64,000 bases of DNA. It comes from Alphaproteobacteria bacterium (GTDB taxonomy: Bacteria > Pseudomonadota > Alphaproteobacteria > SP197). This document shows positions 1 through 64,000 of the stretch, one piece after another (positions within the stretch are counted from its first letter, which is position 1; every line of letters begins with the position of its first letter). The translations under genes and the position numbers were made by a program. Below the pieces are notes generated by a model, which was not told the DNA's origin, searched no databases, and saw only the letters and a list, made by a program, of their open reading frames with translations. The stretch spans positions 2,784,001 to 2,848,000 of the forward strand of contig OZ245842.1 of assembly GCA_965228895.1 (NCBI GenBank), in the 5' to 3' direction.

Positions 1-1273
1 GGTCAAAATCCTGGCGCAACCGGTTCGCCAGATAGCGCTTGTAGGCCGCTGGCAGGGCTGAGACCCGTGTGCCGAACACCGTAAAGGTCGGCGGTCGCCC
101 TGCCGTCTGCGTGATGTAACGCAGCTTGACCCGGCCGCCGCCCGAGATGGGTGGCGGATGGCTCGCCACGACATCGTTCAGCCAGCGATTGAGCACGGGT
201 GTCGCGAGCTTCGCGTTCCATCGGTCATAGGCGGCAACCACCGCCGGCATCAGCCGATCGACACCCTTGCCGCTCAGGGCCGACAGGGTAATCAGCGGCA
301 CATCGCGCACCTGAGGCAAGAGCTCGTTCAGCCGCAATTGCAGTTCACGCCGGAATGCCGGCGGGTTGTCAACGAGATCCCATTTGTTGACCACGACGAC
401 GGGAGCCCGTCCTTCGGTCTCCACGCGATCAACGATGGTCAAATCCTGGCGGTCGAAGGCCCGTTCGGGATCCAGCACCACCGCGACGACATGGGCGAAG
501 CGCAGGGTGTTCAACGTGTCGGAGGCGGAGAGCTTCTCAAGCCGTTCCGTCACCCGTGCTTTGCGCCTGAGCCCCGCCGTATCGACAAGCTCCATCGCGC
601 GGCCCTCATACTCCCATGCGGCTTCGATGGAATCGCGGGTCAGACCCGGCTCCGGGCCGGTGATCGTGCGTTCCTCGCCCAGCAGCCGGTTGACCAGGGT
701 CGACTTGCCGACATTCGGGCGGCCGATGATAGCGAGCTTCAAGGGGCCATCGTCACCGTCCGCCTCCGCAGCATCGTCGGGCGGCGCGTGAGATTCGATC
801 GCCTGATAAAGTTCAGCGAGGCCCAGGCCGTGTTCCGCTGACAACGCGACCGGCTCGCCCATGCCGAGCTCAAAGGCGTCGAGAACGCCGGGTGCGCCTG
901 CATCGCCTTCGGCCTTGTTGGCAATCAGCACGACGGGTCGGCCGGTGCGTCTGATGGCGTCGGCAAAGTATCGGTCTTCGGGCACGAGGCCGGCACGCGC
1001 ATCAATGACGAAAAGCAGAAGGTCCGCCTCAACCAGTGCCTGATCGGTCTGGGCGCGCATCCGTCCGGCCATGGTTTGGGGATCACCCTCTTCCAAACCA
1101 GCGGTATCGATGACGCGAAACGTCAGCGGGCCAATATGGCCCTCGCCCTCGCGCCGGTCGCGGGTTACGCCCGGCGTCGGGTCAACCAGCGCGATCCGTT
1201 TGCCGACGAGCCGATTAAAGAGGGTCGATTTGCCGACATTCGGGCGGCCGACAATGGCAACGGTGAATGTCAT
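1..1273 (-). CDS. der: Ribosome biogenesis GTPase Der (EngA), 3' end runs off the window
   Basis: Read manually (not in ORF track): ATG at 1273 gives MTFTVAIVGRPNVGKSTLFNRL...PGVTRD; second G domain LAIIGRPNVGKSTL...GLTRD; directly follows bamB. Confidence 0.95.
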   Translation of the reverse strand, partial: MTFTVAIVGRPNVGKSTLFNRLVGKRIALVDPTPGVTRDRREGEGHIGPLTFRVIDTAGLEEGDPQTMAGRMRAQTDQALVEADLLLFVIDARAGLVPEDRYFADAIRRTGRPVVLIANKAEGDAGAPGVLDAFELGMGEPVALSAEHGLGLAELYQAIESHAPPDDAAEADGDDGPLKLAIIGRPNVGKSTLVNRLLGEERTITGPEPGLTRDSIEAAWEYEGRAMELVDTAGLRRKARVTERLEKLSASDTLNTLRFAHVVAVVLDPERAFDRQDLTIVDRVETEGRAPVVVVNKWDLVDNPPAFRRELQLRLNELLPQVRDVPLITLSALSGKGVDRLMPAVVAAYDRWNAKLATPVLNRWLNDVVASHPPPISGGGRVKLRYITQTAGRPPTFTVFGTRVSALPAAYKRYLANRLRQDFD

Positions 1274-1276
1274 CGA

Positions 1277-2608
1277 TCATCTGAGAGCGATGATTGAGCC
1301 GGAGTCCTCGATCAAGAAGACCGTCTCCTGGGCGGCAATAGGCGCCAGCGGCAACCCGTCGGCCATATCGACGGCGCCCAGAATCTCGCCCGTGTAAGGC
1401 GAGATGGAAACGATCTGGCCTGACGTGCCGGTCACCAGCAAGCGGTCGCTGGCAAGCAGCGGTCCGCTCCACATGATGGGATCATCGCGATCTTCCGGGT
1501 CTTCGTACTGCGGCAGTGGCGTAACCCAGCGAATCCGGCCGTCTTCGCGCAGAAGGCAGACAACAACGCCGTCCGTCGTGACGAGGTAGATATAGTCGCC
1601 AGCTATCCATGGTGTCTGGACGCCGCTCATCTGGCGTTCCCACAGCCGGGCGCCGGCGGCAAGGTCAATCGCAACAAGCCGCCCGCCATGGCTGACGGCA
1701 AAGACCTGGCCGTTGTCGATAACGGTGCTGGCATTGATGTCGTTGAGCGCCGCAAGGCTACCCACGCGCGAGCCATAGGACAGGATATCCGACCAGATAA
1801 CCCGGCCGTTCTCTGCCTGCAGCGCATAGATCTCGCCCGACGAATAGGCCACCACCACGGCCGAACCTGAAATGGCGGGGCTTGCACCGCCCAGCAGCCC
1901 GGCGGTTTCCTCGATCCCCCTGTGGGTCCACAACGTCTCGCCGGTATTGGCATCCAAGACGATGAGTTCGTTGTCGGATGTCAGGACATAGGCACGGCCC
2001 TGGCTGACCGTGGGCGCGGCCCGCACGGGCGGCCCGAGCCGTCGGCGCCAATACTCCTCGCCGGTCTGGGCATCAAGCAGCACCAGTTCGCCAAAGCCGG
2101 TGGTCGCGTAGATACGGCCGCGATAGAACGCCAACCCGCCGCCCCAGCCGCCGTCGTCCTCGATTTCCGGCGTCAGATCGACATCCCACAACCGCTCGCC
2201 CGTCGTCACATCGAAGGCCCTGACTTCGGCATCCGCGTCCATCGTATAGACAACACCAAGGGCCGATACGGGCGACGCGATAAGCCTACGAAACCGTCCC
2301 TCGCCCTCGCCAATGCCGGCTGACCAGGCTTCGTTCAGATCGCCGGGTACCGCAATATGGAGCATCGCCTTATCGACCAGACCACCGTTCTGTGGCCAGT
2401 TCGGCGTCGGTATTGGCGGCGGCAGGACGATCGGCGTTTCAACGACACTGGGATCGGCGGCCAAGTCCTGTTCAAGTTGCAGAATGGCAATACGCTCGCC
2501 GGGCAAAGGCGGCGGCGGCGGCTGACCCAGATAGTCCAGGTCCAACGTTTCGCAAGCCGCAAGCAACAGACCGGCAACAGCCAACAGGCCGACAACGCGA
2601 AACGTCAT
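1277..2608 (-). CDS. bamB: Outer membrane assembly lipoprotein BamB (PQQ-like beta-propeller)
   Basis: Lipobox LAAC; repeated A.DA.TG...W propeller motifs; conserved yfgM-bamB-der order. Confidence 0.85.
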   Translation of the reverse strand: MTFRVVGLLAVAGLLLAACETLDLDYLGQPPPPPLPGERIAILQLEQDLAADPSVVETPIVLPPPIPTPNWPQNGGLVDKAMLHIAVPGDLNEAWSAGIGEGEGRFRRLIASPVSALGVVYTMDADAEVRAFDVTTGERLWDVDLTPEIEDDGGWGGGLAFYRGRIYATTGFGELVLLDAQTGEEYWRRRLGPPVRAAPTVSQGRAYVLTSDNELIVLDANTGETLWTHRGIEETAGLLGGASPAISGSAVVVAYSSGEIYALQAENGRVIWSDILSYGSRVGSLAALNDINASTVIDNGQVFAVSHGGRLVAIDLAAGARLWERQMSGVQTPWIAGDYIYLVTTDGVVVCLLREDGRIRWVTPLPQYEDPEDRDDPIMWSGPLLASDRLLVTGTSGQIVSISPYTGEILGAVDMADGLPLAPIAAQETVFLIEDSGSIIALR

Positions 2609-3267
2609 TCGCCGCCACCCGCCATGACGTTGAGTTCGGTTGCGCGGTTGCGCAGTGTCGTCGGTGTTTCGGGATCGGCGATCAGCGCGTCGAAGATGCT
2701 GCGCGCCTCTTCCGTCTTGCCGTCGCGCAGGGCAAGCAGGCCCTGGAGTTCACGGGCGGAATAGCGCCATGGCGCACCATCGGCGGCGAGCGGCTCCAGC
2801 CGTTCGGCGAGGCTGCGGGTATCGCCGGAGTCGAGCAACAACATGGCGGCATAGAGCCGTGCGAGCTGCCCAATCGCGGAATCAGCGCCGGCTTCGGCGG
2901 CAATGCGGTCGTAGAGCTCAAGAGCGCTTTCCCGGTCGCCGGCGGTGGCCAGTGATGCGGCCTGACGCAGGCCGCCCAAGGCTGGATATCCGGCGCTGCC
3001 GTTTTCCACCAACTGGGCAAAACCTTCGGCCGCCGCAACGTGGTCACCAAACGCCGCCGCCCGGTCGGCCTGCCAGTAAATATAGCCATCTTGGGCCAGG
3101 CTGCCCTCGCGATACTCGCGCCAACCCACAAATGCCAAGATAACCACAAGCACAAGCACCAGCCCGCCAACCGCATAGCGGCCATAGGCCTTCCATAACT
3201 TACGCCATTGCTCGCGCTTGAGATCCTCATCGATCTCGCGCATTAGTTGGTCGCTGGGGTCACTCAC
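2605..3267 (-). CDS. YfgM-like membrane-anchored TPR protein
   Basis: GTG start at 3267, REIDEDLKREQWRKLWK, single TM helix, helical repeats; ATGA overlap with bamB. Confidence 0.85.
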   Translation of the reverse strand: MSDPSDQLMREIDEDLKREQWRKLWKAYGRYAVGGLVLVLVVILAFVGWREYREGSLAQDGYIYWQADRAAAFGDHVAAAEGFAQLVENGSAGYPALGGLRQAASLATAGDRESALELYDRIAAEAGADSAIGQLARLYAAMLLLDSGDTRSLAERLEPLAADGAPWRYSARELQGLLALRDGKTEEARSIFDALIADPETPTTLRNRATELNVMAGGGE

Positions 3268-3441
3268 AAAACTGATACCTTTCCGTTGCGCGGCTAACTT
3301 AGCCACCGGGCGATTAGCATGCAACGCGCCTGAATGATGCCAAAAAATGGCGCGGGCATGGCATTTGGGGCCAAACTGCTACACGATTGAAACGACGAAA
3401 CGGATTGCCATCTGAAGGCGAGATACCACATCGAACCTGCT

Positions 3442-3786
3442 ATGCCCGAGCCCCGCACCTATCGCGAGTTTTGGCCGTTCTACGTCGGCGAACACAGCCG
3501 TGAAGCCACACGGCGCCTTCACTTTGTCGGCACCGCCCTTGTTATCGCCATGCCCGTGATCGCTCTGGTGACCTGGAATGGGTGGTGGCTGCTGGCCATG
3601 CCGTTCCTAGGCTATGGCTTCGCGTGGGTCAGCCACTTCTTTATCCAACGCAACAAACCCGCGACTTTCCGTTTTCCGGTGTGGAGCCTGATCGGCGACT
3701 TCCACATGTTCGCCTTGATGTGTCTGGGCCGGATGAACAACGAAGTCGCGCGCTGCGCCCGCCAAGACCGATCCGTCGATGCATGA
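3442..3786 (+). CDS. DUF962 / Mpo1-like membrane protein
   Basis: FWPFYVGEHS..TRRLHFVG, GYGFAWVSHFF..NKPATF motifs. Confidence 0.85.
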   Translation: MPEPRTYREFWPFYVGEHSREATRRLHFVGTALVIAMPVIALVTWNGWWLLAMPFLGYGFAWVSHFFIQRNKPATFRFPVWSLIGDFHMFALMCLGRMNNEVARCARQDRSVDA

Positions 3787-3853
3787 GAGTTGATCGCACG
3801 CACTGACGCGCCCTATCCTTACGCCGTGATGGCGCGCGGGGGGAGAGTCGGTC

Positions 3854-4498
3854 ATGCTGACGATTGCGGAGGAGATCCTTCTCCTGGTGCTGGATGACGA
3901 GACCGGTACCTTCATAAACGAACCCGATGTTCATGTCGGTTACGCGGTCGCCGGCGCTGTCCTGATGGATCTGGCCCTGGCCAACCGCATCGACGCCGAC
4001 AACGAGAAACTCTTCGTCGCCGACAAGGCACCGACCGGCGACCCCGTGCAGGACTCGGTTCTCGAGCGCCTGGAAGCATCCGGCGAACTGCATGATGCGG
4101 GCTATTGGGTCGGTGAAATCGGTCGCGATTCCCGCGAGTTGCGCGAACGCGTTCTACACCGTCTGGTCGAGGGCGGTATCCTGAAGGAGGTCGACAAGAA
4201 GATCCTGTGGGTCTTCGAGACACGCCGCTATCCCATGGTCGACGGCAAGGAAGAACGCGAGGTCAAACGGCGCATTCTGGATGTCCTGCTTAGCGATTCG
4301 ACACCTGAGCCGCGCGATATCGTGATCATCTGCCTGGCCGATGCCTGCAATCTATTCGACCAGATATTGAGCGAGCGCGAGGTCGAGCATGTCGAACCGC
4401 GCATCGACGAGATCGTCAAGATGGACGTGATCGGGCAAGCGGTCGCCAATACCATCCGGGAAATTCGCGCATCCATCGCCCCGATGATGATGATGTAG
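3854..4498 (+). CDS. GOLPH3/Vps74 (GPP34) family protein
   Basis: LTIAEEILLLVLDDE.G, AGAVLMDLAL..RI, PTGDP, LVEGGIL, RRYP motifs. Confidence 0.85.
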   Translation: MLTIAEEILLLVLDDETGTFINEPDVHVGYAVAGAVLMDLALANRIDADNEKLFVADKAPTGDPVQDSVLERLEASGELHDAGYWVGEIGRDSRELRERVLHRLVEGGILKEVDKKILWVFETRRYPMVDGKEEREVKRRILDVLLSDSTPEPRDIVIICLADACNLFDQILSEREVEHVEPRIDEIVKMDVIGQAVANTIREIRASIAPMMMM

Positions 4499-4576
4499 GC
4501 GGTCGCCACGCTGAGATCGTTCCACGAGCGACTATCCGCCCTTCCCGGCGGGAAGACCGCCGGCGGCGTCGCCTTC

Positions 4577-5413
4577 ATGCTGCTCTCAATGATGCTGTTG
4601 GCGTCCATGGACGCGACCGCGAAGTATCTGGTGCGCGACTACGCGATCGTCCAGATCCTTTGGGTGCGCTTCCTGATCTTCCTGCTGGTCGCTCTCGCCC
4701 TTGCCGGGCGCGGCGGCATTCGGCGCGCAATCGCCTCACGACACTGGAAGCTCCAGATCGTCCGCTCGCTGGTTCTATTGGCGGAAGCGGCGGTGTTCAT
4801 CCTGGGATTCAGCCTGCTGCCACTGGCCGACGTGCACGCTGTAGCGGCGGTTGCCCCGCTCATCGCAACGGCACTCGCAGTGCCGCTGTTGGGTGAAAAG
4901 GTCGGGCCGCATCGCTGGACAGCGGTCGCTATCGGCCTGATCGGTGTCCTCATCATCATCCGGCCAGGCGCCGAAACGCTCGCCTGGTCCGCCGCTGTCC
5001 CCCTGGCGGCCGCCTTTCTATGGGCGCTCTATCAGGTTCTCGTCCGCAAAGTAGGCCTGGATGATTCGGTCACCACGACAGCACTCTATACCGCCGCGGT
5101 CGGCCTGATCGTCCTGAGTGTCCTTGCGCCCTTCGTCTGGCGCGCGCCCGACCTCGAAGGCTGGCTGCTCATGCTGCTGATTGGCATCCTGGGCAGCGCC
5201 GCGCATATCATCCTGTTCAAGGCGTTTGCCTTGGCGCCGGCCTCGTTCCTGCAGCCCTTCGGTTACTTCTTGATGGTCTGGGCGGCAGTCCTGGGCTTTG
5301 TCGTGTTCCAGCACATCCCGGACCTATGGACCATCACCGGCGCTGTTATCGTGGTTGCCGGTGGCCTTTACGCACTGCACCGCGAGCGATTGCGCAAGGG
5401 CAGGCCCGTCTAA
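4577..5413 (+). CDS. DMT/EamA family transporter (start may lie slightly upstream)
   Basis: About 10 hydrophobic helices, LGEKVG..RW, APAS.L.PF.Y. Confidence 0.85.
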   Translation: MLLSMMLLASMDATAKYLVRDYAIVQILWVRFLIFLLVALALAGRGGIRRAIASRHWKLQIVRSLVLLAEAAVFILGFSLLPLADVHAVAAVAPLIATALAVPLLGEKVGPHRWTAVAIGLIGVLIIIRPGAETLAWSAAVPLAAAFLWALYQVLVRKVGLDDSVTTTALYTAAVGLIVLSVLAPFVWRAPDLEGWLLMLLIGILGSAAHIILFKAFALAPASFLQPFGYFLMVWAAVLGFVVFQHIPDLWTITGAVIVVAGGLYALHRERLRKGRPV

Positions 5414-6288
5414 GGCCGACGGCGAAGCCCGGTCATCGCGTTGAAGAAGACCGCGCCCATGACGACCGCCCCGCCCACAAAAGCCAGCAGTGTTGGCGCC
5501 TCGTCCAGGATGAGCCAGACCCAAAGGGGACCGAAGATGACCTCGACCAAAGCCAAGACCATGAGCTCGGCGGCCGGCACGTACTTGGCACCGGCGGCAT
5601 AAAGCACCAGCGACGCGGAAACCTGGAAAGCGCCCATATAAAGACACAGCAGGAGGTCGTGGTCGCTGATCGCGAAATCGGTGAGCTGCGTGGCCGAGAT
5701 CATGCAGATGATGACCGAGGCCAGCATGACGCCCGGCACCATGTCGCTCTGACGCCCGGCCCGCAGGGAAACGCCGAAGGCGGCGAACGACATGGCGGCG
5801 GCCAACGCCATGAGGTTACCGAGCACGCGGCCATCGCCGACGCCCTCCCACATCATCACGGCAACACCGATCAGCGCGGCCGACATCGCCAGCCACGTCG
5901 CGCGGCGCACCGGCTCCTTCAAAACAAACCAGCCGATCAGCGCGGCGAAAAACGGCTGGGAACTGATGATGAAAAAAACGCTGGCCGCGCGCGTGTGGTA
6001 GAACGCGCCGATATAGAAGAGGTTGCTGACCGCCAGACACACACCGGTCGCCAACATGGCCAGAAGGCCGCTCGAGAACGCCCGGGCGACGCGGCCACGG
6101 TGCTTGATGAGCATGATGCTGCCCAGCACAATCATGGCCGCGATCGAACGGTAGAACTGGACGTGCCAGACACCGGCGACATCCATCATGCCGATCAGAA
6201 CACCTGACTGACTGATAAAGAAGCCGCCCAGCAGGACCAGGCCGACACCCCGAAGATAATGCGGACTTCGCTCGATAACCGCCCCCAC
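5410..6288 (-). CDS. DMT/EamA family transporter
   Basis: About 10 TM helices, LKEPV, E...P.W.W...E.P. Confidence 0.85.
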   Translation of the reverse strand: MGAVIERSPHYLRGVGLVLLGGFFISQSGVLIGMMDVAGVWHVQFYRSIAAMIVLGSIMLIKHRGRVARAFSSGLLAMLATGVCLAVSNLFYIGAFYHTRAASVFFIISSQPFFAALIGWFVLKEPVRRATWLAMSAALIGVAVMMWEGVGDGRVLGNLMALAAAMSFAAFGVSLRAGRQSDMVPGVMLASVIICMISATQLTDFAISDHDLLLCLYMGAFQVSASLVLYAAGAKYVPAAELMVLALVEVIFGPLWVWLILDEAPTLLAFVGGAVVMGAVFFNAMTGLRRRP

Positions 6289-6308
6289 GCGCTCAGGTGG
6301 CGAGACTA

Positions 6309-6421
6309 GAGCTTTACGGGTTCGTCGGCATCACCGGCCCGCTCCCCCTCCCGGCCACCCCGAGGATGCTGCCATGGGTGGCCGGGAGGGGAGCGGGCCG
6401 GCGCCGATGACGCGCAAGCTG
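6309..6421. repeat. Long imperfect palindrome (MITE/REP-like) flanked by 10-bp direct repeat GGCGAGACTA
   Basis: CCGGCCCGCTCCCCCTCCCGGCCACCC pairs with GGGTGGCCGGGAGGGGAGCGGGCCGG; direct repeats at 6299-6308 and 6422-6431. Confidence 0.7.
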
Positions 6422-6428
6422 GGCGAGA

Positions 6429-7067
6429 CTAACTGAGCCCATCGAGGCCGGCGATCTTGTTGTGGTCATAGACGGCTTTGACCGACGGCCGCGATACCGT
6501 CGCTTCCAGGTTACGCCAGACATTGGGGTACTTCCTGAGCGACGTGTGCTGCGGCCCGTTCCAGGTCGCCAGCATGGCCATGTAGAAGTCGGCGATCGTC
6601 AGAGTCGAACCCAGGAAATGAGGCCCTTCGCCGATCATCGTGTCGACGCGACCCCAGAGGTCGGTCAGCCATTCGCTGGCCTTGGCATCGACCGATGCCT
6701 CACAGGCCGGCGCTGTCACATGACGTTCGGGATAGAAGTGCATGTGGTAGGTCGGCTGCAGCATTTCCGCCATGAAGAAAACCGACTGATAGAGATGGCC
6801 GCGTTCGACAGTGCCCGGCACAGGCGCCAGGCCGGCATCAGGGAAGCGGTCGGCCAGATGGAACAGGATGGCCGCGGACTGGTAGAACACCTCGCCATTC
6901 TCGTCGATCAATGTCGGCACCTTGCGGTTCGGGTTCAGCGCCAGGTAGTCCTCCGGCCACGGTTGGTCGAAATCGATAAAGGCGAGTTCATAGTCTGCGC
7001 CGATTTCTTCCAACGCCATGTGCGGTGCCATGGCTGCGGATACCCACGTATAGAAAAGCCGAAACAT
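6429..7067 (-). CDS. Glutathione S-transferase family protein
   Basis: LALNPNRKVPTL, QSAAILFHLAD, GSTLTIADFY. Confidence 0.9.
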   Translation of the reverse strand: MFRLFYTWVSAAMAPHMALEEIGADYELAFIDFDQPWPEDYLALNPNRKVPTLIDENGEVFYQSAAILFHLADRFPDAGLAPVPGTVERGHLYQSVFFMAEMLQPTYHMHFYPERHVTAPACEASVDAKASEWLTDLWGRVDTMIGEGPHFLGSTLTIADFYMAMLATWNGPQHTSLRKYPNVWRNLEATVSRPSVKAVYDHNKIAGLDGLS

Positions 7068-7147
7068 GATGCCGTTCCTTTCGCCCTGAGCCACACAGAA
7101 GGAACCACGGCACACCTGTGCTGGCAAGATGGCGTGGCGAAACGCCC

Positions 7148-7663
7148 CTATTCCACCGGCGGCACGGCTTCGGTCGTGATGATGTAGACGGTGATCGCGG
7201 CTTGCGTATCCAAAAAGTACATATCCGACTCAACGACACTGTGAGATGCCTTCAAGACATCCAGCGAAGCCGGTCCGCGCAGGATGGTGCGCCGCGATGT
7301 ATGGTCGGCCACCTCGGCAAGCTCACAGGCCTGGTCCTCGATCGCGCCGATCAACGCTTGCCATGCCGGCGTGGGATACAGCAGTTCCTGATAGATGATC
7401 TGACGCTCGGCGTCGTCGGACGCGGCAACCAGCATGTCGAGTATATCCAGGAGCGCCATGTTGACCCCTTCCGACAAGGTGACCGCGAGATCGAGACCAC
7501 GGCAGACGATCAACTTCTCGTCACCTTCTCGCTGTTCGCCATGCGTGTAGGCGCCCAGGCTCTCCGCCTGCGCGACGTTAAACGGCATCAGGGCAAGCAC
7601 GGCGACACCCAGCGCCATGGCGCATTGCCTCGCGCATGCGCGCAACGCAGAGTATGGCGTCAT
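7148..7663 (-). CDS. Hypothetical secreted protein
   Basis: Signal-peptide-like N-terminus (..VAQA/ES); plausible coding composition; ATGA overlap with upstream ORF. Confidence 0.55.
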   Translation of the reverse strand: MTPYSALRACARQCAMALGVAVLALMPFNVAQAESLGAYTHGEQREGDEKLIVCRGLDLAVTLSEGVNMALLDILDMLVAASDDAERQIIYQELLYPTPAWQALIGAIEDQACELAEVADHTSRRTILRGPASLDVLKASHSVVESDMYFLDTQAAITVYIITTEAVPPVE

Positions 7664-8112
7664 CTGGACTTCGGCGGCAGATTTCCAAGAAGGCGGCGAT
7701 CATGACGCCACCAGCGGCGCGGATACCGCGCGACCCGGACGTTGCGGTTTCTATCGACCAGAACATCGACGTTCCTGCAACCGCTAGCCCTCTCGCCGAA
7801 CGCGGCCCAGGCGAAGAAACACAGAGCCTTGGACTCGAACGCCTGGTCGCCGCCAAGCGCGATCTTCTCCGCAAGCTTCTCCATCATCGGGGCCCAACAG
7901 GAGTCGCGGATCTCTTGATCGGTCATCTGCATACCCTTCTCAAGGGACATTGACCGAAACGAGGCAACGACCTCATTGGCCGCAGCGGTGAGCGTCCGCG
8001 CATCGACATGGCAGGACGTTACGATGACGGTGCCGGACGGTCCGGCCTCACGCAGCGTAATGAACACCGCGGTGCTCTCGTCGGAAACCGGGGCTGGTGG
8101 CGCATCACCCAT
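7660..8112 (-). CDS. Hypothetical protein (start uncertain; ORF open to 8328)
   Basis: Long ORF whose stop overlaps the next start (ATGA); no family recognised. Confidence 0.45.
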   Translation of the reverse strand: MGDAPPAPVSDESTAVFITLREAGPSGTVIVTSCHVDARTLTAAANEVVASFRSMSLEKGMQMTDQEIRDSCWAPMMEKLAEKIALGGDQAFESKALCFFAWAAFGERASGCRNVDVLVDRNRNVRVARYPRRWWRHDRRLLGNLPPKSR

Positions 8113-8287
8113 ACCTGGGACGTGGCGGCTCAACGCGCGCTCAATACGTGACGGTGGATACACATGGTCGAAAGCCCTGGCATGGTTGACCTTTTCAGCA
8201 ATGGCGAATCGCGGTGATAGGTGACGAACCCTAGTTAAGTACGCTATCAAAGGTTCGTCGAGGCCCCACCCGCAGCTTGAGGCCATT

Positions 8288-10438
8288 ATGTCCCTTCGCC
8301 ACGTCGAAACTCGTCCGACACCCGCCAATTGCCGTGCCGATAGCCAGCTTCAGATCTGGGAAGCCGCCGGCAAGCGGTTTTTCGTTCTGACCCAAAAAGG
8401 CCGGTTTGCCGATATCTGCTACGACCACGGCCGCCTGCTGGCCAAGGAAATCGAGGACGGCGTGTTTCCGGAGATCCTGGCGACCATCGCCCACGATGTC
8501 GATGCCAGCCGCGACTTGGAAACGGGCACGATGGACAGTGTTCAGGGCGCGTTCTTCAACCGGCTCAGCAGCGACGTCTTGGAATCGTCCAGCAAGGAGT
8601 TTCGCGACGGCGTCGCCGCGCTGGCGGAAGGCTGTCTCGCCGAACTCTCCAACCCACTGTTCAACGCGGCGGCCGTTGAGCATGCCTGTGTCGCCATCGA
8701 TACAGGCAATGTCGCGACCGGTTTCAACCACTTGGTAGCCAATATGCCTGGCGCAAAGCGCACCGGACATTGGCTGCAGTACGCGGTGCTGGCCAACATC
8801 TTCGAGAAATCCGGCCGAAGCTACGACGAGATCGATGACGACGAGGATGAGGTCAAGGACAACACCGCCGCGCTTCGCAACCGCATGCGTAACACGCGTG
8901 GGCGACGCCGCGCTGGCATGGGTTGTACGGGATTGTGGTCAGGTCCCGACTCAACCGCGGACGGACGTGGCCTGCATGCCAGGAATTTCGACTGCGCCTT
9001 TTTTGCCTGGAACCGATACCCGGTTCTCCATCTGATTGACGAGACACCGGAAAACGGGTCGTGGCAGCGCTATACGGCCGTCGGCACTGCCGGGCTCGTG
9101 TATCCGGGCGGCATCAGTGGCGTCAACGAGGCCGGTATTGCTGTCTCTCTGCATCAGATGTCGACGGTGAATTTCACGGCCGGCGACAGCAGCGGCGACT
9201 TCGATGTCGCGCCCTATGTCCAGCAACGCATGCTGCGGGAAGCCAAAACGCTGGATGACGCCGTCGATATCGCGCGGTCGCGCAACCATTTCGCCTCGTG
9301 GACCATCCTGGTGAGCCATGCACCGTCAGGCAAGGCGTTGCGTATCGAGATGAACGGCGCCCGCGATGACGACAGCGGCGACCACATCAATCGGGTCGAA
9401 GCCAGCCCAGCGGCAGAACGTATGGTGCAGTCCAACCACTTTCTGTCCGAAGCCTTGAAGGAGCGTCACAATCTGCTCAACGATGCCCACTTTACCAAGA
9501 CCGTCGGCAAATGGATGGAAACCCGCGCCCGTCTCGCCACTGCCGAGGAACACCTGTCTGATGCCGCCGATGCCGGCGGGATCACAACACAATGGGCGCT
9601 CAACACGCTGGCCAATCACAACGATGATTCGCTCGACGGCGACCGGCGAAGCTTCGGGCGAACGATCTGCAAGTCCTACAGCCTGATGAGCAGCATTGCG
9701 CAGGCAGGCGCCGACCGTGCCAATCCGGACGACGAAATCTGGTTTACGCTCGGCGATCGCCTTCCCGGACCCCACTCGACTCTGGTCGGCTTTGCCATCG
9801 ATTGGGACGCTTTCTCGTTTGCGCCTGCCGGCACGCACGTGGCGGATTCTGCGCCACCGGCGGTCTTGTCCGCCATGGGTGACTACATCGACGCCTTCTC
9901 GTCCCATGATCGACCGCAGCGGCCCGACGGTGACTATGTCCGGCGCAGGCCGACCGAGACGGAGATGCAGGGCATTCGCCGCTTGTCGATTGCCGACTTG
10001 GACCGTGCGATTGAGACGCTCGAAGACGCCGGGGTCGTTGACCCGGTCTATCGCTACATTCGCGCCCGTCTGTGCCACGATACCGCGATGGCGGTGCCTG
10101 AGGACGTGCAGGCCGAGTTCCTGGAAAAAGCCGCCCGCGATTGGGCTTGGCTGCGTGAGCGTGCCGACAGCGACACCGTTGCGATGACCGATTGGGAACG
10201 CGCCTTGATCTACATCCTATCGGCCGCAACGAAGGCCGCGCTCAATCCCCTGGACCCAACCGCGCACGAGGAACTTCTGGAGAACGGTCACACCCTGCTC
10301 GAAGGTGTCGCGCACAGTCTGTTCGGCGATGGCGCGGTGCATCATGACATCAAGAACTGGCGCAAGGTCATCACCGCCATCGATGCCGACAGAGGCTTTG
10401 CAGACTTGCCGGGAATCGACTGGGTTACCGTCGAGTAA
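8288..10438 (+). CDS. C45-family autoproteolytic Ntn-hydrolase/acyltransferase with C-terminal helical extension
   Basis: YDHGRLL, G|CT nucleophile site (AGMGCTG), HARNFD, SGVNEAG, QSNHF. Confidence 0.8.
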   Translation: MSLRHVETRPTPANCRADSQLQIWEAAGKRFFVLTQKGRFADICYDHGRLLAKEIEDGVFPEILATIAHDVDASRDLETGTMDSVQGAFFNRLSSDVLESSSKEFRDGVAALAEGCLAELSNPLFNAAAVEHACVAIDTGNVATGFNHLVANMPGAKRTGHWLQYAVLANIFEKSGRSYDEIDDDEDEVKDNTAALRNRMRNTRGRRRAGMGCTGLWSGPDSTADGRGLHARNFDCAFFAWNRYPVLHLIDETPENGSWQRYTAVGTAGLVYPGGISGVNEAGIAVSLHQMSTVNFTAGDSSGDFDVAPYVQQRMLREAKTLDDAVDIARSRNHFASWTILVSHAPSGKALRIEMNGARDDDSGDHINRVEASPAAERMVQSNHFLSEALKERHNLLNDAHFTKTVGKWMETRARLATAEEHLSDAADAGGITTQWALNTLANHNDDSLDGDRRSFGRTICKSYSLMSSIAQAGADRANPDDEIWFTLGDRLPGPHSTLVGFAIDWDAFSFAPAGTHVADSAPPAVLSAMGDYIDAFSSHDRPQRPDGDYVRRRPTETEMQGIRRLSIADLDRAIETLEDAGVVDPVYRYIRARLCHDTAMAVPEDVQAEFLEKAARDWAWLRERADSDTVAMTDWERALIYILSAATKAALNPLDPTAHEELLENGHTLLEGVAHSLFGDGAVHHDIKNWRKVITAIDADRGFADLPGIDWVTVE

Positions 10439-10685
10439 GCACCCCATGACAGGCCATAACGACGGGCCAGCCGTCGGCCTTGGTTGTCGCGTTCAAGGAG
10501 CCAGAACTTCGGCCCTTAGGCCACCAAGGGCTGATCATACGGTGACACGACTATGGCCAGTGAGCCGGTGATCACGACACGCCAACCTGCAGCACTCTAC
10601 TTCCTGTGCGTCTCATAAATTGGTGACCGCGCCGCCTGACGCCGCTCTGAGACATGCCGGACCGGCGCGCTCACGCGCGTCGCCA

Positions 10686-11732
10686 TTACGCGTCCACGAA
10701 GCGCCATGAGAGCGTTTCGCCGGCTTGGAATGGCACGAGGCGGAGGTCACCGCTTCCCACGACATCAGGCACATCGTGGGGCTCCCGGCGCAATGTCACC
10801 GTCTCCTCGTTCAACGGCAGCCCGTAGAATGTCGGACCAAACTCCGAAGCGAAGGCTTCCAGCCGATCAAGCGCGCCTTCCTCATCAAAGGTCTGGGCAT
10901 AGCTTTCCAGCGCGAAGGGCGCGCTGAAAATGCCGGCGCAGCCGCAGTCGGATTCTTTCTCTTGCTTTGGGTGAGGCGCGGAATCGGTGCCCAGGAAGAA
11001 TTTCGGGTTACCCGACACCGCGGCCTTGCGCAGCGCCTGGCGATGCCGGCGGCGCTTGGCGACCGGTAGGCAATAAGCGTGAGGCCTGATCCCGCCGTCG
11101 AACATGGCGTTGCGATCGATGCGCAGATGATGCGCGGTGATGGTGGCGGCAAGGTTCGGCCCCGCCGCCTCGACGAAGGCGACCGAGTCTTCGGTCGTGA
11201 TGTGCTCCAGGACCACCTTGAGCGCCGGGAAGTCGGCGAGCACCGGCGCCAGCACCTTTTCCAGAAACACCGCCTCGCGATCGAAGATATCGATGTCGGG
11301 CGAGACGACCTCGCCATGGATCAGAAGCGGCATGCCGATCGCTTCCATGCGCTCCAGTACCGCGTGGATATGACGTACATCCGTCACGCCCGATGCGGAA
11401 TTGGTCGTGGCGCCGGCCGGGTAGAGCTTGCAGGCAGTAAAGACGCCGTTCTGAAACCCCGTCTCAATCTCGTCCGGGTCGATCTCATCGGTGAGGTAGG
11501 CGGTCATCAACGGCGTGAAGTCGCGCCCTGCCGGTAGTGCAGCCAGGACGCGATCGCGGTAGGCGGTCGCGGCGGCGACCGTCGTGACCGGCGGCACCAG
11601 GTTGGGCATGACAATGGCCCGCGCGAACTGACGCGCGGTCAGGTCGGCGGCAAAGGTCAGCATGGCCCCGTCGCGCAGATGCACATGCCAGTCGTCCGGT
11701 CGGCGCAGGGTGAGCGTGTCACCCCCCGTCAT
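10686..11732 (-). CDS. pyrC: Dihydroorotase (type II)
   Basis: [37 protein letters not shown]. Confidence 0.97.
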
Positions 11733-11784
11733 CGGGCCTGCCTCGTATCCTTAAGACCGCCTGTCACATCCACACCCCAGCCCA

Positions 11785-11919
11785 ATCGACCCGTCGGGTT
11801 CAACGGGCTAAAAAAGCCCGTGAACGACACCCTGCTTACACAAGCAGACCGGCTCTGCCTATGGTTTGTGGTGGAAATCGGACAGATTGGCGTCGACAGC
11901 GGCTTAGCGACGGGTCGAT
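11785..11919. other. Structured intergenic element closed by a perfect 12-bp inverted repeat, upstream of pyrC
   Basis: ATCGACCCGTCG (11785-11796) and CGACGGGTCGAT (11908-11919); internal hairpins at 11798-11825 and 11832-11847. Confidence 0.55.
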
Positions 11920-11929
11920 CGCCGTCAGG

Positions 11930-12448
11930 CTAGTCGGCGCTGCTCCGCGTCACGTGTTGACGGAACACCGCTTCCAGATTCTCGCTGGTGTTGTCGCCGA
12001 CCAGCACGTCGCGCCGGTTGCCCTCGGCATCGAACAGCAGCAGGGTGACATGATTGACGTTGTGGACGGCGGCAAGCTGGCGGCCGTCCTGGCGGGTGAT
12101 ATCGGCGATCAGGTACTGCAGCTCGCCCGCGTCGAACGCCGCCATCGCATCGCGCGTTTCGCTTTGCAGCGCCACACATCGCGGGCATTGGGGATCATGA
12201 ATTTGAACGACCGAGGGTATACCGTTGCCGATTTGGGAGAGGTCGTGCTCCCTGATCGTCGCGCGAACATCCTGGATCAGATACCAGCCACCGCCGCCCG
12301 CGACCGCAGCCAGCAAACCGCCATTGCGAATTTTCCGCAAGACATCACGCCTGCTGGTTTTCGCCGGCGTCTCCTCGGTGCTGGAATCAACGGCGACGTT
12401 GGTCTGCTTCTTGGCCGGGCGTTTGGCTTTGCGTTTCTGCTTCTTCAT
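11930..12448 (-). CDS. Membrane-anchored thioredoxin-like protein
   Basis: SRRDVL twin-arginine-like motif, hydrophobic stretch, HDPQCPRC CxxC. Confidence 0.7.
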   Translation of the reverse strand: MKKQKRKAKRPAKKQTNVAVDSSTEETPAKTSRRDVLRKIRNGGLLAAVAGGGGWYLIQDVRATIREHDLSQIGNGIPSVVQIHDPQCPRCVALQSETRDAMAAFDAGELQYLIADITRQDGRQLAAVHNVNHVTLLLFDAEGNRRDVLVGDNTSENLEAVFRQHVTRSSAD

Positions 12449-12620
12449 CGCGTGCGGCTACCCCGTTCGAAATGTCGACGCATAGCCGATCGCCACCTCA
12501 CCAAAGCTGGCGGCGGAACAACAGCCACGCGTAACGGCGAATAGTGAAGGACGCTACGGGAGCTGAGAAGTTGCCTTCACGCACACGTGTGCGTGGTTTA
12601 TCGCTCAGATTGGGCGCCTC

Positions 12621-14183
12621 TCACTCCCACTCGATCGTACCCGGCGGTTTCGACGTGATGTCATAGGTCACCCGGTTGATGCCGCGTACCTCGTTGACGA
12701 TACGGTTGGCGACGCGGCCCAAAAATTCATGATCGAAGGGGTAGTAGTCGGCGGTCATGCCGTCGGTCGAGGTGACGGCGCGTAGCGCGCAGACGAATTC
12801 ATAGGTGCGGTCGTCGCCCATGACGCCGACGGTGCGCACCGGCAAGAGCACGGCGAAGGCCTGCCAGATGGCGTCGTAGAGGCCAGCGTTGCGCATCTCC
12901 TCGATATAGATCGCGTCGGCCTTCCTCAGGATCTCCAGCTTGTCGCGGCTGATCGCGCCGGGAATGCGGATGGCCAGCCCCGGACCCGGAAACGGGTGGC
13001 GGCCGACCAGGGTCTCCGGCAGGCCGAGCTCGCGGCCCAAGTCGCGCACCTCGTCCTTGAAGAGTTCACGCAACGGCTCGACCAGCTTCATGTTCATGCG
13101 CTCGGGCAGGCCGCCGACATTGTGGTGCGACTTGATGGTGATCGACGGGCCGCCGTGGAACGACACGGACTCGATGACATCGGGATAGAGCGTGCCCTGC
13201 CCCAGAAACTCCACGCCGCCGATCTTTTTGGCCTCTTCCTCGAAGACTTCGATGAACGTCGCGCCGATGATCTTGCGTTTCTGTTCGGGATCGTCGACGC
13301 CGTCGAGCTTGCCCAGGAAGAGGTCGCTGGCGTCGCGCGCGATGAGCGGGATGTTGTAGTGGCCGCGGAAGACGCTCTCGACCTCGTCCGCCTCACCGGC
13401 GCGCAGCAGGCCATGATCGACGAAGACGCAGGTCAACTGATCGCCGATCGCCTCATGCACCAGGACCGCGGCGACGGAGCTGTCGACGCCGCCGGAAAGA
13501 CCCATGATCACCTTGCCGGCGCCGACCTGGTCGCGAATTGTCTCGACCGCCTGCTGACGGAACGCGGCCATCGACCAGTCGCCGGCGCAGCCGGCGATAT
13601 CGCGCACGAAGTTCGCCAGCAGTTTTGCGCCATCCGGCGTGTGGGCGACCTCCGGGTGAAACTGGACCGCATAGAGACGGCGGGCTTCGTCGGCGATGGC
13701 GGCAAACGGCGCGCCGTCGGATATGGCGACAACGGAAAATCCGTCCGGCAGTTTGGTGACGCGGTCGCCGTGGGACATCCAGACCTGTTCGCGATCGCCG
13801 ACCTGCCAGACGCCCTTGAAGAGCGCGCAGTCGGCGGTGACCTCGACAAAAGCGCGGCCGAACTCCCGATGGTCGGAGGTCTGGACCTCGCCGCCCAGTT
13901 CCGCGCACATGGTCTGCTCGCCATAACAGATGCCGAATACCGGGACACCCAGATCGAACACGACATGGGGCACGGCCGGCGCCTCGTCCCACATGACCGA
14001 GGACGGACCGCCGGACAGGATGATGCCCTTGGCGCCGAAATCGCGGATACGCGCGTCGTCGACCGTGCACGGCAGGATCTCGCAGTAAACGCCGGCTTCG
14101 CGCACGCGGCGCGCAATGAGCTGGGTGACCTGCGAGCCGAAGTCGAGGATCAGGATCTGTTCGTCATGTCGCGTCTCAGTCAC
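12621..14183 (-). CDS. guaA: GMP synthase (glutamine-hydrolysing)
   Basis: [32 protein letters not shown]. Confidence 0.98.
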
Positions 14184-14184
14184 G

Positions 14185-14601
14185 TTACCCCTTTCTGATG
14201 CCTTTCAATTCAATCGTGTTGCCGTCGGGATCCTGGATGTAGATCGACGGACCCATGCCGTGGGCGCCGTAGCGGTCGCCGCTTTCGCTCACATCGATGC
14301 CGTGCTTGGCCAGATGTTCGCGCAGCGCGGCTTCGTCGAAGGGTTCGACGGAGACGCAGATATGGTCGACATTGCGACCTTCTTTGCCAGGGCCTACACC
14401 TCCGGCCTTGCCGAGCTTGCCGTCGAGGGTCACGAGATCGATCAAGGCTCGACCCACGCGCATATGGTAGAGGCCGAAGGCCTCGTTCTCGCGCTCGACC
14501 GGGCAGCCGAGGACATCGCGGTAGAAAGCGATCGACCGCTCGATGTCGCGGACCCTGAAAACGACGTGGTCCATCTCAAGAATGTCAAACGGCGCGGACA
14601 T
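14185..14601 (-). CDS. VOC/glyoxalase family protein
   Basis: DHVVFRVRD...[18 protein letters not shown]. Confidence 0.9.
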
Positions 14602-14616
14602 AATCTTGTTTCTCCA

Positions 14617-15156
14617 TCATCTGTTGCGTTCGTTGAGTCGCCAGCCATAGGCGAGTTCATCAAGCATGACGCCGGCAAACCGCTCGCGACGGCGTGCGAT
14701 CAGCCGGCCGCCCATGGCTTCATAGAAGAAACGTGTGGGGTTGGCTTCCAGCACCCACAAGATGACGTTGAGCAGCCGGTTCCGCCGCAACAGGTCGAAA
14801 AGGCCCTCCAGCAGCCGGCGGCCCAAACCCTGACCGTGCCAGTCCGGCAGCAGGTAGAGCGTATAGATTTCGCCATTCCAATCGCTATCGGCGGGCAACC
14901 CGTCGGCGCGCGCCGTGCCCGCATTGCCGAAGCCAATCACACCGGCGTCCACGTCCTCGGCCACCAGGGTCATGCCCTGATCGCGGCGCGACAGGATACC
15001 GCTCCAGAACCGGGCACGATCCGGGATCGACAGACCGGTCAGATAGGCATCGGGCAAGACGCCCGCATAGGTGCTGCGCCATGTCTCGACATGAATGAAA
15101 GCGATGGCCTTGGCGTCGGCGGGGCCGGCTGGCCTGATGGTCGCCGCCCCGATCAG
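14617..15156 (-). CDS. GNAT acetyltransferase (probable non-canonical CTG start overlapping the guaB stop)
   Basis: [26 protein letters not shown]-terminus; [10 protein letters not shown] acetyl-CoA motif; [11 protein letters not shown]. Confidence 0.8.
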
Positions 15157-16622
15157 GTTTCAGACTGATAGTTGGGGGCGTCGCGCTGGATCGTGACGCC
15201 GTGAATGTGCGATTCGCGCAGGCCCGAGTTGGTGATGCGCACGAACTGGCAGCCCTGGCGCATGTCGTCGAGCGTGCCGTTGCCGGTGTAACCCATCGAC
15301 GAGCGGAGCCCACCGACCAGTTGGTGGACAACGTAGTGAGCCGGACCTTTGTAGGGCACACGTCCTTCGATGCCTTCGGGCACCATCTTGACGACGTCTT
15401 TGATGTCCTGCTGGAAGTAGCGGTCCGCCGAGCCGCGCGCCATGGCGCCCAGCGAACCCATGCCGCGATACTGCTTGTAGCTGCGACCGCCGAACAGAAA
15501 GACCTCGCCCGGGCTTTCGTCGGTGCCGGCAAGAAGCGAGCCGATCATCGCGCAATTGGCACCCGCGGCGATCGCCTTGGCGAGATCGCCGGAATACTTG
15601 ATGCCGCCATCGGCGACGACCGGCGTGTCGCTCTTCGCCGCCTCCTCGACCACGTCCATGATCGCGGTTAGCTGCGGCACACCGACGCCCGCCACCACGC
15701 GCGTGGTGCAGATCGAGCCCGGCCCGATGCCGACCTTGACCGCATCGGCGCCCTGGTCGATCAGCATCTTCGCGCCTTCCGCCGTCGCGATGTTGCCGGC
15801 CAGCACCTGGGTATAGTTCGAAAGCCCCTTGATGCGCGCGATGGCGTCCATCACACCCTGGCTATGGCCGTGCGCGGTATCGACCACAATCACATCGGCG
15901 CCGGCATCGATCAGCGCCTCGGCGCGCGCGAACCCGTCATCGCCGACGCCCGATGCAGCGCCGACCCTGAGCCGGCCCTGCTCGTCCTTGCACGAATTGG
16001 GATGCGACTGCGCCTTCTCGATATCCTTGACGGTGATCAGACCGATGCAGCGTCCGTCGTCGTCGACCACGAGAAGCTTCTCGATTCGGTGCTGGTGCAG
16101 CAGCCGCTTGGCCTCGTCATGGCTGGCGCCTTCCTTGACCGTGATCAAGTTGTCCCGGGTCATCAGGTCACGGACCGGCTGGGCGCGGTCGGTGGCGAAA
16201 CGCACGTCGCGGTGGGTCAGAATGCCGACCAGCTTGCCACCTAGCTTGCTTCCCTGGCCGTCGACCACGGGGATGCCGGAGATGCTATGCGTTTCCATCA
16301 GGTCGAGCGCGTCGGCCAGCGGCGCGTCCGGCCCGATGGTCACCGGGTTGACCACCATGCCCGACTCGAATTTCTTGACCCGGCGGACCTCGTTGGCCTG
16401 CTGCTCGGCGGTCAGGTTCTTGTGGATAATGCCGATGCCGCCGTTCTGCGCCATGGCGATCGCCATCGGCGCCTCGGTCACGGTGTCCATGGCCGCGGAG
16501 ATCAGCGGAATACCCAGTTCGACCGTCTTGGTCAGACGGGTCGCGGTTTGGACGGAATTGGGAAGAATCTGGGAGTAGGCAGGGACCAGCGAAACGTCAT
16601 CAAATGTCAGGGCTTCGCGCAT
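15153..16622 (-). CDS. guaB: IMP dehydrogenase
   Basis: [17 protein letters not shown] pair, [16 protein letters not shown]; GAGG RBS before ATG 16622. Confidence 0.98.
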
Positions 16623-16750
16623 GTCCTCACCACCTCGTTGTTTTGAAGTGGCGCGATCAACTATCACGAAATGGCCGGGAGTCAAAGGCGGAACGAGTCA
16701 TGGCTGCCATGTGACCCTGCCGAACGCACCGCAGCATGCCTGATGCCAAG

Positions 16751-16785
16751 AAAAAGGGCGGGACACCGTAGCGCCCCGCCCTCTT
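16751..16785 (-). terminator. Intrinsic terminator after PotD-like gene
   Basis: Minus strand GGGCGGGGC...GTCCCGCCC followed by a T run. Confidence 0.7.
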
Positions 16786-16809
16786 GACCAATGAGCCAAT
16801 CAATGGCGG

Positions 16810-17955
16810 TCACATACCGGCCTTGACCTCTTCGTACATGGCCTGCAGTTCGGGCTCGTTCTGGATGGTCGCCTGGAAGATACCGCCGGCAATGTAGCCT
16901 TCGATATCGTCGGGCGGCAGACCCCGGTTGGACAGTTCTTCGGCCGAGAACCGCTCGTAGGACTTGATGTTCGAGTGGCCCATGCCGTAGGTGCTGATCC
17001 AGTACTCGCCGGTGTCCGGTGACAGGAACGCGTCGATCAGATCATAAGCGCGCTGCTCTTTTTCCGGTGGCACCGAGTTCATCAAGGTGATGCCGCAGGT
17101 CCAGGTCATTGGGCCTTCCTTCGGATTCATGAAGGCGACCGGAACGCCCTGCTCGCTGAGCTGAAGCGGAGTCGAGTTCCACGATGCCGCGGCAATCAGC
17201 TCACCGGAGGCTAGCGCCTGCTCCCAACTCGTCGTGTCGTTGGTATAGAAGCGCAACAGAGGTCGCTGCTCCTGCATGAGCTTTTGCGTCACTTCGACTT
17301 CTTCCGGCGTCATGTTGAAGGGATCGGCGGCGCCGGAATAGATCGCCGCGACCATGACTCCGTCGATCAGGCTGTCGATCATGGAGAGGCGTCCGGCGTA
17401 CTTGGGATCCCACAGGATGCCCCAGGTGTGAGTCTCAGGATCGACGTACTCGGGCGCAAGATCGGTGCGGAAGGTGACGGAAGTTAAACCCCACCATGCG
17501 CAAATCATTTTGCGCTCACCATCGATCTCCATGTCCGGCACGCCCTGGAGGACCGGAATGACATCGGGCCAGTGGTTCAAGCGATCCGCGTCGATGGTCT
17601 TCAAGAGGCCCATGTCGTTCCATTTCTGGACCTTGTAGGAGCACGGCATCGCGACATCGGGCGCGAACCCGGCACGCATCTTGGCTTCGGCCTCTTCTTC
17701 ATCGCCCCAGTTCGAGAAGTTCGGCGATTCGCCATACTTGTCGATGTATTCTTGGTGCATCTCCGGCGCCTCGTAACCGGACCACGTGAACAACAGGATG
17801 TCGTCAGCGCCGGCGGCGCGCACGGCGCGCGACGACAGCGGCGCCACGGTCATGGCAAGACCGACGGAAGCCAGGCCCTTCTTGAAATCGCGCCGACTCA
17901 GGCGGCCGAACTTCATCGCGTCGACAAAACGCTCGATATCGCGTTTTGACTCCAT
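16810..17955 (-). CDS. PotD/PotF-like ABC substrate-binding protein, Tat signal
   Basis: LSRRDFK, FTWSGY, LWDPKYAGR, PKEG..TW. Confidence 0.85.
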   Translation of the reverse strand: MESKRDIERFVDAMKFGRLSRRDFKKGLASVGLAMTVAPLSSRAVRAAGADDILLFTWSGYEAPEMHQEYIDKYGESPNFSNWGDEEEAEAKMRAGFAPDVAMPCSYKVQKWNDMGLLKTIDADRLNHWPDVIPVLQGVPDMEIDGERKMICAWWGLTSVTFRTDLAPEYVDPETHTWGILWDPKYAGRLSMIDSLIDGVMVAAIYSGAADPFNMTPEEVEVTQKLMQEQRPLLRFYTNDTTSWEQALASGELIAAASWNSTPLQLSEQGVPVAFMNPKEGPMTWTCGITLMNSVPPEKEQRAYDLIDAFLSPDTGEYWISTYGMGHSNIKSYERFSAEELSNRGLPPDDIEGYIAGGIFQATIQNEPELQAMYEEVKAGM

Positions 17956-18075
17956 GATTGATCTCCCTTTTGCTTTGATTTGGTAGAGACGAAGGCACGG
18001 ACGGCCTTCCTCACACAAAACTATAGACCAATGGCGGCGCGTTACAACGCCATCCCAAAGCGCTTTAGTCGGGCT

Positions 18076-18765
18076 CTAGTCGGGGCGGAAGCCTTGCGCG
18101 ACCAAATAGATCTCGCGTGAGTCCTTGCGGCTCGCCTCCGGCTTGGCGTGGCCGACCTTCGCGAAGCGGCGCTTGATCTGGTTGAGCAGTTCGCCCTCCG
18201 TACCACCTTGGAGAACCTTGGCGACAAACGTGCCGCCCGGCGCCAGCAGGCCCTCGGCGATCGCCAGCGCGCTTTCGACCAGTCCCATGACACGCAAGTG
18301 GTCGGTCTGACGGTGACCGGTCGCCGGCGCGGCCATGTCCGAAAGCACCACATCGGCGGGCCCACCGAGCGCGTCGCGGATGGCTTTGATGCCTTCGGCC
18401 GACGTCGCGTCACCGATCAAGATTTCGGCACCGGCAATCGACTCGATCTCGTTGAGGTCGATGGCAACGACCTGGCCGCCAGGGCATCGCGCGACCGCGA
18501 CCTGGGTCCAACCGCCCGGCGCCGCGCCCAAGTCGACGACGCGGGCGTCGCGCTTCAAGAACTTGTAGCGGTCATCGAGTTGGATGAGTTTGTAAGCGGC
18601 GCGTGAGCGCCAGCCCTCGCGCTTGGCGCCCTCGACATAGGGGTCGTTCAGCTGGCGCTCGAGCCAGCGGGTCGACGACGACCGGCGCCCGCGCGCCGTC
18701 TTGACCCGTTTGGAGAGCGGCCGGCCGCCTTTTGGTTTGCCGCCGCCGCGCCGTCCACCGCTCAC
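18076..18765 (-). CDS. rlmE: 23S rRNA Um2552 methyltransferase RlmE (FtsJ)
   Basis: WLERQLNDPYV, RSRAAYKL, DLGAAPGGW, SDMA, KPEASR..S.E.Y; GTG start overlaps ppx stop. Confidence 0.96.
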   Translation of the reverse strand: MSGGRRGGGKPKGGRPLSKRVKTARGRRSSSTRWLERQLNDPYVEGAKREGWRSRAAYKLIQLDDRYKFLKRDARVVDLGAAPGGWTQVAVARCPGGQVVAIDLNEIESIAGAEILIGDATSAEGIKAIRDALGGPADVVLSDMAAPATGHRQTDHLRVMGLVESALAIAEGLLAPGGTFVAKVLQGGTEGELLNQIKRRFAKVGHAKPEASRKDSREIYLVAQGFRPD

Positions 18766-19838
18766 ATGCTCTGCCCCGATGTCGCCGCGGCACCGTTGCC
18801 GCGACGCTGACCATCGGAACCCTGGCGGTCGACATCCATCATGCCGAGCAGCATACCTTCGCGCAGGCCGCGGTCCGCAACGGACAGCCGGCCGACCGGC
18901 CACATGGAATGGACGGCGTCCAGAATGGCGCAACCAGCGACCACGAGGTCGGCGCGGTCGCGTCCGACACACGGCACCTTGCACCGGGCATCGTAGTCCA
19001 TGGCGACGAGTTCCCGGGTTGCCGCGGAGAGATCGCAGAAATCGAGCGCAATGCCGTCGACCCGCTTGCGGTCATACTGCGGCAAACGCAAGTGAATGCC
19101 GGCCAAGGTCGTCACGGTGCCCGACGTGCCAATCATCTGTACATCGCCACCGGCCATCAGATTGCCAAACCCATTCTCTGTCTCGAATGGGCAGAGGTGA
19201 TCGCTGACCTCCTCGATCATGTCGCTATAGATCTTTTCGTCGACGCTGTGGCCACCATGGGTCTCGGCCAGGGTGACGACCCCGCAGGGGACCGATTTCC
19301 AAGCCGTGACCTCGACCCTTCCGTCCGGCTCGACCGAGAGCCAGGAGATCTCTGTCGAGCCGCCGCCGATATCCAGGATAACGACGTGGCGCGCCCACGA
19401 CTCAATCAGCGGCTGGCAACCGACGATGGCGAGTTGAACCTCTTCATCCGGCGTGATGACTTCCAGCCCGATGCCGGTCTCGCGCGACACCCGCTCCAGG
19501 AAACCGTCGCCGTTGGCGGCGCGCCGGCAAGCCTCGGTCGCGACACAACGCGCCCGGCTGACACCGCGGCGGCGCATTTTGCCGGCGCAAACGTGAAGCG
19601 CTTCGATGGTGCGGTCGATGGCATCGTCGGACAGCCGGCCGCTGGCGTGCACGCCCTCGCCCAGGCGCACGATGCGCGAAAACGCATCGATGACGCGGAA
19701 ACCCTCGCGCGTCGGCCGCGCGACGAGCAACCTGCAGTTGTTCGTGCCCAGGTCAATCGCGGCGTAGGTCGTCGGCTGGCGTCGTCTTGGTTGCCTGCGT
19801 GGCCCCCTGCCGCGTCCATTGGTCCCAGAACCCACCAC
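18762..19838 (-). CDS. Ppx/GppA family phosphatase
   Basis: AIDLGTNNCRLL, ATEACR.A.N, DIGGGSTE, GLREG. Confidence 0.93.
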   Translation of the reverse strand: MVGSGTNGRGRGPRRQPRRRQPTTYAAIDLGTNNCRLLVARPTREGFRVIDAFSRIVRLGEGVHASGRLSDDAIDRTIEALHVCAGKMRRRGVSRARCVATEACRRAANGDGFLERVSRETGIGLEVITPDEEVQLAIVGCQPLIESWARHVVILDIGGGSTEISWLSVEPDGRVEVTAWKSVPCGVVTLAETHGGHSVDEKIYSDMIEEVSDHLCPFETENGFGNLMAGGDVQMIGTSGTVTTLAGIHLRLPQYDRKRVDGIALDFCDLSAATRELVAMDYDARCKVPCVGRDRADLVVAGCAILDAVHSMWPVGRLSVADRGLREGMLLGMMDVDRQGSDGQRRGNGAAATSGQSM

Positions 19839-20143
19839 GTAACTCCGCCTCCCTCAGGCGCCACGGCGCTTATGCGCTCATCCCCCTGTCTAACCCGAAA
19901 TCGCGGCGCAGGAAACTCCACAGATGAACACAGGTCCGGCGCAAAAACGGCAGCGATTCCGCTGGGGATTCCAAGAAATCCCGCAACGTCACCGCCTTAG
20001 CAACGTGTCATACCACGGCCAACGTGTCTGAAATTGGGCGCTCCGGCCGCCCTTAAGAAATTCCGCGAGACTGTGTCTTCGCAACCCAGGGCTGAAGTCC
20101 CGGAACCCCGCCGAACCGCACCGCTCGGCCGCGGCGACGCCGG

Positions 20144-20172
20144 TTGACAGCCGCAAGGCGCATCGGCATAAG
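20144..20172 (+). promoter_or_regulatory. Sigma70-type promoter for tRNA-Gln
   Basis: TTGACA-N17-CATAAG about 35 nt upstream of the tRNA. Confidence 0.6.
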
Positions 20173-20207
20173 GCGCTGATACCGGCTGCGCCATGACGCA
20201 CCCCTGC

Positions 20208-20281
20208 TGGGGGATAGTTTAACGGTAGAACCTTCGGCTCTGACCCGAATAGTCCTGGTTCGAATCCAGGTCCCCCAGCCA
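20208..20281 (+). tRNA. tRNA-Gln (anticodon CTG)
   Basis: Acceptor TGGGGGA/TCCCCCA, anticodon arm TTCGG-CTCTGAC-CCGAA, GGTTCGAATCC T-loop, encoded CCA. Confidence 0.97.
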
Positions 20282-20469
20282 ACTCCTTAAACTTTTAAAA
20301 TCAAGATGTTCGACACACCTCCTAAGGTGTTGTCTAGGTTGTTTCAGGGCGGACTGCAGCCCGCCTGCCCCGTCGGCGCGACCGTGTGGCATCCCCGGAT
20401 TGCCTTGCCAACACGTCGGCAACGCAAGACACTTGTAAATTCTCGAAACATGCTGTCGGGGGGTTCACT

Positions 20470-21612
20470 ATGAGTAAGGTCATGAGTCTCGACGAGTACA
20501 AGGATGCGCTTGCCAAAAAGGCGCTGAGCCGTCGCGATGTTACCAAGGTCCTGGCCTCGGTCGGTGTCGCGACGGTATCGATGCCGGTCCTGCACAAGCC
20601 GGCGCTGGCCGAAGACGGCTGGCTCTATCTGTTCACCTGGAACGGGTATGAGTTGCCGGAGCTGCATCCGGCTTTCACGGAAAAGTACGGCCGCGAGCCG
20701 GATTTCTCGTTCTATGCCGATAACGACGAAGCGCTGGAGAAGATCCGCGCAGGCTTCGACGCGGACATCGTTTGCCCAAGCAGCAGTACGGTCATCCGCT
20801 GGATCCATGCCGGTCTGATCGAGCCCATCGATGTCTCCAGGCTCTCCAATTGGCCAAACCTGTTTCCGCAGCTGCAGCAGATCCGCGGCACCTTCGACGA
20901 CGACGGCAACCACTATTACGCGCCGTGGTCGTGGGGCAATTCGTCGATCGTCTTCCGGACCGACCTGGCGCCGGAATATGCCGGGCAGGAAAACCACACC
21001 TGGAAGATCCTGTGGGATCCCAAATACGCCGGCCGGGTCGCCATGCGCGACAACTGGGCCGGCACGACCATACCGGCCGGCTTGATCGCCGGTGTCGAGG
21101 ACCCCTTCGCCATGACCGACGACGAAATCGCCGACGTCCGCCGGCTGCTGCAGGAGCAACGCGAACTCAACAAGTTCTATTGGTCGAGCGAAACGGAAGC
21201 GCAGACCGCCATCGCCACCGGCGAGCTTGTCGCCATGTACGCATGGAACTCGGCCTATGCCCAGTTGAAGGAAGAAGGCGTGCCCGTCGAATACATGGTG
21301 CCGAAGGAAGGGTTGCTGACCTGGGTCGACGGCCATGTCATGACCAACACCTACATCGGTACGGAAGAGCAGCGTTACGACTATCTCGACGCCACCCTGT
21401 CGCCGGAAACCGGTGTCTTCATGATCGAAGAATACGCCTATGGGGCGGCCAACACGATCTCCTACGACCTCGCCGATCCCGAGGTTCTCGCATCATTGGG
21501 CCAGACCGACCCGGAGGCCATCCTGGCCGGCAGCCTGTGGTACGAGACCGTGCCGCCGGACATTCAGCGCAAGCTCGTCAACCTGCATGACGAGGTCATG
21601 GCCGGCATGTAG
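20470..21612 (+). CDS. PotD/PotF-like ABC substrate-binding protein, Tat signal
   Basis: LSRRDV, FTWNGY, ILWDPKYAGR, PKEG..TWVD. Confidence 0.85.
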   Translation: MSKVMSLDEYKDALAKKALSRRDVTKVLASVGVATVSMPVLHKPALAEDGWLYLFTWNGYELPELHPAFTEKYGREPDFSFYADNDEALEKIRAGFDADIVCPSSSTVIRWIHAGLIEPIDVSRLSNWPNLFPQLQQIRGTFDDDGNHYYAPWSWGNSSIVFRTDLAPEYAGQENHTWKILWDPKYAGRVAMRDNWAGTTIPAGLIAGVEDPFAMTDDEIADVRRLLQEQRELNKFYWSSETEAQTAIATGELVAMYAWNSAYAQLKEEGVPVEYMVPKEGLLTWVDGHVMTNTYIGTEEQRYDYLDATLSPETGVFMIEEYAYGAANTISYDLADPEVLASLGQTDPEAILAGSLWYETVPPDIQRKLVNLHDEVMAGM

Positions 21613-21629
21613 TTTTCCGGCATACCCTG

Positions 21630-21670
21630 AAGACGGGGGCGGTTGGATGTGATCCGACCGCCCCGTTTCT
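21630..21670 (+). terminator. Terminator-like hairpin
   Basis: GGGGCGGTTGGA...TCCGACCGCCCC followed by GTTTCT. Confidence 0.55.
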
Positions 21671-21683
21671 AGAGGCATAAGCG

Positions 21684-22439
21684 ATGACAGGAGAACTTGA
21701 AGGCAAGGTCGCGCTGGTTACCGGATCGGGACGCGGCATGGGGTTGGTCGATGCCGAGTTGATGGCCGGTGAAGGCGCGGCCATCATTCTCCATGATATC
21801 GATGCCGGGCTGGTTAAGCAGGCGGCCGGTCAGCTTCGCGCCGGTGGCGCCGACGTCTTTACCATTGTCTCCGACATCGCCGACATCGCCGCGACACGCA
21901 CGGCGATCGCCAAGGCCGAAGACCACTTCGGACGCATCGATATCCTGGTCAACAACGCGGGCAACGCGGTCGGCGGCGGCTTGGAAGACCTCGACGAAGA
22001 CGCTTATGACGCCGTCATGAACGTCCACGTCAAGGGCACGTTCTTCGCGACACAGGCTGTGGTGCCCGGCATGCAGCGGCGCGGCGAAGGGGCTATCGTC
22101 AACATCTCGTCGATCTGGGGCATGACGGGCTACGAGCATTCGTCAAACTACTGCGCGGCCAAGGCTGCCCTGCTCGGCTTCACCAAATCCTGGGCCAAGG
22201 AACTGGCGCCCTGGAACATCCGCGTCAACGCGGTCGCGCCCGGTTGCGTGCTGACCGAGATGACGATCCACAAAGGACAGGACTATCTCGACGAGCGCGC
22301 CAAGCTGATCCCGCTCGGCCGCTGGGCCGAGCCCAAGGAAATGTGCGAGGCCGTCATGTTCCTGGCCTCACCACGGGCCAGCTACATCACGGGGCAAGTC
22401 ATCAGCCCCAACGGTGGCGATACGATCGTCGGGATCTAA
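21684..22439 (+). CDS. SDR oxidoreductase (FabG-like)
   Basis: TGSGRGMG, NNAG, YCAAK, VNAVAPG. Confidence 0.92.
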   Translation: MTGELEGKVALVTGSGRGMGLVDAELMAGEGAAIILHDIDAGLVKQAAGQLRAGGADVFTIVSDIADIAATRTAIAKAEDHFGRIDILVNNAGNAVGGGLEDLDEDAYDAVMNVHVKGTFFATQAVVPGMQRRGEGAIVNISSIWGMTGYEHSSNYCAAKAALLGFTKSWAKELAPWNIRVNAVAPGCVLTEMTIHKGQDYLDERAKLIPLGRWAEPKEMCEAVMFLASPRASYITGQVISPNGGDTIVGI

Positions 22440-22445
22440 CGTGCC

Positions 22446-24482
22446 TTAGAACGTGATCTGCAGACCGGCCTGCCCGGCGATGGTGCGGCCGCTGTTGCTC
22501 TCCGCCGTCGCCTCGACGCGGCCGAACAGCGAAACGCCGTCATCGATCAGCGCCGACAACTCAACGCCCGCAAGCGCCGCGCCGACACTGTCCTCGCCGC
22601 CCGCATCGAAGTTGATCGACTGGCCCAGCAACACCGCATCGACATTGCTGTTGTCGAGACGCGTGCGGCCCTCGACGCCCGCATAGGGCGCGAAATAGAC
22701 GCTGTCCGCGTATTGCGGGATACGCACCGGCACCGTCACCTGGAACCGTCCGGTCAGCAGGTGAATGAACCGGTCGTCCACCGTCATGCCGCTCGAGGAG
22801 CCCGTCTCCGTATAGCTGTCCAAATGCGTGCCGGCATAGCCCACCTGCACGCTCGGGATCACCTCCTGGCCGTTGATCGACGCCGTGTGCGCCACCGACA
22901 GTTCCGGCGCAATGAAGTAGCCGTCGTAATCCGCCGACGCCGTCTCCATGCCGCCAGGCACCGTGTTGTTGGCGACGTTGCGGGTCAACTCATAGCGGCT
23001 CCAGCCGCCGGTCACCACGAGGTCGATCGCCCAGGGGCCGGATGCATAGCCGCCATAGGCGCCAATGAAAGCGCTCGAGATATCCTCGTCTTGGGAATCG
23101 AACTTTACGTCCAGTTCGCCATAGGAGCCGCCCAGGAACAGACCGGCGCGCGTCTCGTCGCCGACCGGCGTATCGACACCGGCGATAACGCCGCCCAGAT
23201 AGTGATCGGCGCCGATCGCCGGCGACGTGTCGCGCTGCTCGCGCGCCAATCCGAACACCTCGACCCACGCCTCGGTGCCCCACCCCATACCCATGGATGA
23301 CGCGAACGCCAGGGGGTCGTCGCCCTCAAGCGACGCCACCGCCTGGCCCGTCGAGCCGCCGAGCCGCTCGCTGCGCAGGCGCGAGAAGACGCTGCCGGAG
23401 ACCGAGTTGGTCAGGTCGAAGATGATGTCATCGGCCATGGCCAAGGCCGTCGGATCGACCACCGCGACCTGCAAGCCGTTCACCGCGAACGGCGCGCCGT
23501 TGGCAACGACGAACGGTGCGCTACCGGTGAACGTGTTGTTGACGTTCAGACCGTTCGTAACATCCAGCGTGTTGCCAGCCGCAAAGTTGAGTGGCCCCTG
23601 AATGTTCGAACCTGGGAACAGGCGCAGCGTGTTGCCGCCGCCCGTGAACAGCACGGCGGCCGATCCCACGCCAGTCGCACTGAGTTGACCACTGTTGTTG
23701 ACCGTGTTGTTCGTCGCACCTTGGACGCTATGGGCAATCAGACCCGACGTCGAGATCGTTCCGGCGTTCGTGATCGTGCTGTTGTTGGTGACCAAAACAC
23801 CATGTGCGGCACCACCCTGGGTTACGATATTGCCGCTGTTGTTCACTGTCGTGCCGGTGCCAGCGGAGATGCCAATGGCGTTAAGGCCCAGTGTCGAGAT
23901 CGTCCCGCTGTTGCCAATGTTGTTGTTGTTGATGGCTAGGATACCAATCGCGCCTATGCCGGTTGTCGAGATCGTGCCGGAATTGCCGATCGTGTTGTTG
24001 TTCAGTGCGTTGATGCCATGTGCGATACCGCCCAACGTCGTGATAGTGCCACTGTTGAAGATCGTGTTGTTGCTGACAACCGTGATGCCGTGCGCGCCGC
24101 CGCCCAACGTCGAGATCGTGCCGGAGTTACCGATGGTGTTGCCGTTGACGCCCACGATGCCGAAGGCTGCCCCCAAACCGAACGTCGAGATCGTGCCCGT
24201 GTTGTTGATCGTATTGTTGTTGACGACGAGGATGCCGACATCGGCGACGCCGAGGGTGGTGATCTGCCCCTCGTTGTTGATCGTGTTCCGATCGACACCG
24301 GCAATGCCCGTACCGCCGGTCAAGATCCGGCCGCCAGGCTTCACGACGCCGGTCTGCCCGTTGGTCAGGAACTGGGTAAAGAAGACCGTCTGACCGTTGT
24401 CGACGACAAAGTCCGCATGAGCGCCCGCCACGCCAACCATCGTGGCTGCGGCAACCGCCGCGCCCTTCAACCAACACCGCAT
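22446..24482 (-). CDS. Autotransporter with repetitive beta-helical passenger
   Basis: Signal peptide (AHA/D), N/G/T-rich repeats, C-terminal beta-barrel with YTETG and terminal Phe. Confidence 0.85.
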   Translation of the reverse strand: MRCWLKGAAVAAATMVGVAGAHADFVVDNGQTVFFTQFLTNGQTGVVKPGGRILTGGTGIAGVDRNTINNEGQITTLGVADVGILVVNNNTINNTGTISTFGLGAAFGIVGVNGNTIGNSGTISTLGGGAHGITVVSNNTIFNSGTITTLGGIAHGINALNNNTIGNSGTISTTGIGAIGILAINNNNIGNSGTISTLGLNAIGISAGTGTTVNNSGNIVTQGGAAHGVLVTNNSTITNAGTISTSGLIAHSVQGATNNTVNNSGQLSATGVGSAAVLFTGGGNTLRLFPGSNIQGPLNFAAGNTLDVTNGLNVNNTFTGSAPFVVANGAPFAVNGLQVAVVDPTALAMADDIIFDLTNSVSGSVFSRLRSERLGGSTGQAVASLEGDDPLAFASSMGMGWGTEAWVEVFGLAREQRDTSPAIGADHYLGGVIAGVDTPVGDETRAGLFLGGSYGELDVKFDSQDEDISSAFIGAYGGYASGPWAIDLVVTGGWSRYELTRNVANNTVPGGMETASADYDGYFIAPELSVAHTASINGQEVIPSVQVGYAGTHLDSYTETGSSSGMTVDDRFIHLLTGRFQVTVPVRIPQYADSVYFAPYAGVEGRTRLDNSNVDAVLLGQSINFDAGGEDSVGAALAGVELSALIDDGVSLFGRVEATAESNSGRTIAGQAGLQITF
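23637..24287 (-). repeat. About nine tandem 24-aa (about 72-nt) repeats N.GTIST.G..A.GI
   Basis: Visible in the translation; GTCGAGATCGT recurs in the DNA. Confidence 0.85.
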
Positions 24483-24582
24483 TGTTGAGATCCCCTCACC
24501 CGCAATTGATGGAGTTGAGTTTAGTACAGCTTCCAACAACTGTCCAAGAATTCAGTTATTACAATTGCTTATCGCAGATTCT

Positions 24583-26475
<1,893 letters not shown>

Positions 26476-26539
26476 ACCCCGGTTTAACGTCCCCGCTGTA
26501 TTTCCCCAACCGCCAATCCGGCAGAACCTCTGGATAAAA

Positions 26540-27892
26540 TCAGATCAACCCGTCCTCGCGCACGGCCAGAAGCGAATCCTGGAACGCCGTTGCCACCTTA
26601 TCGATCTGCTCAGGCGTATGGGCGGCCGAGGTAAAGAACAGGTGGATGCCCGGCAGGATGACGCCGTTGTTAAGGAGGTGGACGTCGAACTCCTGCTGGG
26701 CCGCGTGGTTCTCGTCGCCGAGGTCGCGTGAGCTTTCGATGCCGCGCTTGAAGTGCATATAGAAGATCGAGCCGGCGTTCATCAGCGTGGCGGCGATCTG
26801 GCGTTCCTCGCAGAACGTGTTGACCGCGGCTGCCAGCCGGTCGCCCTCGCTGTTGAGCGCCGGGAACAACGTCTCCTTGTTCTCCTTCATGTGCGCGATG
26901 GTCGCGACGCCGCCGGCCATGGTCAGCGGGTTGCCGGAGAAGGTGCCGCCCATGAACACACCCTTGGGGTCGCCCCAGGGTCTGCCGAGCAGGTCCATGA
27001 CCTCGGCCCGGCCGGAGAGCGCGCCGACCGGCAGGCCGCCGGCAAGCGCCTTGCCCCAGGTGATGAGATCGCCGGTGACGCCGAAATACTCCATGCCGCC
27101 GCCGAAGCCGAGGCGGAAGCCGGTGACGACCTCGTCGAGCAGCAGCAGGACATCGCTTTCGCGGCAGACCTCGGCCAGCCCTTTCAGCCAAGGCCCGACA
27201 TCATCGCGCGGCACCGTATTCTGCACCGGCTGCACCATGACGAGCGCCAACTCGTCCTTGTGGGCGCGGATCAGCTCGAACGCCTTGGGGTCGGCATAGG
27301 GCAGCATCATCATGGTGTCGTCGCGGATGGTCTCGGGAACGCCGGTGCCCATCAGTTTCGGTCCGGGTTCCGAGCGCGGGCTCTCCGGATCGGCCTTGAC
27401 CAGGGCGTAGTCGTGGGCGCCGTGGTAACAGCCGTCGAACACGGCGACCCGGTTCTTGCCGGAATAGCCGCGCGCGGCACGCATGCCGTACATGGTGGCT
27501 TCGGTGCCGGAATTGCAGAAGATCGTCCGTTCGGCGCCCGGTGCTGCATCGGCAATCAAATGGGCGAGCTCTTCCTGGCGCTCGTTGTGCAGCCCAAAAT
27601 GCCAGCCGCGCGTGAGCTGGTCATGCAACGCGTCCTCGACCACCTTCGGGCGATGGCCGAGCACATGAGGTCCGAACCCCATGGTGAGGTCGATGTATTC
27701 GTTGCCGTCGACATCGGTCATGGTCGCGCCTTCCGACGAGCGGATATAGATCGGCGTCGGCATCTGGAAGGTCGGCACCACCTCGATCGGCAGCACGTCG
27801 GCGCTTTTTTCGTGCACCTCACGGGACTTGGGCGTGCGGTCGGCCAGGGACTGGCGGGCCCGGGCGCCCGCGTTATCGGCAGATACGGTCAT
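26540..27892 (-). CDS. Class-III PLP aminotransferase (HemL/GSA-aminomutase-like paralogue)
   Basis: DVDGNEYID, NSGTEA, YHG.HD, DEVVTGFR, GKALAGGLP, GTFSGNP. Confidence 0.88.
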   Translation of the reverse strand: MTVSADNAGARARQSLADRTPKSREVHEKSADVLPIEVVPTFQMPTPIYIRSSEGATMTDVDGNEYIDLTMGFGPHVLGHRPKVVEDALHDQLTRGWHFGLHNERQEELAHLIADAAPGAERTIFCNSGTEATMYGMRAARGYSGKNRVAVFDGCYHGAHDYALVKADPESPRSEPGPKLMGTGVPETIRDDTMMMLPYADPKAFELIRAHKDELALVMVQPVQNTVPRDDVGPWLKGLAEVCRESDVLLLLDEVVTGFRLGFGGGMEYFGVTGDLITWGKALAGGLPVGALSGRAEVMDLLGRPWGDPKGVFMGGTFSGNPLTMAGGVATIAHMKENKETLFPALNSEGDRLAAAVNTFCEERQIAATLMNAGSIFYMHFKRGIESSRDLGDENHAAQQEFDVHLLNNGVILPGIHLFFTSAAHTPEQIDKVATAFQDSLLAVREDGLI

Positions 27893-28013
27893 CGTTTTTT
27901 CTCCTCAACGATGCGGCGCACGCGGAGCCTAGCACAGCGCTGGGCGGTTCGCTTCGTCTTCCTGGGATCGCCGTTGTAGAGTTGATTGATCGATATGCGA
28001 GGGGAACGCGACC

Positions 28014-28712
28014 ATGCTGCTGACACCGACCGAGATGGAACGGCTGACCATCTTCACCGCCGCCGAACTGGCTCGCCGGCGCCGCGGGCGCGGCCAGAAA
28101 CTGAACCATCCCGAGGCGGTCGCCATTATCGCCGACGAACTGATGGAAGCCGCGCGCGACGGCCACACGCTGGCCGAGGTCATGACGTTGGGTACGACGC
28201 TGTTGACGACCGACGACGTGCTGCCCGGCGTCGCAGGTCTGATGTCGCTCCTGACCCTCGAAGGCCAGTTCCCGGACGGCCCGAAGATGATCACCATCCA
28301 CAACCCCGTGCGGCCAGGCAAAGAGGCAACGAGCGAGGCGACCCAGCCCGGCGAGGTGCTGACCGCCGACGGCGACATCGAACTGAACGCCGGGCGCGAG
28401 CGCGTCACCCTGACCGTGTTGAACACCGGCGACCGGCCGGTGCAAGTCGCCAGCCACTATCATTTCTTTGAGGCGAACAAGGCGCTTGAGTTCGACCGCG
28501 CCGCTGCGTTCGGCAAACGGCTCGACGTCCTGGCCGGCGCCGCCGCGCGCTTCGAGCCCGGCGAATCGAAAGACGTCAACCTGGTCGCCATCGGCGGCAC
28601 CGGCGAGGTCAGCGGGCTGAACAACCTGACTGAAGGACAGATCGCCGATCCCGCCGTCAAGCAGGTGGCGCTCGCGCGCGCCAAGGCACGCGATTATCGG
28701 GGCGCTGAATAA
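28014..28712 (+). CDS. ureAB: Fused urease gamma-beta subunit
   Basis: KLNHPEA, ARDG, FPDGPK..T.H.P, then [23 protein letters not shown]. Confidence 0.92.
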
Positions 28713-30421
28713 TGGCGACCGTCTCGCGCGATGCTTACGCCGCGGCGTTCGGGCCGACCACCGGCGACCGCGTGCGCCTGGGCGACACCAGCCTTCTGGC
28801 GCGCGTCGAAAAGGACCACGCGGTCTATGGCGAAGAGCTTCTGACCGGGTTGGGCAAGACCCTGCGCGACGGCCTGGGCGTCGATGCCGGCGTCACCACC
28901 GCCGACGGCGCCCTCGACGTGGTCGTGCAGAACGCGCTGATCATCGATCCCGTGCTCGGTATCGTCAAAGCCGATATCGGCATCACCGACGGGCGCATTG
29001 TCGGCATCGGCAAGGCCGGCAACCCTGCCATCATGGCCGGTGTCGACAAGAACCTGATCGTCGGCCCGTCGACCAAACACTTCATGGCCGAAGGCATGAT
29101 CGTGACGCCCGGCGCGATCGACGTGCACGCCCACTACGCGCAACCCGAAGAAGTCTGGCATGCGCTCTCATCAGGCATGACGACCATGATCGGCGGCGGT
29201 TTCCCCGGCTGCTGGTCGGTCGACTCCGGCGGCCATTGGGCGAACTCGCGCATGCTGAAGGCGACCGAAGCCTTTCCCATGAACTTCGGCTTGTTCAGCC
29301 GTGGCAGCGCACACAAACCGGCGGGGATCGCCGAGCAGATCCGCTCCGGCGTCATCGGCGTCAAGATCCACGAAGACATCGGCGCCATGCCGGCGACCAT
29401 CGACTGCTGTCTGACCGTCGCCGACGATCTGGATTTCCAGGTGCAGCTGCACACCGACACCATGAACGAGGCCGGTTTTTTCGAGCGCACCATGGAGGCG
29501 ATCGCCGGGCGCACGATCCACATGTACCACACCGAAGGGGCCGGCGGCGGCCATGCGCCCGACATCATCCGCTGTAACGGCGAGATCAACTGCCTGCCGT
29601 CGTCGACCAATCCGACGAACCCCTTTACGTTGAACGCGCTCGACGAACATCTCGACATGATGATGCTGTGCCACAGCCTGTCGCCGGACGTGCCGGAAGA
29701 TGTCGCGTTTGCCGACAGCCGCCTCAGGCCCCAGTCGATGGCGGCCGAAGACGTGCTGCACGACGTGGGCGCGATCAGCATGTTCGGCTCCGATGCCGAA
29801 GGCATGGGCCGCACCATGGAGGTCGTGACGTCGCTGTGGAAACTGGCGTCGAAGATGCGCGACGAACGCGGGCCGTTGGCCGAGGAACCGTTCGACAACG
29901 CGGACAACGCGCGCATCCTGCGCTACCTCGCCAAGGTCACGATCAATCCGGCGATCACGTTCGGCATCGCCGATTACGTCGGCAGCCTGGAGCCCGGCAA
30001 GATGGCCGACTTCGTCATGTGGCGTCCGGCCTTCTTCGGCATCAAACCGTCACAGGTCGTCAAGGCGGGCATGCAGGTCTGGGGCATCAACGGCGACGCG
30101 GCGGCAGCCTTAAGCGGTCTGGAACCGACGCGGATGCGGCCGAGCTGGGGCGGCGTCGGGACCGCGCCCAACGCGCTGTCGGCCGCCTTCGTTCATCCGT
30201 CCGCGCTCGACGACGACATCGCCGGACGCTTCGACATCGCCAAACCGCTACTGCCGCTTTCCGGCACGCGCAAGCTATCGAAGGAGGACATGGCCCTGAA
30301 CGATGCGCTGCCCGACATCCGCGTCGACAGCCAGACCTTTGACGTGTTCGTCGATGGCGACCTCGCGACAACCGAACCGGCGCGCGAGGTGAAGCTCAAC
30401 CGGCTCTACATGCTGCGCTAG
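28712..30421 (+). CDS. ureC: Urease alpha subunit-like amidohydrolase, divergent
   Basis: [53 protein letters not shown]; start overlaps the ureAB stop. Confidence 0.9.
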
Positions 30422-30906
30422 ATCAACAGACCGACCAGAATGGTCGCGGGGGTCAGAATGTCCCACCAGAAAATGGGGCCGGCATTGTTGATGGCGAAGT
30501 TCTGCTCGCGGAGCATGTCACGAATGTGGACGACGGCCGCGCCCCACAAGAAGGATGCCGCCATCAGGAAAACAACCCAGCCCGCGCCCTCTCCGATGAA
30601 GGCCGCGGCAATGGCGGCGAGGCCAATGCCCAGATTGGCGGCACCGACCTCCTGTTGAAACGGACTGGTCTGCCAACCGATTGATTTCGCCACCATCTCG
30701 GAGGCCAGCAGGTGCCCGGTTGCCGCCCACAGGCTGTTCAGGCCTAGCGAGACAAGCAGCATCCACTGGGCGAGCGGCGACAGGCTCGCGGCCGCGCCTG
30801 GCAATTCGACGCCGAACACACCCAACGCAAGCGCGATCACAAAAAGCGCGACCGGCAAGAACGCGACAACCTGACCCATGACGCCCCCATGAGAACTGGC
30901 CGTCAA
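30418..30906 (-). CDS. Integral membrane protein (DUF6790-like)
   Basis: GH......A.SIGW..SPFQ.EVG.ANL and N.GP.FW.D motifs; four TM helices. Confidence 0.7.
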
Positions 30907-30924
30907 TGAGCCACAGGTACGGTC

Positions 30925-30977
30925 AAAAAGAAAGCCGCCCGTTCGACCGTACGCCGCGGTCGGGAAAACGGGCGGCC
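30925..30977 (-). terminator. Intrinsic terminator after GNAT gene
   Basis: Minus strand GCCGCCCGTT...AACGGGCGGC followed by TTTCTTTTT. Confidence 0.65.
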
Positions 30978-30989
30978 ACCCTCTTTCAT

Positions 30990-31580
30990 TTAGATAGGCT
31001 TTGTCAGAAGAACCCAGTTTTCCGCATCGTTCTTCCAGCCGTCCTTGACCATCGGGCGTCTGGCGGTTTCCGCATAGCCGTTGGCTTCGTAGAGCCGCCG
31101 CGCACCCTTGTTGGCATCGGTCACGATGATGCTGAGGCCCTTTTTGCCTTCCCTAACGGCAATCTTGTCGGCAAGCGCGAGTAATGCGGAACCATGGCCC
31201 TTGCTCCGGTGCTCTGGATAGGTCGCGAGCACATTCACGTACCAGGTGCCGGGCGCCATGGCTTCGAGTTCCTGGCGCGGCACAACGACGGCAGGCATCG
31301 CGTCATAGTCGAGGGGTGCGGGCTCATCCGCCAACGGATAGCCGATCATGCTCGAGATGACGTCGCCACCGAACTCGACGACGATGGCGTTCTTGTAGGA
31401 AAAGCTACCCTCTTCCCGTCGCGTACGGCGCTGGCCGACATCCCACGGATTCTCACCGGGCTCGGCCATACCTTCCCATAGATGAACCGGCATCCCCTCG
31501 CCGGCATAGTTGATCAGTTGAGCAAGCAGAAAGGCGTCGTCAGGCTGCGCCCGGCGGTAGGGGCGATCGAGATCGATCAT
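30990..31580 (-). CDS. GNAT acetyltransferase
   Basis: WYVNVLAT.PEHRSKGHGSALL, N.GARRLYE..GY. Confidence 0.88.
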   Translation of the reverse strand: MIDLDRPYRRAQPDDAFLLAQLINYAGEGMPVHLWEGMAEPGENPWDVGQRRTRREEGSFSYKNAIVVEFGGDVISSMIGYPLADEPAPLDYDAMPAVVVPRQELEAMAPGTWYVNVLATYPEHRSKGHGSALLALADKIAVREGKKGLSIIVTDANKGARRLYEANGYAETARRPMVKDGWKNDAENWVLLTKPI

Positions 31581-31731
31581 GCTGCTTCTTCATCCTGTTC
31601 CCTCACCTTGGCCAATCGCACACCGTCCCGGCGCAGCCGCGATCAAGGCTGGCAGGCCGGCGTTTTTGCCGGTTTACTGGTCCCCCCAAAGGACCAAACC
31701 GCGTGAGCCATATGATGTCGGGAGGACGCCA

Positions 31732-32937
31732 ATGCAATCCTACTTAAGAGATCAAATTGACTGGGTACAACCGTTCCCGCCCGAGGAGTACACCGCGCGC
31801 CGCGGCCGGGTGCGCCAGGCGCTCGCAGAGGCCGGGCTCGATGCGATCTATGTGACCAACCCGGCGGACCTTAACTGGCTCACCGGCTACGACATGATCT
31901 GGTTTCACCTGCAGAACCTGACCGGGCTTCTGGTGCGCGCCGACAGCGACGACACCGTCTTTTTCGACGGCGTCGGCCATACCACTATCGTCTCGACCAC
32001 GCCGGAAATACGCGAGGCCGTCATGATCACCCGTGAAGACAACGCGATCGAGATCATCGTCTCGGGCATCGCCGAGCGCGGGTTGGCGAAGGCGAAGATC
32101 GGCGTCCAACCCTGGGGCTACGCGCCGCACGCAACGACATCCGACCAGTTCAAGGCGGCGCTGGAGGCCGGCGGCGCGACGGTCGAAGATCATTCGTTCC
32201 TGGTCGAGCACCAGCGTTTCGTCAAATCGCCGCTGGAGGTCGAGACCGTGCGCAAGGCGTCGGCGATGGCCGATGACGCGATGACCGCCGCGCGTGACGC
32301 GATCGCCGAAGGTGTCATGGAAACCGAATTGGAAGGCATCATCATGGCGTCGATGATGAAGGCCGGCGGCGGTTACCCCGGTATCCGCACCATGATCGGC
32401 ACGGGCCCGCGCGCGGGCACCCACCACAGCCCGCCGCAGCACCGCAAGATCAAACAGGGCGATCTCGTCTTCGTCGACTTCTGCGGTTGCCTGCACCGTT
32501 ACCACGTCAACCTGAACCGAACGTTTTCGCTCGGCGAGCCGGACCCGCGCTGGGCCGACATGATGGACAAGTCCGCCGGCTGCATCGATGCGATCCAGGC
32601 CGCCGTTAAGACCGGCGACATGATGTCGAAGGCGCAGGACGTCGCCGACCACTACATCGATCAGGTCGGCCTCAGGCAGTACGTCTGGTTCGTCGGCGGC
32701 TATTCGCTCGGCATCGCGGTGCCGCCGGACTGGTGCGGCAACCACTGGGTCAAGCCGCGCCTCGACTTCGGCGACCGCGAGCTCGAACCCGGCATGGTCT
32801 TCAACATGGAAAATCAGTTCGACGTCTGGGAAGACTGGCCCGGCGGCTCCGGCGCCGCCTATATCGATACTTTCCTGGTGACCGAAGACGGGTTGGAGGT
32901 GCTGTCGAAACTGCCGCGGAACCTGGTTGTGGTTTAG
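31732..32937 (+). CDS. M24 (pita-bread) hydrolase, creatinase/ectoine-hydrolase-like
   Basis: F..EEY..R, WLTGY, VKSPLE, RYH..L.RT, GYSLG, LEPGMVF; GGAGG RBS. Confidence 0.85.
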   Translation: MQSYLRDQIDWVQPFPPEEYTARRGRVRQALAEAGLDAIYVTNPADLNWLTGYDMIWFHLQNLTGLLVRADSDDTVFFDGVGHTTIVSTTPEIREAVMITREDNAIEIIVSGIAERGLAKAKIGVQPWGYAPHATTSDQFKAALEAGGATVEDHSFLVEHQRFVKSPLEVETVRKASAMADDAMTAARDAIAEGVMETELEGIIMASMMKAGGGYPGIRTMIGTGPRAGTHHSPPQHRKIKQGDLVFVDFCGCLHRYHVNLNRTFSLGEPDPRWADMMDKSAGCIDAIQAAVKTGDMMSKAQDVADHYIDQVGLRQYVWFVGGYSLGIAVPPDWCGNHWVKPRLDFGDRELEPGMVFNMENQFDVWEDWPGGSGAAYIDTFLVTEDGLEVLSKLPRNLVVV

Positions 32938-33073
32938 AGCAGATCCCGTTTTGATGAAATCGCTCCGCGATTTCGTCACGGCAGGTGAATCTGCTCTGCT
33001 CATAGATGGAGAGCGGATTCACATGGCTAGGTAGAGTTGTCCAACGGTTCCACCTAGCCATGATCCGCTCTAG
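32934..33073. repeat. 140-bp bipartite palindromic repeat (CIR/RIME/BRU-RS-like), copy 1
   Basis: TTAGAGCAGATCC...GAATCTGCTCT spacer GAGAGCGGATTC...GATCCGCTCTAG; second copy at 42488-42627. Confidence 0.88.
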
Positions 33074-34038
33074 CGCCAGATACCCTGATCGGCCGCGAAC
33101 CGGTCGGTCGCGGCGACGATGGCCTCGCCGATACCGGCCTCGGACACGGCATGGCCGGCGTTCGGCACGATGACGAGGTCACCGTCAGGCCAGACCTTCG
33201 CGAGGTCCCAGGCCGTCATTAACGGCGCCTCAAGATCGAGGCGGCCCTGCACCATGACGCCTGGAATGCCGACCAAAGCGTCGGTGCCGTTCAGCAACGG
33301 GTCCTCGGCCAGCCATGCGCCGTGGTGGAAGTAGTGCGCGACGATGCGCGCTCTGGCCAAACGGAATTTGGGATCGGCCCAAGTGGGCGATGGTGTGGTA
33401 TCGGGACCGGTGGTCAGCGATCCCTCCCAGTCGTGCCAGTCGTTCGCCGCCCTAAGACGGACCGCCTCATCAGGGTCGTTCAGGAGATGGTGATAGGCCG
33501 TCACAAGATCGCCGCGCGCATGTTCCGCCACGCCCGCCCGAAACCGGTCCCATTCTTCAGGGAACAACGGCGCGATCCCGCGATAGAGCCAATCGATCTC
33601 CGACGCCCGGCACATCGTCACGCCGACAAGAACCAGTGCGGCAACCTCTTCCGGATGTTGTTCGGCATACGCCAGACCGAGGGTGCAGCCCCAGGAATGT
33701 CCGAAGATCAGCCAACGTTCTATGCCGAGGTGCTGGTGAAGACATTCCATGTCGCGCAAAAGATGCGCCGTCGTGTTGACGGCCATGTCACAATCCGGGT
33801 CGCTGGCATGCGGCGTGCTTCGTCCGCAGCCGCGCTGATCGAACAGGATGATCTTGTAGATATCGGGGTCGAAGAAACGCCGCGTTGCCGGCGAGCGTCC
33901 GGAACCAGGTCCGCCGTGAAGCACAACCACGGGCTTGCCGTCGGGCCTACCGCAAGTCTCCCACGCAACCTGGTTGCCGTCGCCGACGTCCAGCAGACCT
34001 TCGGCGTAGGGTTCGGTCAGCGGATAGAGAGTTGCCAT
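33070..34038 (-). CDS. pip: Prolyl aminopeptidase (proline iminopeptidase)
   Basis: LHGGPGSG, FDQRGCGRSTP, GHSWG, QGRLD, AGH. Confidence 0.92.
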   Translation of the reverse strand: MATLYPLTEPYAEGLLDVGDGNQVAWETCGRPDGKPVVVLHGGPGSGRSPATRRFFDPDIYKIILFDQRGCGRSTPHASDPDCDMAVNTTAHLLRDMECLHQHLGIERWLIFGHSWGCTLGLAYAEQHPEEVAALVLVGVTMCRASEIDWLYRGIAPLFPEEWDRFRAGVAEHARGDLVTAYHHLLNDPDEAVRLRAANDWHDWEGSLTTGPDTTPSPTWADPKFRLARARIVAHYFHHGAWLAEDPLLNGTDALVGIPGVMVQGRLDLEAPLMTAWDLAKVWPDGDLVIVPNAGHAVSEAGIGEAIVAATDRFAADQGIWR

Positions 34039-34076
34039 GCCCCGTCCAAACGGCGTCCGTCGTCAGGTCTTGTAAC

Positions 34077-34236
34077 CCCCTCACCCAGCTCCGGCTAGGG
34101 CGCTATCGCACCCAAGCCTTCACATCCCTCTTCCCCACCATCGTGGGGGCGAGGATTAGGTTGGCGGCACACATCGCCCTCTCCCACGGTTTGGGAGAGG
34201 GCGGGCCCCGACGCGAAAGCGGTGGGAGGGTGAGGG
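34077..34236. repeat. Inverted pair of REP-like CCCTCACCC / CCCTCTCCC-GGGAGAGGG elements
   Basis: CCCCTCACCC at 34077; CCCTCTCCCA-cggtt-TGGGAGAGGG at 34177-34201; GGGTGAGGG at 34228. Confidence 0.7.
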
Positions 34237-34250
34237 TTGGTTGACGCGTC

Positions 34251-35096
34251 CTAACTCGTCGGCTGGGCATTGGGGAAGAAGAGTTGTTCGCCATCGATCT
34301 GGAAGGCGGCGATGGCATCCTGACCTTCGGGCGACAGCACCCAGTCGATGAAAGCCTGGCCGTGGTCGACCTTGACGTGGGGGTACATCTGGGGGCTGAC
34401 CAGGATGATGCCGTACTGGTTGAACAGCCGATCATCGCCCTCGACGATGATCTCAAGATCGCCCTTGTTCTGGAACGCCAGCCACGTCGCCCGGTCGGTC
34501 AAGGTGTAAGCGCCCAGACCGCTTGCCGTGTTGAGCGTCGCGCCCATGCCGGAACCTGTCGCGCGGTACCACGGCCGGTCCGCCGGCTCGATGCCCGCCT
34601 CGCCCCACAGGCCAAGTTCCTTCTTGTTGGTGCCGCTGTCGTCGCCGCGCGAGGCGAAGACCGCGCCCTGCTCGGCAATTTGGCCAAGCGCCGACACGAC
34701 GTCGCTTGAACCCGCGATACCGGCGGGGTCGGCGGACGGGCCGACCAGAACGAAGTCGTTGTACATGACGTCGTGACGGCTAATGCCGAACCCTTCGGCA
34801 ACGAATGCCTCTTCCGACGGTTTGTGGTGCACGAAGAGCACGTCCGCATCGCCGTCCCGGGCCTGTTGGATCGCCTTGCCGGTGCCGACCGCGACAACGC
34901 GCACCTGAATGCCGGTCTTCGCCTCGAACATCGGCAACAGATAGGCGAAGAGACCGGAGTTTTCCGTCGACGTGGTCGACGACACGATGATGAAATCTTC
35001 GTCGTCGGCCATGGCGGGCGCCGCCGCCAACAGAGCGGCGGCCGCGAAGGCCAAGACGGTACGGCGTGTCCATGCGCCAACGCGGTCTTTCACCAC
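34251..35096 (-). CDS. tupA: Tungstate ABC transporter substrate-binding protein
   Basis: STTSTENSGL, GTG.A, MYNDF, SRGDDSGT, GMG.TL, DRATW, N.Y. Confidence 0.9.
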   Translation of the reverse strand: MVKDRVGAWTRRTVLAFAAAALLAAAPAMADDEDFIIVSSTTSTENSGLFAYLLPMFEAKTGIQVRVVAVGTGKAIQQARDGDADVLFVHHKPSEEAFVAEGFGISRHDVMYNDFVLVGPSADPAGIAGSSDVVSALGQIAEQGAVFASRGDDSGTNKKELGLWGEAGIEPADRPWYRATGSGMGATLNTASGLGAYTLTDRATWLAFQNKGDLEIIVEGDDRLFNQYGIILVSPQMYPHVKVDHGQAFIDWVLSPEGQDAIAAFQIDGEQLFFPNAQPTS

Positions 35097-35863
35097 AACA
35101 GTTCTCCTCTGATAAACGCGGCCGCTTCGGCCGTCTCGGGTTGATCGAAAAAGGCTTCCGCCGGCTGCTTCTCCAGCAACCGGCCTTGGTGCATGAAGAG
35201 GATCTCGTCGGCCAGACGGCGCGCCTGACCGAGATCGTGGGTGGTCATCACGATCTTGACGCCGGCGCGATGAATCTGAGCGACGATGGTCTCGACCGCG
35301 CGGGTCGCGGTCGGATCGAGGCTCGCTGTCGGTTCGTCCAGGAACAGCACCTGGGGTTCGGTCGCCCAGGCACGCGCCAGGGCCAGGCGCTGCTGCTCAC
35401 CGCCGGACAGCACCCGCGCCGAACGGTCGGCGACCGATGTCAGGCCGGACAGCGCCAACGCGTCGGCGACCCGGGCTCGTCGTGCGTCCCGCGCCATGCC
35501 GTGGCGCTTCAGCGCATAGTCGATATTGGCGGCGGCCGAGCGGCGCAGGTGGACGGGTTTTTGAAACACCATCGCCTGGTGGCGCCGCGCGATGTCCGCC
35601 TGTTCGGTGCCAGCCCAGCTCAAGCTGCCGCTGGTCGGCGAGATGAGCCCGTGACAAAGCCGCAGGAAGAGGCTCTTGCCGGCGCCGTTCGGGCCCAGCA
35701 CGACCGTCCGCGGCCCGCCCCCCAACGTGACCGTGAGATCATCGATCAGGGTCTCGCCCTGGATCCGATAACAGACCGAGCGCGCGGCCAGCGGCAAGGT
35801 CGCCTGCCCCGGCGCCGAGCGTGTCATGGGCGCGCCGACCGCAATGGCGAGGTCCGCGTTCAT
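35090..35863 (-). CDS. tupC: Tungstate ABC transporter ATPase
   Basis: GPNGAGKS, LSGGEQQR, LDEPT; ATGA overlap with tupB. Confidence 0.88.
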   Translation of the reverse strand: MNADLAIAVGAPMTRSAPGQATLPLAARSVCYRIQGETLIDDLTVTLGGGPRTVVLGPNGAGKSLFLRLCHGLISPTSGSLSWAGTEQADIARRHQAMVFQKPVHLRRSAAANIDYALKRHGMARDARRARVADALALSGLTSVADRSARVLSGGEQQRLALARAWATEPQVLFLDEPTASLDPTATRAVETIVAQIHRAGVKIVMTTHDLGQARRLADEILFMHQGRLLEKQPAEAFFDQPETAEAAAFIRGELLW

Positions 35864-36564
35864 GCGTAACCGCGCGACGCCACACCGCGCATGCCCATGG
35901 CGATCGCGTTGACGCCCAGGGTGATCGCCAGCAACACGACGCCCAGGCCCAGCGCCAGGGCGAGGTCGCCGCGGCTGGTCTCCAGCGCGATGGTCGTCGT
36001 CATGACGCGGGTGACGCCGGCGATGTTGCCGCCGACGATCATGACCGCGCCGACCTCGGCACTCGCCCGGCCAAAGCCTGCCAGGATGGCGGTGATCAGA
36101 CTGTAGCGGCCTTCCCACAACAGGGTGAGCGCCAGCCGCCCCTTCCCCACGTTCAGCGAACGCAGCTGTTCGTCATATTCGCCGTGGAGATCGGCAATGG
36201 TCTGGCGGCTCAGCGCGGCGATGATCGGGGTGACCAGAAGGCATTGCGCGATCACCATCGCTTCGGGCGTAAACAGCAGGCCGAGTTCGCCGAGCGGGCC
36301 GGCGCGCGACAGCAGGATATAGATGGCGAGCCCGGCCACCACAGGCGGCAGTCCCATGAAGGCGCTGGTGACGGCAATCAGCGCGCCGCGCCCGGGAAAC
36401 CGTGAGAGCGCCAGCCAGGCACCGAGCGGCAGGCCGATCAAGGCCGCCAGCAACACCGCGGTCAGGCTGACCCGGAGCGACAGGCCGACGATGCCGTAGA
36501 ATGTGGCATCGAAGCCGGTCACAAGAGCCCAGGCATGGGTTAGCGCATCGGTCGAGTCGGTCAT
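35860..36564 (-). CDS. tupB: Tungstate ABC transporter permease
   Basis: GLPPVV.GL, SR.GPLG, GFGRA.AEVGA, GGNI..TR..TT.I. Confidence 0.9.
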   Translation of the reverse strand: MTDSTDALTHAWALVTGFDATFYGIVGLSLRVSLTAVLLAALIGLPLGAWLALSRFPGRGALIAVTSAFMGLPPVVAGLAIYILLSRAGPLGELGLLFTPEAMVIAQCLLVTPIIAALSRQTIADLHGEYDEQLRSLNVGKGRLALTLLWEGRYSLITAILAGFGRASAEVGAVMIVGGNIAGVTRVMTTTIALETSRGDLALALGLGVVLLAITLGVNAIAMGMRGVASRGYA

Positions 36565-36669
36565 GAAGGCCCACAGTCGCCAAACTGTACCTGATGTGCC
36601 CTAGGACATTAGAAGCCTCAATGGACGCAGAAAACAGACAGGATATGCAGGATTGTGCAGCATGCCCGC

Positions 36670-37599
36670 CTACCGCGCGGCAGCCTCGACCTCGGGACAC
36701 GGGCCGATTTCGACCTGAATCGTCGCGTGCTCGACGCCGAAATCGTTCGCCAACGCCTCGCTCACCGCATGGAGGACGTCCTGCTGGTCGGCCTCGTCAC
36801 GGACCCGGACATGCAAGGTCATGACCGGCCGGCCCTCCGTCAGGAGCCAGATATGCAGATGGTGGACGTCCTCGATGGCCGGAATCGCCGCCATCAGGTG
36901 CTCGCGGATACGGGCAGCCTCCATGTCGTCGGGCGTACCCTCGAGCAGAATATGGCCGGCATCGCGCACCAGGCCGACGGCCGTATAGATGATGAGCCCG
37001 CAGATCAGCAGCGACAGCAGCGGATCGATCGGCATCCAGCCAGTGAAGTAGATGATGGTGCCGGCGCCGAGCGCCGCAACAGATCCCAGCAGGTCGCTGA
37101 GCACATGCAGCGAGGCGCCGCGCATGTTGATGCTGCTCCGGTCGCCACGGTGCAGGATGATGAAGCCGACGATGTTGACCAAAAGGCCGAGCGCAGCGAC
37201 GCCCATCATTAGCTCGGATTCGACAGTGACCGGTTCGACGAAGCGCGTGACCGCCTCGATCACGATCCAAATCGTGATGATGACGAGCGCGATACCGTTG
37301 GAGAACGCGGCGATAACCTTGAGCCGATGATAGCCGTAGGAACGTGACGCGTCCGCCGGTCGCCGCCCGATGCGAAACGCGAACCAGGCAAGCGCCAAGG
37401 CACCGGCGTCTGTCAACATGTGCCCGGCATCGGCCAGCAGTGCCAGGGAGCCGGACAACAGGCCGCCGACCACCTCGACAAGCATGAAGCTCGCCGTCAT
37501 GACCAGAACGATCAGCACACGGCGTTCGCTGTCTGCGTCCACGTCGTGGCTGTGGCCGTGACCGTGGTGGTGGCTATGCCCCTTGTGGTCGTGGCTCAT
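36670..37599 (-). CDS. Cation diffusion facilitator (ZitB/CzcD-like)
   Basis: His-rich N-terminus, SLALLADAGHMLTD, LHVLSDLLGS, HHLHIW, HATIQ.E. Confidence 0.92.
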   Translation of the reverse strand: MSHDHKGHSHHHGHGHSHDVDADSERRVLIVLVMTASFMLVEVVGGLLSGSLALLADAGHMLTDAGALALAWFAFRIGRRPADASRSYGYHRLKVIAAFSNGIALVIITIWIVIEAVTRFVEPVTVESELMMGVAALGLLVNIVGFIILHRGDRSSINMRGASLHVLSDLLGSVAALGAGTIIYFTGWMPIDPLLSLLICGLIIYTAVGLVRDAGHILLEGTPDDMEAARIREHLMAAIPAIEDVHHLHIWLLTEGRPVMTLHVRVRDEADQQDVLHAVSEALANDFGVEHATIQVEIGPCPEVEAAAR

Positions 37600-37647
37600 T
37601 GCGGTTCCCGGGACCCGGCTCCGATGCCGGGCCCGAGACTACCATGC

Positions 37648-38373
37648 CTAGGTACTGGCGCCGGAAAACCGTTCGAACAACCGACCGGCGAGCCAGCCCA
37701 GCGCCGCCCAGAAGACGAAAGCCGTCACCAGCGATGCGGCGACAAAATGACCGGCCAGTTCCGGCGGCACGGCGCCGCCTATCTGGGCTGGCTGCGGCGC
37801 ACCGACCACGTGCGGTAGAGCGATCAAGACGATGCCCACAGCCCGCATCCACCACTGGTTGCCCAGGACCAGAAGCCACAAGCCGGCGCCTGTGGCGACG
37901 GCGGCAAACAGCCACCAGACCTGGCGCGCGCCGAGTTCGGCAGCCATGGCGCCCGGCACCTCCGGCGGCAGGCCAAGGGACGGTGCGATGGCGAACGTGG
38001 CAAAACCCGCCATGCCCCACATGACACCGCGCCGCGCATCGACCGGCTTGCCGGCCAAAACGAACCCGGCGACCAGCAGCAACGCGAAGGCGACGCCGGT
38101 CAAGAGGTTGGTGAGCAGGGTATAGAACGACCGCTCGATACCGTCTTGCGGCCCCCAAGCCCCTTCGTCGCCATGCGCTTCATCGCCGTGGGCCAGGATA
38201 AACGTGCCGCCCTCATAGAGGTCGCTCAGGAAAGCATGATCGGCCTCGCCGCCGCCTTCAAACTCCTCGGCGTGCAAAATGATTGGCGTGGTCGTGAATT
38301 CCTGGATCACCGTGATCAGGAAACCCGCCAGCAGCCCCGACAGCAGTGCCGAGGCCAGAACCTTGCGTATCAT
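37648..38373 (-). CDS. cbtA: Cobalt transporter subunit CbtA
   Basis: P.I..AE.FE, W.P.DG.ER, LGLPPE.PG, RQ.WW, LPH..GAP. Confidence 0.92.
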   Translation of the reverse strand: MIRKVLASALLSGLLAGFLITVIQEFTTTPIILHAEEFEGGGEADHAFLSDLYEGGTFILAHGDEAHGDEGAWGPQDGIERSFYTLLTNLLTGVAFALLLVAGFVLAGKPVDARRGVMWGMAGFATFAIAPSLGLPPEVPGAMAAELGARQVWWLFAAVATGAGLWLLVLGNQWWMRAVGIVLIALPHVVGAPQPAQIGGAVPPELAGHFVAASLVTAFVFWAALGWLAGRLFERFSGAST

Positions 38374-38382
38374 GAACCCCTC

Positions 38383-38565
38383 CTAGTGGCAGGGGAACGC
38401 GAAGGCGTGGCGTCCGTCGTGAGCGGCGTTGTGAATCACCTCGGAGCCGGCAAAGCCGACACCCATCAACAGAAATGTTCCCAGAAGCAGTGCGATAACC
38501 GCTGGAATGGCACGCTGGGACAGGCTGTGTGCGGCGATTGAGGTACGTAGAACTTGGTCTGACAT
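38383..38565 (-). CDS. cbtB: Cobalt transporter subunit CbtB
   Basis: One TM helix followed by HNAAHDGRH..AFPCH. Confidence 0.92.
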   Translation of the reverse strand: MSDQVLRTSIAAHSLSQRAIPAVIALLLGTFLLMGVGFAGSEVIHNAAHDGRHAFAFPCH

Positions 38566-38629
38566 GTCACCCTCCGTGAGCGTCGAACCGATCGACAAAA
38601 CCGGCCCGCCCCCAATGGCGAACCGCGTG

Positions 38630-38830
38630 ACGATGGCAGGTCTCCTGGCTAGCGGATCGTCGCTTGATGTCCAGCCTTCCCGGTTTCCCAGTGGCACCGA
38701 TGGACAACACGCTCACCGCCTACAGTTGCGGGGGCAGCCAGGGTTGGAGATCCCCGATGGGGTCGATCTCTTCCCTGTTCCCAATTAATCCCCGGGCTCT
38801 CCTGTCCAGCCCCATGGGGAACCATCTGCG
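38630..38830 (-). promoter_or_regulatory. Cobalamin riboswitch
   Basis: Minus strand GGTTCCC...AATTGGGAACAGGG, GCTGCCCCCGCAACTGT, GCCACTGGGAAACCGGGAAGG, AGCCAGGAGACCTGCC (B12 box), upstream of cbtB. Confidence 0.95.
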
Positions 38831-38858
38831 CGCATCTTGTTGGTGCGGAAGGCGGCTG

Positions 38859-39800
38859 TCAATCGGCGATACGCGGGTTGTGGACACGCCGGCGCCGGGT
38901 CGCAACGACGATGCCGGCGACAATGATGGCGCCGCCGGCGACGTGATAGAGTTCCAAAGGCTCGCCCAGGACCAGCGCCGCAAGGCCAATGGTGTAAGGC
39001 GGGATCAGGTAGAGGAAGACACCAGCGGTGTTGGCGCCGGCAAGGCCTACGCCCAGGGTCCAGGCGCCGAACGCGATCAGAGAACCGAACAACGTGCCAT
39101 AGGCGATCGCCAGGATGGTCTGAAGATCGAAGGTCAAGACCTCGCCCGACGCGAGCTCCCAGCCATAAAACGGCAGGTGGAAGACGGTGCCGAGCGAAGC
39201 CGTCACCATCAGAATTGTGATCGGACGTAGCACACCGGCCAGTTTTTGAATCAGCACGGTATAGAGTGCCCAGATGACGAAGGAGGCGGTGACCAGGAGG
39301 TCGCCCTGGTTCAATTCGAACCGGGCGAGCCCCGTCAAGCTGCCCTCGCTCGCGATCACGACCATGCCGACACCGCCGATGGCGATGCCCGCCCACTGCG
39401 CACGCCGCAACCGTTCGCGCAGCAGGACCCAGGCGACCAGCGCGATCCATAACGGCTCGCTGGTGCTGAGGACGCCGGTGTTGACGGCCGTCGTGTGCTT
39501 GAGGCCGTTGAACAACACGACGGCAAACAGCGCGATGCCAAAAAAGCCGGCCAGCGCCAACGTCACGATGTTGGCGCGCACCGCCGGCCATTCCCGGCGC
39601 AGGTGCGGCCAGGCAAACGGCAAAAGCAGGATGCTGGCAAAAAGCCAGCGCCAGAAGGAAAAGCCGATCACCGGCATCGTCTCGTGCAGGGCACGCACAA
39701 GGATCGTCGACGACGACCACAACAACGGTGCGGTGGCCAGGGCAGCGACGGCAACGAGGCGACTGACTTGCCGCCCGCTTTGCTGATCGTGATCGGTCAT
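38859..39800 (-). CDS. DMT/EamA family transporter
   Basis: About 10 TM helices, TTAVN, GDLL, LGEPL. Confidence 0.87.
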   Translation of the reverse strand: MTDHDQQSGRQVSRLVAVAALATAPLLWSSSTILVRALHETMPVIGFSFWRWLFASILLLPFAWPHLRREWPAVRANIVTLALAGFFGIALFAVVLFNGLKHTTAVNTGVLSTSEPLWIALVAWVLLRERLRRAQWAGIAIGGVGMVVIASEGSLTGLARFELNQGDLLVTASFVIWALYTVLIQKLAGVLRPITILMVTASLGTVFHLPFYGWELASGEVLTFDLQTILAIAYGTLFGSLIAFGAWTLGVGLAGANTAGVFLYLIPPYTIGLAALVLGEPLELYHVAGGAIIVAGIVVATRRRRVHNPRIAD

Positions 39801-39813
39801 GGCCGATCCTGCC

Positions 39814-40800
39814 TCAGCCCCCTGAACCTGCCCAACGAAATTCGCCGTTCGCCAGCAACGCGGCCGCCTGTTCGAAGACATAGGCATGGCGGCGCGCGAT
39901 CAAGGCGACATCGTCGCCATAGCCGCCACCGATCACACAGGCAACCGGTACCCGGCGTTGCGCGCAGGTCTTGAGAACAACTCGTTCGCGGGCCTCAAGA
40001 CCGCCATCGCTTAGCGCCAGCTTGCCGAGCCGGTCGTCGGCATGGGCATCGATGCCGGCGACATAGATAACGAGATCCGGCGCAACACGATCGATCAGGG
40101 GCCCTAGTTGCTCGTGCAAGACCGCCAAATAGGCATCGTCGCCGGTCCCAGGCTCAAGCGCGATGTCCAGATCGCCTACCTGCTTGCGCACCGGAAAGTT
40201 GACGCCGCAATGGACGGAAAAGGTGAAAACACTGTCGTCGCCGACAAACGCCGCCGCCGTGCCGTCGCCTTGATGCACATCAAGGTCGACGACCAACACC
40301 TGGCGGACCAGTCCTTCGCGCTGCATCATGCGTGCGGCGACCGCGACATCGTTGAAGACACAAAAACCGGCACCGTAGCCTGGAAACGCATGATGGCTGC
40401 CACCGGCGGTGTTGCAGGCGACGCCGACTTTAAGCGCCGCCCGTGCCGTTATGATGGTGCCCGCAACCGCACGGCGCGAGCGCTGCGCCATTTCCGGGGT
40501 CACCGGGACGCCGATGCGCCGCAGGGCCTGCTCGTCCAAAGTCTGGCTCAACACCGCCTCGACATAGCCGGGTTCGTGAACCAGACCGAGCACACGGCGC
40601 GACACCAGACCGGGTTTGAGCACGGTTTCCGGGCTCGCCAGGCCCAGTTCTGTGACCTTTTCCAGCAACAGCGCGAACTTGGTCATGGGAAAGCGATGCC
40701 CCGCAGGAAGCGGCGCGACATAGTCTTTATGGGCAACAACCGGCAGAAAACGCCGCTTCACATTCGTGTCAAATGCCACCAAGACTGCATCCCCTGTCAT
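39814..40800 (-). CDS. Histone deacetylase family (class IV-like) amidohydrolase
   Basis: HRFPM.KF, GGSHHA, GFC.FND, DLDVHQGDGT, D.LG.L, GGGY. Confidence 0.93.
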   Translation of the reverse strand: MTGDAVLVAFDTNVKRRFLPVVAHKDYVAPLPAGHRFPMTKFALLLEKVTELGLASPETVLKPGLVSRRVLGLVHEPGYVEAVLSQTLDEQALRRIGVPVTPEMAQRSRRAVAGTIITARAALKVGVACNTAGGSHHAFPGYGAGFCVFNDVAVAARMMQREGLVRQVLVVDLDVHQGDGTAAAFVGDDSVFTFSVHCGVNFPVRKQVGDLDIALEPGTGDDAYLAVLHEQLGPLIDRVAPDLVIYVAGIDAHADDRLGKLALSDGGLEARERVVLKTCAQRRVPVACVIGGGYGDDVALIARRHAYVFEQAAALLANGEFRWAGSGG

Positions 40801-40939
40801 CGGTTCCGCGTAATAGAATAGAACCAGGAACCGGCGCGCCCGGCTTCGGCCACAGTCGTGCCGTTTCCTCGCGCCAAGCCGACAGGTCCCTGTTGATGGG
40901 GCGCCGACGTGCCAGACTATCTAGCTGGAGAAAGACGCG

Positions 40940-41419
40940 ATGACCAAACCGTTTGACGTTGTTGCCGGGGCGCTTGCGATTTTCCTGTTCGCCGCGGGGT
41001 CCGCATTTGCCGCGGGCGGTTCCAGTAACGACACCAACTCCTATGACGACACGCCAGCGGGTTCGGCGCTCAAGTCGGGGATGGACGCCGTCAATGACGA
41101 GGATTGGCCGCTGGCAATCCAGGAATTCACGATCGCAACCCAAGAAGACCCCAACAGCGCCGACGCGTTCAACATGCTGGCCTACAGCTATCGTCAGTCG
41201 GGCGACCTGGACAACGCATTCGCCAACTACGACAAGGCGCTTGCCCTCGATCCCGACCATGAAGACGCCCACGAGTACCTCGGCGAGGCCTACCTGGCAG
41301 CAGGCGATCTGGCCAAAGCGGAAGAACAGCTGGCCATCCTTGACGACATCTGCTGGCTGGGCTGCGACGCCTATGACGAGCTGGAAGAGGCCATTTCGAT
41401 CTACAAGGCCAGCAACTAG
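40940..41419 (+). CDS. Secreted TPR protein
   Basis: Signal peptide (AFA), ADAFNMLAYSYR, ALALDP.H..A.EYLGE.YL, C...C. Confidence 0.85.
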   Translation: MTKPFDVVAGALAIFLFAAGSAFAAGGSSNDTNSYDDTPAGSALKSGMDAVNDEDWPLAIQEFTIATQEDPNSADAFNMLAYSYRQSGDLDNAFANYDKALALDPDHEDAHEYLGEAYLAAGDLAKAEEQLAILDDICWLGCDAYDELEEAISIYKASN

Positions 41420-41487
41420 CCTGCCTATTGTCCTTTGCCCGTTTGACGCCCTACGATCGATCATGACGGTCGCTACGGGGACAAGAC

Positions 41488-42357
41488 ATGGCGGTGCTTT
41501 CTGACGATCAAGTCGCTCAATTCAAACGCGACGGCTACGTTATCGTCCGTCAGTTGGTCACCGGCGCACCGCTTGAGGCGGCACGCCGGCAATTGGCGGC
41601 ATGGGTCGACGAAAGCAAGTCCCAGTCAAGCAACTGGGGTGAATGCCTTGACGGCAAAGCACGCTTCGATTTGGCGGACGGCCACCGCGCCGACCGCCCG
41701 CTGCTTCGACGCATCTCCAATCCAGCGGAAATCTCGCCGGTCATCAAAGACATCCTGTTCGACAGTGCGATACCCGATGCCATCACCGATCTGATTGGCC
41801 CGGATATCAAATTCCACCATTGCAAAATCAACGTAAAACTGCCGAGCTCGCCGACCTATGTCGGTTGGCACCAGGACCATGCCTACGATCCGCACACCAA
41901 CGACGATGTCGTCGTCGCTCTCCTGATGCTGGATGACGTGACGGAAGACATGGGACCGCTGATGGTCGTGCCTGGTTCCCACAAGACGCCTCTTAGTCTC
42001 TTCAAAGACGGCCGCTATACGGGAGCCATCGGCGAAGAACATCACAGCGCTTTCGAGCAGGCCGCCCTACCGATGACCGGCCGTGCCGGCGATGTCATCT
42101 TGCAGCATACCTGGATGGTTCATGGCGGCGGCTCCAACACCACCAGCAATCCGCGCGCGATGCTGATCTGTGATTACACGGCAGCCGACGCCTTCCCGCT
42201 GACGCCGCCCGCCATGCCTAGTGCCCAGTTCGGCGCGATTGTGCGTGGTCAGCCGACCCGTTTTGCGCGATTGAAAGAGACGGTGATTGAAATGCCCGAG
42301 GCTTACACCGACGACTCCTTCTTTGGGCTGCAAGGGCAAAAGGCAGCCGCCGAATAG
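41488..42357 (+). CDS. Phytanoyl-CoA dioxygenase (PhyH) family Fe/2OG enzyme
   Basis: F.RDGY, WHQD, GPL.VVPGSH, HGG..N, distal R. Confidence 0.9.
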   Translation: MAVLSDDQVAQFKRDGYVIVRQLVTGAPLEAARRQLAAWVDESKSQSSNWGECLDGKARFDLADGHRADRPLLRRISNPAEISPVIKDILFDSAIPDAITDLIGPDIKFHHCKINVKLPSSPTYVGWHQDHAYDPHTNDDVVVALLMLDDVTEDMGPLMVVPGSHKTPLSLFKDGRYTGAIGEEHHSAFEQAALPMTGRAGDVILQHTWMVHGGGSNTTSNPRAMLICDYTAADAFPLTPPAMPSAQFGAIVRGQPTRFARLKETVIEMPEAYTDDSFFGLQGQKAAAE

Positions 42358-42487
42358 CGGCTTGCCGCGGCCGCCCCTCGGCATCATCGCCAATCTGTCC
42401 AAATCGCACGGCGATGCAGTCATAATGGGTCAGCTAAGCCCGTCCAATTGATGTAGAGCGGATTCCCGTGATTAGATGGGGCACTGC

Positions 42488-42627
42488 TTAGAGCAGGTCC
42501 CGTTTCGATGAAATCGCTTCGCGACGCCATCAAAATAGGTGAATCTGCTCTACACATAGATAGAGAGCGGATTCACGTGGTTAGGTGGGAACGTCCATCG
42601 GTTCCACCCAACCACGATCCGCTCTAG
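42488..42627. repeat. 140-bp bipartite palindromic repeat, copy 2 (partial third arm at 42454-42465)
   Basis: Same length, ends and arms as 32934-33073. Confidence 0.88.
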
Positions 42628-42639
42628 GGGGGTAGTTTC

Positions 42640-43083
42640 ATGTTTAAGAAGATCGTCGTGCCGGTGGACGGCTCGGAGCATGCCTTGGAGGCAGTCGACG
42701 CCGCGGTCGATTTGGCCGGCAAGTACGATTCTGAGATCTATCTGGTCAATGTGAGTCGGCGTGCCAAGTACACCGGCGACATCGACAGGTTCGCACAGAG
42801 CGAGTACCGCCAGGCCGGCTCGTCCTTCGTCACTGACGAACTGGCGAAGAACATTCTGGAGAACGCGCGGACCCGGGCACGACAGGCAGGCAAGGCCGAC
42901 CCCAAGTTCGAACTGCGCGAAGGCAATGTCGCTCGTTCGATTGTCGACTTCGCCAAGGAAGTCAAAGCCGACTGCATCGTCATGGGCAGCCGCGGCCTGG
43001 GCGATATCGACAGCATGCTGCTGGGCAGTGTCTCGCACAAGGTGTCGAGCCTGGCGTCCTGCACAGTCGTCGTCGTTCGCTGA
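42640..43083 (+). CDS. Universal stress protein
   Basis: KIVVPVDGSE, IVMGSRG, LLGSVS.KV. Confidence 0.93.
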   Translation: MFKKIVVPVDGSEHALEAVDAAVDLAGKYDSEIYLVNVSRRAKYTGDIDRFAQSEYRQAGSSFVTDELAKNILENARTRARQAGKADPKFELREGNVARSIVDFAKEVKADCIVMGSRGLGDIDSMLLGSVSHKVSSLASCTVVVVR

Positions 43084-43113
43084 CGCCACCTCGTTGCCTG
43101 TAGTCCGCTCATC

Positions 43114-43653
43114 ATGGCGTACCCGGAACCCGTCATCATGCCCTATCACGGCACGTGGCCGACACTGCATCCCCGTTCCCTGGTGGTGCCCGGCGCGGCG
43201 GTCATCGGTGACGTCACCCTGGCCGAAGAGGCGAGTGTCTGGTTCAACGCCACGGTGCGCGGCGACGATGGTCCGATCACCATTGGCGCACGCAGCAACG
43301 TGCAGGATAACGCCATCATCCACGTCTCGACGGAGTACCCGACGATCATCGGCGACGACGTCACGATTGGCCATGCCGTCCATCTGCACGCCTGCCACCT
43401 GCAAAGCGGTTGCCTGATCGGTAGCGGCGCGATTGTTCTAGACGGCGCCACGGTCGAGACCGGCGCCCAGGTCGCCGCCGGCGCACTTGTCTCCCCCGGC
43501 AAGACGGTGAAGGCCGGCGAACTGTGGGCCGGGGTGCCCGCGAAAAAGCTCCGCGACCTCTCCGACGAAGAGGCCGGTTGGATCGTCGAGAACGCACGCT
43601 GGTACGTGAAGGAAGTCCACGAGTACCGCGAGGAACTCGGCCAGACGGACTGA
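43114..43653 (+). CDS. Gamma carbonic anhydrase family protein
   Basis: RGD, SNVQD..IH, TIGH..LH, hexapeptide repeats, G.PAK. Confidence 0.92.
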   Translation: MAYPEPVIMPYHGTWPTLHPRSLVVPGAAVIGDVTLAEEASVWFNATVRGDDGPITIGARSNVQDNAIIHVSTEYPTIIGDDVTIGHAVHLHACHLQSGCLIGSGAIVLDGATVETGAQVAAGALVSPGKTVKAGELWAGVPAKKLRDLSDEEAGWIVENARWYVKEVHEYREELGQTD

Positions 43654-43718
43654 GCCGTGGCAGCTTCGGCCGTCTCCCTGCTAGCATGCCGACACATGCT
43701 CTTGGGGAGGAACGGAAG

Positions 43719-44471
43719 ATGTCGAACTTCAAAGGTTTGAAGGTTCTTGTGACCGGCTCGACACGCGGCATTGGCAAGGCGACCGTGCGGGCGTTTCGCG
43801 ACGCAGGCGCCATAGTCGCGGTCAACGGACGCAAACCTGAAGCCGTCGCGGCCACGATCGACGAGCTGGGCGGTGAGCGCCTGATCGCGGCACCCGGTGA
43901 CGTCGCCACGGCCGCGGCCTGCGACCAACTCGTCGGCGATGCCGTCACCTCGCTCGGCGGCCTCGACATCCTCGTCAACAACGCCGGCGTCTTCAGCGAA
44001 GGCCCGGTCGATGATGTCGGTGAAGACACTTATGACTGGCTGATGGATATCAACGTCAAGGGCGTCTTCTTCTGCAGCAAGGCGGCGCTACCTTCCTTGC
44101 GCGAAAGCAACGGATCGATCGTCAACACGGCATCGGAATCGGGCCTGGTCGGCAACGCGAACATGGCGCTCTATTGCGCCAGCAAAGGCGCGGTCGCCAA
44201 CCTGACGCGCGCCATGGCGTTCGATCTGGCGCCGGCGGTTCGCGTCAACGCGGTCTGCCCCGGCGGCGTCATGACCGACATGGTGACCGACGGGCAAGAC
44301 ATCACAGCCGACGACCCGTCGCTCGACGAGCTCAAGAACTATGCGCCCATGAAACGTATCGGCCTGCCGGAAGAGATTGCCGACGCGATCCTCTATCTGG
44401 CCAACCCCGCATCAAGGTTCACGACAGGCGCCATGCTGTCGGTCGACGGCGGCTCCACCGCCTGCCGCTAA
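43719..44471 (+). CDS. SDR oxidoreductase
   Basis: TGSTRGIG, NNAG, YCASK, VNAVCPG; GGAGG RBS. Confidence 0.92.
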   Translation: MSNFKGLKVLVTGSTRGIGKATVRAFRDAGAIVAVNGRKPEAVAATIDELGGERLIAAPGDVATAAACDQLVGDAVTSLGGLDILVNNAGVFSEGPVDDVGEDTYDWLMDINVKGVFFCSKAALPSLRESNGSIVNTASESGLVGNANMALYCASKGAVANLTRAMAFDLAPAVRVNAVCPGGVMTDMVTDGQDITADDPSLDELKNYAPMKRIGLPEEIADAILYLANPASRFTTGAMLSVDGGSTACR

Positions 44472-44564
44472 GATTTGGCAAAAAAGATGACAAGCTGATG
44501 TCAGCGGCTCATGCTGTTCCCCGTGGGCAATCTTCACGGGTTAACCGTGGATCGGGAGGACATC

Positions 44565-45686
44565 ATGAACCGCGTTAAAATGATTGACCGGCTGTCCCAA
44601 GGCAGGCTCAGCCGGCGCGAGGTCAAACAGTTGGCAGCGGCGGCCGGCGTCGTCGGTGTGACGGCGCCCGTCATAAACCGCCCGGCAAGGGCAGCAAGCG
44701 GTGAGGATCTGACCTATTTCACCTGGGGCGGATTCGAAGACCCGAACCTGTTCCCGACGTTTGTCAGCAGGTACGGCGACCCTGTCGTCACCTTCTATGG
44801 CGACGAGTACGAAGCGATCGAAAAGCTGCGTGCCGGCTATGAGGCCGATGTCGTCTGTCCGTGCATCGATGTCATGCCGAACTGGATGCGTGTTGGCCTC
44901 AAGCCGATCGACGAAAGCAGGTTGGAGTATCTGGACGACACCTTCGAGTCGATCCGGAGTCCCGAGGCGGCGTTCGACAAGGGCGAGCGCTACTATGTGC
45001 CGACCTATTACGGCTTCACCTCGTTCGTCTACCGCACGGACTTGACGGACATCACACCGGAAACGGAATCGTGGAAACTGTTCTTCGACGACACGTACGC
45101 CGGGCGCATCGCGATCTGGGATAGCACCGATGCGGTCATCCCGGTCGCGTCGCTTGCTGCTGGTGATCTGGAAGATCCCTATCGTCCGTCGGCCGAACGG
45201 CTGGAAGAGGTCGAGGCGTTAATGCGCAAGCAACGCGACCTCGTGCGTTTCTATTGGGGCGAGCAGACGTCGGCCCTGGAAGCGTTCGTGTCCGGCGAGG
45301 TCGTCTTGAGCTATGTCTGGTCGGCGGCCATTCCGCCCCTGCTTGAATCGGGCATTCCGTTCAAGTGGGCGCAACCGCAGGAAGGTCTCATCAGCTATGT
45401 CTGCGGTCTGTCGCGCGCCAACAAGGAAGGCACAGACGAAGCGTTGGTCTACGACTTCATCAACGCCAGCATGTCACCGGAAGCCGGCGCCTACATGATC
45501 GAGGTCTTTGCGCTCGGTGCCGCCAACAAGTCGTCCTACGACTTGGTTGATGCCGATGTTCTGGAGCGAAACGGCCTGTCGACACCGGAGGAGTCACTGG
45601 CGGGATCGCACACCTATCAGTTCGTCCCGGTCGATTTGAAGCAGGAGCATATTGCAATCTTCGACGAGATTCGCGCCGGTTTCTAA
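44565..45686 (+). CDS. PotD/PotF-like ABC substrate-binding protein, Tat signal
   Basis: LSRREV, FTWGGF, YAGRI, PQEG. Confidence 0.82.
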   Translation: MNRVKMIDRLSQGRLSRREVKQLAAAAGVVGVTAPVINRPARAASGEDLTYFTWGGFEDPNLFPTFVSRYGDPVVTFYGDEYEAIEKLRAGYEADVVCPCIDVMPNWMRVGLKPIDESRLEYLDDTFESIRSPEAAFDKGERYYVPTYYGFTSFVYRTDLTDITPETESWKLFFDDTYAGRIAIWDSTDAVIPVASLAAGDLEDPYRPSAERLEEVEALMRKQRDLVRFYWGEQTSALEAFVSGEVVLSYVWSAAIPPLLESGIPFKWAQPQEGLISYVCGLSRANKEGTDEALVYDFINASMSPEAGAYMIEVFALGAANKSSYDLVDADVLERNGLSTPEESLAGSHTYQFVPVDLKQEHIAIFDEIRAGF

Positions 45687-45768
45687 CACCGGCCCACGGC
45701 TATGCCGGCCCTCGCCTCCGAGAGAACGAAGGCAAGGGTCGGCAGGTCCGCTAGATTGTTCTTTGGTC

Positions 45769-46116
45769 TCAGCGCGCGGCGATGCAGGCGATCTCGACCT
45801 TCAGGTCGGGTGCGGCCAATGCCGCCTCGACCGTGGCGCGGCAGGGCTTGTTGTGCGCGTCGACCCACTCGTCCCACACCTCGTTCATCTTCGCCCACTT
45901 GCCGATATCGGTGAGCCAGATATTGACCATCAGAAGCTTCGACTTGTCACTGCCGCACAGCGCCAGGGACCGGTCGATCTCCGCCAGGATCTGTCGGGTC
46001 TGCCCCCGGACGCCCTGACTGGTGTCGGTCGCGGTTTTGCCGGAAACGTAAACGGTGTCGCCGTGAACAATCGCGCCGCAGAAGAATTGGCCGGGTTCGT
46101 GACGAATGATGGTCAT
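45769..46116 (-). CDS. RidA/YoaB-like (Rid family) protein
   Basis: VYVSG, MNEVWD.W, PCRATVEA.L, VEI. Confidence 0.9.
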   Translation of the reverse strand: MTIIRHEPGQFFCGAIVHGDTVYVSGKTATDTSQGVRGQTRQILAEIDRSLALCGSDKSKLLMVNIWLTDIGKWAKMNEVWDEWVDAHNKPCRATVEAALAAPDLKVEIACIAAR

Positions 46117-46186
46117 GGATTAGGCTCCCGTGGTTTTTGGTTGTGATCACGGGAGCCTATAACACCTTTGCGGTTTCGGTGCTGCC

Positions 46187-46531
46187 TTAGATGGCCGCTG
46201 TCAGCGTGACCTCGATGCCGAAATCGAGCGCCAGGCCCGCCTCGACGGTCGCGCGGCACGGCTTGCTGTCGGAGTCGATCCATTCCAGCCAGACTTTGTT
46301 CATCTGCTGGAAGGTCGCCATGTCCTGCAGATAGACGTTGACCATCAAGACCTTGGACTTATGGCTGCCGCATGCGCCGAGGATGCGGTCGATCTCGACG
46401 AACACCTGACGCGACTGGCCTTCGACATCCTGGCTGGTATCGGCGGCGACTTGGCCCGAAAGATAGACGGTGTCGCCGTGGATCGAGGCGGCGCTGTACC
46501 AGTCCTTGGGCTCGATACGTTTAACGGTCAT
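46187..46531 (-). CDS. RidA/YoaB-like (Rid family) protein
   Basis: VYLSGQV, MNKVW, PCRATVEA.L, IEV. Confidence 0.9.
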   Translation of the reverse strand: MTVKRIEPKDWYSAASIHGDTVYLSGQVAADTSQDVEGQSRQVFVEIDRILGACGSHKSKVLMVNVYLQDMATFQQMNKVWLEWIDSDSKPCRATVEAGLALDFGIEVTLTAAI

Positions 46532-46668
46532 GAATGCTCTCCTTATTGAAGCCGGGCGCGCGGATCCTAACAGACACGACGGCGCAACAAAGCCCAGCCT
46601 TTGCCCCTTTTCTCGCGAGACGCAAGGCCCTACGGTTTGTCGGTACGATAACCGGAAGGAATCATCCC

Positions 46669-48099
46669 GTGCCCCTGCCCTCTGACGGATTGATCATGGT
46701 GGTCAAACGCGACTGCCCGACCTGCCAGTTGATCGTTCCGGTCGCTCGCGAGCTGGCCGAGCGCGGCATGCTGGCCGGACTCTACAGCCAGGACGATCCC
46801 GGCTTTCCCGAGGCGCTGGACGTCCTTGATGACGGCGAGCTCGAAGCCTCGTTTCATCTGGATATCGACATCGTGCCGACGCTGGTGCGCCGGGAGGCCG
46901 GCCAGGAAACAGCACGCGCCATCGGTTGGCACCGCGGCGAATGGCAGAACCTGACCGGCGTCAATGATCTGGGCGCCGACCTCCCGGACGAACGGCCGGG
47001 CTGCGGCTCGCTCTCGGTCGGCCCCGGCATGGCGGAAGAGCTTCAAGCCCGTTTCGGCGAGACCGGGCTCAAGGCCCGCGAAGTCCCGGTCGATTTTCCC
47101 GAAGACCCGATCGAGCAGATGTTCGACCGCGGCTGGACCGACGGCCTGCCCGTCGTGCCGCCGACACCGGCCCGCGTGCTGCGCATGCTGGACGGCACAT
47201 CACGGTCGCCCGACGACTTGGTCGGTAAGATCCCACCGGGCTTCGACGACTGCACGGTCGAAAAAGCCGCCATCAACGCGGTGATGGCCGGCTGCCGGCC
47301 GGACTATTTTCCAGTCGTGCTGGCCGCCCTTGATGCCGCTATGGACCCCGACTTCGCGTGGAGCGGCCTGTTGTCGACGACCATGGGCGCAGGGGTCGCC
47401 GTGGTCGTCAACGGTCCGATCGCCAAACGCATCGGCATGAACACCGGCATCAACGTGCTGGGCCACGGCAATCGCGCCAACGCGACGATCGCGCGTGCGC
47501 TGCTGCTGACGGCGATCAATGTCGGCGGCGCGGTGCCCGGCGGTGTCGACCGGTCGACGCTCGGCCATCCCGGCAAACACGGGCTCGCCTTTGCCGAAGA
47601 CGAAAGCGATCCCGATTGGCAGCCGCTTGCCTTCTCGCGCGGCTTCGAACCGGGCAAATCCGCCGTCACCGTGTTCGGCTTCTGCGGCACCAGCATCAAC
47701 AACGACGAGAAGGCGCGCGATGGCGAGGGCCTGACCCGGAGCCTGGCGCGCAGCCTCAACAGTTTCTATGACCCGCGTCTGACCGGCGGTGGGATCGGCG
47801 CCATGCTCGTCTTGTCGCCGGAATACTGGCGCGTCTACAAGGCGAGCGGCTGGGACCGCAGCCGGATCGAAGCCGGGCTTCACGAAGCGACAAAACGCAC
47901 CGAGGACATGATAGGGAACGACATCGTCGCCGCCCATGACGGCCCCGGCGACACGAGCGGCCTAACGGCGAAGTTTGCGCCGGGTGACCTCATCGTCGTA
48001 CGCGCCGGTGGCGCGGCGGGCCTGTTCTCGACTATCATCCAGGGCTGGGCCAGCGGCCCGACCGGCAGCCAGCCCGTGACCAGGGAGGTTATCCCATGA
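46669..48099 (+). CDS. Thioredoxin-like (CPTC) domain fused to a conserved uncharacterised domain (GWTDGLPVVPPT), partner of the UGSC protein
   Basis: VKRDCPTC, VPTL (cis-Pro), PGCGS linker, A.NAVMAGC, N.ANA.I.RA; ATGA-coupled to next gene; start assumed at GTG 46669. Confidence 0.8.
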   Translation: MPLPSDGLIMVVKRDCPTCQLIVPVARELAERGMLAGLYSQDDPGFPEALDVLDDGELEASFHLDIDIVPTLVRREAGQETARAIGWHRGEWQNLTGVNDLGADLPDERPGCGSLSVGPGMAEELQARFGETGLKAREVPVDFPEDPIEQMFDRGWTDGLPVVPPTPARVLRMLDGTSRSPDDLVGKIPPGFDDCTVEKAAINAVMAGCRPDYFPVVLAALDAAMDPDFAWSGLLSTTMGAGVAVVVNGPIAKRIGMNTGINVLGHGNRANATIARALLLTAINVGGAVPGGVDRSTLGHPGKHGLAFAEDESDPDWQPLAFSRGFEPGKSAVTVFGFCGTSINNDEKARDGEGLTRSLARSLNSFYDPRLTGGGIGAMLVLSPEYWRVYKASGWDRSRIEAGLHEATKRTEDMIGNDIVAAHDGPGDTSGLTAKFAPGDLIVVRAGGAAGLFSTIIQGWASGPTGSQPVTREVIP

Positions 48100-48623
48100 C
48101 CGAAACCACCGTTCTTCTCGATCCGACATCGGAGCGGGCGGGCGCCATGCGGTCGCGGCAAGCGCCGCCGCCGTCGCTCGACGGCCTGACGGTCGGCCTG
48201 CTCGATATCAGCAAGCCGCGCGGCGACGTTTTCCTCGACCGCCTGGAAAGTCTCTTGGGAAATCGAGGCATCACGGTCGAACGCTTCGCCAAGCCGACCG
48301 TCGCGAAGAAAGCGCCGGACGAGGTCATCGCCTCGATTGTCGAACGCTGCGATGTCGTGATTGAGGCGCTGGCCGATTGAGGCTCTTGCACGTCGTGCAG
48401 TCTGCAGGACATGTTGGAACTTGATCGACGCGGCCTCCCCGCCATCGCCGTGTTTTCCGAAGAGTTTGAGTCCGGTGTCATCGCGTGGCGCGAGCTGCAC
48501 GGCTTCGATGCCGGCGCGGTCTATGTGCGCCACCCGATCCAACCGCTGACCGACGACGAGGTGAACGAACGCGCCGACGCGGTGTTCGACACCATCATCG
48601 CGGGTATTACCCGGCCAGCCTAA
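48096..48623 (+). CDS. UGSC-family selenoprotein (UGA 48378-48380 read as Sec), 175 aa
   Basis: ORFs 48096-48380 and 48411-48623 are in one frame: ...EALAD-U-GSCTSCSLQDMLELDRRGLPA...HPIQ. Confidence 0.88.
48381..48410 (+). promoter_or_regulatory. Putative bacterial SECIS element
   Basis: GTCGTGCAGTCTGCAGGAC hairpin starts 12 nt after the UGA; resembles the UGCAGGUCUGCA apical stem-loop of E. coli fdhF. Confidence 0.65.
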
Positions 48624-48632
48624 GGAACAAGT

Positions 48633-49232
48633 GTGACATTGCGGGTCGTCGGTGCGGGAGTGGGTCGAACGGGGACAGCGTCGTTGAAGTTGGCTTTGGA
48701 ACAGCTGCTCGGCGGCAAGTGCCATCACATGTTCGAGGTGGCAGATAACCGTGACCAGGTTCCGGTCTGGACCGCTGCCGCCAATGGGAATATGCCGGAC
48801 TGGGGACAGTTTCTGAGCGGATACACCGCACTTGTCGATTGGCCTGGTGCATCGTTCTGGCCCGAGTTGAGCAGAGCTTTCCCGCATGCCCTCGTCCTCC
48901 TGTCGGTTCGCGATCCGGAAAGCTGGTACAAAAGCGCGAGCGAATCCATTTTTCTGGACGATCTCGAGGAGGAAACGGACTTCGACGTGATGTGGAGGTC
49001 CATCGTCCGCAACCGCTTCTGCGACGACCTGGGAAGCAAGGAAATGGTCATCGCCGCCATGATTGCCCATAACAAGGCCGTGGAAGCGGCGATACCGGCG
49101 AACCGGCTGCTGCGCTGGCAGGCCGGTGACGGGTGGGAGCCAATATGCGCGGCACTGGGCGTACCGGTTCCCGATGAACCGTTTCCGCACACCAACACAA
49201 AAAAACAGTTTCTCGCGAAAAACGGCCCGTAG
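48633..49232 (+). CDS. Sulfotransferase-like P-loop protein
   Basis: VVGAGVGRTGT.SLK.AL, C.HM, VDWP, RDPESW..S, GDGWEPIC..LG..VP..PFP. Confidence 0.85.
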   Translation: MTLRVVGAGVGRTGTASLKLALEQLLGGKCHHMFEVADNRDQVPVWTAAANGNMPDWGQFLSGYTALVDWPGASFWPELSRAFPHALVLLSVRDPESWYKSASESIFLDDLEEETDFDVMWRSIVRNRFCDDLGSKEMVIAAMIAHNKAVEAAIPANRLLRWQAGDGWEPICAALGVPVPDEPFPHTNTKKQFLAKNGP

Positions 49233-49252
49233 AAAACCGTATCGTTCCTTGC

Positions 49253-49867
49253 TTACAGCATGGTGGATCGCTGGCGCGTGGGACGTCCAACGAAAAGAAC
49301 GAAGAAGGCAAGCGTTGCTCCCAGCGCATTGAACACAAGATCAAGGGCCGTGTTGTAGTAGCCCCCGACACCGGTCTCCGGCGACACCACCACGGCCAGA
49401 AACTCGACGAGTTCGTTGACCGCGCCAAATCCCATGCTTGCGACCGCGCTAAGGACGAGAACCATCGTTGCGTAGGGACGAGCACAGTAGGGCCTGAGCA
49501 GGTGATGCACGACAAAGGTGGTCACAAAGAACCCGTAGAAATGTACGACTTGATCAAACCTTAAGACGAACCCGTCACCCGACCCGAACACGTGCACGAT
49601 CTCAAAGGCGTAGAGCACCCGGTCGCCCACAACGACACCGCCGCCCGCCATGTGCAGCAACCCCCACAGCGACAGCAACCACAGCAACCATGGTGGGAAC
49701 TGCGTTCGGTTCAGCGTCAGGCCGATAAGGACCATGAAGAACAGAAGGACGGCGACGTACCAGAGGAACTCATAGTTCTCGATGGCGAAGTAGTAGATGC
49801 CAAACCCAGCGACGTAGGCCAGGTTTGCCACAATGAGCCATAGATGTCGGCGGATGAGATCCATCAA
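49253..49867 (-). CDS. DUF2238-like integral membrane protein
   Basis: H..GG, FD..VHF.G, E..EF, T..DL..N..GA. Confidence 0.7.
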   Translation of the reverse strand: MMDLIRRHLWLIVANLAYVAGFGIYYFAIENYEFLWYVAVLLFFMVLIGLTLNRTQFPPWLLWLLSLWGLLHMAGGGVVVGDRVLYAFEIVHVFGSGDGFVLRFDQVVHFYGFFVTTFVVHHLLRPYCARPYATMVLVLSAVASMGFGAVNELVEFLAVVVSPETGVGGYYNTALDLVFNALGATLAFFVLFVGRPTRQRSTML

Positions 49868-49879
49868 ACTTGCAAAGGT

Positions 49880-51043
49880 CTAGAGGGCACCTGGTTTCCG
49901 GTCGGGCTTCACCGATGACGAGCGCACGACGTTGTCGTCGCGCAGCCGCACCGGCTGACGTTTGCGGCCCCAGGTGCCCGGCTGGTGTTCGAAGACGCCG
50001 GCGACGGCCGTGCCGCAACTACCACAATGGCCACCCTGCTGAATGCCCCAATGGGTGAGCTCATACCAGTCGCGGCCGATCAGCGCCGTGCCGCAGTTGG
50101 GACAGGTTGTCGTGTCGCCGTCACGGTCGTGCACGTTACCGGTATAGGCATAACGAACGCCGTTCTCGATCGCGATGCGGCGCGCGCGCGTCAGTGTCGC
50201 CGGCGGCGTGTTGCCCTTATCCAGCATGCGGTAGTCGGGATGAAACGCCGTGAAGTGCATGGGCACATCCGGCCCCAGTTTGTCGACCACCCATCGGGTC
50301 ATGGCGTCGATTTCATCGGCTGAATCGTTTTCGCCGGGGATCAGCAGCGTCGTCAATTCGAACCACACATCGGTCTCGTGCTTGAGATATTCGAGCGTCT
50401 CCAGAACCGGCGCCAGCTCGCCGGCACAGATCTTTTTGTAGAAGCGCTCGGTGAACGCCTTCAGATCGACATTGGCCGCATCCATGGCGGCGAAGAACTC
50501 GGCGCGCGGCTCCGCCGTCACGTAGCCGGCGGTGACCGCGACCGTCTTGACCCCAACCGCGCGGCAGGCCTCTGCCACATCAACCGCGTATTCGTGAAAG
50601 ATGACGGGGTCGTTATAGGTAAAGGCGACCGAACGGCAGCCGAGATCGCGTGCCACGGCGGCGATCTTCTCCGGCGGCGCCTGATCGGCGAGCGTGTCGA
50701 TTTCACGCGACTTCGAGATATCCCAGTTCTGGCAGAACTTGCAGGCGAGATTGCAGCCCGCCGTGCCGAAAGAGAGCACCGGCGTGCCCGGCAAAAAGTG
50801 GTTAAGCGGCTTTTTCTCGATCGGGTCGATGCAATAGCCGCTGGAGCGGCCATAGGTTGTCAGAACGATAGCGCCGTCCTGTGCCTGGCGGACGAAGCAA
50901 AGCCCGCGCTGGCCCTCGTTGAGCTTGCAAAACCGCGGACACAGGTCGCACTGCACGCGACCATCGTCCAGGGCATGCCAATAGCGGCCAGGGAACACGC
51001 CAAACGTGTTCATTTCCCGTGTCTTTTCGGTGGTATCCGACAT
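49880..51043 (-). CDS. amrS: AmmeMemoRadiSam system radical SAM enzyme
   Basis: C..CP..C, DPIEKKPL.HF.PG, GCNLACKFCQN (CxxxCxxC), YTGNV, CPNC. Confidence 0.93.
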   Translation of the reverse strand: MSDTTEKTREMNTFGVFPGRYWHALDDGRVQCDLCPRFCKLNEGQRGLCFVRQAQDGAIVLTTYGRSSGYCIDPIEKKPLNHFLPGTPVLSFGTAGCNLACKFCQNWDISKSREIDTLADQAPPEKIAAVARDLGCRSVAFTYNDPVIFHEYAVDVAEACRAVGVKTVAVTAGYVTAEPRAEFFAAMDAANVDLKAFTERFYKKICAGELAPVLETLEYLKHETDVWFELTTLLIPGENDSADEIDAMTRWVVDKLGPDVPMHFTAFHPDYRMLDKGNTPPATLTRARRIAIENGVRYAYTGNVHDRDGDTTTCPNCGTALIGRDWYELTHWGIQQGGHCGSCGTAVAGVFEHQPGTWGRKRQPVRLRDDNVVRSSSVKPDRKPGAL

Positions 51044-51142
51044 CCTCACGCTAGGCCGGGCTCGCAACCGGGCTCCGGCCTTCCCACCTAGTATCTTATG
51101 TCTATGTGGGTATTGCCCCGCGCGATGTCATGACGGACGACG

Positions 51143-52534
51143 ATGATGACAGGCATCCGTGAACCCCAGCTTGCCGGCACCTGGTATCCAGGCGACGCCC
51201 AGGCTTTGGGTATGGCGGTTGACGACTATATCGCCAGCGCCGAGACGATGGCGCCGCAACGGCTTGATCGTCTGAAGGCGGTGATCGCGCCGCACGCGGG
51301 TTACCGCTATTCGGGCCCGGTCGCCGGCAGCGCCTATGCCCAGGTCGCAGCCATCGGCGAGCGCATCAACCGCGTCGTCCTGTTCGGACCGTCGCACCAT
51401 GTCGGCTTTCGTGGTCTGGCGGTCAGCGGCGCCGACGCTTTCCGTACGCCACTGGGCACCGTGCCGATCGATCGCGATGCCGTGCGCCATCTGATGAACC
51501 TGCCCTTCGTCCAGCACATGGAAGCCGCCCACGCGCGCGAGCATAGCCTGGAGATCCACCTGCCCTTCCTGCAACGGGCAATCGGCGACTTCTCGCTGGT
51601 GCCTGTCGTCACCGGGGATGCATCGCCCGGCCAAGTCGCCGAGGCGCTGGCGCATCTTTGGGGCGGGCCGGAGACGCTTGTCGTGATCAGCACCGACCTC
51701 ACCCACTTTCTGGACTACGACACCGCGCGCCGCGTCGATGCTGCGACGTCGCTGTCGATTGTCGGCTGCCAGCCTGACGCCATCGGCGACGATCACGCGT
51801 GCGGCCGGGTCGGCTTGAAAGGACTTCTGGAGATCGGCCACCGCCACACCATCGATGTCGATCTCCTGGATCTCAGGAGCTCCGGCGACACCAGCGGCCG
51901 GCGCGATCAGGTGGTCGGCTATGGTTCGTGGGCCGCGATGGATGTGGGCGACCCGGTCACCGATCTTGAGATCATCGCGCTTGGCCACGGCCGCCTGATC
52001 CGGCGGCTTGCAGCGGATGCCATTCGCCATGGCCTGATCACCGGACACGAGCCCGAAGGACTGTGGGACGACGCGCCGCCGGCATTGGCGCGCGACGTCG
52101 CCAGTTTCGTCACGCTGCGCAAAGCCGGTGAGTTACGCGGCTGTATCGGATCGGCCGAGGCGCACCGCCCGCTCGCACAAGACGTCGCCGTGAATGCCTT
52201 TAAATCGGCGTTCCACGACCCACGGTTCCGCCCGCTCGACGAGCGTGAGTTCGACCAACTGGACATCGACATCGCGCTGTTGAGCGAGCCCCAGATCCTG
52301 ACCGTGACCGATGAGGCGGACCTGATCGAGCGGCTCAGGCCCGGCATCGACGGACTGATCCTGGACGACGGGCAGCGCCGCGCCCTTTTTCTGCCGGCCG
52401 TTTGGCAAAACCTTACCGAACCAAGGGACTTTGTGCGCCACCTCAAAGAGAAGGCCGGCTGGAGCGCCAGCGACTGGTCGCCCTCGATAACCGCGCACGC
52501 GTTTCGGGCCGTAAAAATCACCGGAGCCGACTAG
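51143..52534 (+). CDS. amrB: AmmeMemoRadiSam AmrB (MEMO1-like)-AmrA (AMMECR1) fusion
   Basis: AG.WYP, PHAGY.YSG, EHSLE, S.DL.H, ACG, VVGY; then FVTL, LRGCIG, DPRF, LFLP.VW, L..KAG. Confidence 0.92.
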   Translation: MMTGIREPQLAGTWYPGDAQALGMAVDDYIASAETMAPQRLDRLKAVIAPHAGYRYSGPVAGSAYAQVAAIGERINRVVLFGPSHHVGFRGLAVSGADAFRTPLGTVPIDRDAVRHLMNLPFVQHMEAAHAREHSLEIHLPFLQRAIGDFSLVPVVTGDASPGQVAEALAHLWGGPETLVVISTDLTHFLDYDTARRVDAATSLSIVGCQPDAIGDDHACGRVGLKGLLEIGHRHTIDVDLLDLRSSGDTSGRRDQVVGYGSWAAMDVGDPVTDLEIIALGHGRLIRRLAADAIRHGLITGHEPEGLWDDAPPALARDVASFVTLRKAGELRGCIGSAEAHRPLAQDVAVNAFKSAFHDPRFRPLDEREFDQLDIDIALLSEPQILTVTDEADLIERLRPGIDGLILDDGQRRALFLPAVWQNLTEPRDFVRHLKEKAGWSASDWSPSITAHAFRAVKITGAD

Positions 52535-52543
52535 CCACCCGCC

Positions 52544-53407
52544 ATGTTTCGTGATCGACTACACCAGGAGCTGCGAGAACACCGGGGGGACATCTTGCCG
52601 AACTCCGAAATCAGGGTCACGTTCTGGGGCGTGCGTGGCGGACTGCCGGCGCCCGGCGCGATGACCCAAGGATACGGCGGCAACTCGCCGTGCATCGAGA
52701 TGCGGTGCAACGGGCGTCTGCTCATCTTCGACGCCGGCACCGGCATTCGCGCGCTCGGCAAGGATCTGATGGCGCGCTCCCCGGTGGCTGGCGATCTCTT
52801 CTTCAGCACCACGCGCTTCAATCATATCTGCGGCCTGCCGTTCTTCGCCGCCGCCTTCAATCCGGCCAACAGCTTCAGACTGTGGTGTGGCAATGCCCAG
52901 CCGGAGACCTGCATCAAGGATGTCCTGAGCGGCCTGATGAACGATCCGATCTTTCCGGTCCCGCTGGATATCTTTAACGCCGAACTAAGCTTCCGCGATT
53001 TCAGCGACGGCATTGATCTGGATATCGGCGACGGTGTCACGATTGCGACCAACAAGCTCAACGGTTGTCCGCCAGGCACCGCATACCGGGTGAGCTATGG
53101 CGGACGTTCGGTTTGCTACCTGGCTGGCGCGTGTCTGGATGACCAGGCGACGGTCAAGACGATCGTCTCGTTCGCCGGCGACGCCGACATGATCATCTTC
53201 GGCCCACCCTTGATCGACGGCCAGTCCAAGGAATGCGCCTGGACCGCCGCGACACGCCTGGCGAGCGACGCCCATGTCGACAAGCTGGTTCTCTCCGGCC
53301 ACGCCCCCGAAGACGACGACCATGTGTTGACCCAACGCGAGGCGCAGCTGGCGCACGATCACCCGGGCACCGTGCTTGCCCGCGAAGGCCAGGAAGTCGC
53401 CATCTAA
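52544..53407 (+). CDS. Metallo-beta-lactamase-fold protein with degenerate metal motif
   Basis: FWGVRG, YGGN..C, DAGTGIR, GLPFF, FPV; HxHxDH position reads TTRFNH. Confidence 0.8.
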   Translation: MFRDRLHQELREHRGDILPNSEIRVTFWGVRGGLPAPGAMTQGYGGNSPCIEMRCNGRLLIFDAGTGIRALGKDLMARSPVAGDLFFSTTRFNHICGLPFFAAAFNPANSFRLWCGNAQPETCIKDVLSGLMNDPIFPVPLDIFNAELSFRDFSDGIDLDIGDGVTIATNKLNGCPPGTAYRVSYGGRSVCYLAGACLDDQATVKTIVSFAGDADMIIFGPPLIDGQSKECAWTAATRLASDAHVDKLVLSGHAPEDDDHVLTQREAQLAHDHPGTVLAREGQEVAI

Positions 53408-53420
53408 GCAGACAGTCGCC

Positions 53421-55184
53421 TCAGGCGCGCAGGGCGTCTTCCACCGTTAATCCCTGGGTCGCCACGCCGTCGATATGACGGGCGTGCCACAACGCATAGA
53501 AAAGCAATGTCCACGCGGCGAAGCCGGCGCGCTTTTTGCCCGCCTGTTCGAACAACCTGACGACCCGGTCCGGCTGGGCAATCGCCTCGATGGCCGGTTG
53601 GGCGGCGACCAGCGGCCCGATCCCGCCACCACGTCGGGCAATCCAGTCACCGACAGGCACGGTGAAACCGCGTTTGGCGGAAAACGCATTGGCGGCGGGT
53701 AGCTCGCGGTCAAGCCAAGAACGCAGCAGCCACTTGCCTTGGCGTTTACGGATCTTCATGGCGTCCGGAAGACGCCACGCGACATCGGCGACATGGTTGT
53801 CGAGCAACGGCACCCGTCCCTCGACGCCATGGGCCATCAAGCAGCGGTCAAGCTTGGTCAGGAGGTCGTTGGGCAACCAGTCCGCCATGTCGACGGCCTG
53901 CGCCACCTGCAAGGCGCTGCGGCCCGGTTTCTTGAAGGCCTCGGCGGCCACGTCCAACCCCATACGCCAGGCGGCATGACCATCCAGCAGCACCTCGAGC
54001 CCATCGAACGTGCCCTTGCGGCGCAACCGGCCACCGCCCAACAGCCGGGGACGCAGCATGCGGCGGTAGCGGCCGTATCCGGCAAAGAGTTCGTCGCCGC
54101 CCTCGCCTGACAGCACCACCTTGACGTCGGCCGCCGCCCGGCCAGCCAGCTTATAGGTCGGCAGTGTTGCGTAGTCGGCGGCGGGATCGTCCATCGCCGC
54201 CGCGACGTCCGGCAACAAGGCCCAAAAGTCGTCTTCGCCGAAACTGACTTCGACATGGTCGGCGCCGGCCGCGGCAGCCACCTCGGCCGCATGACGTCGC
54301 TCGTCACGCGCATGGGGGATATCGAAGCCGATCGTATAGGCGCGCACCGGGCGGTTATTGAGCCGCGCCATCGCCGCCAGCACGGTCGAACTGTCGACAC
54401 CGCCGGAAAGAAACATGCCGTAGGGCACGTCGGAACGTTCATGCACCCTGACACTATCGAGCAGCGCGGCGTCGAGACGCTCCATGGCGTCTTTCTCATC
54501 CCAGTTCGCGCTATCCAGTTCGGGCAGTGCCGAACGGCGCAAGCGTTCGACGATGCGGCCCTGTTCGACGACGACTGTCTCGCCGGGCAGAACCCGTTCG
54601 ACATGTTGAAAAATCGTGCGCCGGCCGGTCGTGAACTGCATCTGCAGGAGTTCGCCAAGTGCCGTATCGTTAACCGCGGGCTCAACCAGACCAGCAGCAA
54701 CGAGCGCCTGCGCTTCCGACGCGAAGGCCAGTCCCATCGTGGTCTCGGCGATGTAGAGCGGTTTGATACCGAAGGGGTCGCGCGCCAGATAGAGCCGTTC
54801 CTGCGCCCGGTCCCAAAGCGCGATGGCGTACATGCCGCGCAGGCCCTGGGTGAAGTTGGCGCCATCGCGCTCGAAGAGGTGCAAGGGCACCTCGCAGTCC
54901 GACTGGGTCGCGAACCTGACCTCCGACAGGACGCGCCGCCATTCCACGTGATTGTAGATCTCCGCATTGGCGATCAACGTCGCGCCGCTCGGCCCCGTCA
55001 TCGGCTGATCGCCCGTGACGAGATCGATGATGGCGAGGCGCCGGTGCACCATGGCGAGCGGCCCGTTACGGAACCGTCCTTCCCCATCGGGACCGCGATG
55101 GGCCAGCGCGCGCGATAACGCGTCCAGTGTCGCCTCGGGCACCTCTTCGCCCGGGCGGGCGAGCACACCGGCCAAGCCACACAT
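53421..55184 (-). CDS. asnB: Asparagine synthase-type glutamine amidotransferase
   Basis: [42 protein letters not shown]. Confidence 0.93.
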   Translation of the reverse strand: MCGLAGVLARPGEEVPEATLDALSRALAHRGPDGEGRFRNGPLAMVHRRLAIIDLVTGDQPMTGPSGATLIANAEIYNHVEWRRVLSEVRFATQSDCEVPLHLFERDGANFTQGLRGMYAIALWDRAQERLYLARDPFGIKPLYIAETTMGLAFASEAQALVAAGLVEPAVNDTALGELLQMQFTTGRRTIFQHVERVLPGETVVVEQGRIVERLRRSALPELDSANWDEKDAMERLDAALLDSVRVHERSDVPYGMFLSGGVDSSTVLAAMARLNNRPVRAYTIGFDIPHARDERRHAAEVAAAAGADHVEVSFGEDDFWALLPDVAAAMDDPAADYATLPTYKLAGRAAADVKVVLSGEGGDELFAGYGRYRRMLRPRLLGGGRLRRKGTFDGLEVLLDGHAAWRMGLDVAAEAFKKPGRSALQVAQAVDMADWLPNDLLTKLDRCLMAHGVEGRVPLLDNHVADVAWRLPDAMKIRKRQGKWLLRSWLDRELPAANAFSAKRGFTVPVGDWIARRGGGIGPLVAAQPAIEAIAQPDRVVRLFEQAGKKRAGFAAWTLLFYALWHARHIDGVATQGLTVEDALRA

Positions 55185-56206
55185 CAGGTGGTCACCGAGT
55201 CGAGCAGTTGGATGTAATCGCGCACGACGACATCGCGGGCAAAGGCCTCCCGGTAGGCGATGTAACCGGCTTCGACAAGATCGGCGGCCAGTGTCTGATC
55301 GGCCAAGCACGAGTTGATCGCCGCCGCGAGCAGCCGCGCCTCGTCGACGGGAACCAGAAGACCGCTCTTGCGGTCCTCGATCAGTTCCGATGGTCCCTGG
55401 CTTGCCGCAGCAACGACCGGCCGGCGATGGGCCCAGCCCTCCAACACGACATTGCCGAGAGGTTCGTGGCGTGACGGACAGACCAGGACATCGGCCGCGG
55501 CCAACAACGCGGCGCCGTCGTCGCGCCAGCCAAGGAATCTGACACGGCCCTCAAGGCCCAGGCTGTTGACGTGATCCTCCAGACGGGTCTGGAGCGGGCC
55601 GGTGCCGGCGAGCCACAGCATGGTATCGGGCACCTCGGTCATGGCCTCGATCAGCATGTCGAACGCCTTGTTCGGATGCAGCCTGCCCATGGCGAGAACG
55701 ACCTTCATGTCCTCCGGCGTGCGTAACGATTCCTTGTCGACCGGTGGACGTTCCTCCGCATCGACAAAGTTGGGCAGGTAATGCGTGCGCTCAGCGGGCC
55801 AGCCCTGGCCAATCAGGTAGTCACAGATGCCGCGCGTGTTGCCGATCAGGTGATCACAGCGCCGGTAGTACTTGAGATCGTAGAAGCCGCCAAGCCGCGC
55901 CAGATGCACAAACGGACCGCGCGGGCATTGCGCCGTCGCGCGGTTCATCCAGGTCAGCACGGCGTCCGGTGCAAAGTCTCTGACCGCGCGGCCATAAGCC
56001 AAACGCGACGCCAGGTCGAACGGTCCGCCGAAACGCAGGCCGACGGTTTCGACACCGGCGAGGTTGAGGGCTTCCTGCCGCACATCGTGGCGGCGGATGA
56101 TCGCCCGCTGCTCGACGCCGGCGTCCGCCAGGGCAGGCACCAACCGCATGAAGAAGGCTTCGGCGCCGCCGACCTCCGCGCCCGCCATGGCTTGGACGAG
56201 ACGCAT
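55184..56206 (-). CDS. GT4 glycosyltransferase
   Basis: GGAE, GRLH.NK.FD, FLGWR.D, SRHEPLGNVVLE. Confidence 0.9.
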   Translation of the reverse strand: MRLVQAMAGAEVGGAEAFFMRLVPALADAGVEQRAIIRRHDVRQEALNLAGVETVGLRFGGPFDLASRLAYGRAVRDFAPDAVLTWMNRATAQCPRGPFVHLARLGGFYDLKYYRRCDHLIGNTRGICDYLIGQGWPAERTHYLPNFVDAEERPPVDKESLRTPEDMKVVLAMGRLHPNKAFDMLIEAMTEVPDTMLWLAGTGPLQTRLEDHVNSLGLEGRVRFLGWRDDGAALLAAADVLVCPSRHEPLGNVVLEGWAHRRPVVAAASQGPSELIEDRKSGLLVPVDEARLLAAAINSCLADQTLAADLVEAGYIAYREAFARDVVVRDYIQLLDSVTT

Positions 56207-56961
56207 CAGTCGCGCTCCAGCCGCGCCTTCAAATGCGAGATCAGCGGATAGAGACCGGCAAACAAGGCGTTCAGGAACCCGTATCCGCCTTCCCGGTAAC
56301 CCCGGCGCATGACGTAGCACTTGAAGAAGCGGGAGTAGAAACGGCGGATGTTGCCGGCGAGCGTGCCGATATCGCCGCTTTCTCTGAGGTCCCGTGCGCG
56401 CGCCTCCGTGTAACGGTCCAGGCGCTGGATCATGTCGGAGATGTTACGGTCGACATAGTGATCAATGCGCTCTTTGAGCCAGCGCTTCTCGCCCTCTAGA
56501 GCAAGCGAGGGATGGACACGGTCATCGCCCCAGCGTTTGGCGCCCGGCGAAAACAGACGCACCGCCGCGCTGACGCCCCATGATCCGCCCCAACCGTAAC
56601 GCACACGGTGTTCGCCGATGTAGTTGTCGAACGGCACGAGGTAGTGGGCAGGCGCGGTGGCGGTTTGGATGACCGACGTGATCTCCTGGGCGAGCGCCGG
56701 CGTCACGCGCTCATCGGCGTCGACTTCCACGATCCAATCGCCGGTCGCGGCATCCAGGCCGGTATTGCGGCGCGGGCCTTCGATCTCCCACGCGCCTTCG
56801 ATCACCTGGTCGGTATGGCGCCGCGCAATCTCTGCCGAACCGTCGGTGCTGCGGTCGAGCACGACGACGATCTCGTCGCAGAAGCCGAGACAGGCAAGGC
56901 ACGCGTCGAGCTGGGCCTCCTCGTTGCGTGCCACGACAACGGCGCTCAGGCGAACGCTCAC
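56206..56961 (-). CDS. GT2 glycosyltransferase (KdtX/LpsC-like)
   Basis: NEE, D.STD, W...DADE, RLF, VH. Confidence 0.9.
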   Translation of the reverse strand: MSVRLSAVVVARNEEAQLDACLACLGFCDEIVVVLDRSTDGSAEIARRHTDQVIEGAWEIEGPRRNTGLDAATGDWIVEVDADERVTPALAQEITSVIQTATAPAHYLVPFDNYIGEHRVRYGWGGSWGVSAAVRLFSPGAKRWGDDRVHPSLALEGEKRWLKERIDHYVDRNISDMIQRLDRYTEARARDLRESGDIGTLAGNIRRFYSRFFKCYVMRRGYREGGYGFLNALFAGLYPLISHLKARLERD

Positions 56962-56992
56962 CGGCTGTCCGCTGGTGTCGCTGGCCGGCGCA

Positions 56993-58018
56993 TCACGCCG
57001 CCATCGCCTCGATCTCGGCGGCGGCATCGTCCCACGTGCGGCCGCGCTGCATCTGGAATGCGTCCTTGCTGCGCCCGCGGTAGACGATGTCTTCCTTCAG
57101 ACACAGCACCGCGCAGTTGACGAAGGCCTCGTCGTCGGGTGTCAGGAAACCGCTGCGCCCGTCGGTGATACGTTCCTGGGCAGCACCCAACCGGCGTGCG
57201 ACGGCCGGCAGGCCGGTCGCCTGGGATTCGGCAAGCGTCGAGGCATAGACCTCGCGTTCGGTGCCCGGGTAGAGATGCACGCGGGCGCGGCGGTAGACCT
57301 CGGCCATGTCGTGGTCGGCGAGCGGACGCTTCACCTTGACTCCCTGCCCTGCCGCCGCGAGCGCCTGATCCAGAAGCGGGCGCAGCTCCGCGTCCATCGT
57401 CCGCTCCTGGCTGCCGGCGTAAAGCGAGCCGGAATAGATGTGCAGCTCCGATCCCTTGATCAGCGGTTCGATCTTCTCGGTCCATCGATCGATCAGCCAG
57501 TCGAGGTCCATGCGTGGGTGGGTCGTGACAATCGCGCGCGACGGCCAATAGCCGGCCGGCGCTTCGGATTTGAGATAGGCCGGCGCGACGCCCGGCAGAA
57601 CCACCTTGGCGCGCTCGTCCGGCCCATCCCAGGTGGCGCGATGGTTCGCTCCCATGAAGATCAGCGGCGTCGCCGGGTGACGCTCCATAGCAGCCGCCGC
57701 GTCGGCGCGTTTCAGGATGCTGGCGGGCGTCACCAGCCACAGCATGCGATGGCGCGCGGCGACCGCGTCCAGGAGTTCGGCATGACGCAGCGCGATCAGC
57801 AGATCGGCGGTTTCGGGCAGACCGTCATCGATCGGCCGCCAGGCGACATCGGCGCAGGTCACCGCCTGCTCACACCGGTTATAGACGGTGACCGCGTGGC
57901 CGCGGCGCGCCAGCGCTTCGGCCAGATAGACCAGACCTTTTTCGGGTCCGCCCAACGGGTCGTTGCGCGGGGTATAGCCGTCAAAGGCGAAGGAATCGTC
58001 AACGAGAACCACATCCAT
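56993..58018 (-). CDS. GT4-like glycosyltransferase
   Basis: PLGG.E, LA.RGH.V.V, E......ESQA.GLP. Confidence 0.8.
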   Translation of the reverse strand: MDVVLVDDSFAFDGYTPRNDPLGGPEKGLVYLAEALARRGHAVTVYNRCEQAVTCADVAWRPIDDGLPETADLLIALRHAELLDAVAARHRMLWLVTPASILKRADAAAAMERHPATPLIFMGANHRATWDGPDERAKVVLPGVAPAYLKSEAPAGYWPSRAIVTTHPRMDLDWLIDRWTEKIEPLIKGSELHIYSGSLYAGSQERTMDAELRPLLDQALAAAGQGVKVKRPLADHDMAEVYRRARVHLYPGTEREVYASTLAESQATGLPAVARRLGAAQERITDGRSGFLTPDDEAFVNCAVLCLKEDIVYRGRSKDAFQMQRGRTWDDAAAEIEAMAA

Positions 58019-58128
58019 GGCGCGGTTTATAGGGTTTGCGGGCGCGCAAGTCCAAGGCCGACAAATCCTGGACTTGCCACGGGCGCCCGCTCCGCCCACC
58101 TTAGGGGACAGTAAGGAAAAGGACGGCG

Positions 58129-59018
58129 ATGACCGCTATCAAGACAATCGCGCTGCCGGGACGCGGCGTCCTGGGCGTCACAGGCCCCGAAGCCACGGCC
58201 TTTCTGCAGGGTCTGATCACCAACGATATCGAGCTGGTCAACCCGGCGCGCGCCATCTATGCGGCGCTGTTGACGCCCCAGGGCAAGTTCCTGTTCGACT
58301 TCCTGATCGCCGATGACGGCGACGGCGGCTACCTGCTGGAGACCGACCGCGAACGCCTCGCCGATCTTGCCAAGCGGCTGACGTTTTACAAGCTGCGCAG
58401 CCAGGTCGACATTACCGACAGGTGCGACGACCTCACCGTCTCAGCCCTGATTGGCGACGGCGCGGCCGCCCGCGCCAAGCTGAACGCCGCCGCCGGCAAT
58501 GCCTGGCGCTGCGGCACCACGATGATCTATGTCGACCCGCGCCTGGCGATGCTGGGCGTGCGCATGATTCACCCGGCGAACGAGGAGCCCGCCATTGCCG
58601 GCGACGCCGCCGGCACCGTCGAGGACTACGAGGCGCTCCGCTTGGAGCTTGGTGTGCCGGAAGCCGGGCGCGATGTGCTGGTCGACAAGTCGTTCATTCT
58701 GGAAAGCAACTTCGAGGAATTGAACGCGGTCGATTTCGACAAAGGTTGTTACGTCGGCCAGGAGTTGACCGCGCGCACGAAACACCGGGGCAAGATCCGC
58801 AAGCGACTGTTCCGCATCGACGTCGATGGCGACCTGCCGCCCGCCGGCACGCCGATCATGGCCGGCGAAGCGGAGATCGGCGAGGTACGGTCGGGCAATG
58901 GCCGCACCGGCATCGCGCTCATCCGCACCGACCGTCTGGACGAAGCACGCGACAAGGGCAACGCCCTGGTCGCCGCCGGCGTCCCGCTCAAACCGGTCAA
59001 ACCAGATTGGGTAAGTTT

Positions 59019-59022
<4 letters not shown>
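58129..59022 (+). CDS. ygfZ: Folate-binding Fe-S cluster repair protein YgfZ
   Basis: FLQGL.TND, LTPQGK, KGCYVGQE. Confidence 0.95.
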
Positions 59023-61670
<2,648 letters not shown>

Positions 61671-61674
61671 GCCG

Positions 61675-63771
61675 TTAACCTTCGATCCTGGAGAAGTCGG
61701 CCACACGGTCGAGCGCATGGCGAATACCTGATAGCAGACGCAGGCGGTTTTGACGCAAGCCAGCGTCGTCGCAATTGACAGTCACCTCATCAAAAAACGC
61801 ATCGACCGGTGCGCGAAGACCGGAAAGCGCCGCCATGGCATCGGCGAAACGTTCTTCGTTCAGGGCCTCATCAGCCTGACTTGCGGCCTCCGCGAGCCCG
61901 GCGACAACGGCCTTTTCTTCGTCCTCTTCAAGCGCGCTCGTGTCGACGTTGCCATCATAGACGACGCCGTCCTTCTTTTCCTCGATCTTCACGATGTTGC
62001 CGGCACGCCGATAGGCGGTCAGCAGGTTGGCGCCGTCCTCGCTCGCCAGGAACGCGCCCAACGCTTCGACCTTGGCGAGCAGGCGCACCAGATCGTCTTC
62101 ACCGCTTTGTGCAAACACCGCATCAATGAGGTCGTGACGCACGCCCTCGCCGCGCAGATGCACCTTCAACCGGTCGGCGATGAAGGCGAGTAGCTCGACG
62201 TTCTGCGTTATGACACCTTTGTCACGTCCCGGCCAACTGACCATCCCGCGCCCGTCGGGTTTGTACAGTTCGACCGCCAATTCAAAAGCGTCCATCAATC
62301 CAACTCGTAGTCCGTTTTCCACGACAAGTCGGATTAGACCAAGCGCAGCGCGCCGCAGGGCGAAGGGATCTTTCGAACCAGTTGGTTTCTCTTGGATCAA
62401 GAAAAACCCTACCAGCGTATCGATCTTATCCGCCAATGCGACGGCCACGCTTTCCGGTGCGCTGGGGCAAACATCGCCCGGCCCTTGAGGCGCATAGTGT
62501 TCGGCGATGGCCAAGGCGACGGCGTCATCCTCGCCGTCATGGCGGGCGTAGTAGGACCCCATCAGGCCTTGAAGATCGGGGAACTCGCCGACCATCTCGG
62601 TGGTCAGGTCGGCTTTGGCGAGGTTTGCGGCGCGGGCGGCCTTCTCGGCATCGCAATCCGGAATCGCCTCGGCCAGCCGTCGCGCGAGCTTGATGAGGCG
62701 CGTTGTCTTGTTCGCGACCGTACCAAGCTTGGCGTGAAACACCACGGCACCCAGATCGTCGACGCGATCTGCAAGCTCCCGCTTGCGGTCCTGATCCCAG
62801 AAATGACGGGCGTCTGCGAGGCGCGCGTTCAGCACCCGCTCGTTGCCGCCGGTGACCGTCTTGCCGTCGTCGAGGCCCGGCGCGTTGGCGGCAAAGATGA
62901 AACGCGGCGCGAGCTTTCCCTGCCTGTCGCGCACCGGCAGATAGCGTTGGTGGGAGGTCATGGAGCTGACCAGGACTTCCGGCGGCACTTCCATGAAGGC
63001 ATCGTCGAAGGAGCCCATCAGCACGACCGGCCACTCGACCAGGCCGGCGATCTCGTCGAATAGGCCCTTCGGCGCGTCGACGGCAAGGCCGGCCTCTGTC
63101 GCCAGACGCGCCGCGCCCTCTTCGACCAACGCGCGCCGCTCGCCGCCTTCGAGCACGACCTTGGCCTCGCGCAGTTTCGTCTCATAGTCGGCGAACCCCG
63201 ATACCGAAAACGCGCCGGGCGCCAGGAACCGATGCCCCTCGGTCTCGTCGCCCGATGTCACGGGACCGAAGGCGAACGGCACGACGGCGCCGTCGAACAG
63301 GGCGGTGATGCGGTGCATGGGCCGGACCCAGCGTTCGTCATGATCGCCCCAGCGCATGGATTTCGGCCACGGCAGCGCGGCCATGGTGGCGGGCAGGATC
63401 TCGGCCAGCACCTCGCCGGTCGCCCGGCCCTGACGTTCGACCACGGCGAACCAGCAGGGACCCTTGTCAGTATCGCGTTCGACGAGGTCGCCGGCGGCAA
63501 TCCCGGCGGAGCGCGCAAACCCTTCGACCGCCTTGTCCGGTGCGCCGACCTTCGGGCCCTTACGCTCTTCCTTCAGGTCTGGCTGGCTCGCTGCCAGACC
63601 GTCGATCACGAGGGTCAGCCGGCGTGGCGTGGCGAAATGGCGCGCGGGCTCGTGCTCAAGCCGCGCCTCGCCAAGCGCCTTGGTAACAAGGTCCGCAAGA
63701 TCGCCCGCGGCGCGTTCCTGCATGCGCGCGGGGATCTCCTCGGAGAAGATTTCAAACAGAAGCTCAGCCAT
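61675..63771 (-). CDS. glyS: Glycine-tRNA ligase beta subunit
   Basis: EEIPA, TPRRL, WPKSMRW, EFP.LQG.MG, GS.DPFALRR, NRL.LL. Confidence 0.96.
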
Positions 63772-64000
63772 CGGCGGCCTCGTCGAGATGGCCGCGGCTG
63801 GTCAACCACTCGGTGGCGCAGGCGCGGCTCAGCGCCCGCACCCGGCCGATATAGGCAGCGCGCTCGGTGACCGAGATGACGCCGCGCGCATCCAACAGAT
63901 TGAAGGTGTGGCTGGCCTTGATGCACTGGTCATAAGCAGGCAGCGGCAGATGCGCTTCGACCAGCGCGTGACACGCCTTTTCCGCGTCCTCGAAATGGCG
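63764..64000 (-). CDS. glyQ: Glycine-tRNA ligase alpha subunit, C-terminal part
   Basis: Read manually: [41 protein letters not shown] at 63764. Confidence 0.95.

Follow-up and report, generated by a model that had tools for sequence, protein, structure and literature searches.

A probable urease isoenzyme of the fused-(AB) lineage with conserved catalytic residues and a rewritten pocket shell

The window analyzed here, a 64,000-nucleotide stretch of an alphaproteobacterial genome, encodes a urease-like alpha subunit that raises a simple question: does an enzyme that keeps the catalytic residues of urease, and changes the shell around them, still act on urea? To our knowledge, urease has been regarded as acting on essentially one substrate, with an active-site shell that hardly varies. 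The original prediction for this locus was that the protein is a urease paralogue that hydrolyzes a different amide or ureide instead of urea. Our analysis places the protein in a distinct sub-clade of UreC (clade A, 23 sequences in our alignment) and suggests that, together with the product of the preceding gene (Table 1), it probably forms a nickel-dependent urease isoenzyme that belongs to the fused-(AB), short-loop lineage and has a remodeled pocket entrance.

Table 1. Features of the clade-A gene pair and its upstream flank (positions are those of the window)
Feature	Position	Strand	Evidence
ureAB, fused urease gamma+beta subunit, 232 aa	28014..28712	+	Pfam and NCBIfam
ureC, clade-A short-loop urease alpha subunit, 569 aa	28712..30421	+	ORF, domains, family score, PDB alignment
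Shortened clade-specific loop, codons for residues 164-174, replacing the canonical TGPAAGTHATTCTPG segment	29201..29233	+	
Divergent intergenic region, 121 bp, separating ureAB from the gene for the HemL-like aminotransferase; putative promoter region	27893..28013		
HemL-like class-III aminotransferase, divergent from ureAB	26540..27892	-	Pfam Aminotran_3

The two structural genes form a tight unit. The ureC frame is stop-free and intact on translation, its start ATG overlaps the stop of ureAB (TAATG), which makes the two genes translationally coupled, and a Shine-Dalgarno-like GAGGGG run lies 5' of the ureAB ATG. UreAB contains a Urease_gamma domain (residues 1-99) and a Urease_beta domain (112-209) and scores 332.9 against the NCBIfam model for bifunctional urease subunit gamma/beta (NF009671; cut-off 243); a fused UreAB gene is found immediately 5' of ureC in all 14 related genome loci. 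The 121-bp region between ureAB and the divergent HemL-like gene contains no Rfam element at E<=1.

UreC is a member of the urease family along its full length. The Urease_alpha N-terminal domain (PF00449) covers residues 3-122 (E 2.9e-46) and the Amidohydro_1 domain (PF01979) residues 130-454. The protein passes the NCBIfam equivalog for urease alpha (TIGR01792; 736.7 bits, cut-off 680) and the subfamily NF009686 (779, cut-off 354), and falls below the narrower equivalogs NF009685, NF009834 and NF010591. HMMER aligns it to Klebsiella aerogenes UreC (1ejw_C) with 609 bits (E 6.6e-182), and its identity to solved ureases is about 50% over the full length. An AlphaFold model (pTM 0.92) matches 39 urease chains among solved structures with TMq of 0.89-0.94, the seven best at TM 0.93-0.94, and the next fold, a hydantoinase, follows at 0.47. 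Because pLDDT falls below 50 at residues 165-172, 277-280 and 331-333, the comparison of a model with urease that had been proposed with the original prediction confirms the fold, while the shape of the pocket and of the 165-172 loop is not readable from the model.

The residues that carry the chemistry are conserved. In the alignment to K. aerogenes UreC the six metal ligands are His139, His141, Lys218, His247, His273 and Asp361 (H134, H136, carbamylated K217, H246, H272 and D360 in K. aerogenes), and the substrate and flap residues are His220, Asp222, His321 and Arg337 (H219, D221, H320 and R336 in K. aerogenes; H222, D224, H323 and R339 in Sporosarcina pasteurii, whose roles in substrate binding and in the flap are described in passages of PMC7433671). 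They lie in the motifs HAH (139-141), K218-I-H220-E-D222, LH247TD, YH273TEG, S-D361 and C320-H321, and the metal ligands and flap Cys-His that the original prediction listed as retained are each seen in this alignment. The six ligands are invariant in 23/23 clade-A rows. Every row of our full UreC alignment (112 rows; 36 long-loop, or canonical, and 76 short-loop, the latter including the 23 of clade A) has H134, H136, K217, H219, D221, H246, H272, G277, H320, R336, D360 and M364 (K. aerogenes numbering).

The shell around these residues, on the other hand, is rewritten. All six motif changes that had been predicted are real in the K. aerogenes alignment: FGGGK reads TGLGK; GGGTGPAAGTHATTCTPG is replaced by a segment four residues shorter; HEDIG appears with isoleucine for tryptophan at 223; CHHL reads CHSL (serine for histidine at 322); SDSQAMGR reads SDAEGMGR (glutamate for glutamine at 363, glycine for alanine at 364); and NASIPTPQP reads AAALSGLEP. 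Every element of the canonical pocket shell, namely the TGPAxGTxATTCTPG loop with Ala170 (S. pasteurii numbering), W222, H321, Q362, A363 and NASIPTPQP, is replaced. The long-loop canonical ureases (36/36) all share G47, W222, H321, Q362 and A363 (K. aerogenes numbering), whereas in clade A W222 is replaced by I or L, H321 by S, T or other residues, Q362 by E, A363 by G and G47 by L or V. The prediction that the changed segments lie around the active site is borne out as well, since they include or adjoin the counterparts of urea-contacting residues of S. pasteurii urease. Among the replaced canonical invariants are the loop with the Ala170-equivalent carbonyl and the residue beside the Asp ligand. 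Ala170, which accepts a hydrogen bond from the urea NH2 group in S. pasteurii, aligns with Ser172 of UreC (MAFFT).

These replacements bear on the chief alternative, that clade A is a nickel amidohydrolase built on the urease scaffold and acting physiologically on something other than urea, with N-substituted ureas, ureido compounds and cationic guanidines or amidines as candidates, within catabolic modules that differ between sub-clades. We consider this alternative rather unlikely. The pocket signature is clade-specific and conserved, and the gain of acidic residues at Glu363 and Asp171 might favor a cationic substrate. However, all of the urea-specific catalytic side chains are invariant, and passages of PMC7433671 describe Ala170 and Ala366 of S. 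pasteurii urease as contacting urea through backbone carbonyls, contacts that may be preserved despite substitution. We expect the altered shell to change the kinetics, flap gating or inhibitor sensitivity, and not the reaction.

The substitutions define a clade, as a phylogenetic check proposed with the original prediction was meant to establish: clade A is monophyletic in the UreC tree (UFBoot 100 / SH-aLRT 99) and its replacements are absent from 36/36 canonical ureases. It falls inside the fused-(AB), short-loop urease lineage, a superclade of 76/112 rows (SH-aLRT 100) that is split from the canonical ureases with support of 100/100. The clade-A signature (23 rows) comprises a [FYW]-P-G-C-W loop, I or L at 223, Glu363 in 20/23 rows and loss of His322, the second flap histidine, in 23/23, and every short-loop sub-clade carries its own version of the loop. 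A 50%-identity representative library was unfit for sampling this tree because the urease family collapses into few clusters in it; a metagenome scan contributed 6 further clade-A loci, one of which (L141) duplicates L015. Fused-(AB) clusters have been described since 2008, as ureEF(AB)CGD in Bradyrhizobium sp. BTAi1 and Pseudomonas syringae B728a and as ure(AB)C in Streptomyces, in the relevant part of PMC2492869, and these cluster types are also given in PMC5489568, PMC4222082 and PMC10608839. Judged by gene order, these published examples, which lie outside the present tree, would belong to the short-loop superclade. Our literature search found no biochemistry or enzyme assay for any member of the fused-(AB) lineage.

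The window has the (AB)C pair only, and ureC does not lie between ureF and ureG. The absence of adjoining accessory genes, which is shared by most clade-A loci, together with the two-gene fused-subunit layout and the superposition of the model on 3qga (TM 0.93), recalls the urease UreA2B2 of Helicobacter mustelae, and could be taken to indicate a nickel-independent (for example, iron) urease that assembles itself with no accessory proteins. The distribution of the accessory genes makes this highly improbable. UreG is above cut-off in 11/11 clade-A genomes, and the genome under study (G000) contains a ureE-F-G-D operon without structural genes (G000:C1:3989974-3992591). Such stand-alone accessory operons lack structural genes in 8/8 loci inspected; the full E-F-G-D order is present in G000, G001, G003, G406 and G408, F-G-D in G407 (at a contig end), and the genes detected in G002 and G004 were G-D alone. 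Genomes in which clade A is the only UreC retain complete ureEFGD operons with no other urease to serve, G408 has both a stand-alone operon and a canonical cluster with its own ureG, and in two loci (L020 and L139) ureE-F-G-D lies immediately 5' of the clade-A ureAB-ureC pair. Nothing is common to the neighbors of all eight stand-alone operons. Partial recurrences there are an EamA-type ORF beside ureE (L088, L130) and an Aminotran_4-type gene (L088, L130, L134, L135).

How clade A is distributed relative to other ureases speaks to the substrate from two sides. It is the only UreC found in 4/11 genomes (G003, G005, G406, G407), which argues against a non-urea substrate. In 7/11 it is kept beside other ureases, as an enzyme with a separate substrate would be: a canonical urease in four (G001, G002, G004, G408; two of these are 2.8-Mb genomes) and another short-loop paralogue in four (G000, G001, G409, G410). 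This coexistence suggests that the copies are non-redundant. The paralogue status that had been predicted agrees with the genome under study, which has a second short-loop ureAB-ureC pair, of clade B, at G000:C1:3873339-3875759; in a relative, the other short-loop copy (L136) has the EF(AB)CGD order. No long-loop UreC was found in the genome under study, which encodes a UT-family urea channel (141 bits). Since it has this channel and neither a long-loop UreC nor a urea carboxylase above cut-off, at least one of its short-loop enzymes should handle urea. No urea carboxylase and no UrtA scored above cut-off in G000, G001, G002, G003 or G005, an absence that is non-discriminating because the surveyed genomes include canonical-urease carriers, and the four clade-A-only genomes yielded neither UT nor UreI. 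No known urea gene adjoins the clade-A pair at any locus. In the sister short-loop clade C, ureG is adjacent to the structural genes and a true UrtA is encoded no more than about 1.2 kb away in G379; a portion of PMC10608839 describes a ureEFACGD operon beside urtABCDE in Roseobacteraceae.

The genes that do adjoin clade-A pairs are of other kinds, and provide the remaining points in favor of a non-urea substrate. (In high-GC loci, tblastn and all-against-all comparison served to resolve the neighbor genes, among them the ureEFGD set of L020 and the MFS transporter gene of L013.) Orthologues of the HemL-like gene (71-91% identity) lie divergently upstream of clade-A ureAB in L007, L009 and L144, directly adjacent in the latter two and about 3.3 kb away in L007, where TetR, FMO-like and ABC_membrane_3 genes intervene. 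The linkage covers UreC identities of 72-96%, and the HemL-like aminotransferase, which scores 318 against the NCBIfam glutamate-1-semialdehyde aminomutase subfamily (below the cut-off of 398), is a recurrent neighbor and a candidate member of the system. In addition, 5 loci have orthologous MFS transporter genes downstream (straight after ureC in L013 and L018), 3 loci have genes for TauD-like dioxygenases upstream of ureAB (next to it and divergent in L014 and L019), and a sulfotransferase-like gene starts about 10 bp past ureC in 5 loci (L010-L012, L139, L140). These neighbors vary by sub-clade, however, and no single pathway partner is conserved; in one sub-clade the pair is located between the housekeeping genes mutL and rsmD. 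Nor do regulatory elements point to such a substrate: no riboswitch, including guanidine riboswitches, is found near any of 15 loci, whether in Rfam searches of window positions 20000-40000 (E<=1) or at gathering score in 14 clade-A loci and in L087 and L088. A link from creatine to urea through a neighboring M24 gene was considered and rejected; the best solved relative of its product is the ectoine hydrolase DoeA (98 bits, compared with 48 bits for creatinase), and it reaches the cut-off of none of its listed NCBIfam families. A broader version of the same idea is that the fused-(AB) short-loop lineage as a whole is a set of nickel amidohydrolases in which each sub-clade has its own small nitrogen compound as substrate. 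Clade A would then act on a substituted urea, ureido or guanidinium-type compound, with the linked MFS transporter serving for its import and the linked TauD-like dioxygenase or aminotransferase taking part in its processing; we hold this only tentatively and regard it as doubtful.

A further possibility is that the gene is a catalytically silent or non-enzymatic remnant. There is a precedent in the Brucella ure2 cluster, which, in the relevant parts of PMC2868824 and PMC2492869, is reported as transcribed and without measurable urease activity. The latter source, in the same part, assigns ure2 to a Yersinia-type group, outside the fused-(AB) lineage. The frame studied here is intact with all catalytic residues kept, UreC identity within clade A is 67-96%, and dN/dS of ureC is 0.05-0.10 against four close orthologues. 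Purifying selection acts on ureC, and a silent paralogue is very improbable.

Taken together, the equivalog score, the 112/112 invariant residues, the presence of ureG in 11/11 genomes, the position of clade A as sole UreC in four of them, the proximity of clade C to UrtA and the low dN/dS suggest a nickel-dependent urease; coexistence with other ureases, clade-specific replacement of canonical invariants, the lack of an adjoining urea gene and the non-urea neighbors suggest otherwise. With the invariant urea-binding and catalytic side chains, the clade-A-only genomes with ureG, the joining of ureEFGD to the pair in two loci and the sister clade beside UrtA, the evidence leans away from the predicted different amide or ureide, and the enzyme of this window most likely still splits urea. 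Under the favored reading, a urease isoenzyme, ureAB and ureC would be co-translated, the (gamma-beta)/alpha enzyme would receive CO2 and nickel in trans from the products of the stand-alone ureE-F-G-D operon, and urea would be hydrolyzed by the standard bridging-hydroxide mechanism, which is plausible because every residue needed for it is present.

Either outcome is informative. In the whole lineage the urease shell has been systematically rewritten, differently in each sub-clade, around fixed chemistry-bearing residues, and a single small genome can contain up to three urease types. Should clade A prove to be an ordinary urease, it would reveal how far a pocket regarded as invariant can be altered without loss, which bears on inhibitor design and on nitrogen-cycle surveys of urease genes; if it is not, annotation over-calls 'urease' and there is a new nickel-hydrolase activity to be found. 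The separation of a stand-alone ureEFGD operon from the structural pair also implies that missing nearby accessory genes are not proof of nickel independence.

Compared with the canonical nickel ureases (K. aerogenes UreABC, 1ejw/2kau; S. pasteurii; jack bean, 3la4), the enzyme described here has the same fold, about 50% identity, the six ligands, the His-Asp-His-Arg catalytic and flap set and gamma and beta partner domains, with UreD, UreE, UreF and UreG encoded in the genome. It differs in its gamma-beta fusion, in a loop after GGG that is shorter by four residues, in the replacement of NASIPTPQP and in the lack of linkage between structural and accessory genes. The H. mustelae iron urease UreA2B2 (3qga) is alike in being a two-gene, fused-subunit urease with no adjacent accessory genes (TM 0.93). 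In contrast to it, clade-A genomes keep ureEFGD, apparently for the clade-A enzyme, and the UreC match to UreA2B2, which is outside the present tree, is 577.9 bits, below the 609 bits for K. aerogenes. With the rest of the fused-(AB) lineage, clade A has in common the gamma-beta fusion followed by ureC, the two-gene ure(AB)C layout and the E-F-G-D order of the accessory genes. Within that lineage it is a separate sub-clade (100/99) whose (AB)C pair is split from ureEFGD, or follows ureD (L020, L139), and is not inserted between ureF and ureG. Clade A is a little-studied side branch of the ureases, in a lineage whose clusters were described in 2008, with a distinct pocket signature of its own.

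The query, a UreC homologue, combines a urease alpha N-terminal domain with an amidohydrolase barrel. It scores 736.7 bits against TIGR01792, the NCBI equivalog model for urease alpha (cut-off 680), and the solved ureases of jack bean (E 2.6e-187) and K. aerogenes (6.6e-182) align with it end to end. An AlphaFold model built from a 37-row alignment has a pTM of 0.92, and its best 39 matches in the PDB are urease chains only, with TMq values of 0.89-0.94 (0.93-0.94 for ranks 1-7). The ATG of ureC and the stop codon of ureAB, the ORF before it, overlap (TAATG). The dN/dS of the query gene, 0.05-0.10, points to strong purifying selection, and a silent paralogue is very improbable. The DUF6790 gene that meets the ureC stop is present in the related locus L138 and absent from L007, where a GNAT gene is next (~0.2 kb downstream). 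The Rfam model 5_ureB_sRNA, which represents an H. pylori antisense RNA, also matches in two related loci; the matches probably just reflect conserved coding sequence.

Coordinates of the gene pair and of other features (C1, contig of this genome, G000; L087, L088 and L218, stretches of G000; L010 and L012, related loci)
Feature	Position	Strand	Remarks
ureC (query)	window 28712-30421	+	uninterrupted ORF, 569 codons
ureAB, fused urease gamma-beta subunit	window 28014-28712	+	Pfam; NF009671 332.9 versus 243
ureE-F-G-D operon	G000:C1:3989974-3992591 (L088:6974-9591)	minus	contiguous, without adjoining structural gene
Second fused ureAB (233 aa) + ureC (569 aa)	G000:C1:3873339-3875759 (L087:7339-9759)	minus	other short-loop sub-clade
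Stretch with UT-family urea channel gene	G000:C1:4234810-4236710 (L218:5810-7710)		channel gene directly 3' of isochorismatase-family hydrolase gene, then ChrR-like cupin gene
DUF6790 gene	window 30418-30906	-	convergent with ureC; 4-base overlap with ureC stop
5_ureB_sRNA match	window 28884-29161	-	antisense strand of ureC 5' region; 39.9 bits (gathering 40)
5_ureB_sRNA match	L010:8156-8449		46.9 bits
5_ureB_sRNA match	L012:3643-3930		41.6 bits
Two overlapping ORFs	L087:9931-10389 and 10365-10793	+	half a PhyH domain each
tRNA-Gln	window 20208-20281	+
Autotransporter	window 22446-24539	-	697 aa
RecQ helicase	window 24583-26475	-
M24 gene	window 31579-32937
Cation-efflux (CDF) gene	window 36670-37599
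CbtA-type cobalt transporter gene	window 37648-38373	-
Cobalamin riboswitch	window 38618-38841	-	100.6 bits

The original prediction described a urease paralogue with intact metal ligands and altered pocket motifs, and all the retained and changed motifs that it named are visible in the alignment of the query to K. aerogenes UreC. K. aerogenes numbering was taken from this alignment, and S. pasteurii numbering was checked against the UreC of Sporosarcina sp. (L054). The metal ligands of the query are H139, H141, K218, H247, H273 and D361, and its catalytic and flap residues are H220, D222, H321 and R337. Like G277 and M364, the ligand, catalytic and flap positions do not vary in any of the 112 non-redundant sequences of our UreC alignment, which comprises 36 long-loop canonical ureases, 23 members of clade A (the sub-clade of the query within the fused-(AB), short-loop urease lineage) and 53 other short-loop sequences. 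G47, W222, H321, Q362 and A363 occur in 36/36 canonical rows; the 23 clade-A rows have L/V/A at position 47, I/L at 222, T/S/M/G or another residue at 321, Glu at 362 (20 of the 23) and Gly at 363, and their segment following GGG is 4 residues shorter and reads [FYW]-P-G-C-W-[SA]-[VI]-D-S-G-G. According to the review by Mazzei, Musiani and Ciurli (PMC7433671), the urea NH2 on Ni(2) donates hydrogen bonds to the backbone carbonyls of Ala170 and Ala366, the distal NH2 is held by Gly280 and Ala366, His222 is the donor to the urea oxygen, and the flap is locked by Asp224, His323 and Arg339. MAFFT aligns Ala366 with Gly364 of the query and Ala170 with Ser172, and HMMER places the K. aerogenes equivalent of Ala170 in an insertion, so that the loop alignment is ambiguous; the pLDDT of the query model is <50 at residues 165-172. 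The changed segments do lie around the active site, as had been proposed: they are located at the pocket, although it is backbone atoms that contact urea where residues are substituted.

Phylogeny bears out that the substitutions define a clade. A tree of 112 rows unites the short-loop sequences in a single group (76 rows, SH-aLRT 100, branch 0.36), within which clade A is a sub-group of 23 rows (SH-aLRT 100), and a more careful 58-row tree gives 100/99 for clade A and 100/100 for the split between canonical and short-loop sequences. Other short-loop sub-clades carry their own versions of the loop: HEDW/CHH with GGSLGPITVGIDSGG; HEDY with GGGHG..F.VDSGG; and HEDF, without the flap Cys. Among the query and its 120 best homologues, the clade-A loop occurs together with HED[ILV]G in 50/121, all four clade-A marks in 47/121 and the canonical long loop in none. 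Clade A is uncommon. Of 400 other genomes from the same class, sampled evenly, 100 contain a UreC match; full-length identity is >65% only in G215 (71%), whose coordinates coincide with those of G004, and G102 has a partial match at 65%. Clade-A loci account for 14 of the best 80 in a scan of genome contigs and for 6 of the best 80 in a metagenome scan.

No accessory genes adjoin the pair in the window. UreG, on the other hand, scores above cut-off in all 11 clade-A genomes examined (G000-G005 and G406-G410), and a stand-alone ureE-F-G-D operon is present in full order in G000, G001, G003, G406 and G408. The stand-alone operon of G407 reads F-G-D at a contig end, only G-D was detected in G002 and G004, and G408 carries both its stand-alone operon and a canonical cluster that includes a ureG of its own. 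In the related loci L020 and L139 the gene order is ureE-F-G-D-(AB)-C. This distribution and order of accessory genes removes the 'no helpers' reading of the pair and argues strongly that UreDEFG matures the clade-A enzymes, which would therefore be nickel enzymes; the ureG count and the order in L020 and L139 also speak against a nickel-independent urease, which we consider very unlikely. An arginase-family gene lies ~2 kb from the stand-alone operon in G000 only.

Clade A provides the sole UreC found in G003, G005, G406 and G407 (the last two being multi-contig MAGs); it occurs beside a canonical UreC in G001, G002, G004 and G408, and beside another short-loop copy in G000, G001, G409 and G410. 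No long-loop UreC was found in G000. The second G000 pair is 64% identical to the query, bears the marks GGGHGILFGVDSGG, HEDYG and SDSQGMGR without the flap Cys, and adjoins a NikA-like family-5 solute-binding protein, LysR regulators, an MttB-family methyltransferase and a DAO oxidoreductase. The PhyH (phytanoyl-CoA dioxygenase) ORFs beside it seem to reflect either a frameshift in one gene or a sequencing error.

None of 5 genomes tested, two of them with canonical ureases, yielded a UrtA above cut-off, and neither UT nor UreI was matched in the four genomes with clade A as their only UreC. In the HEDW/CHH sister clade ureG is adjacent, and in one member, G379, a true UrtA (537 bits) lies ~1.2 kb away. 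G000 has no urea carboxylase above cut-off and possesses a UT-family channel adjoining an isochorismatase-family hydrolase. The isochorismatase family includes biuret and N-carbamoylsarcosine hydrolases, and the channel, hydrolase and cupin genes may together form a small unit for handling ureides that has no linkage to the ureases.

Clade-A loci have no universal partner besides ureAB and can be divided into five context classes: a divergent HemL-like class-III aminotransferase upstream of ureAB (directly adjacent in the window, L009 and L144; ~3.3 kb off in L007, with three genes between); the pair between mutL and rsmD-like housekeeping genes (L008, L015-L017 and L141, which duplicates L015); a sulfotransferase-like gene starting ~10 bp past ureC, with another class-III aminotransferase and DAO/GCV_T dehydrogenases further on (L010-L012, L139, L140); an orthologous MFS transporter downstream (L009, L013, L014, L018, L019; directly 3' of ureC in L013 and L018), with TauD-like dioxygenases upstream in L013, L014 and L019; and L020, where ureEFGD precedes the pair and an enolase-superfamily gene follows it. 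In the first class the aminotransferase orthologues are 71-91% identical to that of the window and the UreC proteins 72-96%. None of the neighbours in the five classes is a known urea gene.

Between an SDR gene and the aminotransferase, the window encodes a RecQ helicase and an autotransporter with a C-terminal beta-domain and a passenger without Pfam match; the neighbourhood is rearranged between the window and L009, since an orthologous SDR is downstream of ureC in L009. The M24 gene was ruled out as a creatinase, being DoeA-like. No riboswitch was found near clade-A pairs, either around the pair in the window or in related loci; the cobalamin riboswitch of the window is upstream of the CbtA-type gene, which the cation-efflux gene adjoins. 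In 6 of 15 loci a tRNA gene precedes the clade-A pair by 1-8 kb (tRNA-Gln for the window and L013, tRNA-Val for L014 and L019, tRNA-Met for L010 and L012), a hint that the pair moves along with island-like insertions.

The repeated linkage to the MFS transporter, TauD-like dioxygenases and aminotransferases, rather than to urea genes, favours a nickel amidohydrolase with a main substrate other than urea, as originally predicted, and so do the conserved, clade-specific remodelling of the pocket shell and the retention of clade A beside canonical ureases, 2.8-Mb genomes included. We regard this shift in function as possible, if rather unlikely. The clade-A enzyme is probably a nickel urease isoform, in view of the complete catalytic set, the equivalog score, maturation genes seemingly dedicated to clade A, its status as sole copy in four genomes, the tie of a sister clade to urea transport, the urea channel of G000 in a genome without canonical urease, and the low dN/dS.

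The clade-A pair is not a new kind of system. A 2008 study (PMC2492869) describes ureEF(AB)CGD, from Bradyrhizobium BTAi1 and P. syringae B728a, as a third layout of urease clusters and groups Streptomyces ure(AB)C with it; other papers give ure(AB)C and ure(AB)CFGD among the cluster types (PMC5489568), ureEFABCGD in M. smegmatis (PMC4222082) and a ureEFACGD operon together with urtABCDE (PMC10608839). In the accessible portions of the open-access literature we found no enzyme data on a urease of the fused-(AB) lineage. Within a lineage that the cited papers describe only as a gene-cluster type, the pair represents a distinct, uncharacterised variant; its pocket signature may be new, as may the regular separation of the stand-alone ureEFGD operon from a distant ure(AB)C pair.

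What the first reader, a model, noticed from the sequence alone, without database searches (positions are those of the whole stretch)
46669..49232. Candidate undescribed Sec/thiol redox operon: Trx-fusion protein + UGSC selenoprotein + sulfotransferase-like protein
Seen: the three genes are tightly coupled (ATGA overlap, then a 9-nt gap). The large protein has an N-terminal CPTC thioredoxin-like domain, a PGCGS linker and a large domain of unknown function with MAGC. Inference: a built-in electron relay (CxxC to Cys to Sec) acting as a multi-subunit reductase/lyase analogous to Stickland reductases, but in an alphaproteobacterium. The third gene could modify the substrate or product. I know of no described biochemistry for this pair.
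Basis: partly seen in the sequence, partly recalled or inferred. Interest (0 to 1): 0.8.

Follow-up and report, generated by a model that had tools for sequence, protein, structure and literature searches.

The report
UGSC selenoprotein with thioredoxin-fused partner
Two overlapping genes encode a selenium-containing protein of long-unknown function and a thioredoxin-tagged partner of an uncatalogued family, a pairing kept across many bacterial groups, while the third, sulfotransferase-like gene is only a local neighbour.

Summary
Three tightly packed + strand genes lie at 46669-49232, with the stated motifs, an ATGA overlap and a 9-nt gap.

- **Gene B** is a true UGSC-family selenoprotein. 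It has an in-frame TGA, a conserved SECIS-like hairpin, and selA, selB, selD and tRNA-Sec elsewhere in the genome.
- **Gene A** joins a thioredoxin fold to a ~340-aa domain. That domain has no Pfam or NCBIfam model and no solved-structure match (best Z 4.3).
- **A and UGSC form a conserved unit.** UGSC lies directly downstream in 77 of 80 related loci. Both occur in the same 4 of 301 genomes of the phylum. Natural fusions exist in both orders.
- **The partner domain is also fused to electron-delivery modules:** Prx-like, ferredoxin:thioredoxin-reductase-like and thioredoxin-reductase-like.
- **The partner domain is predicted to dimerise**, with its invariant motifs at the interface.
- **The sulfotransferase is not part of the unit.** It was found in 0 of 80 loci and is adjacent only in one same-genus genome.

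Best reading: a thioredoxin-driven, selenocysteine-dependent reductase whose substrate is unknown. The Stickland analogy is plausible but family membership was not supported. The A-UGSC interface could not be tested. The scan has reported this module before on other DNA (170 notes).

The parts
46669..48099 (+). Gene A: 476-aa protein with an N-terminal thioredoxin fold, a Cys-bearing linker and a ~340-aa uncatalogued C-terminal domain
   Evidence: ORF and translation. GTG start with GGAAGGA upstream. Homologues are 472-477 aa and up to 89% identical. No Pfam or NCBIfam family.
46669..46962 (+). Thioredoxin-fold domain (residues 1-98), with CPTC at 46714-46725
   Evidence: AF2 model pLDDT is 88-96 over this part. 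VIA-align Z 9.3, rmsd 2.1, 89 residues aligned to thioredoxin 6z7o_A, followed by many other thioredoxins. C16 and C19 are invariant in 27 of 27.
46996..47010 (+). PGCGS linker motif (Cys112)
   Evidence: Invariant P110, C112, G113, S114 in 27 of 27. An [RK]PGC motif ~45 aa before TDGLP is present in 10 of the 11 Trx- or Prx-fold fusion forms inspected (the 11th had no TDGLP match, so no region was printed). It is absent from stand-alone, UGSC-fused and TrxR-fused forms.
47059..48096 (+). Partner domain (residues 131-476 of A), the conserved companion of UGSC
   Evidence: Occurs alone at ~350 aa in many representatives. Model pLDDT 89.1, pTM 0.91. No solved chain reaches Z>=5 among 48161 representatives or among 948 re-aligned Foldseek matches. 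Homodimer model scores 0.87 against a best control of 0.00.
47131..47166 (+). GWTDGLPVVPPT motif (D158, L160 and P161 are invariant family-wide)
   Evidence: Residues 27-33 of the domain lie in the predicted dimer interface, opposite the RANAT loop of the other copy.
47284..47295 (+). MAGC motif: Cys209, the only Cys invariant across the stand-alone domain family
   Evidence: A77, G78 and C79 are invariant in 38 of 38. Both halves of the tandem forms keep AGC. A77 and G78 touch the other copy's TDGLP loop in the dimer model.
47467..47496 (+). GNRANATIAR loop (N271 and R276 invariant)
   Evidence: Residues 131-146 of the domain make the lowest-error contacts with the TDGLP loop of the other copy.
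48096..48623 (+). Gene B: UGSC-family selenoprotein, 175 aa, motif D-U-G-S-C-T-S-C
   Evidence: NCBIfam NF041046 at 138.7 bits (cut-off 125). Pfam PF24696 at E 3.7e-43. The alignment of 24 members runs in frame across the TGA.
48378..48380 (+). TGA read as selenocysteine (U95)
   Evidence: TGA sits at this column in 75 of 77 neighbouring UGSC genes and Cys in the other 2. selA, selB, selD and tRNA-Sec are in the genome.
48378..48423 (+). SECIS-like hairpin (upper helix 48392-48410, apical GUC loop)
   Evidence: Upper helix is paired in 94.7% of cells over 73 sequences. Pair 18-30 reads GC 35, GU 23, AU 10, other 5. The whole 17-pair structure is 84.3% paired against 27-41% with slid partners. 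The hairpin is decayed in 3 natural Cys forms, at 5-6 of 8 pairs. The window itself has a G.G mismatch at pair 18-30.
48633..49232 (+). Gene C: Sulfotransfer_4 protein, a lineage-specific neighbour probably co-transcribed here but not part of the conserved unit
   Evidence: PF17784 at E 1.3e-56. The 9-nt gap is confirmed and no terminator-like site lies between the genes. Found in 0 of 80 related loci. Adjacent to UGSC only in same-genus G302. It occurs without UGSC in several relatives.

Best explanation
Genes A and B form a self-contained two-gene cassette that encodes a thiol/selenol-based reductase. The substrate is unknown.

**Proposed mechanism**
- The ~340-aa partner domain of A is the substrate-binding, catalytic part.
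- It works as a dimer. Its invariant motifs (the TDGLP loop of one copy; the RANAT loop and the AGC cysteine of the other) meet at the subunit interface.
- The UGSC protein supplies a selenocysteine, followed by a resolving Cys (U95-x-x-C98, plus C101 in this subfamily). The Sec attacks the enzyme-bound substrate or an oxidised Cys209.
- The resulting selenenylsulfide is reduced through the tethered thioredoxin module of A (C16-P-T-C19, probably via linker Cys112). That module is in turn recharged by the cell's thioredoxin reductase.

**Shown**
- The genes, the motifs and Sec decoding.
- The conserved pairing and fusions of the two families.
- The range of fused reductant modules.
- The thioredoxin fold.
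- A predicted homodimer.

**Inferred**
- That A and UGSC touch.
- The order of the relay.
- That the net reaction is a reduction.

The sulfotransferase gene is a passenger of this genus, not part of the mechanism.
For: **Sec decoding**
- In-frame TGA inside the UGSC motif.
- selA, selB and selD above curated cut-offs, with tRNA-Sec between them.
- A hairpin 12 nt after the UGA, paired in 94.7% of cells, with compensatory GC/GU/AU changes at synonymous sites. It is lost in 3 Cys forms.

**Pairing**
- UGSC lies directly downstream on the same strand in 77 of 80 loci from records titled as several phyla.
- Of the 3 misses, 2 loci end at gene A (no room) and 1 is a true miss.
- In 301 genomes of the phylum, UGSC and the partner domain occur in the same 4 and are adjacent.
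- All 13 further UGSC loci examined have the domain adjacent or fused in frame.

**Fusions**
- 14 of 43 longer representatives carry a UGSC part, in both orders and cut at the TGA. 7 of 43 carry AhpC/Redoxin and 2 of 43 carry FeThRed_B.
- Of 29 long forms, 16 carry UGSC and 3 carry Pyr_redox_2.
- The ~710-aa forms are tandem partner domains.

**Dimer**
- ESMFold2 score 0.87 in 3 of 3 runs, best of 3 controls 0.00.
- The mark was reached by 21 of 30 proteins solved as pairs of one chain and by 0 of 23 solved as single chains.
- Runs agree in at least 76% of contacts; partner pLDDT at least 84.
- The interface contains residues 27-33, 77-78 and 131-146, which are the invariant motifs.
- No solved relative exists by sequence or fold, so the pass is unlikely to be from memory.

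**Sec bias**
- 75 Sec to 2 Cys here.
- 255 Sec to 21 Cys in the GOS survey (PMC2398784 Table 2, passages read).

**No other conserved neighbour**
- The largest flanking cluster is present in 11 of 80 loci.
Against: - No substrate, activity or physical A-UGSC contact is shown.
- The partner domain has no recognised catalytic fold. The best matches are weak: Z 4.3 to AroH chorismate mutase over one module, and Z 4.2 to class I fumarate hydratase at rmsd 6.2.
- In divergent UGSC members only the Sec/Cys95 position is universal. C98 is lost in P0187, and C101 is W in L099, L117 and P0228, and T in P0187. The relay as drawn holds for this subfamily only.
- Fusions to reductant modules show electron delivery but not the direction or the chemistry.
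- The window's own hairpin has a G.G mismatch.
- The dimer model was folded without an alignment and is the model's own confidence, not a measurement.
- Loci from related genomes are not independent counts.
Confidence: 0.6

Rival explanations
1. Stickland-type chemistry. The pair is a functional analogue of protein B of glycine/betaine reductase or of D-proline reductase. The partner domain binds an amine or imine substrate, perhaps through a carbonyl group made by self-cleavage before Cys209. The Sec of UGSC attacks carbon and cleaves a C-N (or C-S) bond reductively. Thioredoxin re-reduces the Se-S bond.
For: - The Sec:Cys ratio is extreme, as in enzymes where selenol chemistry is essential (PMC2398784 Table 2).
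- The architecture is a selenoprotein plus a larger partner plus a thioredoxin supply.
- An invariant Gly-Cys sits in the partner.
- There are weak fold echoes of YjgF/chorismate-mutase-like modules, which bind small acids or imines at subunit interfaces.
- Invariant D, N, R, E and W residues lie at a predicted interface.
- How Grd/Prd enzymes work is recalled from my own knowledge, not from a call.
Against: - No Pfam GRDB or Gly_reductase match at E<=5-10 for 24 UGSC members or 38 partner-domain members.
- No conserved GrdA/GrdC/GrdD-like neighbours.
- Carriers appear to be aerobic aquatic and soil lineages by record titles, unlike classical Stickland fermenters.
- In the model, C209 sits between two helices, not in an obvious cleavage loop.
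Confidence: 0.15
2. An antioxidant or repair system. The pair acts as a Sec-dependent peroxidase, or as a reductase of oxidised sulfur compounds (sulfoxides, disulfides, sulfenic acids). The partner domain provides Cys209 as the second redox centre.
For: - Fusions of the partner domain to AhpC/TSA-Redoxin modules: 7 of 43, P0133, P0279.
- A stand-alone cassette without pathway neighbours suits a housekeeping defence role.
- UxxC is a common redox motif of Trx-fold-like selenoproteins (PMC2398784, passages read).
Against: - Families doing simple thiol-peroxide chemistry usually have many more Cys than Sec forms (same table), which is the opposite of UGSC.
- A ~340-aa dimeric domain with invariant D, N, R, E and W residues is more than such chemistry needs.
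Confidence: 0.12
3. Metal, metalloid or iron-sulfur chemistry. U95-x-x-C98-x-x-C101 together with Cys209 binds a metal, a metalloid (Hg, As, Se, Te) or an Fe-S cluster at the interface, for detoxification, selenium handling or a hydro-lyase-type reaction.
For: - A UxxCxxC triad is invariant in the 24 members aligned.
- There are weak fold matches to 4Fe-4S hydro-lyases, namely class I fumarate hydratase and L-serine dehydratase.
- Fusions to the FeThRed_B module, which is an Fe-S protein.
Against: - The triad is not universal. Divergent members lack the third Cys (W in L099, L117 and P0228; T in P0187), and P0187 also lacks the second.
- The partner domain has a single invariant Cys.
- The fold matches are below any meaningful level (Z<=4.3).
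- No metal-resistance or Fe-S assembly genes are conserved nearby.
Confidence: 0.06
4. One reading: a three-gene operon in which the sulfotransferase modifies the substrate or product of the Sec enzyme.
For: - The 9-nt gap, and no terminator-like site between B and C in this genome.
- The same A-UGSC-sulfotransferase order in one same-genus genome (L122).
Against: - Found in 0 of 80 related loci at E<=0.01.
- In 31 relatives the sulfotransferase is in 12 and UGSC in 16, with many genomes having one and not the other.
- In G303 and G307 the two genes lie on different contigs.
Confidence: 0.04

Closest known systems
UGSC family (seleno)protein (NCBIfam NF041046, Pfam PF24696), the 'UGSC-containing protein' of the Olavius and GOS selenoproteome surveys (PMC1976440, PMC2398784)
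   Same: Gene B is a member. It scores above both curated cut-offs, has the U-G-S-C motif, an in-frame TGA and a SECIS-like hairpin.
   Different: Nothing differs for gene B itself. The family has no known function in the papers I read as passages. What this work adds is the fixed partner.
Protein B of glycine/sarcosine/betaine reductase (GrdB with GrdE) and D-proline reductase (PrdB with PrdA)
   Same: A selenoprotein works with a larger partner subunit and draws electrons from a thioredoxin system. Sec is rarely replaced by Cys. The features of Grd/Prd are recalled, not taken from a call.
   Different: No sequence match of either protein to Pfam GRDB or Gly_reductase. No GrdA/C/D-like neighbours. 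The carriers are not classical fermenters. Self-cleavage to a pyruvoyl group is untested.
Thioredoxin-tethered reductases such as the Trx-MsrA-MsrB fusion (PilB type), recalled
   Same: A catalytic Cys/Sec enzyme has its own thioredoxin module fused on, so that the disulfide or selenenylsulfide formed in catalysis is reduced in cis.
   Different: The catalytic domain here belongs to no described family, and the redox-active Sec sits on a separate small protein.
YjgF/RidA - AroH chorismate mutase-like modules and enzymes built from them (chorismatase, Toblerone-fold cyclic amide hydrolases, class I fumarate hydratase)
   Same: One module of the partner domain (model residues ~207-333) superposes weakly on AroH chorismate mutase (Z 4.3, rmsd 2.9, 91 residues aligned). 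The whole domain superposes weakly on class I fumarate hydratase (Z 4.2, 191 aligned, rmsd 6.2). Active sites at subunit interfaces are typical of these folds (recalled), as the dimer model suggests here.
   Different: All scores are below the level that indicates a shared fold. There is no sequence similarity. The single invariant Cys rules out a three-Cys Fe-S site within the domain.
Sulfotransfer_4 (Pfam PF17784)
   Same: Gene C matches over its full length at E 1.3e-56.
   Different: It is not linked to the UGSC cassette outside this genus.

Membership tests
UGSC family (NF041046 / PF24696) | Profile score above the curated cut-off | tested here: met
   138.7 bits vs 125 (NCBIfam). 148.1 bits vs 25 (Pfam).
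UGSC family (NF041046 / PF24696) | U/C-G-S-C motif with Sec encoded by an in-frame TGA, followed by a SECIS hairpin, in a genome with Sec machinery | tested here: met
   U95-G-S-C98. Hairpin statistics. selA, selB, selD and tRNA-Sec present. Rfam itself reported no match.
Thioredoxin-fold proteins (N-terminal domain of A) | Thioredoxin fold | tested here: met
   Z 9.3, rmsd 2.1, 89 residues aligned to 6z7o_A. Dozens of thioredoxins score Z 7.4-9.1 over model residues 1-98.
Thioredoxin-fold proteins (N-terminal domain of A) | CxxC at the start of the first helix | tested here: met
   C16-P-T-C19, with helix 17-21 in the model. Invariant in 27 of 27.
Thioredoxin-fold proteins (N-terminal domain of A) | Match to a Pfam thioredoxin-type model above its cut-off | tested here: not met
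   The only hit is TraF at 14.4 bits, below its cut-off of 23. The fold is recognised by structure only.
Grd/Prd protein B (GrdB/PrdB selenoprotein plus GrdE/PrdA proprotein) | Selenoprotein matches Pfam GRDB (PF07355) | tested here: not met
   No GRDB hit at E<=10 for gene B, nor at E<=5 for 24 UGSC members. HMMER's filters drop most matches above E 0.1, so very remote kinship is not excluded.
Grd/Prd protein B (GrdB/PrdB selenoprotein plus GrdE/PrdA proprotein) | Partner matches the Gly_reductase proprotein family | tested here: not met
   No Pfam family is matched by more than 1 of the 38 partner-domain members at E<=5, and none of the single hits is Gly_reductase.
Grd/Prd protein B (GrdB/PrdB selenoprotein plus GrdE/PrdA proprotein) | Self-cleavage of the partner to give a pyruvoyl group | not testable with these tools
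   Needs intact-mass spectrometry of the expressed protein.
Grd/Prd protein B (GrdB/PrdB selenoprotein plus GrdE/PrdA proprotein) | Operon with GrdA/GrdC/GrdD-type partners | tested here: not met
   No flanking gene cluster is shared by more than 11 of 80 loci.
Class I fumarate hydratase / Toblerone-fold / YjgF-like enzymes | Shared fold with the partner domain | tested here: inconclusive
   Best Z 4.0-4.3. Foldseek E 8e-4 with TM 0.26.
Sulfotransfer_4 (PF17784), gene C | Profile score above the cut-off over the whole domain | tested here: met
   192.3 bits vs 22.8, covering profile positions 1-215 of 215.

The most novel reading that the evidence does not exclude
The UGSC selenoprotein and its partner form a new class of selenoenzyme. 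Its catalytic domain has a fold with no solved relative and builds its active site across a dimer interface. The enzyme carries out a selenol-dependent reductive bond cleavage (Stickland-like, on an amine, imine or sulfur/onium compound) in aerobic aquatic and soil bacteria. If so, this would explain why one of the most abundant environmental selenoproteins is almost never found with Cys in place of Sec.
Probability: 0.25. Interest if true: 0.85.

Novelty: new variant of a known kind. Interest (0 to 1): 0.62.

Why it matters
**The open question.** UGSC has been listed among the most abundant selenoproteins of marine and especially freshwater communities since 2007-2008, with no function assigned. 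I read this as passages in PMC1976440, PMC2398784 and the 2026 review PMC13188914.

**What this adds.**
- An obligate partner whose invariant residues sit at a predicted dimer interface.
- A clear source of electrons: thioredoxin, Prx-like, ferredoxin:thioredoxin-reductase-like or thioredoxin-reductase-like modules fused to that partner.

**Why that helps.** The question becomes a defined biochemical experiment. Two proteins can be co-expressed, coupled to NADPH and thioredoxin reductase, and screened for substrates.

**A second gap.** The partner family is large (5620 representatives at 50% identity) and has no Pfam or NCBIfam model.

**For this window specifically.** The practical correction is that the sulfotransferase should not be annotated as part of the system.

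Tried and rejected
- **Rfam scan** of 46000-50000 at E<=1: no family, including any SECIS model.
- **PDB sequence and profile searches** with A, B, the partner-domain profile and the UGSC profile: nothing below E 0.1.
- **Fold searches.** On the whole A model they were dominated by the thioredoxin domain. The partner domain folded alone gave no chain at Z>=5.
- **Pfam GRDB** searched in 301 genomes of the phylum: no match anywhere, including the 14 control genomes, so the result is uninformative.
- **ESM Atlas.**
  - The partner domain's nearest clusters are unnamed or automatically named 'thioredoxin family' clusters, with one at 0.89 carrying UGSC on 16% of members.
  - A natural Cys homologue gave no usable hit.
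The A-UGSC interface and the Sec-Cys distances therefore remain untested.
- **Sequencing runs:** no RNA holder listed. Read laying was not used, so co-transcription of the three genes is not shown.
- **Promoter and terminator scan:** 0 promoter-like sites. The 4 terminator-like sites all lie inside gene A, against 2.7 expected, so it is not informative.
- **Flanking-ORF clustering.** The first attempt was spoiled by antisense ORFs of GC-rich DNA. It was redone with a GC3 filter.
- **Taxon tally from FASTA headers** failed because the files hold no titles. Taxa are quoted from the titles without counts.
- **Look-ups of earlier notes** on a predicted interface or on a sulfotransferase link found nothing relevant.
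- **Supplementary Figure S1A of PMC2398784** (the UGSC/Unknown_1 fusion) could not be seen. It may show that the partner domain was already aligned in 2008.
Full report
**What is in the sequence**

Three + strand genes fill 46669-49232.

- **Gene A (46669-48099).** It starts at a GTG preceded by GGAAGGA and encodes 476 aa, the length of its homologues (472-477 aa, up to 89% identity).
- **Gene B (48096-48623).** Its ATG overlaps A's stop as ATGA. It carries an in-frame TGA at 48378-48380 within D-U-G-S-C-T-S-C.
- **Gene C (48633-49232).** It starts 9 nt after B's stop.
- **Motifs.** C16, C19, C112 and C209 are invariant in 27 of 27 aligned homologues.

**Gene B is a genuine selenoprotein of a named family**

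- It scores 138.7 bits against NCBIfam NF041046 'UGSC family (seleno)protein' (cut-off 125) and E 3.7e-43 against Pfam PF24696.
- The genome (one 5.53-Mb contig) has selA, selB and selD above their curated cut-offs at 4.49 Mb. A tRNA-Sec lies between them.
- Rfam found nothing, but a hairpin follows the UGA.
  - In an alignment of the window plus 72 distinct UGSC genes, the upper helix (columns 15-22 with 26-33, apical G-U-N loop) is paired in 94.7% of cells.
  - Pair 18-30 reads GC 35, GU 23, AU 10 and other 5. The changes fall on third codon positions of a Ser and a His codon.
  - The whole 17-pair structure is 84.3% paired, against 27-41% when the partners are slid.
- In three natural Cys forms the same stretch keeps only 5-6 of 8 pairs.
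- The window and its four nearest relatives account for the 5 'other' cells, a G.G mismatch that goes with a His-to-Gln change. The upper four pairs and the loop are intact.
- The resemblance of the apical part to the E. coli fdhF SECIS is recalled, not tested.

**Gene A**

- Residues 1-98 form a thioredoxin fold: Z 9.3, rmsd 2.1, 89 residues aligned to 6z7o_A, followed by many thioredoxins.
- No Pfam thioredoxin model reaches its cut-off.
- The remaining ~340 aa match no Pfam or NCBIfam family. None of 38 family members shares a weak Pfam hit with another.
- The family is large. There are 7961 proteins at E<=0.001 among the 8000 candidates scored, and 5620 representatives at 50% identity, of which 1157 are at E<=1e-30.
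- Folded alone with 38 sequences, the domain gives a confident model (pLDDT 89.1, pTM 0.91). No solved chain reaches Z>=5 among 48161 representatives or among 948 re-aligned Foldseek matches.
- The best matches are weak:
  - AroH chorismate mutase on one module: Z 4.3, rmsd 2.9, 91 residues aligned.
  - Class I fumarate hydratase: Z 4.2, 191 aligned, rmsd 6.2; Foldseek E 8e-4, TM 0.26.
  - Cyclic amide hydrolases: Z 3.5.
- I read this as no established fold, with a hint of YjgF/chorismate-mutase-like modules.
- Across the stand-alone family the invariant residues are D28, L30, P31 (TDGLP), A77, G78, C79 (AGC), N141, R146 (RANATxxR), E180 and W187. There is a single invariant Cys.

**The pair is the conserved unit**

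- Of 80 loci that encode relatives of A, 77 have a UGSC gene directly downstream on the same strand (in L036 about 1 kb away). Their records are titled Alpha-, Beta-, Gamma- and 'Delta'-proteobacteria, Gemmatimonadota, Chloroflexota/Anaerolineae, Acidimicrobiales, Nitrospirales and others.
- Of the 3 misses, L019 and L095 end at or inside A, so there is no room. L038 has room and no UGSC.
- 75 carry TGA and 2 carry Cys.
- In 301 genomes sampled from the window's phylum, UGSC is found in 4. The partner domain is found in the same 4, and the two are always adjacent.
- All 13 other UGSC loci fetched by the genome search have the domain next to them, or fused in frame as in L117.
- No other neighbour is conserved. 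The largest flanking cluster occurs in 11 of 80 loci.
- These loci are related to one another, so the counts are not independent events. The spread over phyla still makes chance or mere synteny an unlikely explanation.

**Fusions say what the partner needs**

- Among 43 longer representatives that I scanned, out of the 150 listed:
  - 14 contain part of a UGSC domain, either before or after the partner domain and cut by the gene caller at the TGA.
  - 7 have an AhpC/TSA-Redoxin domain.
  - 2 have the catalytic chain of ferredoxin:thioredoxin reductase.
  - 21 have no Pfam hit.
- P0187 and P0228 are complete Cys-form UGSC-domain fusions, and P0133 is a Prx-like fusion.
- Among the 29 hits of 607-2000 aa:
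  - 16 carry UGSC.
  - 3 carry a pyridine-nucleotide disulfide oxidoreductase domain (thioredoxin-reductase-like).
  - 1 carries Redoxin.
  - 4 are singletons that look like merged gene calls.
  - 5 carry nothing.
- The ~710-aa forms are two partner domains in tandem, and both keep AGC.
- Of the 11 Trx- or Prx-fold fusion forms inspected, 10 show an [RK]PGC motif about 45 residues before TDGLP; for the 11th (P0205) the script found no TDGLP match and printed no region. The UGSC-fused, reductase-fused and stand-alone forms lack it.
- So the partner domain is repeatedly joined to modules that deliver electrons as dithiols, and to UGSC itself.

**Quaternary structure**

- Two copies of the window's partner domain gave a score of 0.87 in each of three runs, against 0.00 for the best of three controls.
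- The mark was reached by 21 of 30 proteins solved as pairs of one chain and by 0 of 23 solved as single chains.
- The runs agree in at least 76% of contacts, and the partner's pLDDT is at least 84.
- The model supports pairing but does not show it.
- The interface contains residues 27-33 (TDGLP), 77-78 (next to C79) and 131-146 (RANAT loop). The lowest-error contacts join the RANAT loop of one copy to the TDGLP loop of the other.
- The family's invariant residues therefore come together across the interface. This fits the tandem forms and points to an inter-subunit active site.
- No solved relative exists, so a pass from memory is unlikely.

**Mechanism proposed**

- The cassette is a reductase in which the dimeric partner domain binds the substrate.
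- Sec95 of UGSC is the attacking or resolving nucleophile, with C98 behind it.
- A's tethered thioredoxin module (C16/C19, probably through C112) re-reduces the system.
- The near absence of Cys forms suggests that selenol chemistry is essential and not optional. I found 75:2 here. GOS reported 255:21, the highest ratio among the families of its Table 2 shown in the passage I read.
- Membership in the Grd/Prd families is not supported. There is no GRDB or Gly_reductase match and no GrdA/C/D-like neighbours.
- In divergent UGSC members only position 95 is universal, so the three-residue motif is a feature of this subfamily.

**The third gene**

- Gene C is a full-length Sulfotransfer_4 protein. 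It is probably co-transcribed here, given the 9-nt gap and the lack of a terminator-like site.
- It occurs in 0 of 80 related loci.
- Among 31 relatives it is found in 12 and UGSC in 16, often one without the other.
- The A-UGSC-sulfotransferase order recurs only in one same-genus genome (L122).
- It is a lineage-specific neighbour.

**What is known**

- Two full-text searches found UGSC only in selenoproteome surveys and reviews, 9 and 8 papers respectively.
- From the passages I read:
  - 2007: 'a selenoprotein of unknown function' (PMC1976440).
  - 2008: one of the major GOS families, more frequent in non-marine samples. [quoted passage not shown] The figure is in a supplement that I could not see.
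  - 2016, 2022 and 2026: table entries, and the statement that the functions remain largely uncharacterised.
- I found no paper that describes the operon with the thioredoxin-fused partner.
- This scan has noted the same module before on other DNA: 170 notes in at least 138 genomes. Their reading matches mine.
  - I tested their lead on thioredoxin-reductase fusions (confirmed).
  - I tested their Grd/Prd comparison (no membership).

**Verdict**

- The finding is real and well supported as a conserved two-gene selenoenzyme cassette.
- The three-gene version is not supported.
- The system is a new variant of a known kind, a thioredoxin-driven Sec enzyme. Its catalytic domain is uncatalogued and its substrate is unknown.

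Noticed in passing
window 45769-46116 and 46187-46531 (- strand): Two tandem RidA (Ribonuc_L-PSP) genes lie divergent from gene A. One RidA gene also lies upstream and divergent in the 5 closest related loci (L016-L020) but in none of the other 75. This is probably clade-level synteny. It is worth a look because the partner domain shows weak YjgF/RidA-like structural echoes.
   Followed up: partly
window 49880-51067 (-) and 51143-52534 (+): A radical SAM gene lies divergent from a gene that fuses Memo-like and AMMECR1 domains. This looks like an AmmeMemoRadiSam-type set compressed into two genes. The name of the system is recalled.
   Followed up: no
window 49253-49867 (-): A DUF2238 membrane protein lies convergent with the sulfotransferase gene. 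It is absent from the 80 related loci.
   Followed up: partly
L083:2825, L090:5716, L097:1693: Natural Cys forms of UGSC have lost the hairpin that follows the Sec codon in the TGA forms. They keep 5-6 of 8 upper-helix pairs, and the apical GCAGUNUGCA is gone. This is a useful internal control for the SECIS.
   Followed up: yes
window 48392-48410, and L016, L017, L018, L020: The window's clade has Gln instead of the otherwise conserved His after the UGSCTSC motif. With it comes a G.G mismatch in the SECIS-like upper helix.
   Followed up: partly
G224 loci L099/L102/L105 and L098/L104: One genome of the phylum sample carries two cassettes without a thioredoxin fusion. One has the order UGSC, then partner domain, then a second partner domain. 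The other has a stand-alone partner domain followed by UGSC.
   Followed up: partly
proteins P0273, P0274, P0277, P0281: Single long proteins join the partner family to a Cys/Met-metabolism PLP enzyme, an IclR regulator, a glyoxalase or an alpha/beta hydrolase. Each has one to three member sequences on a single contig, so they are probably merged gene calls. They may still record neighbours worth checking.
   Followed up: no
window 43713-44468 and 44511-45683 (+): A short-chain dehydrogenase gene and a solute-binding protein gene lie upstream. The solute-binding protein is not found in the related loci.
   Followed up: no
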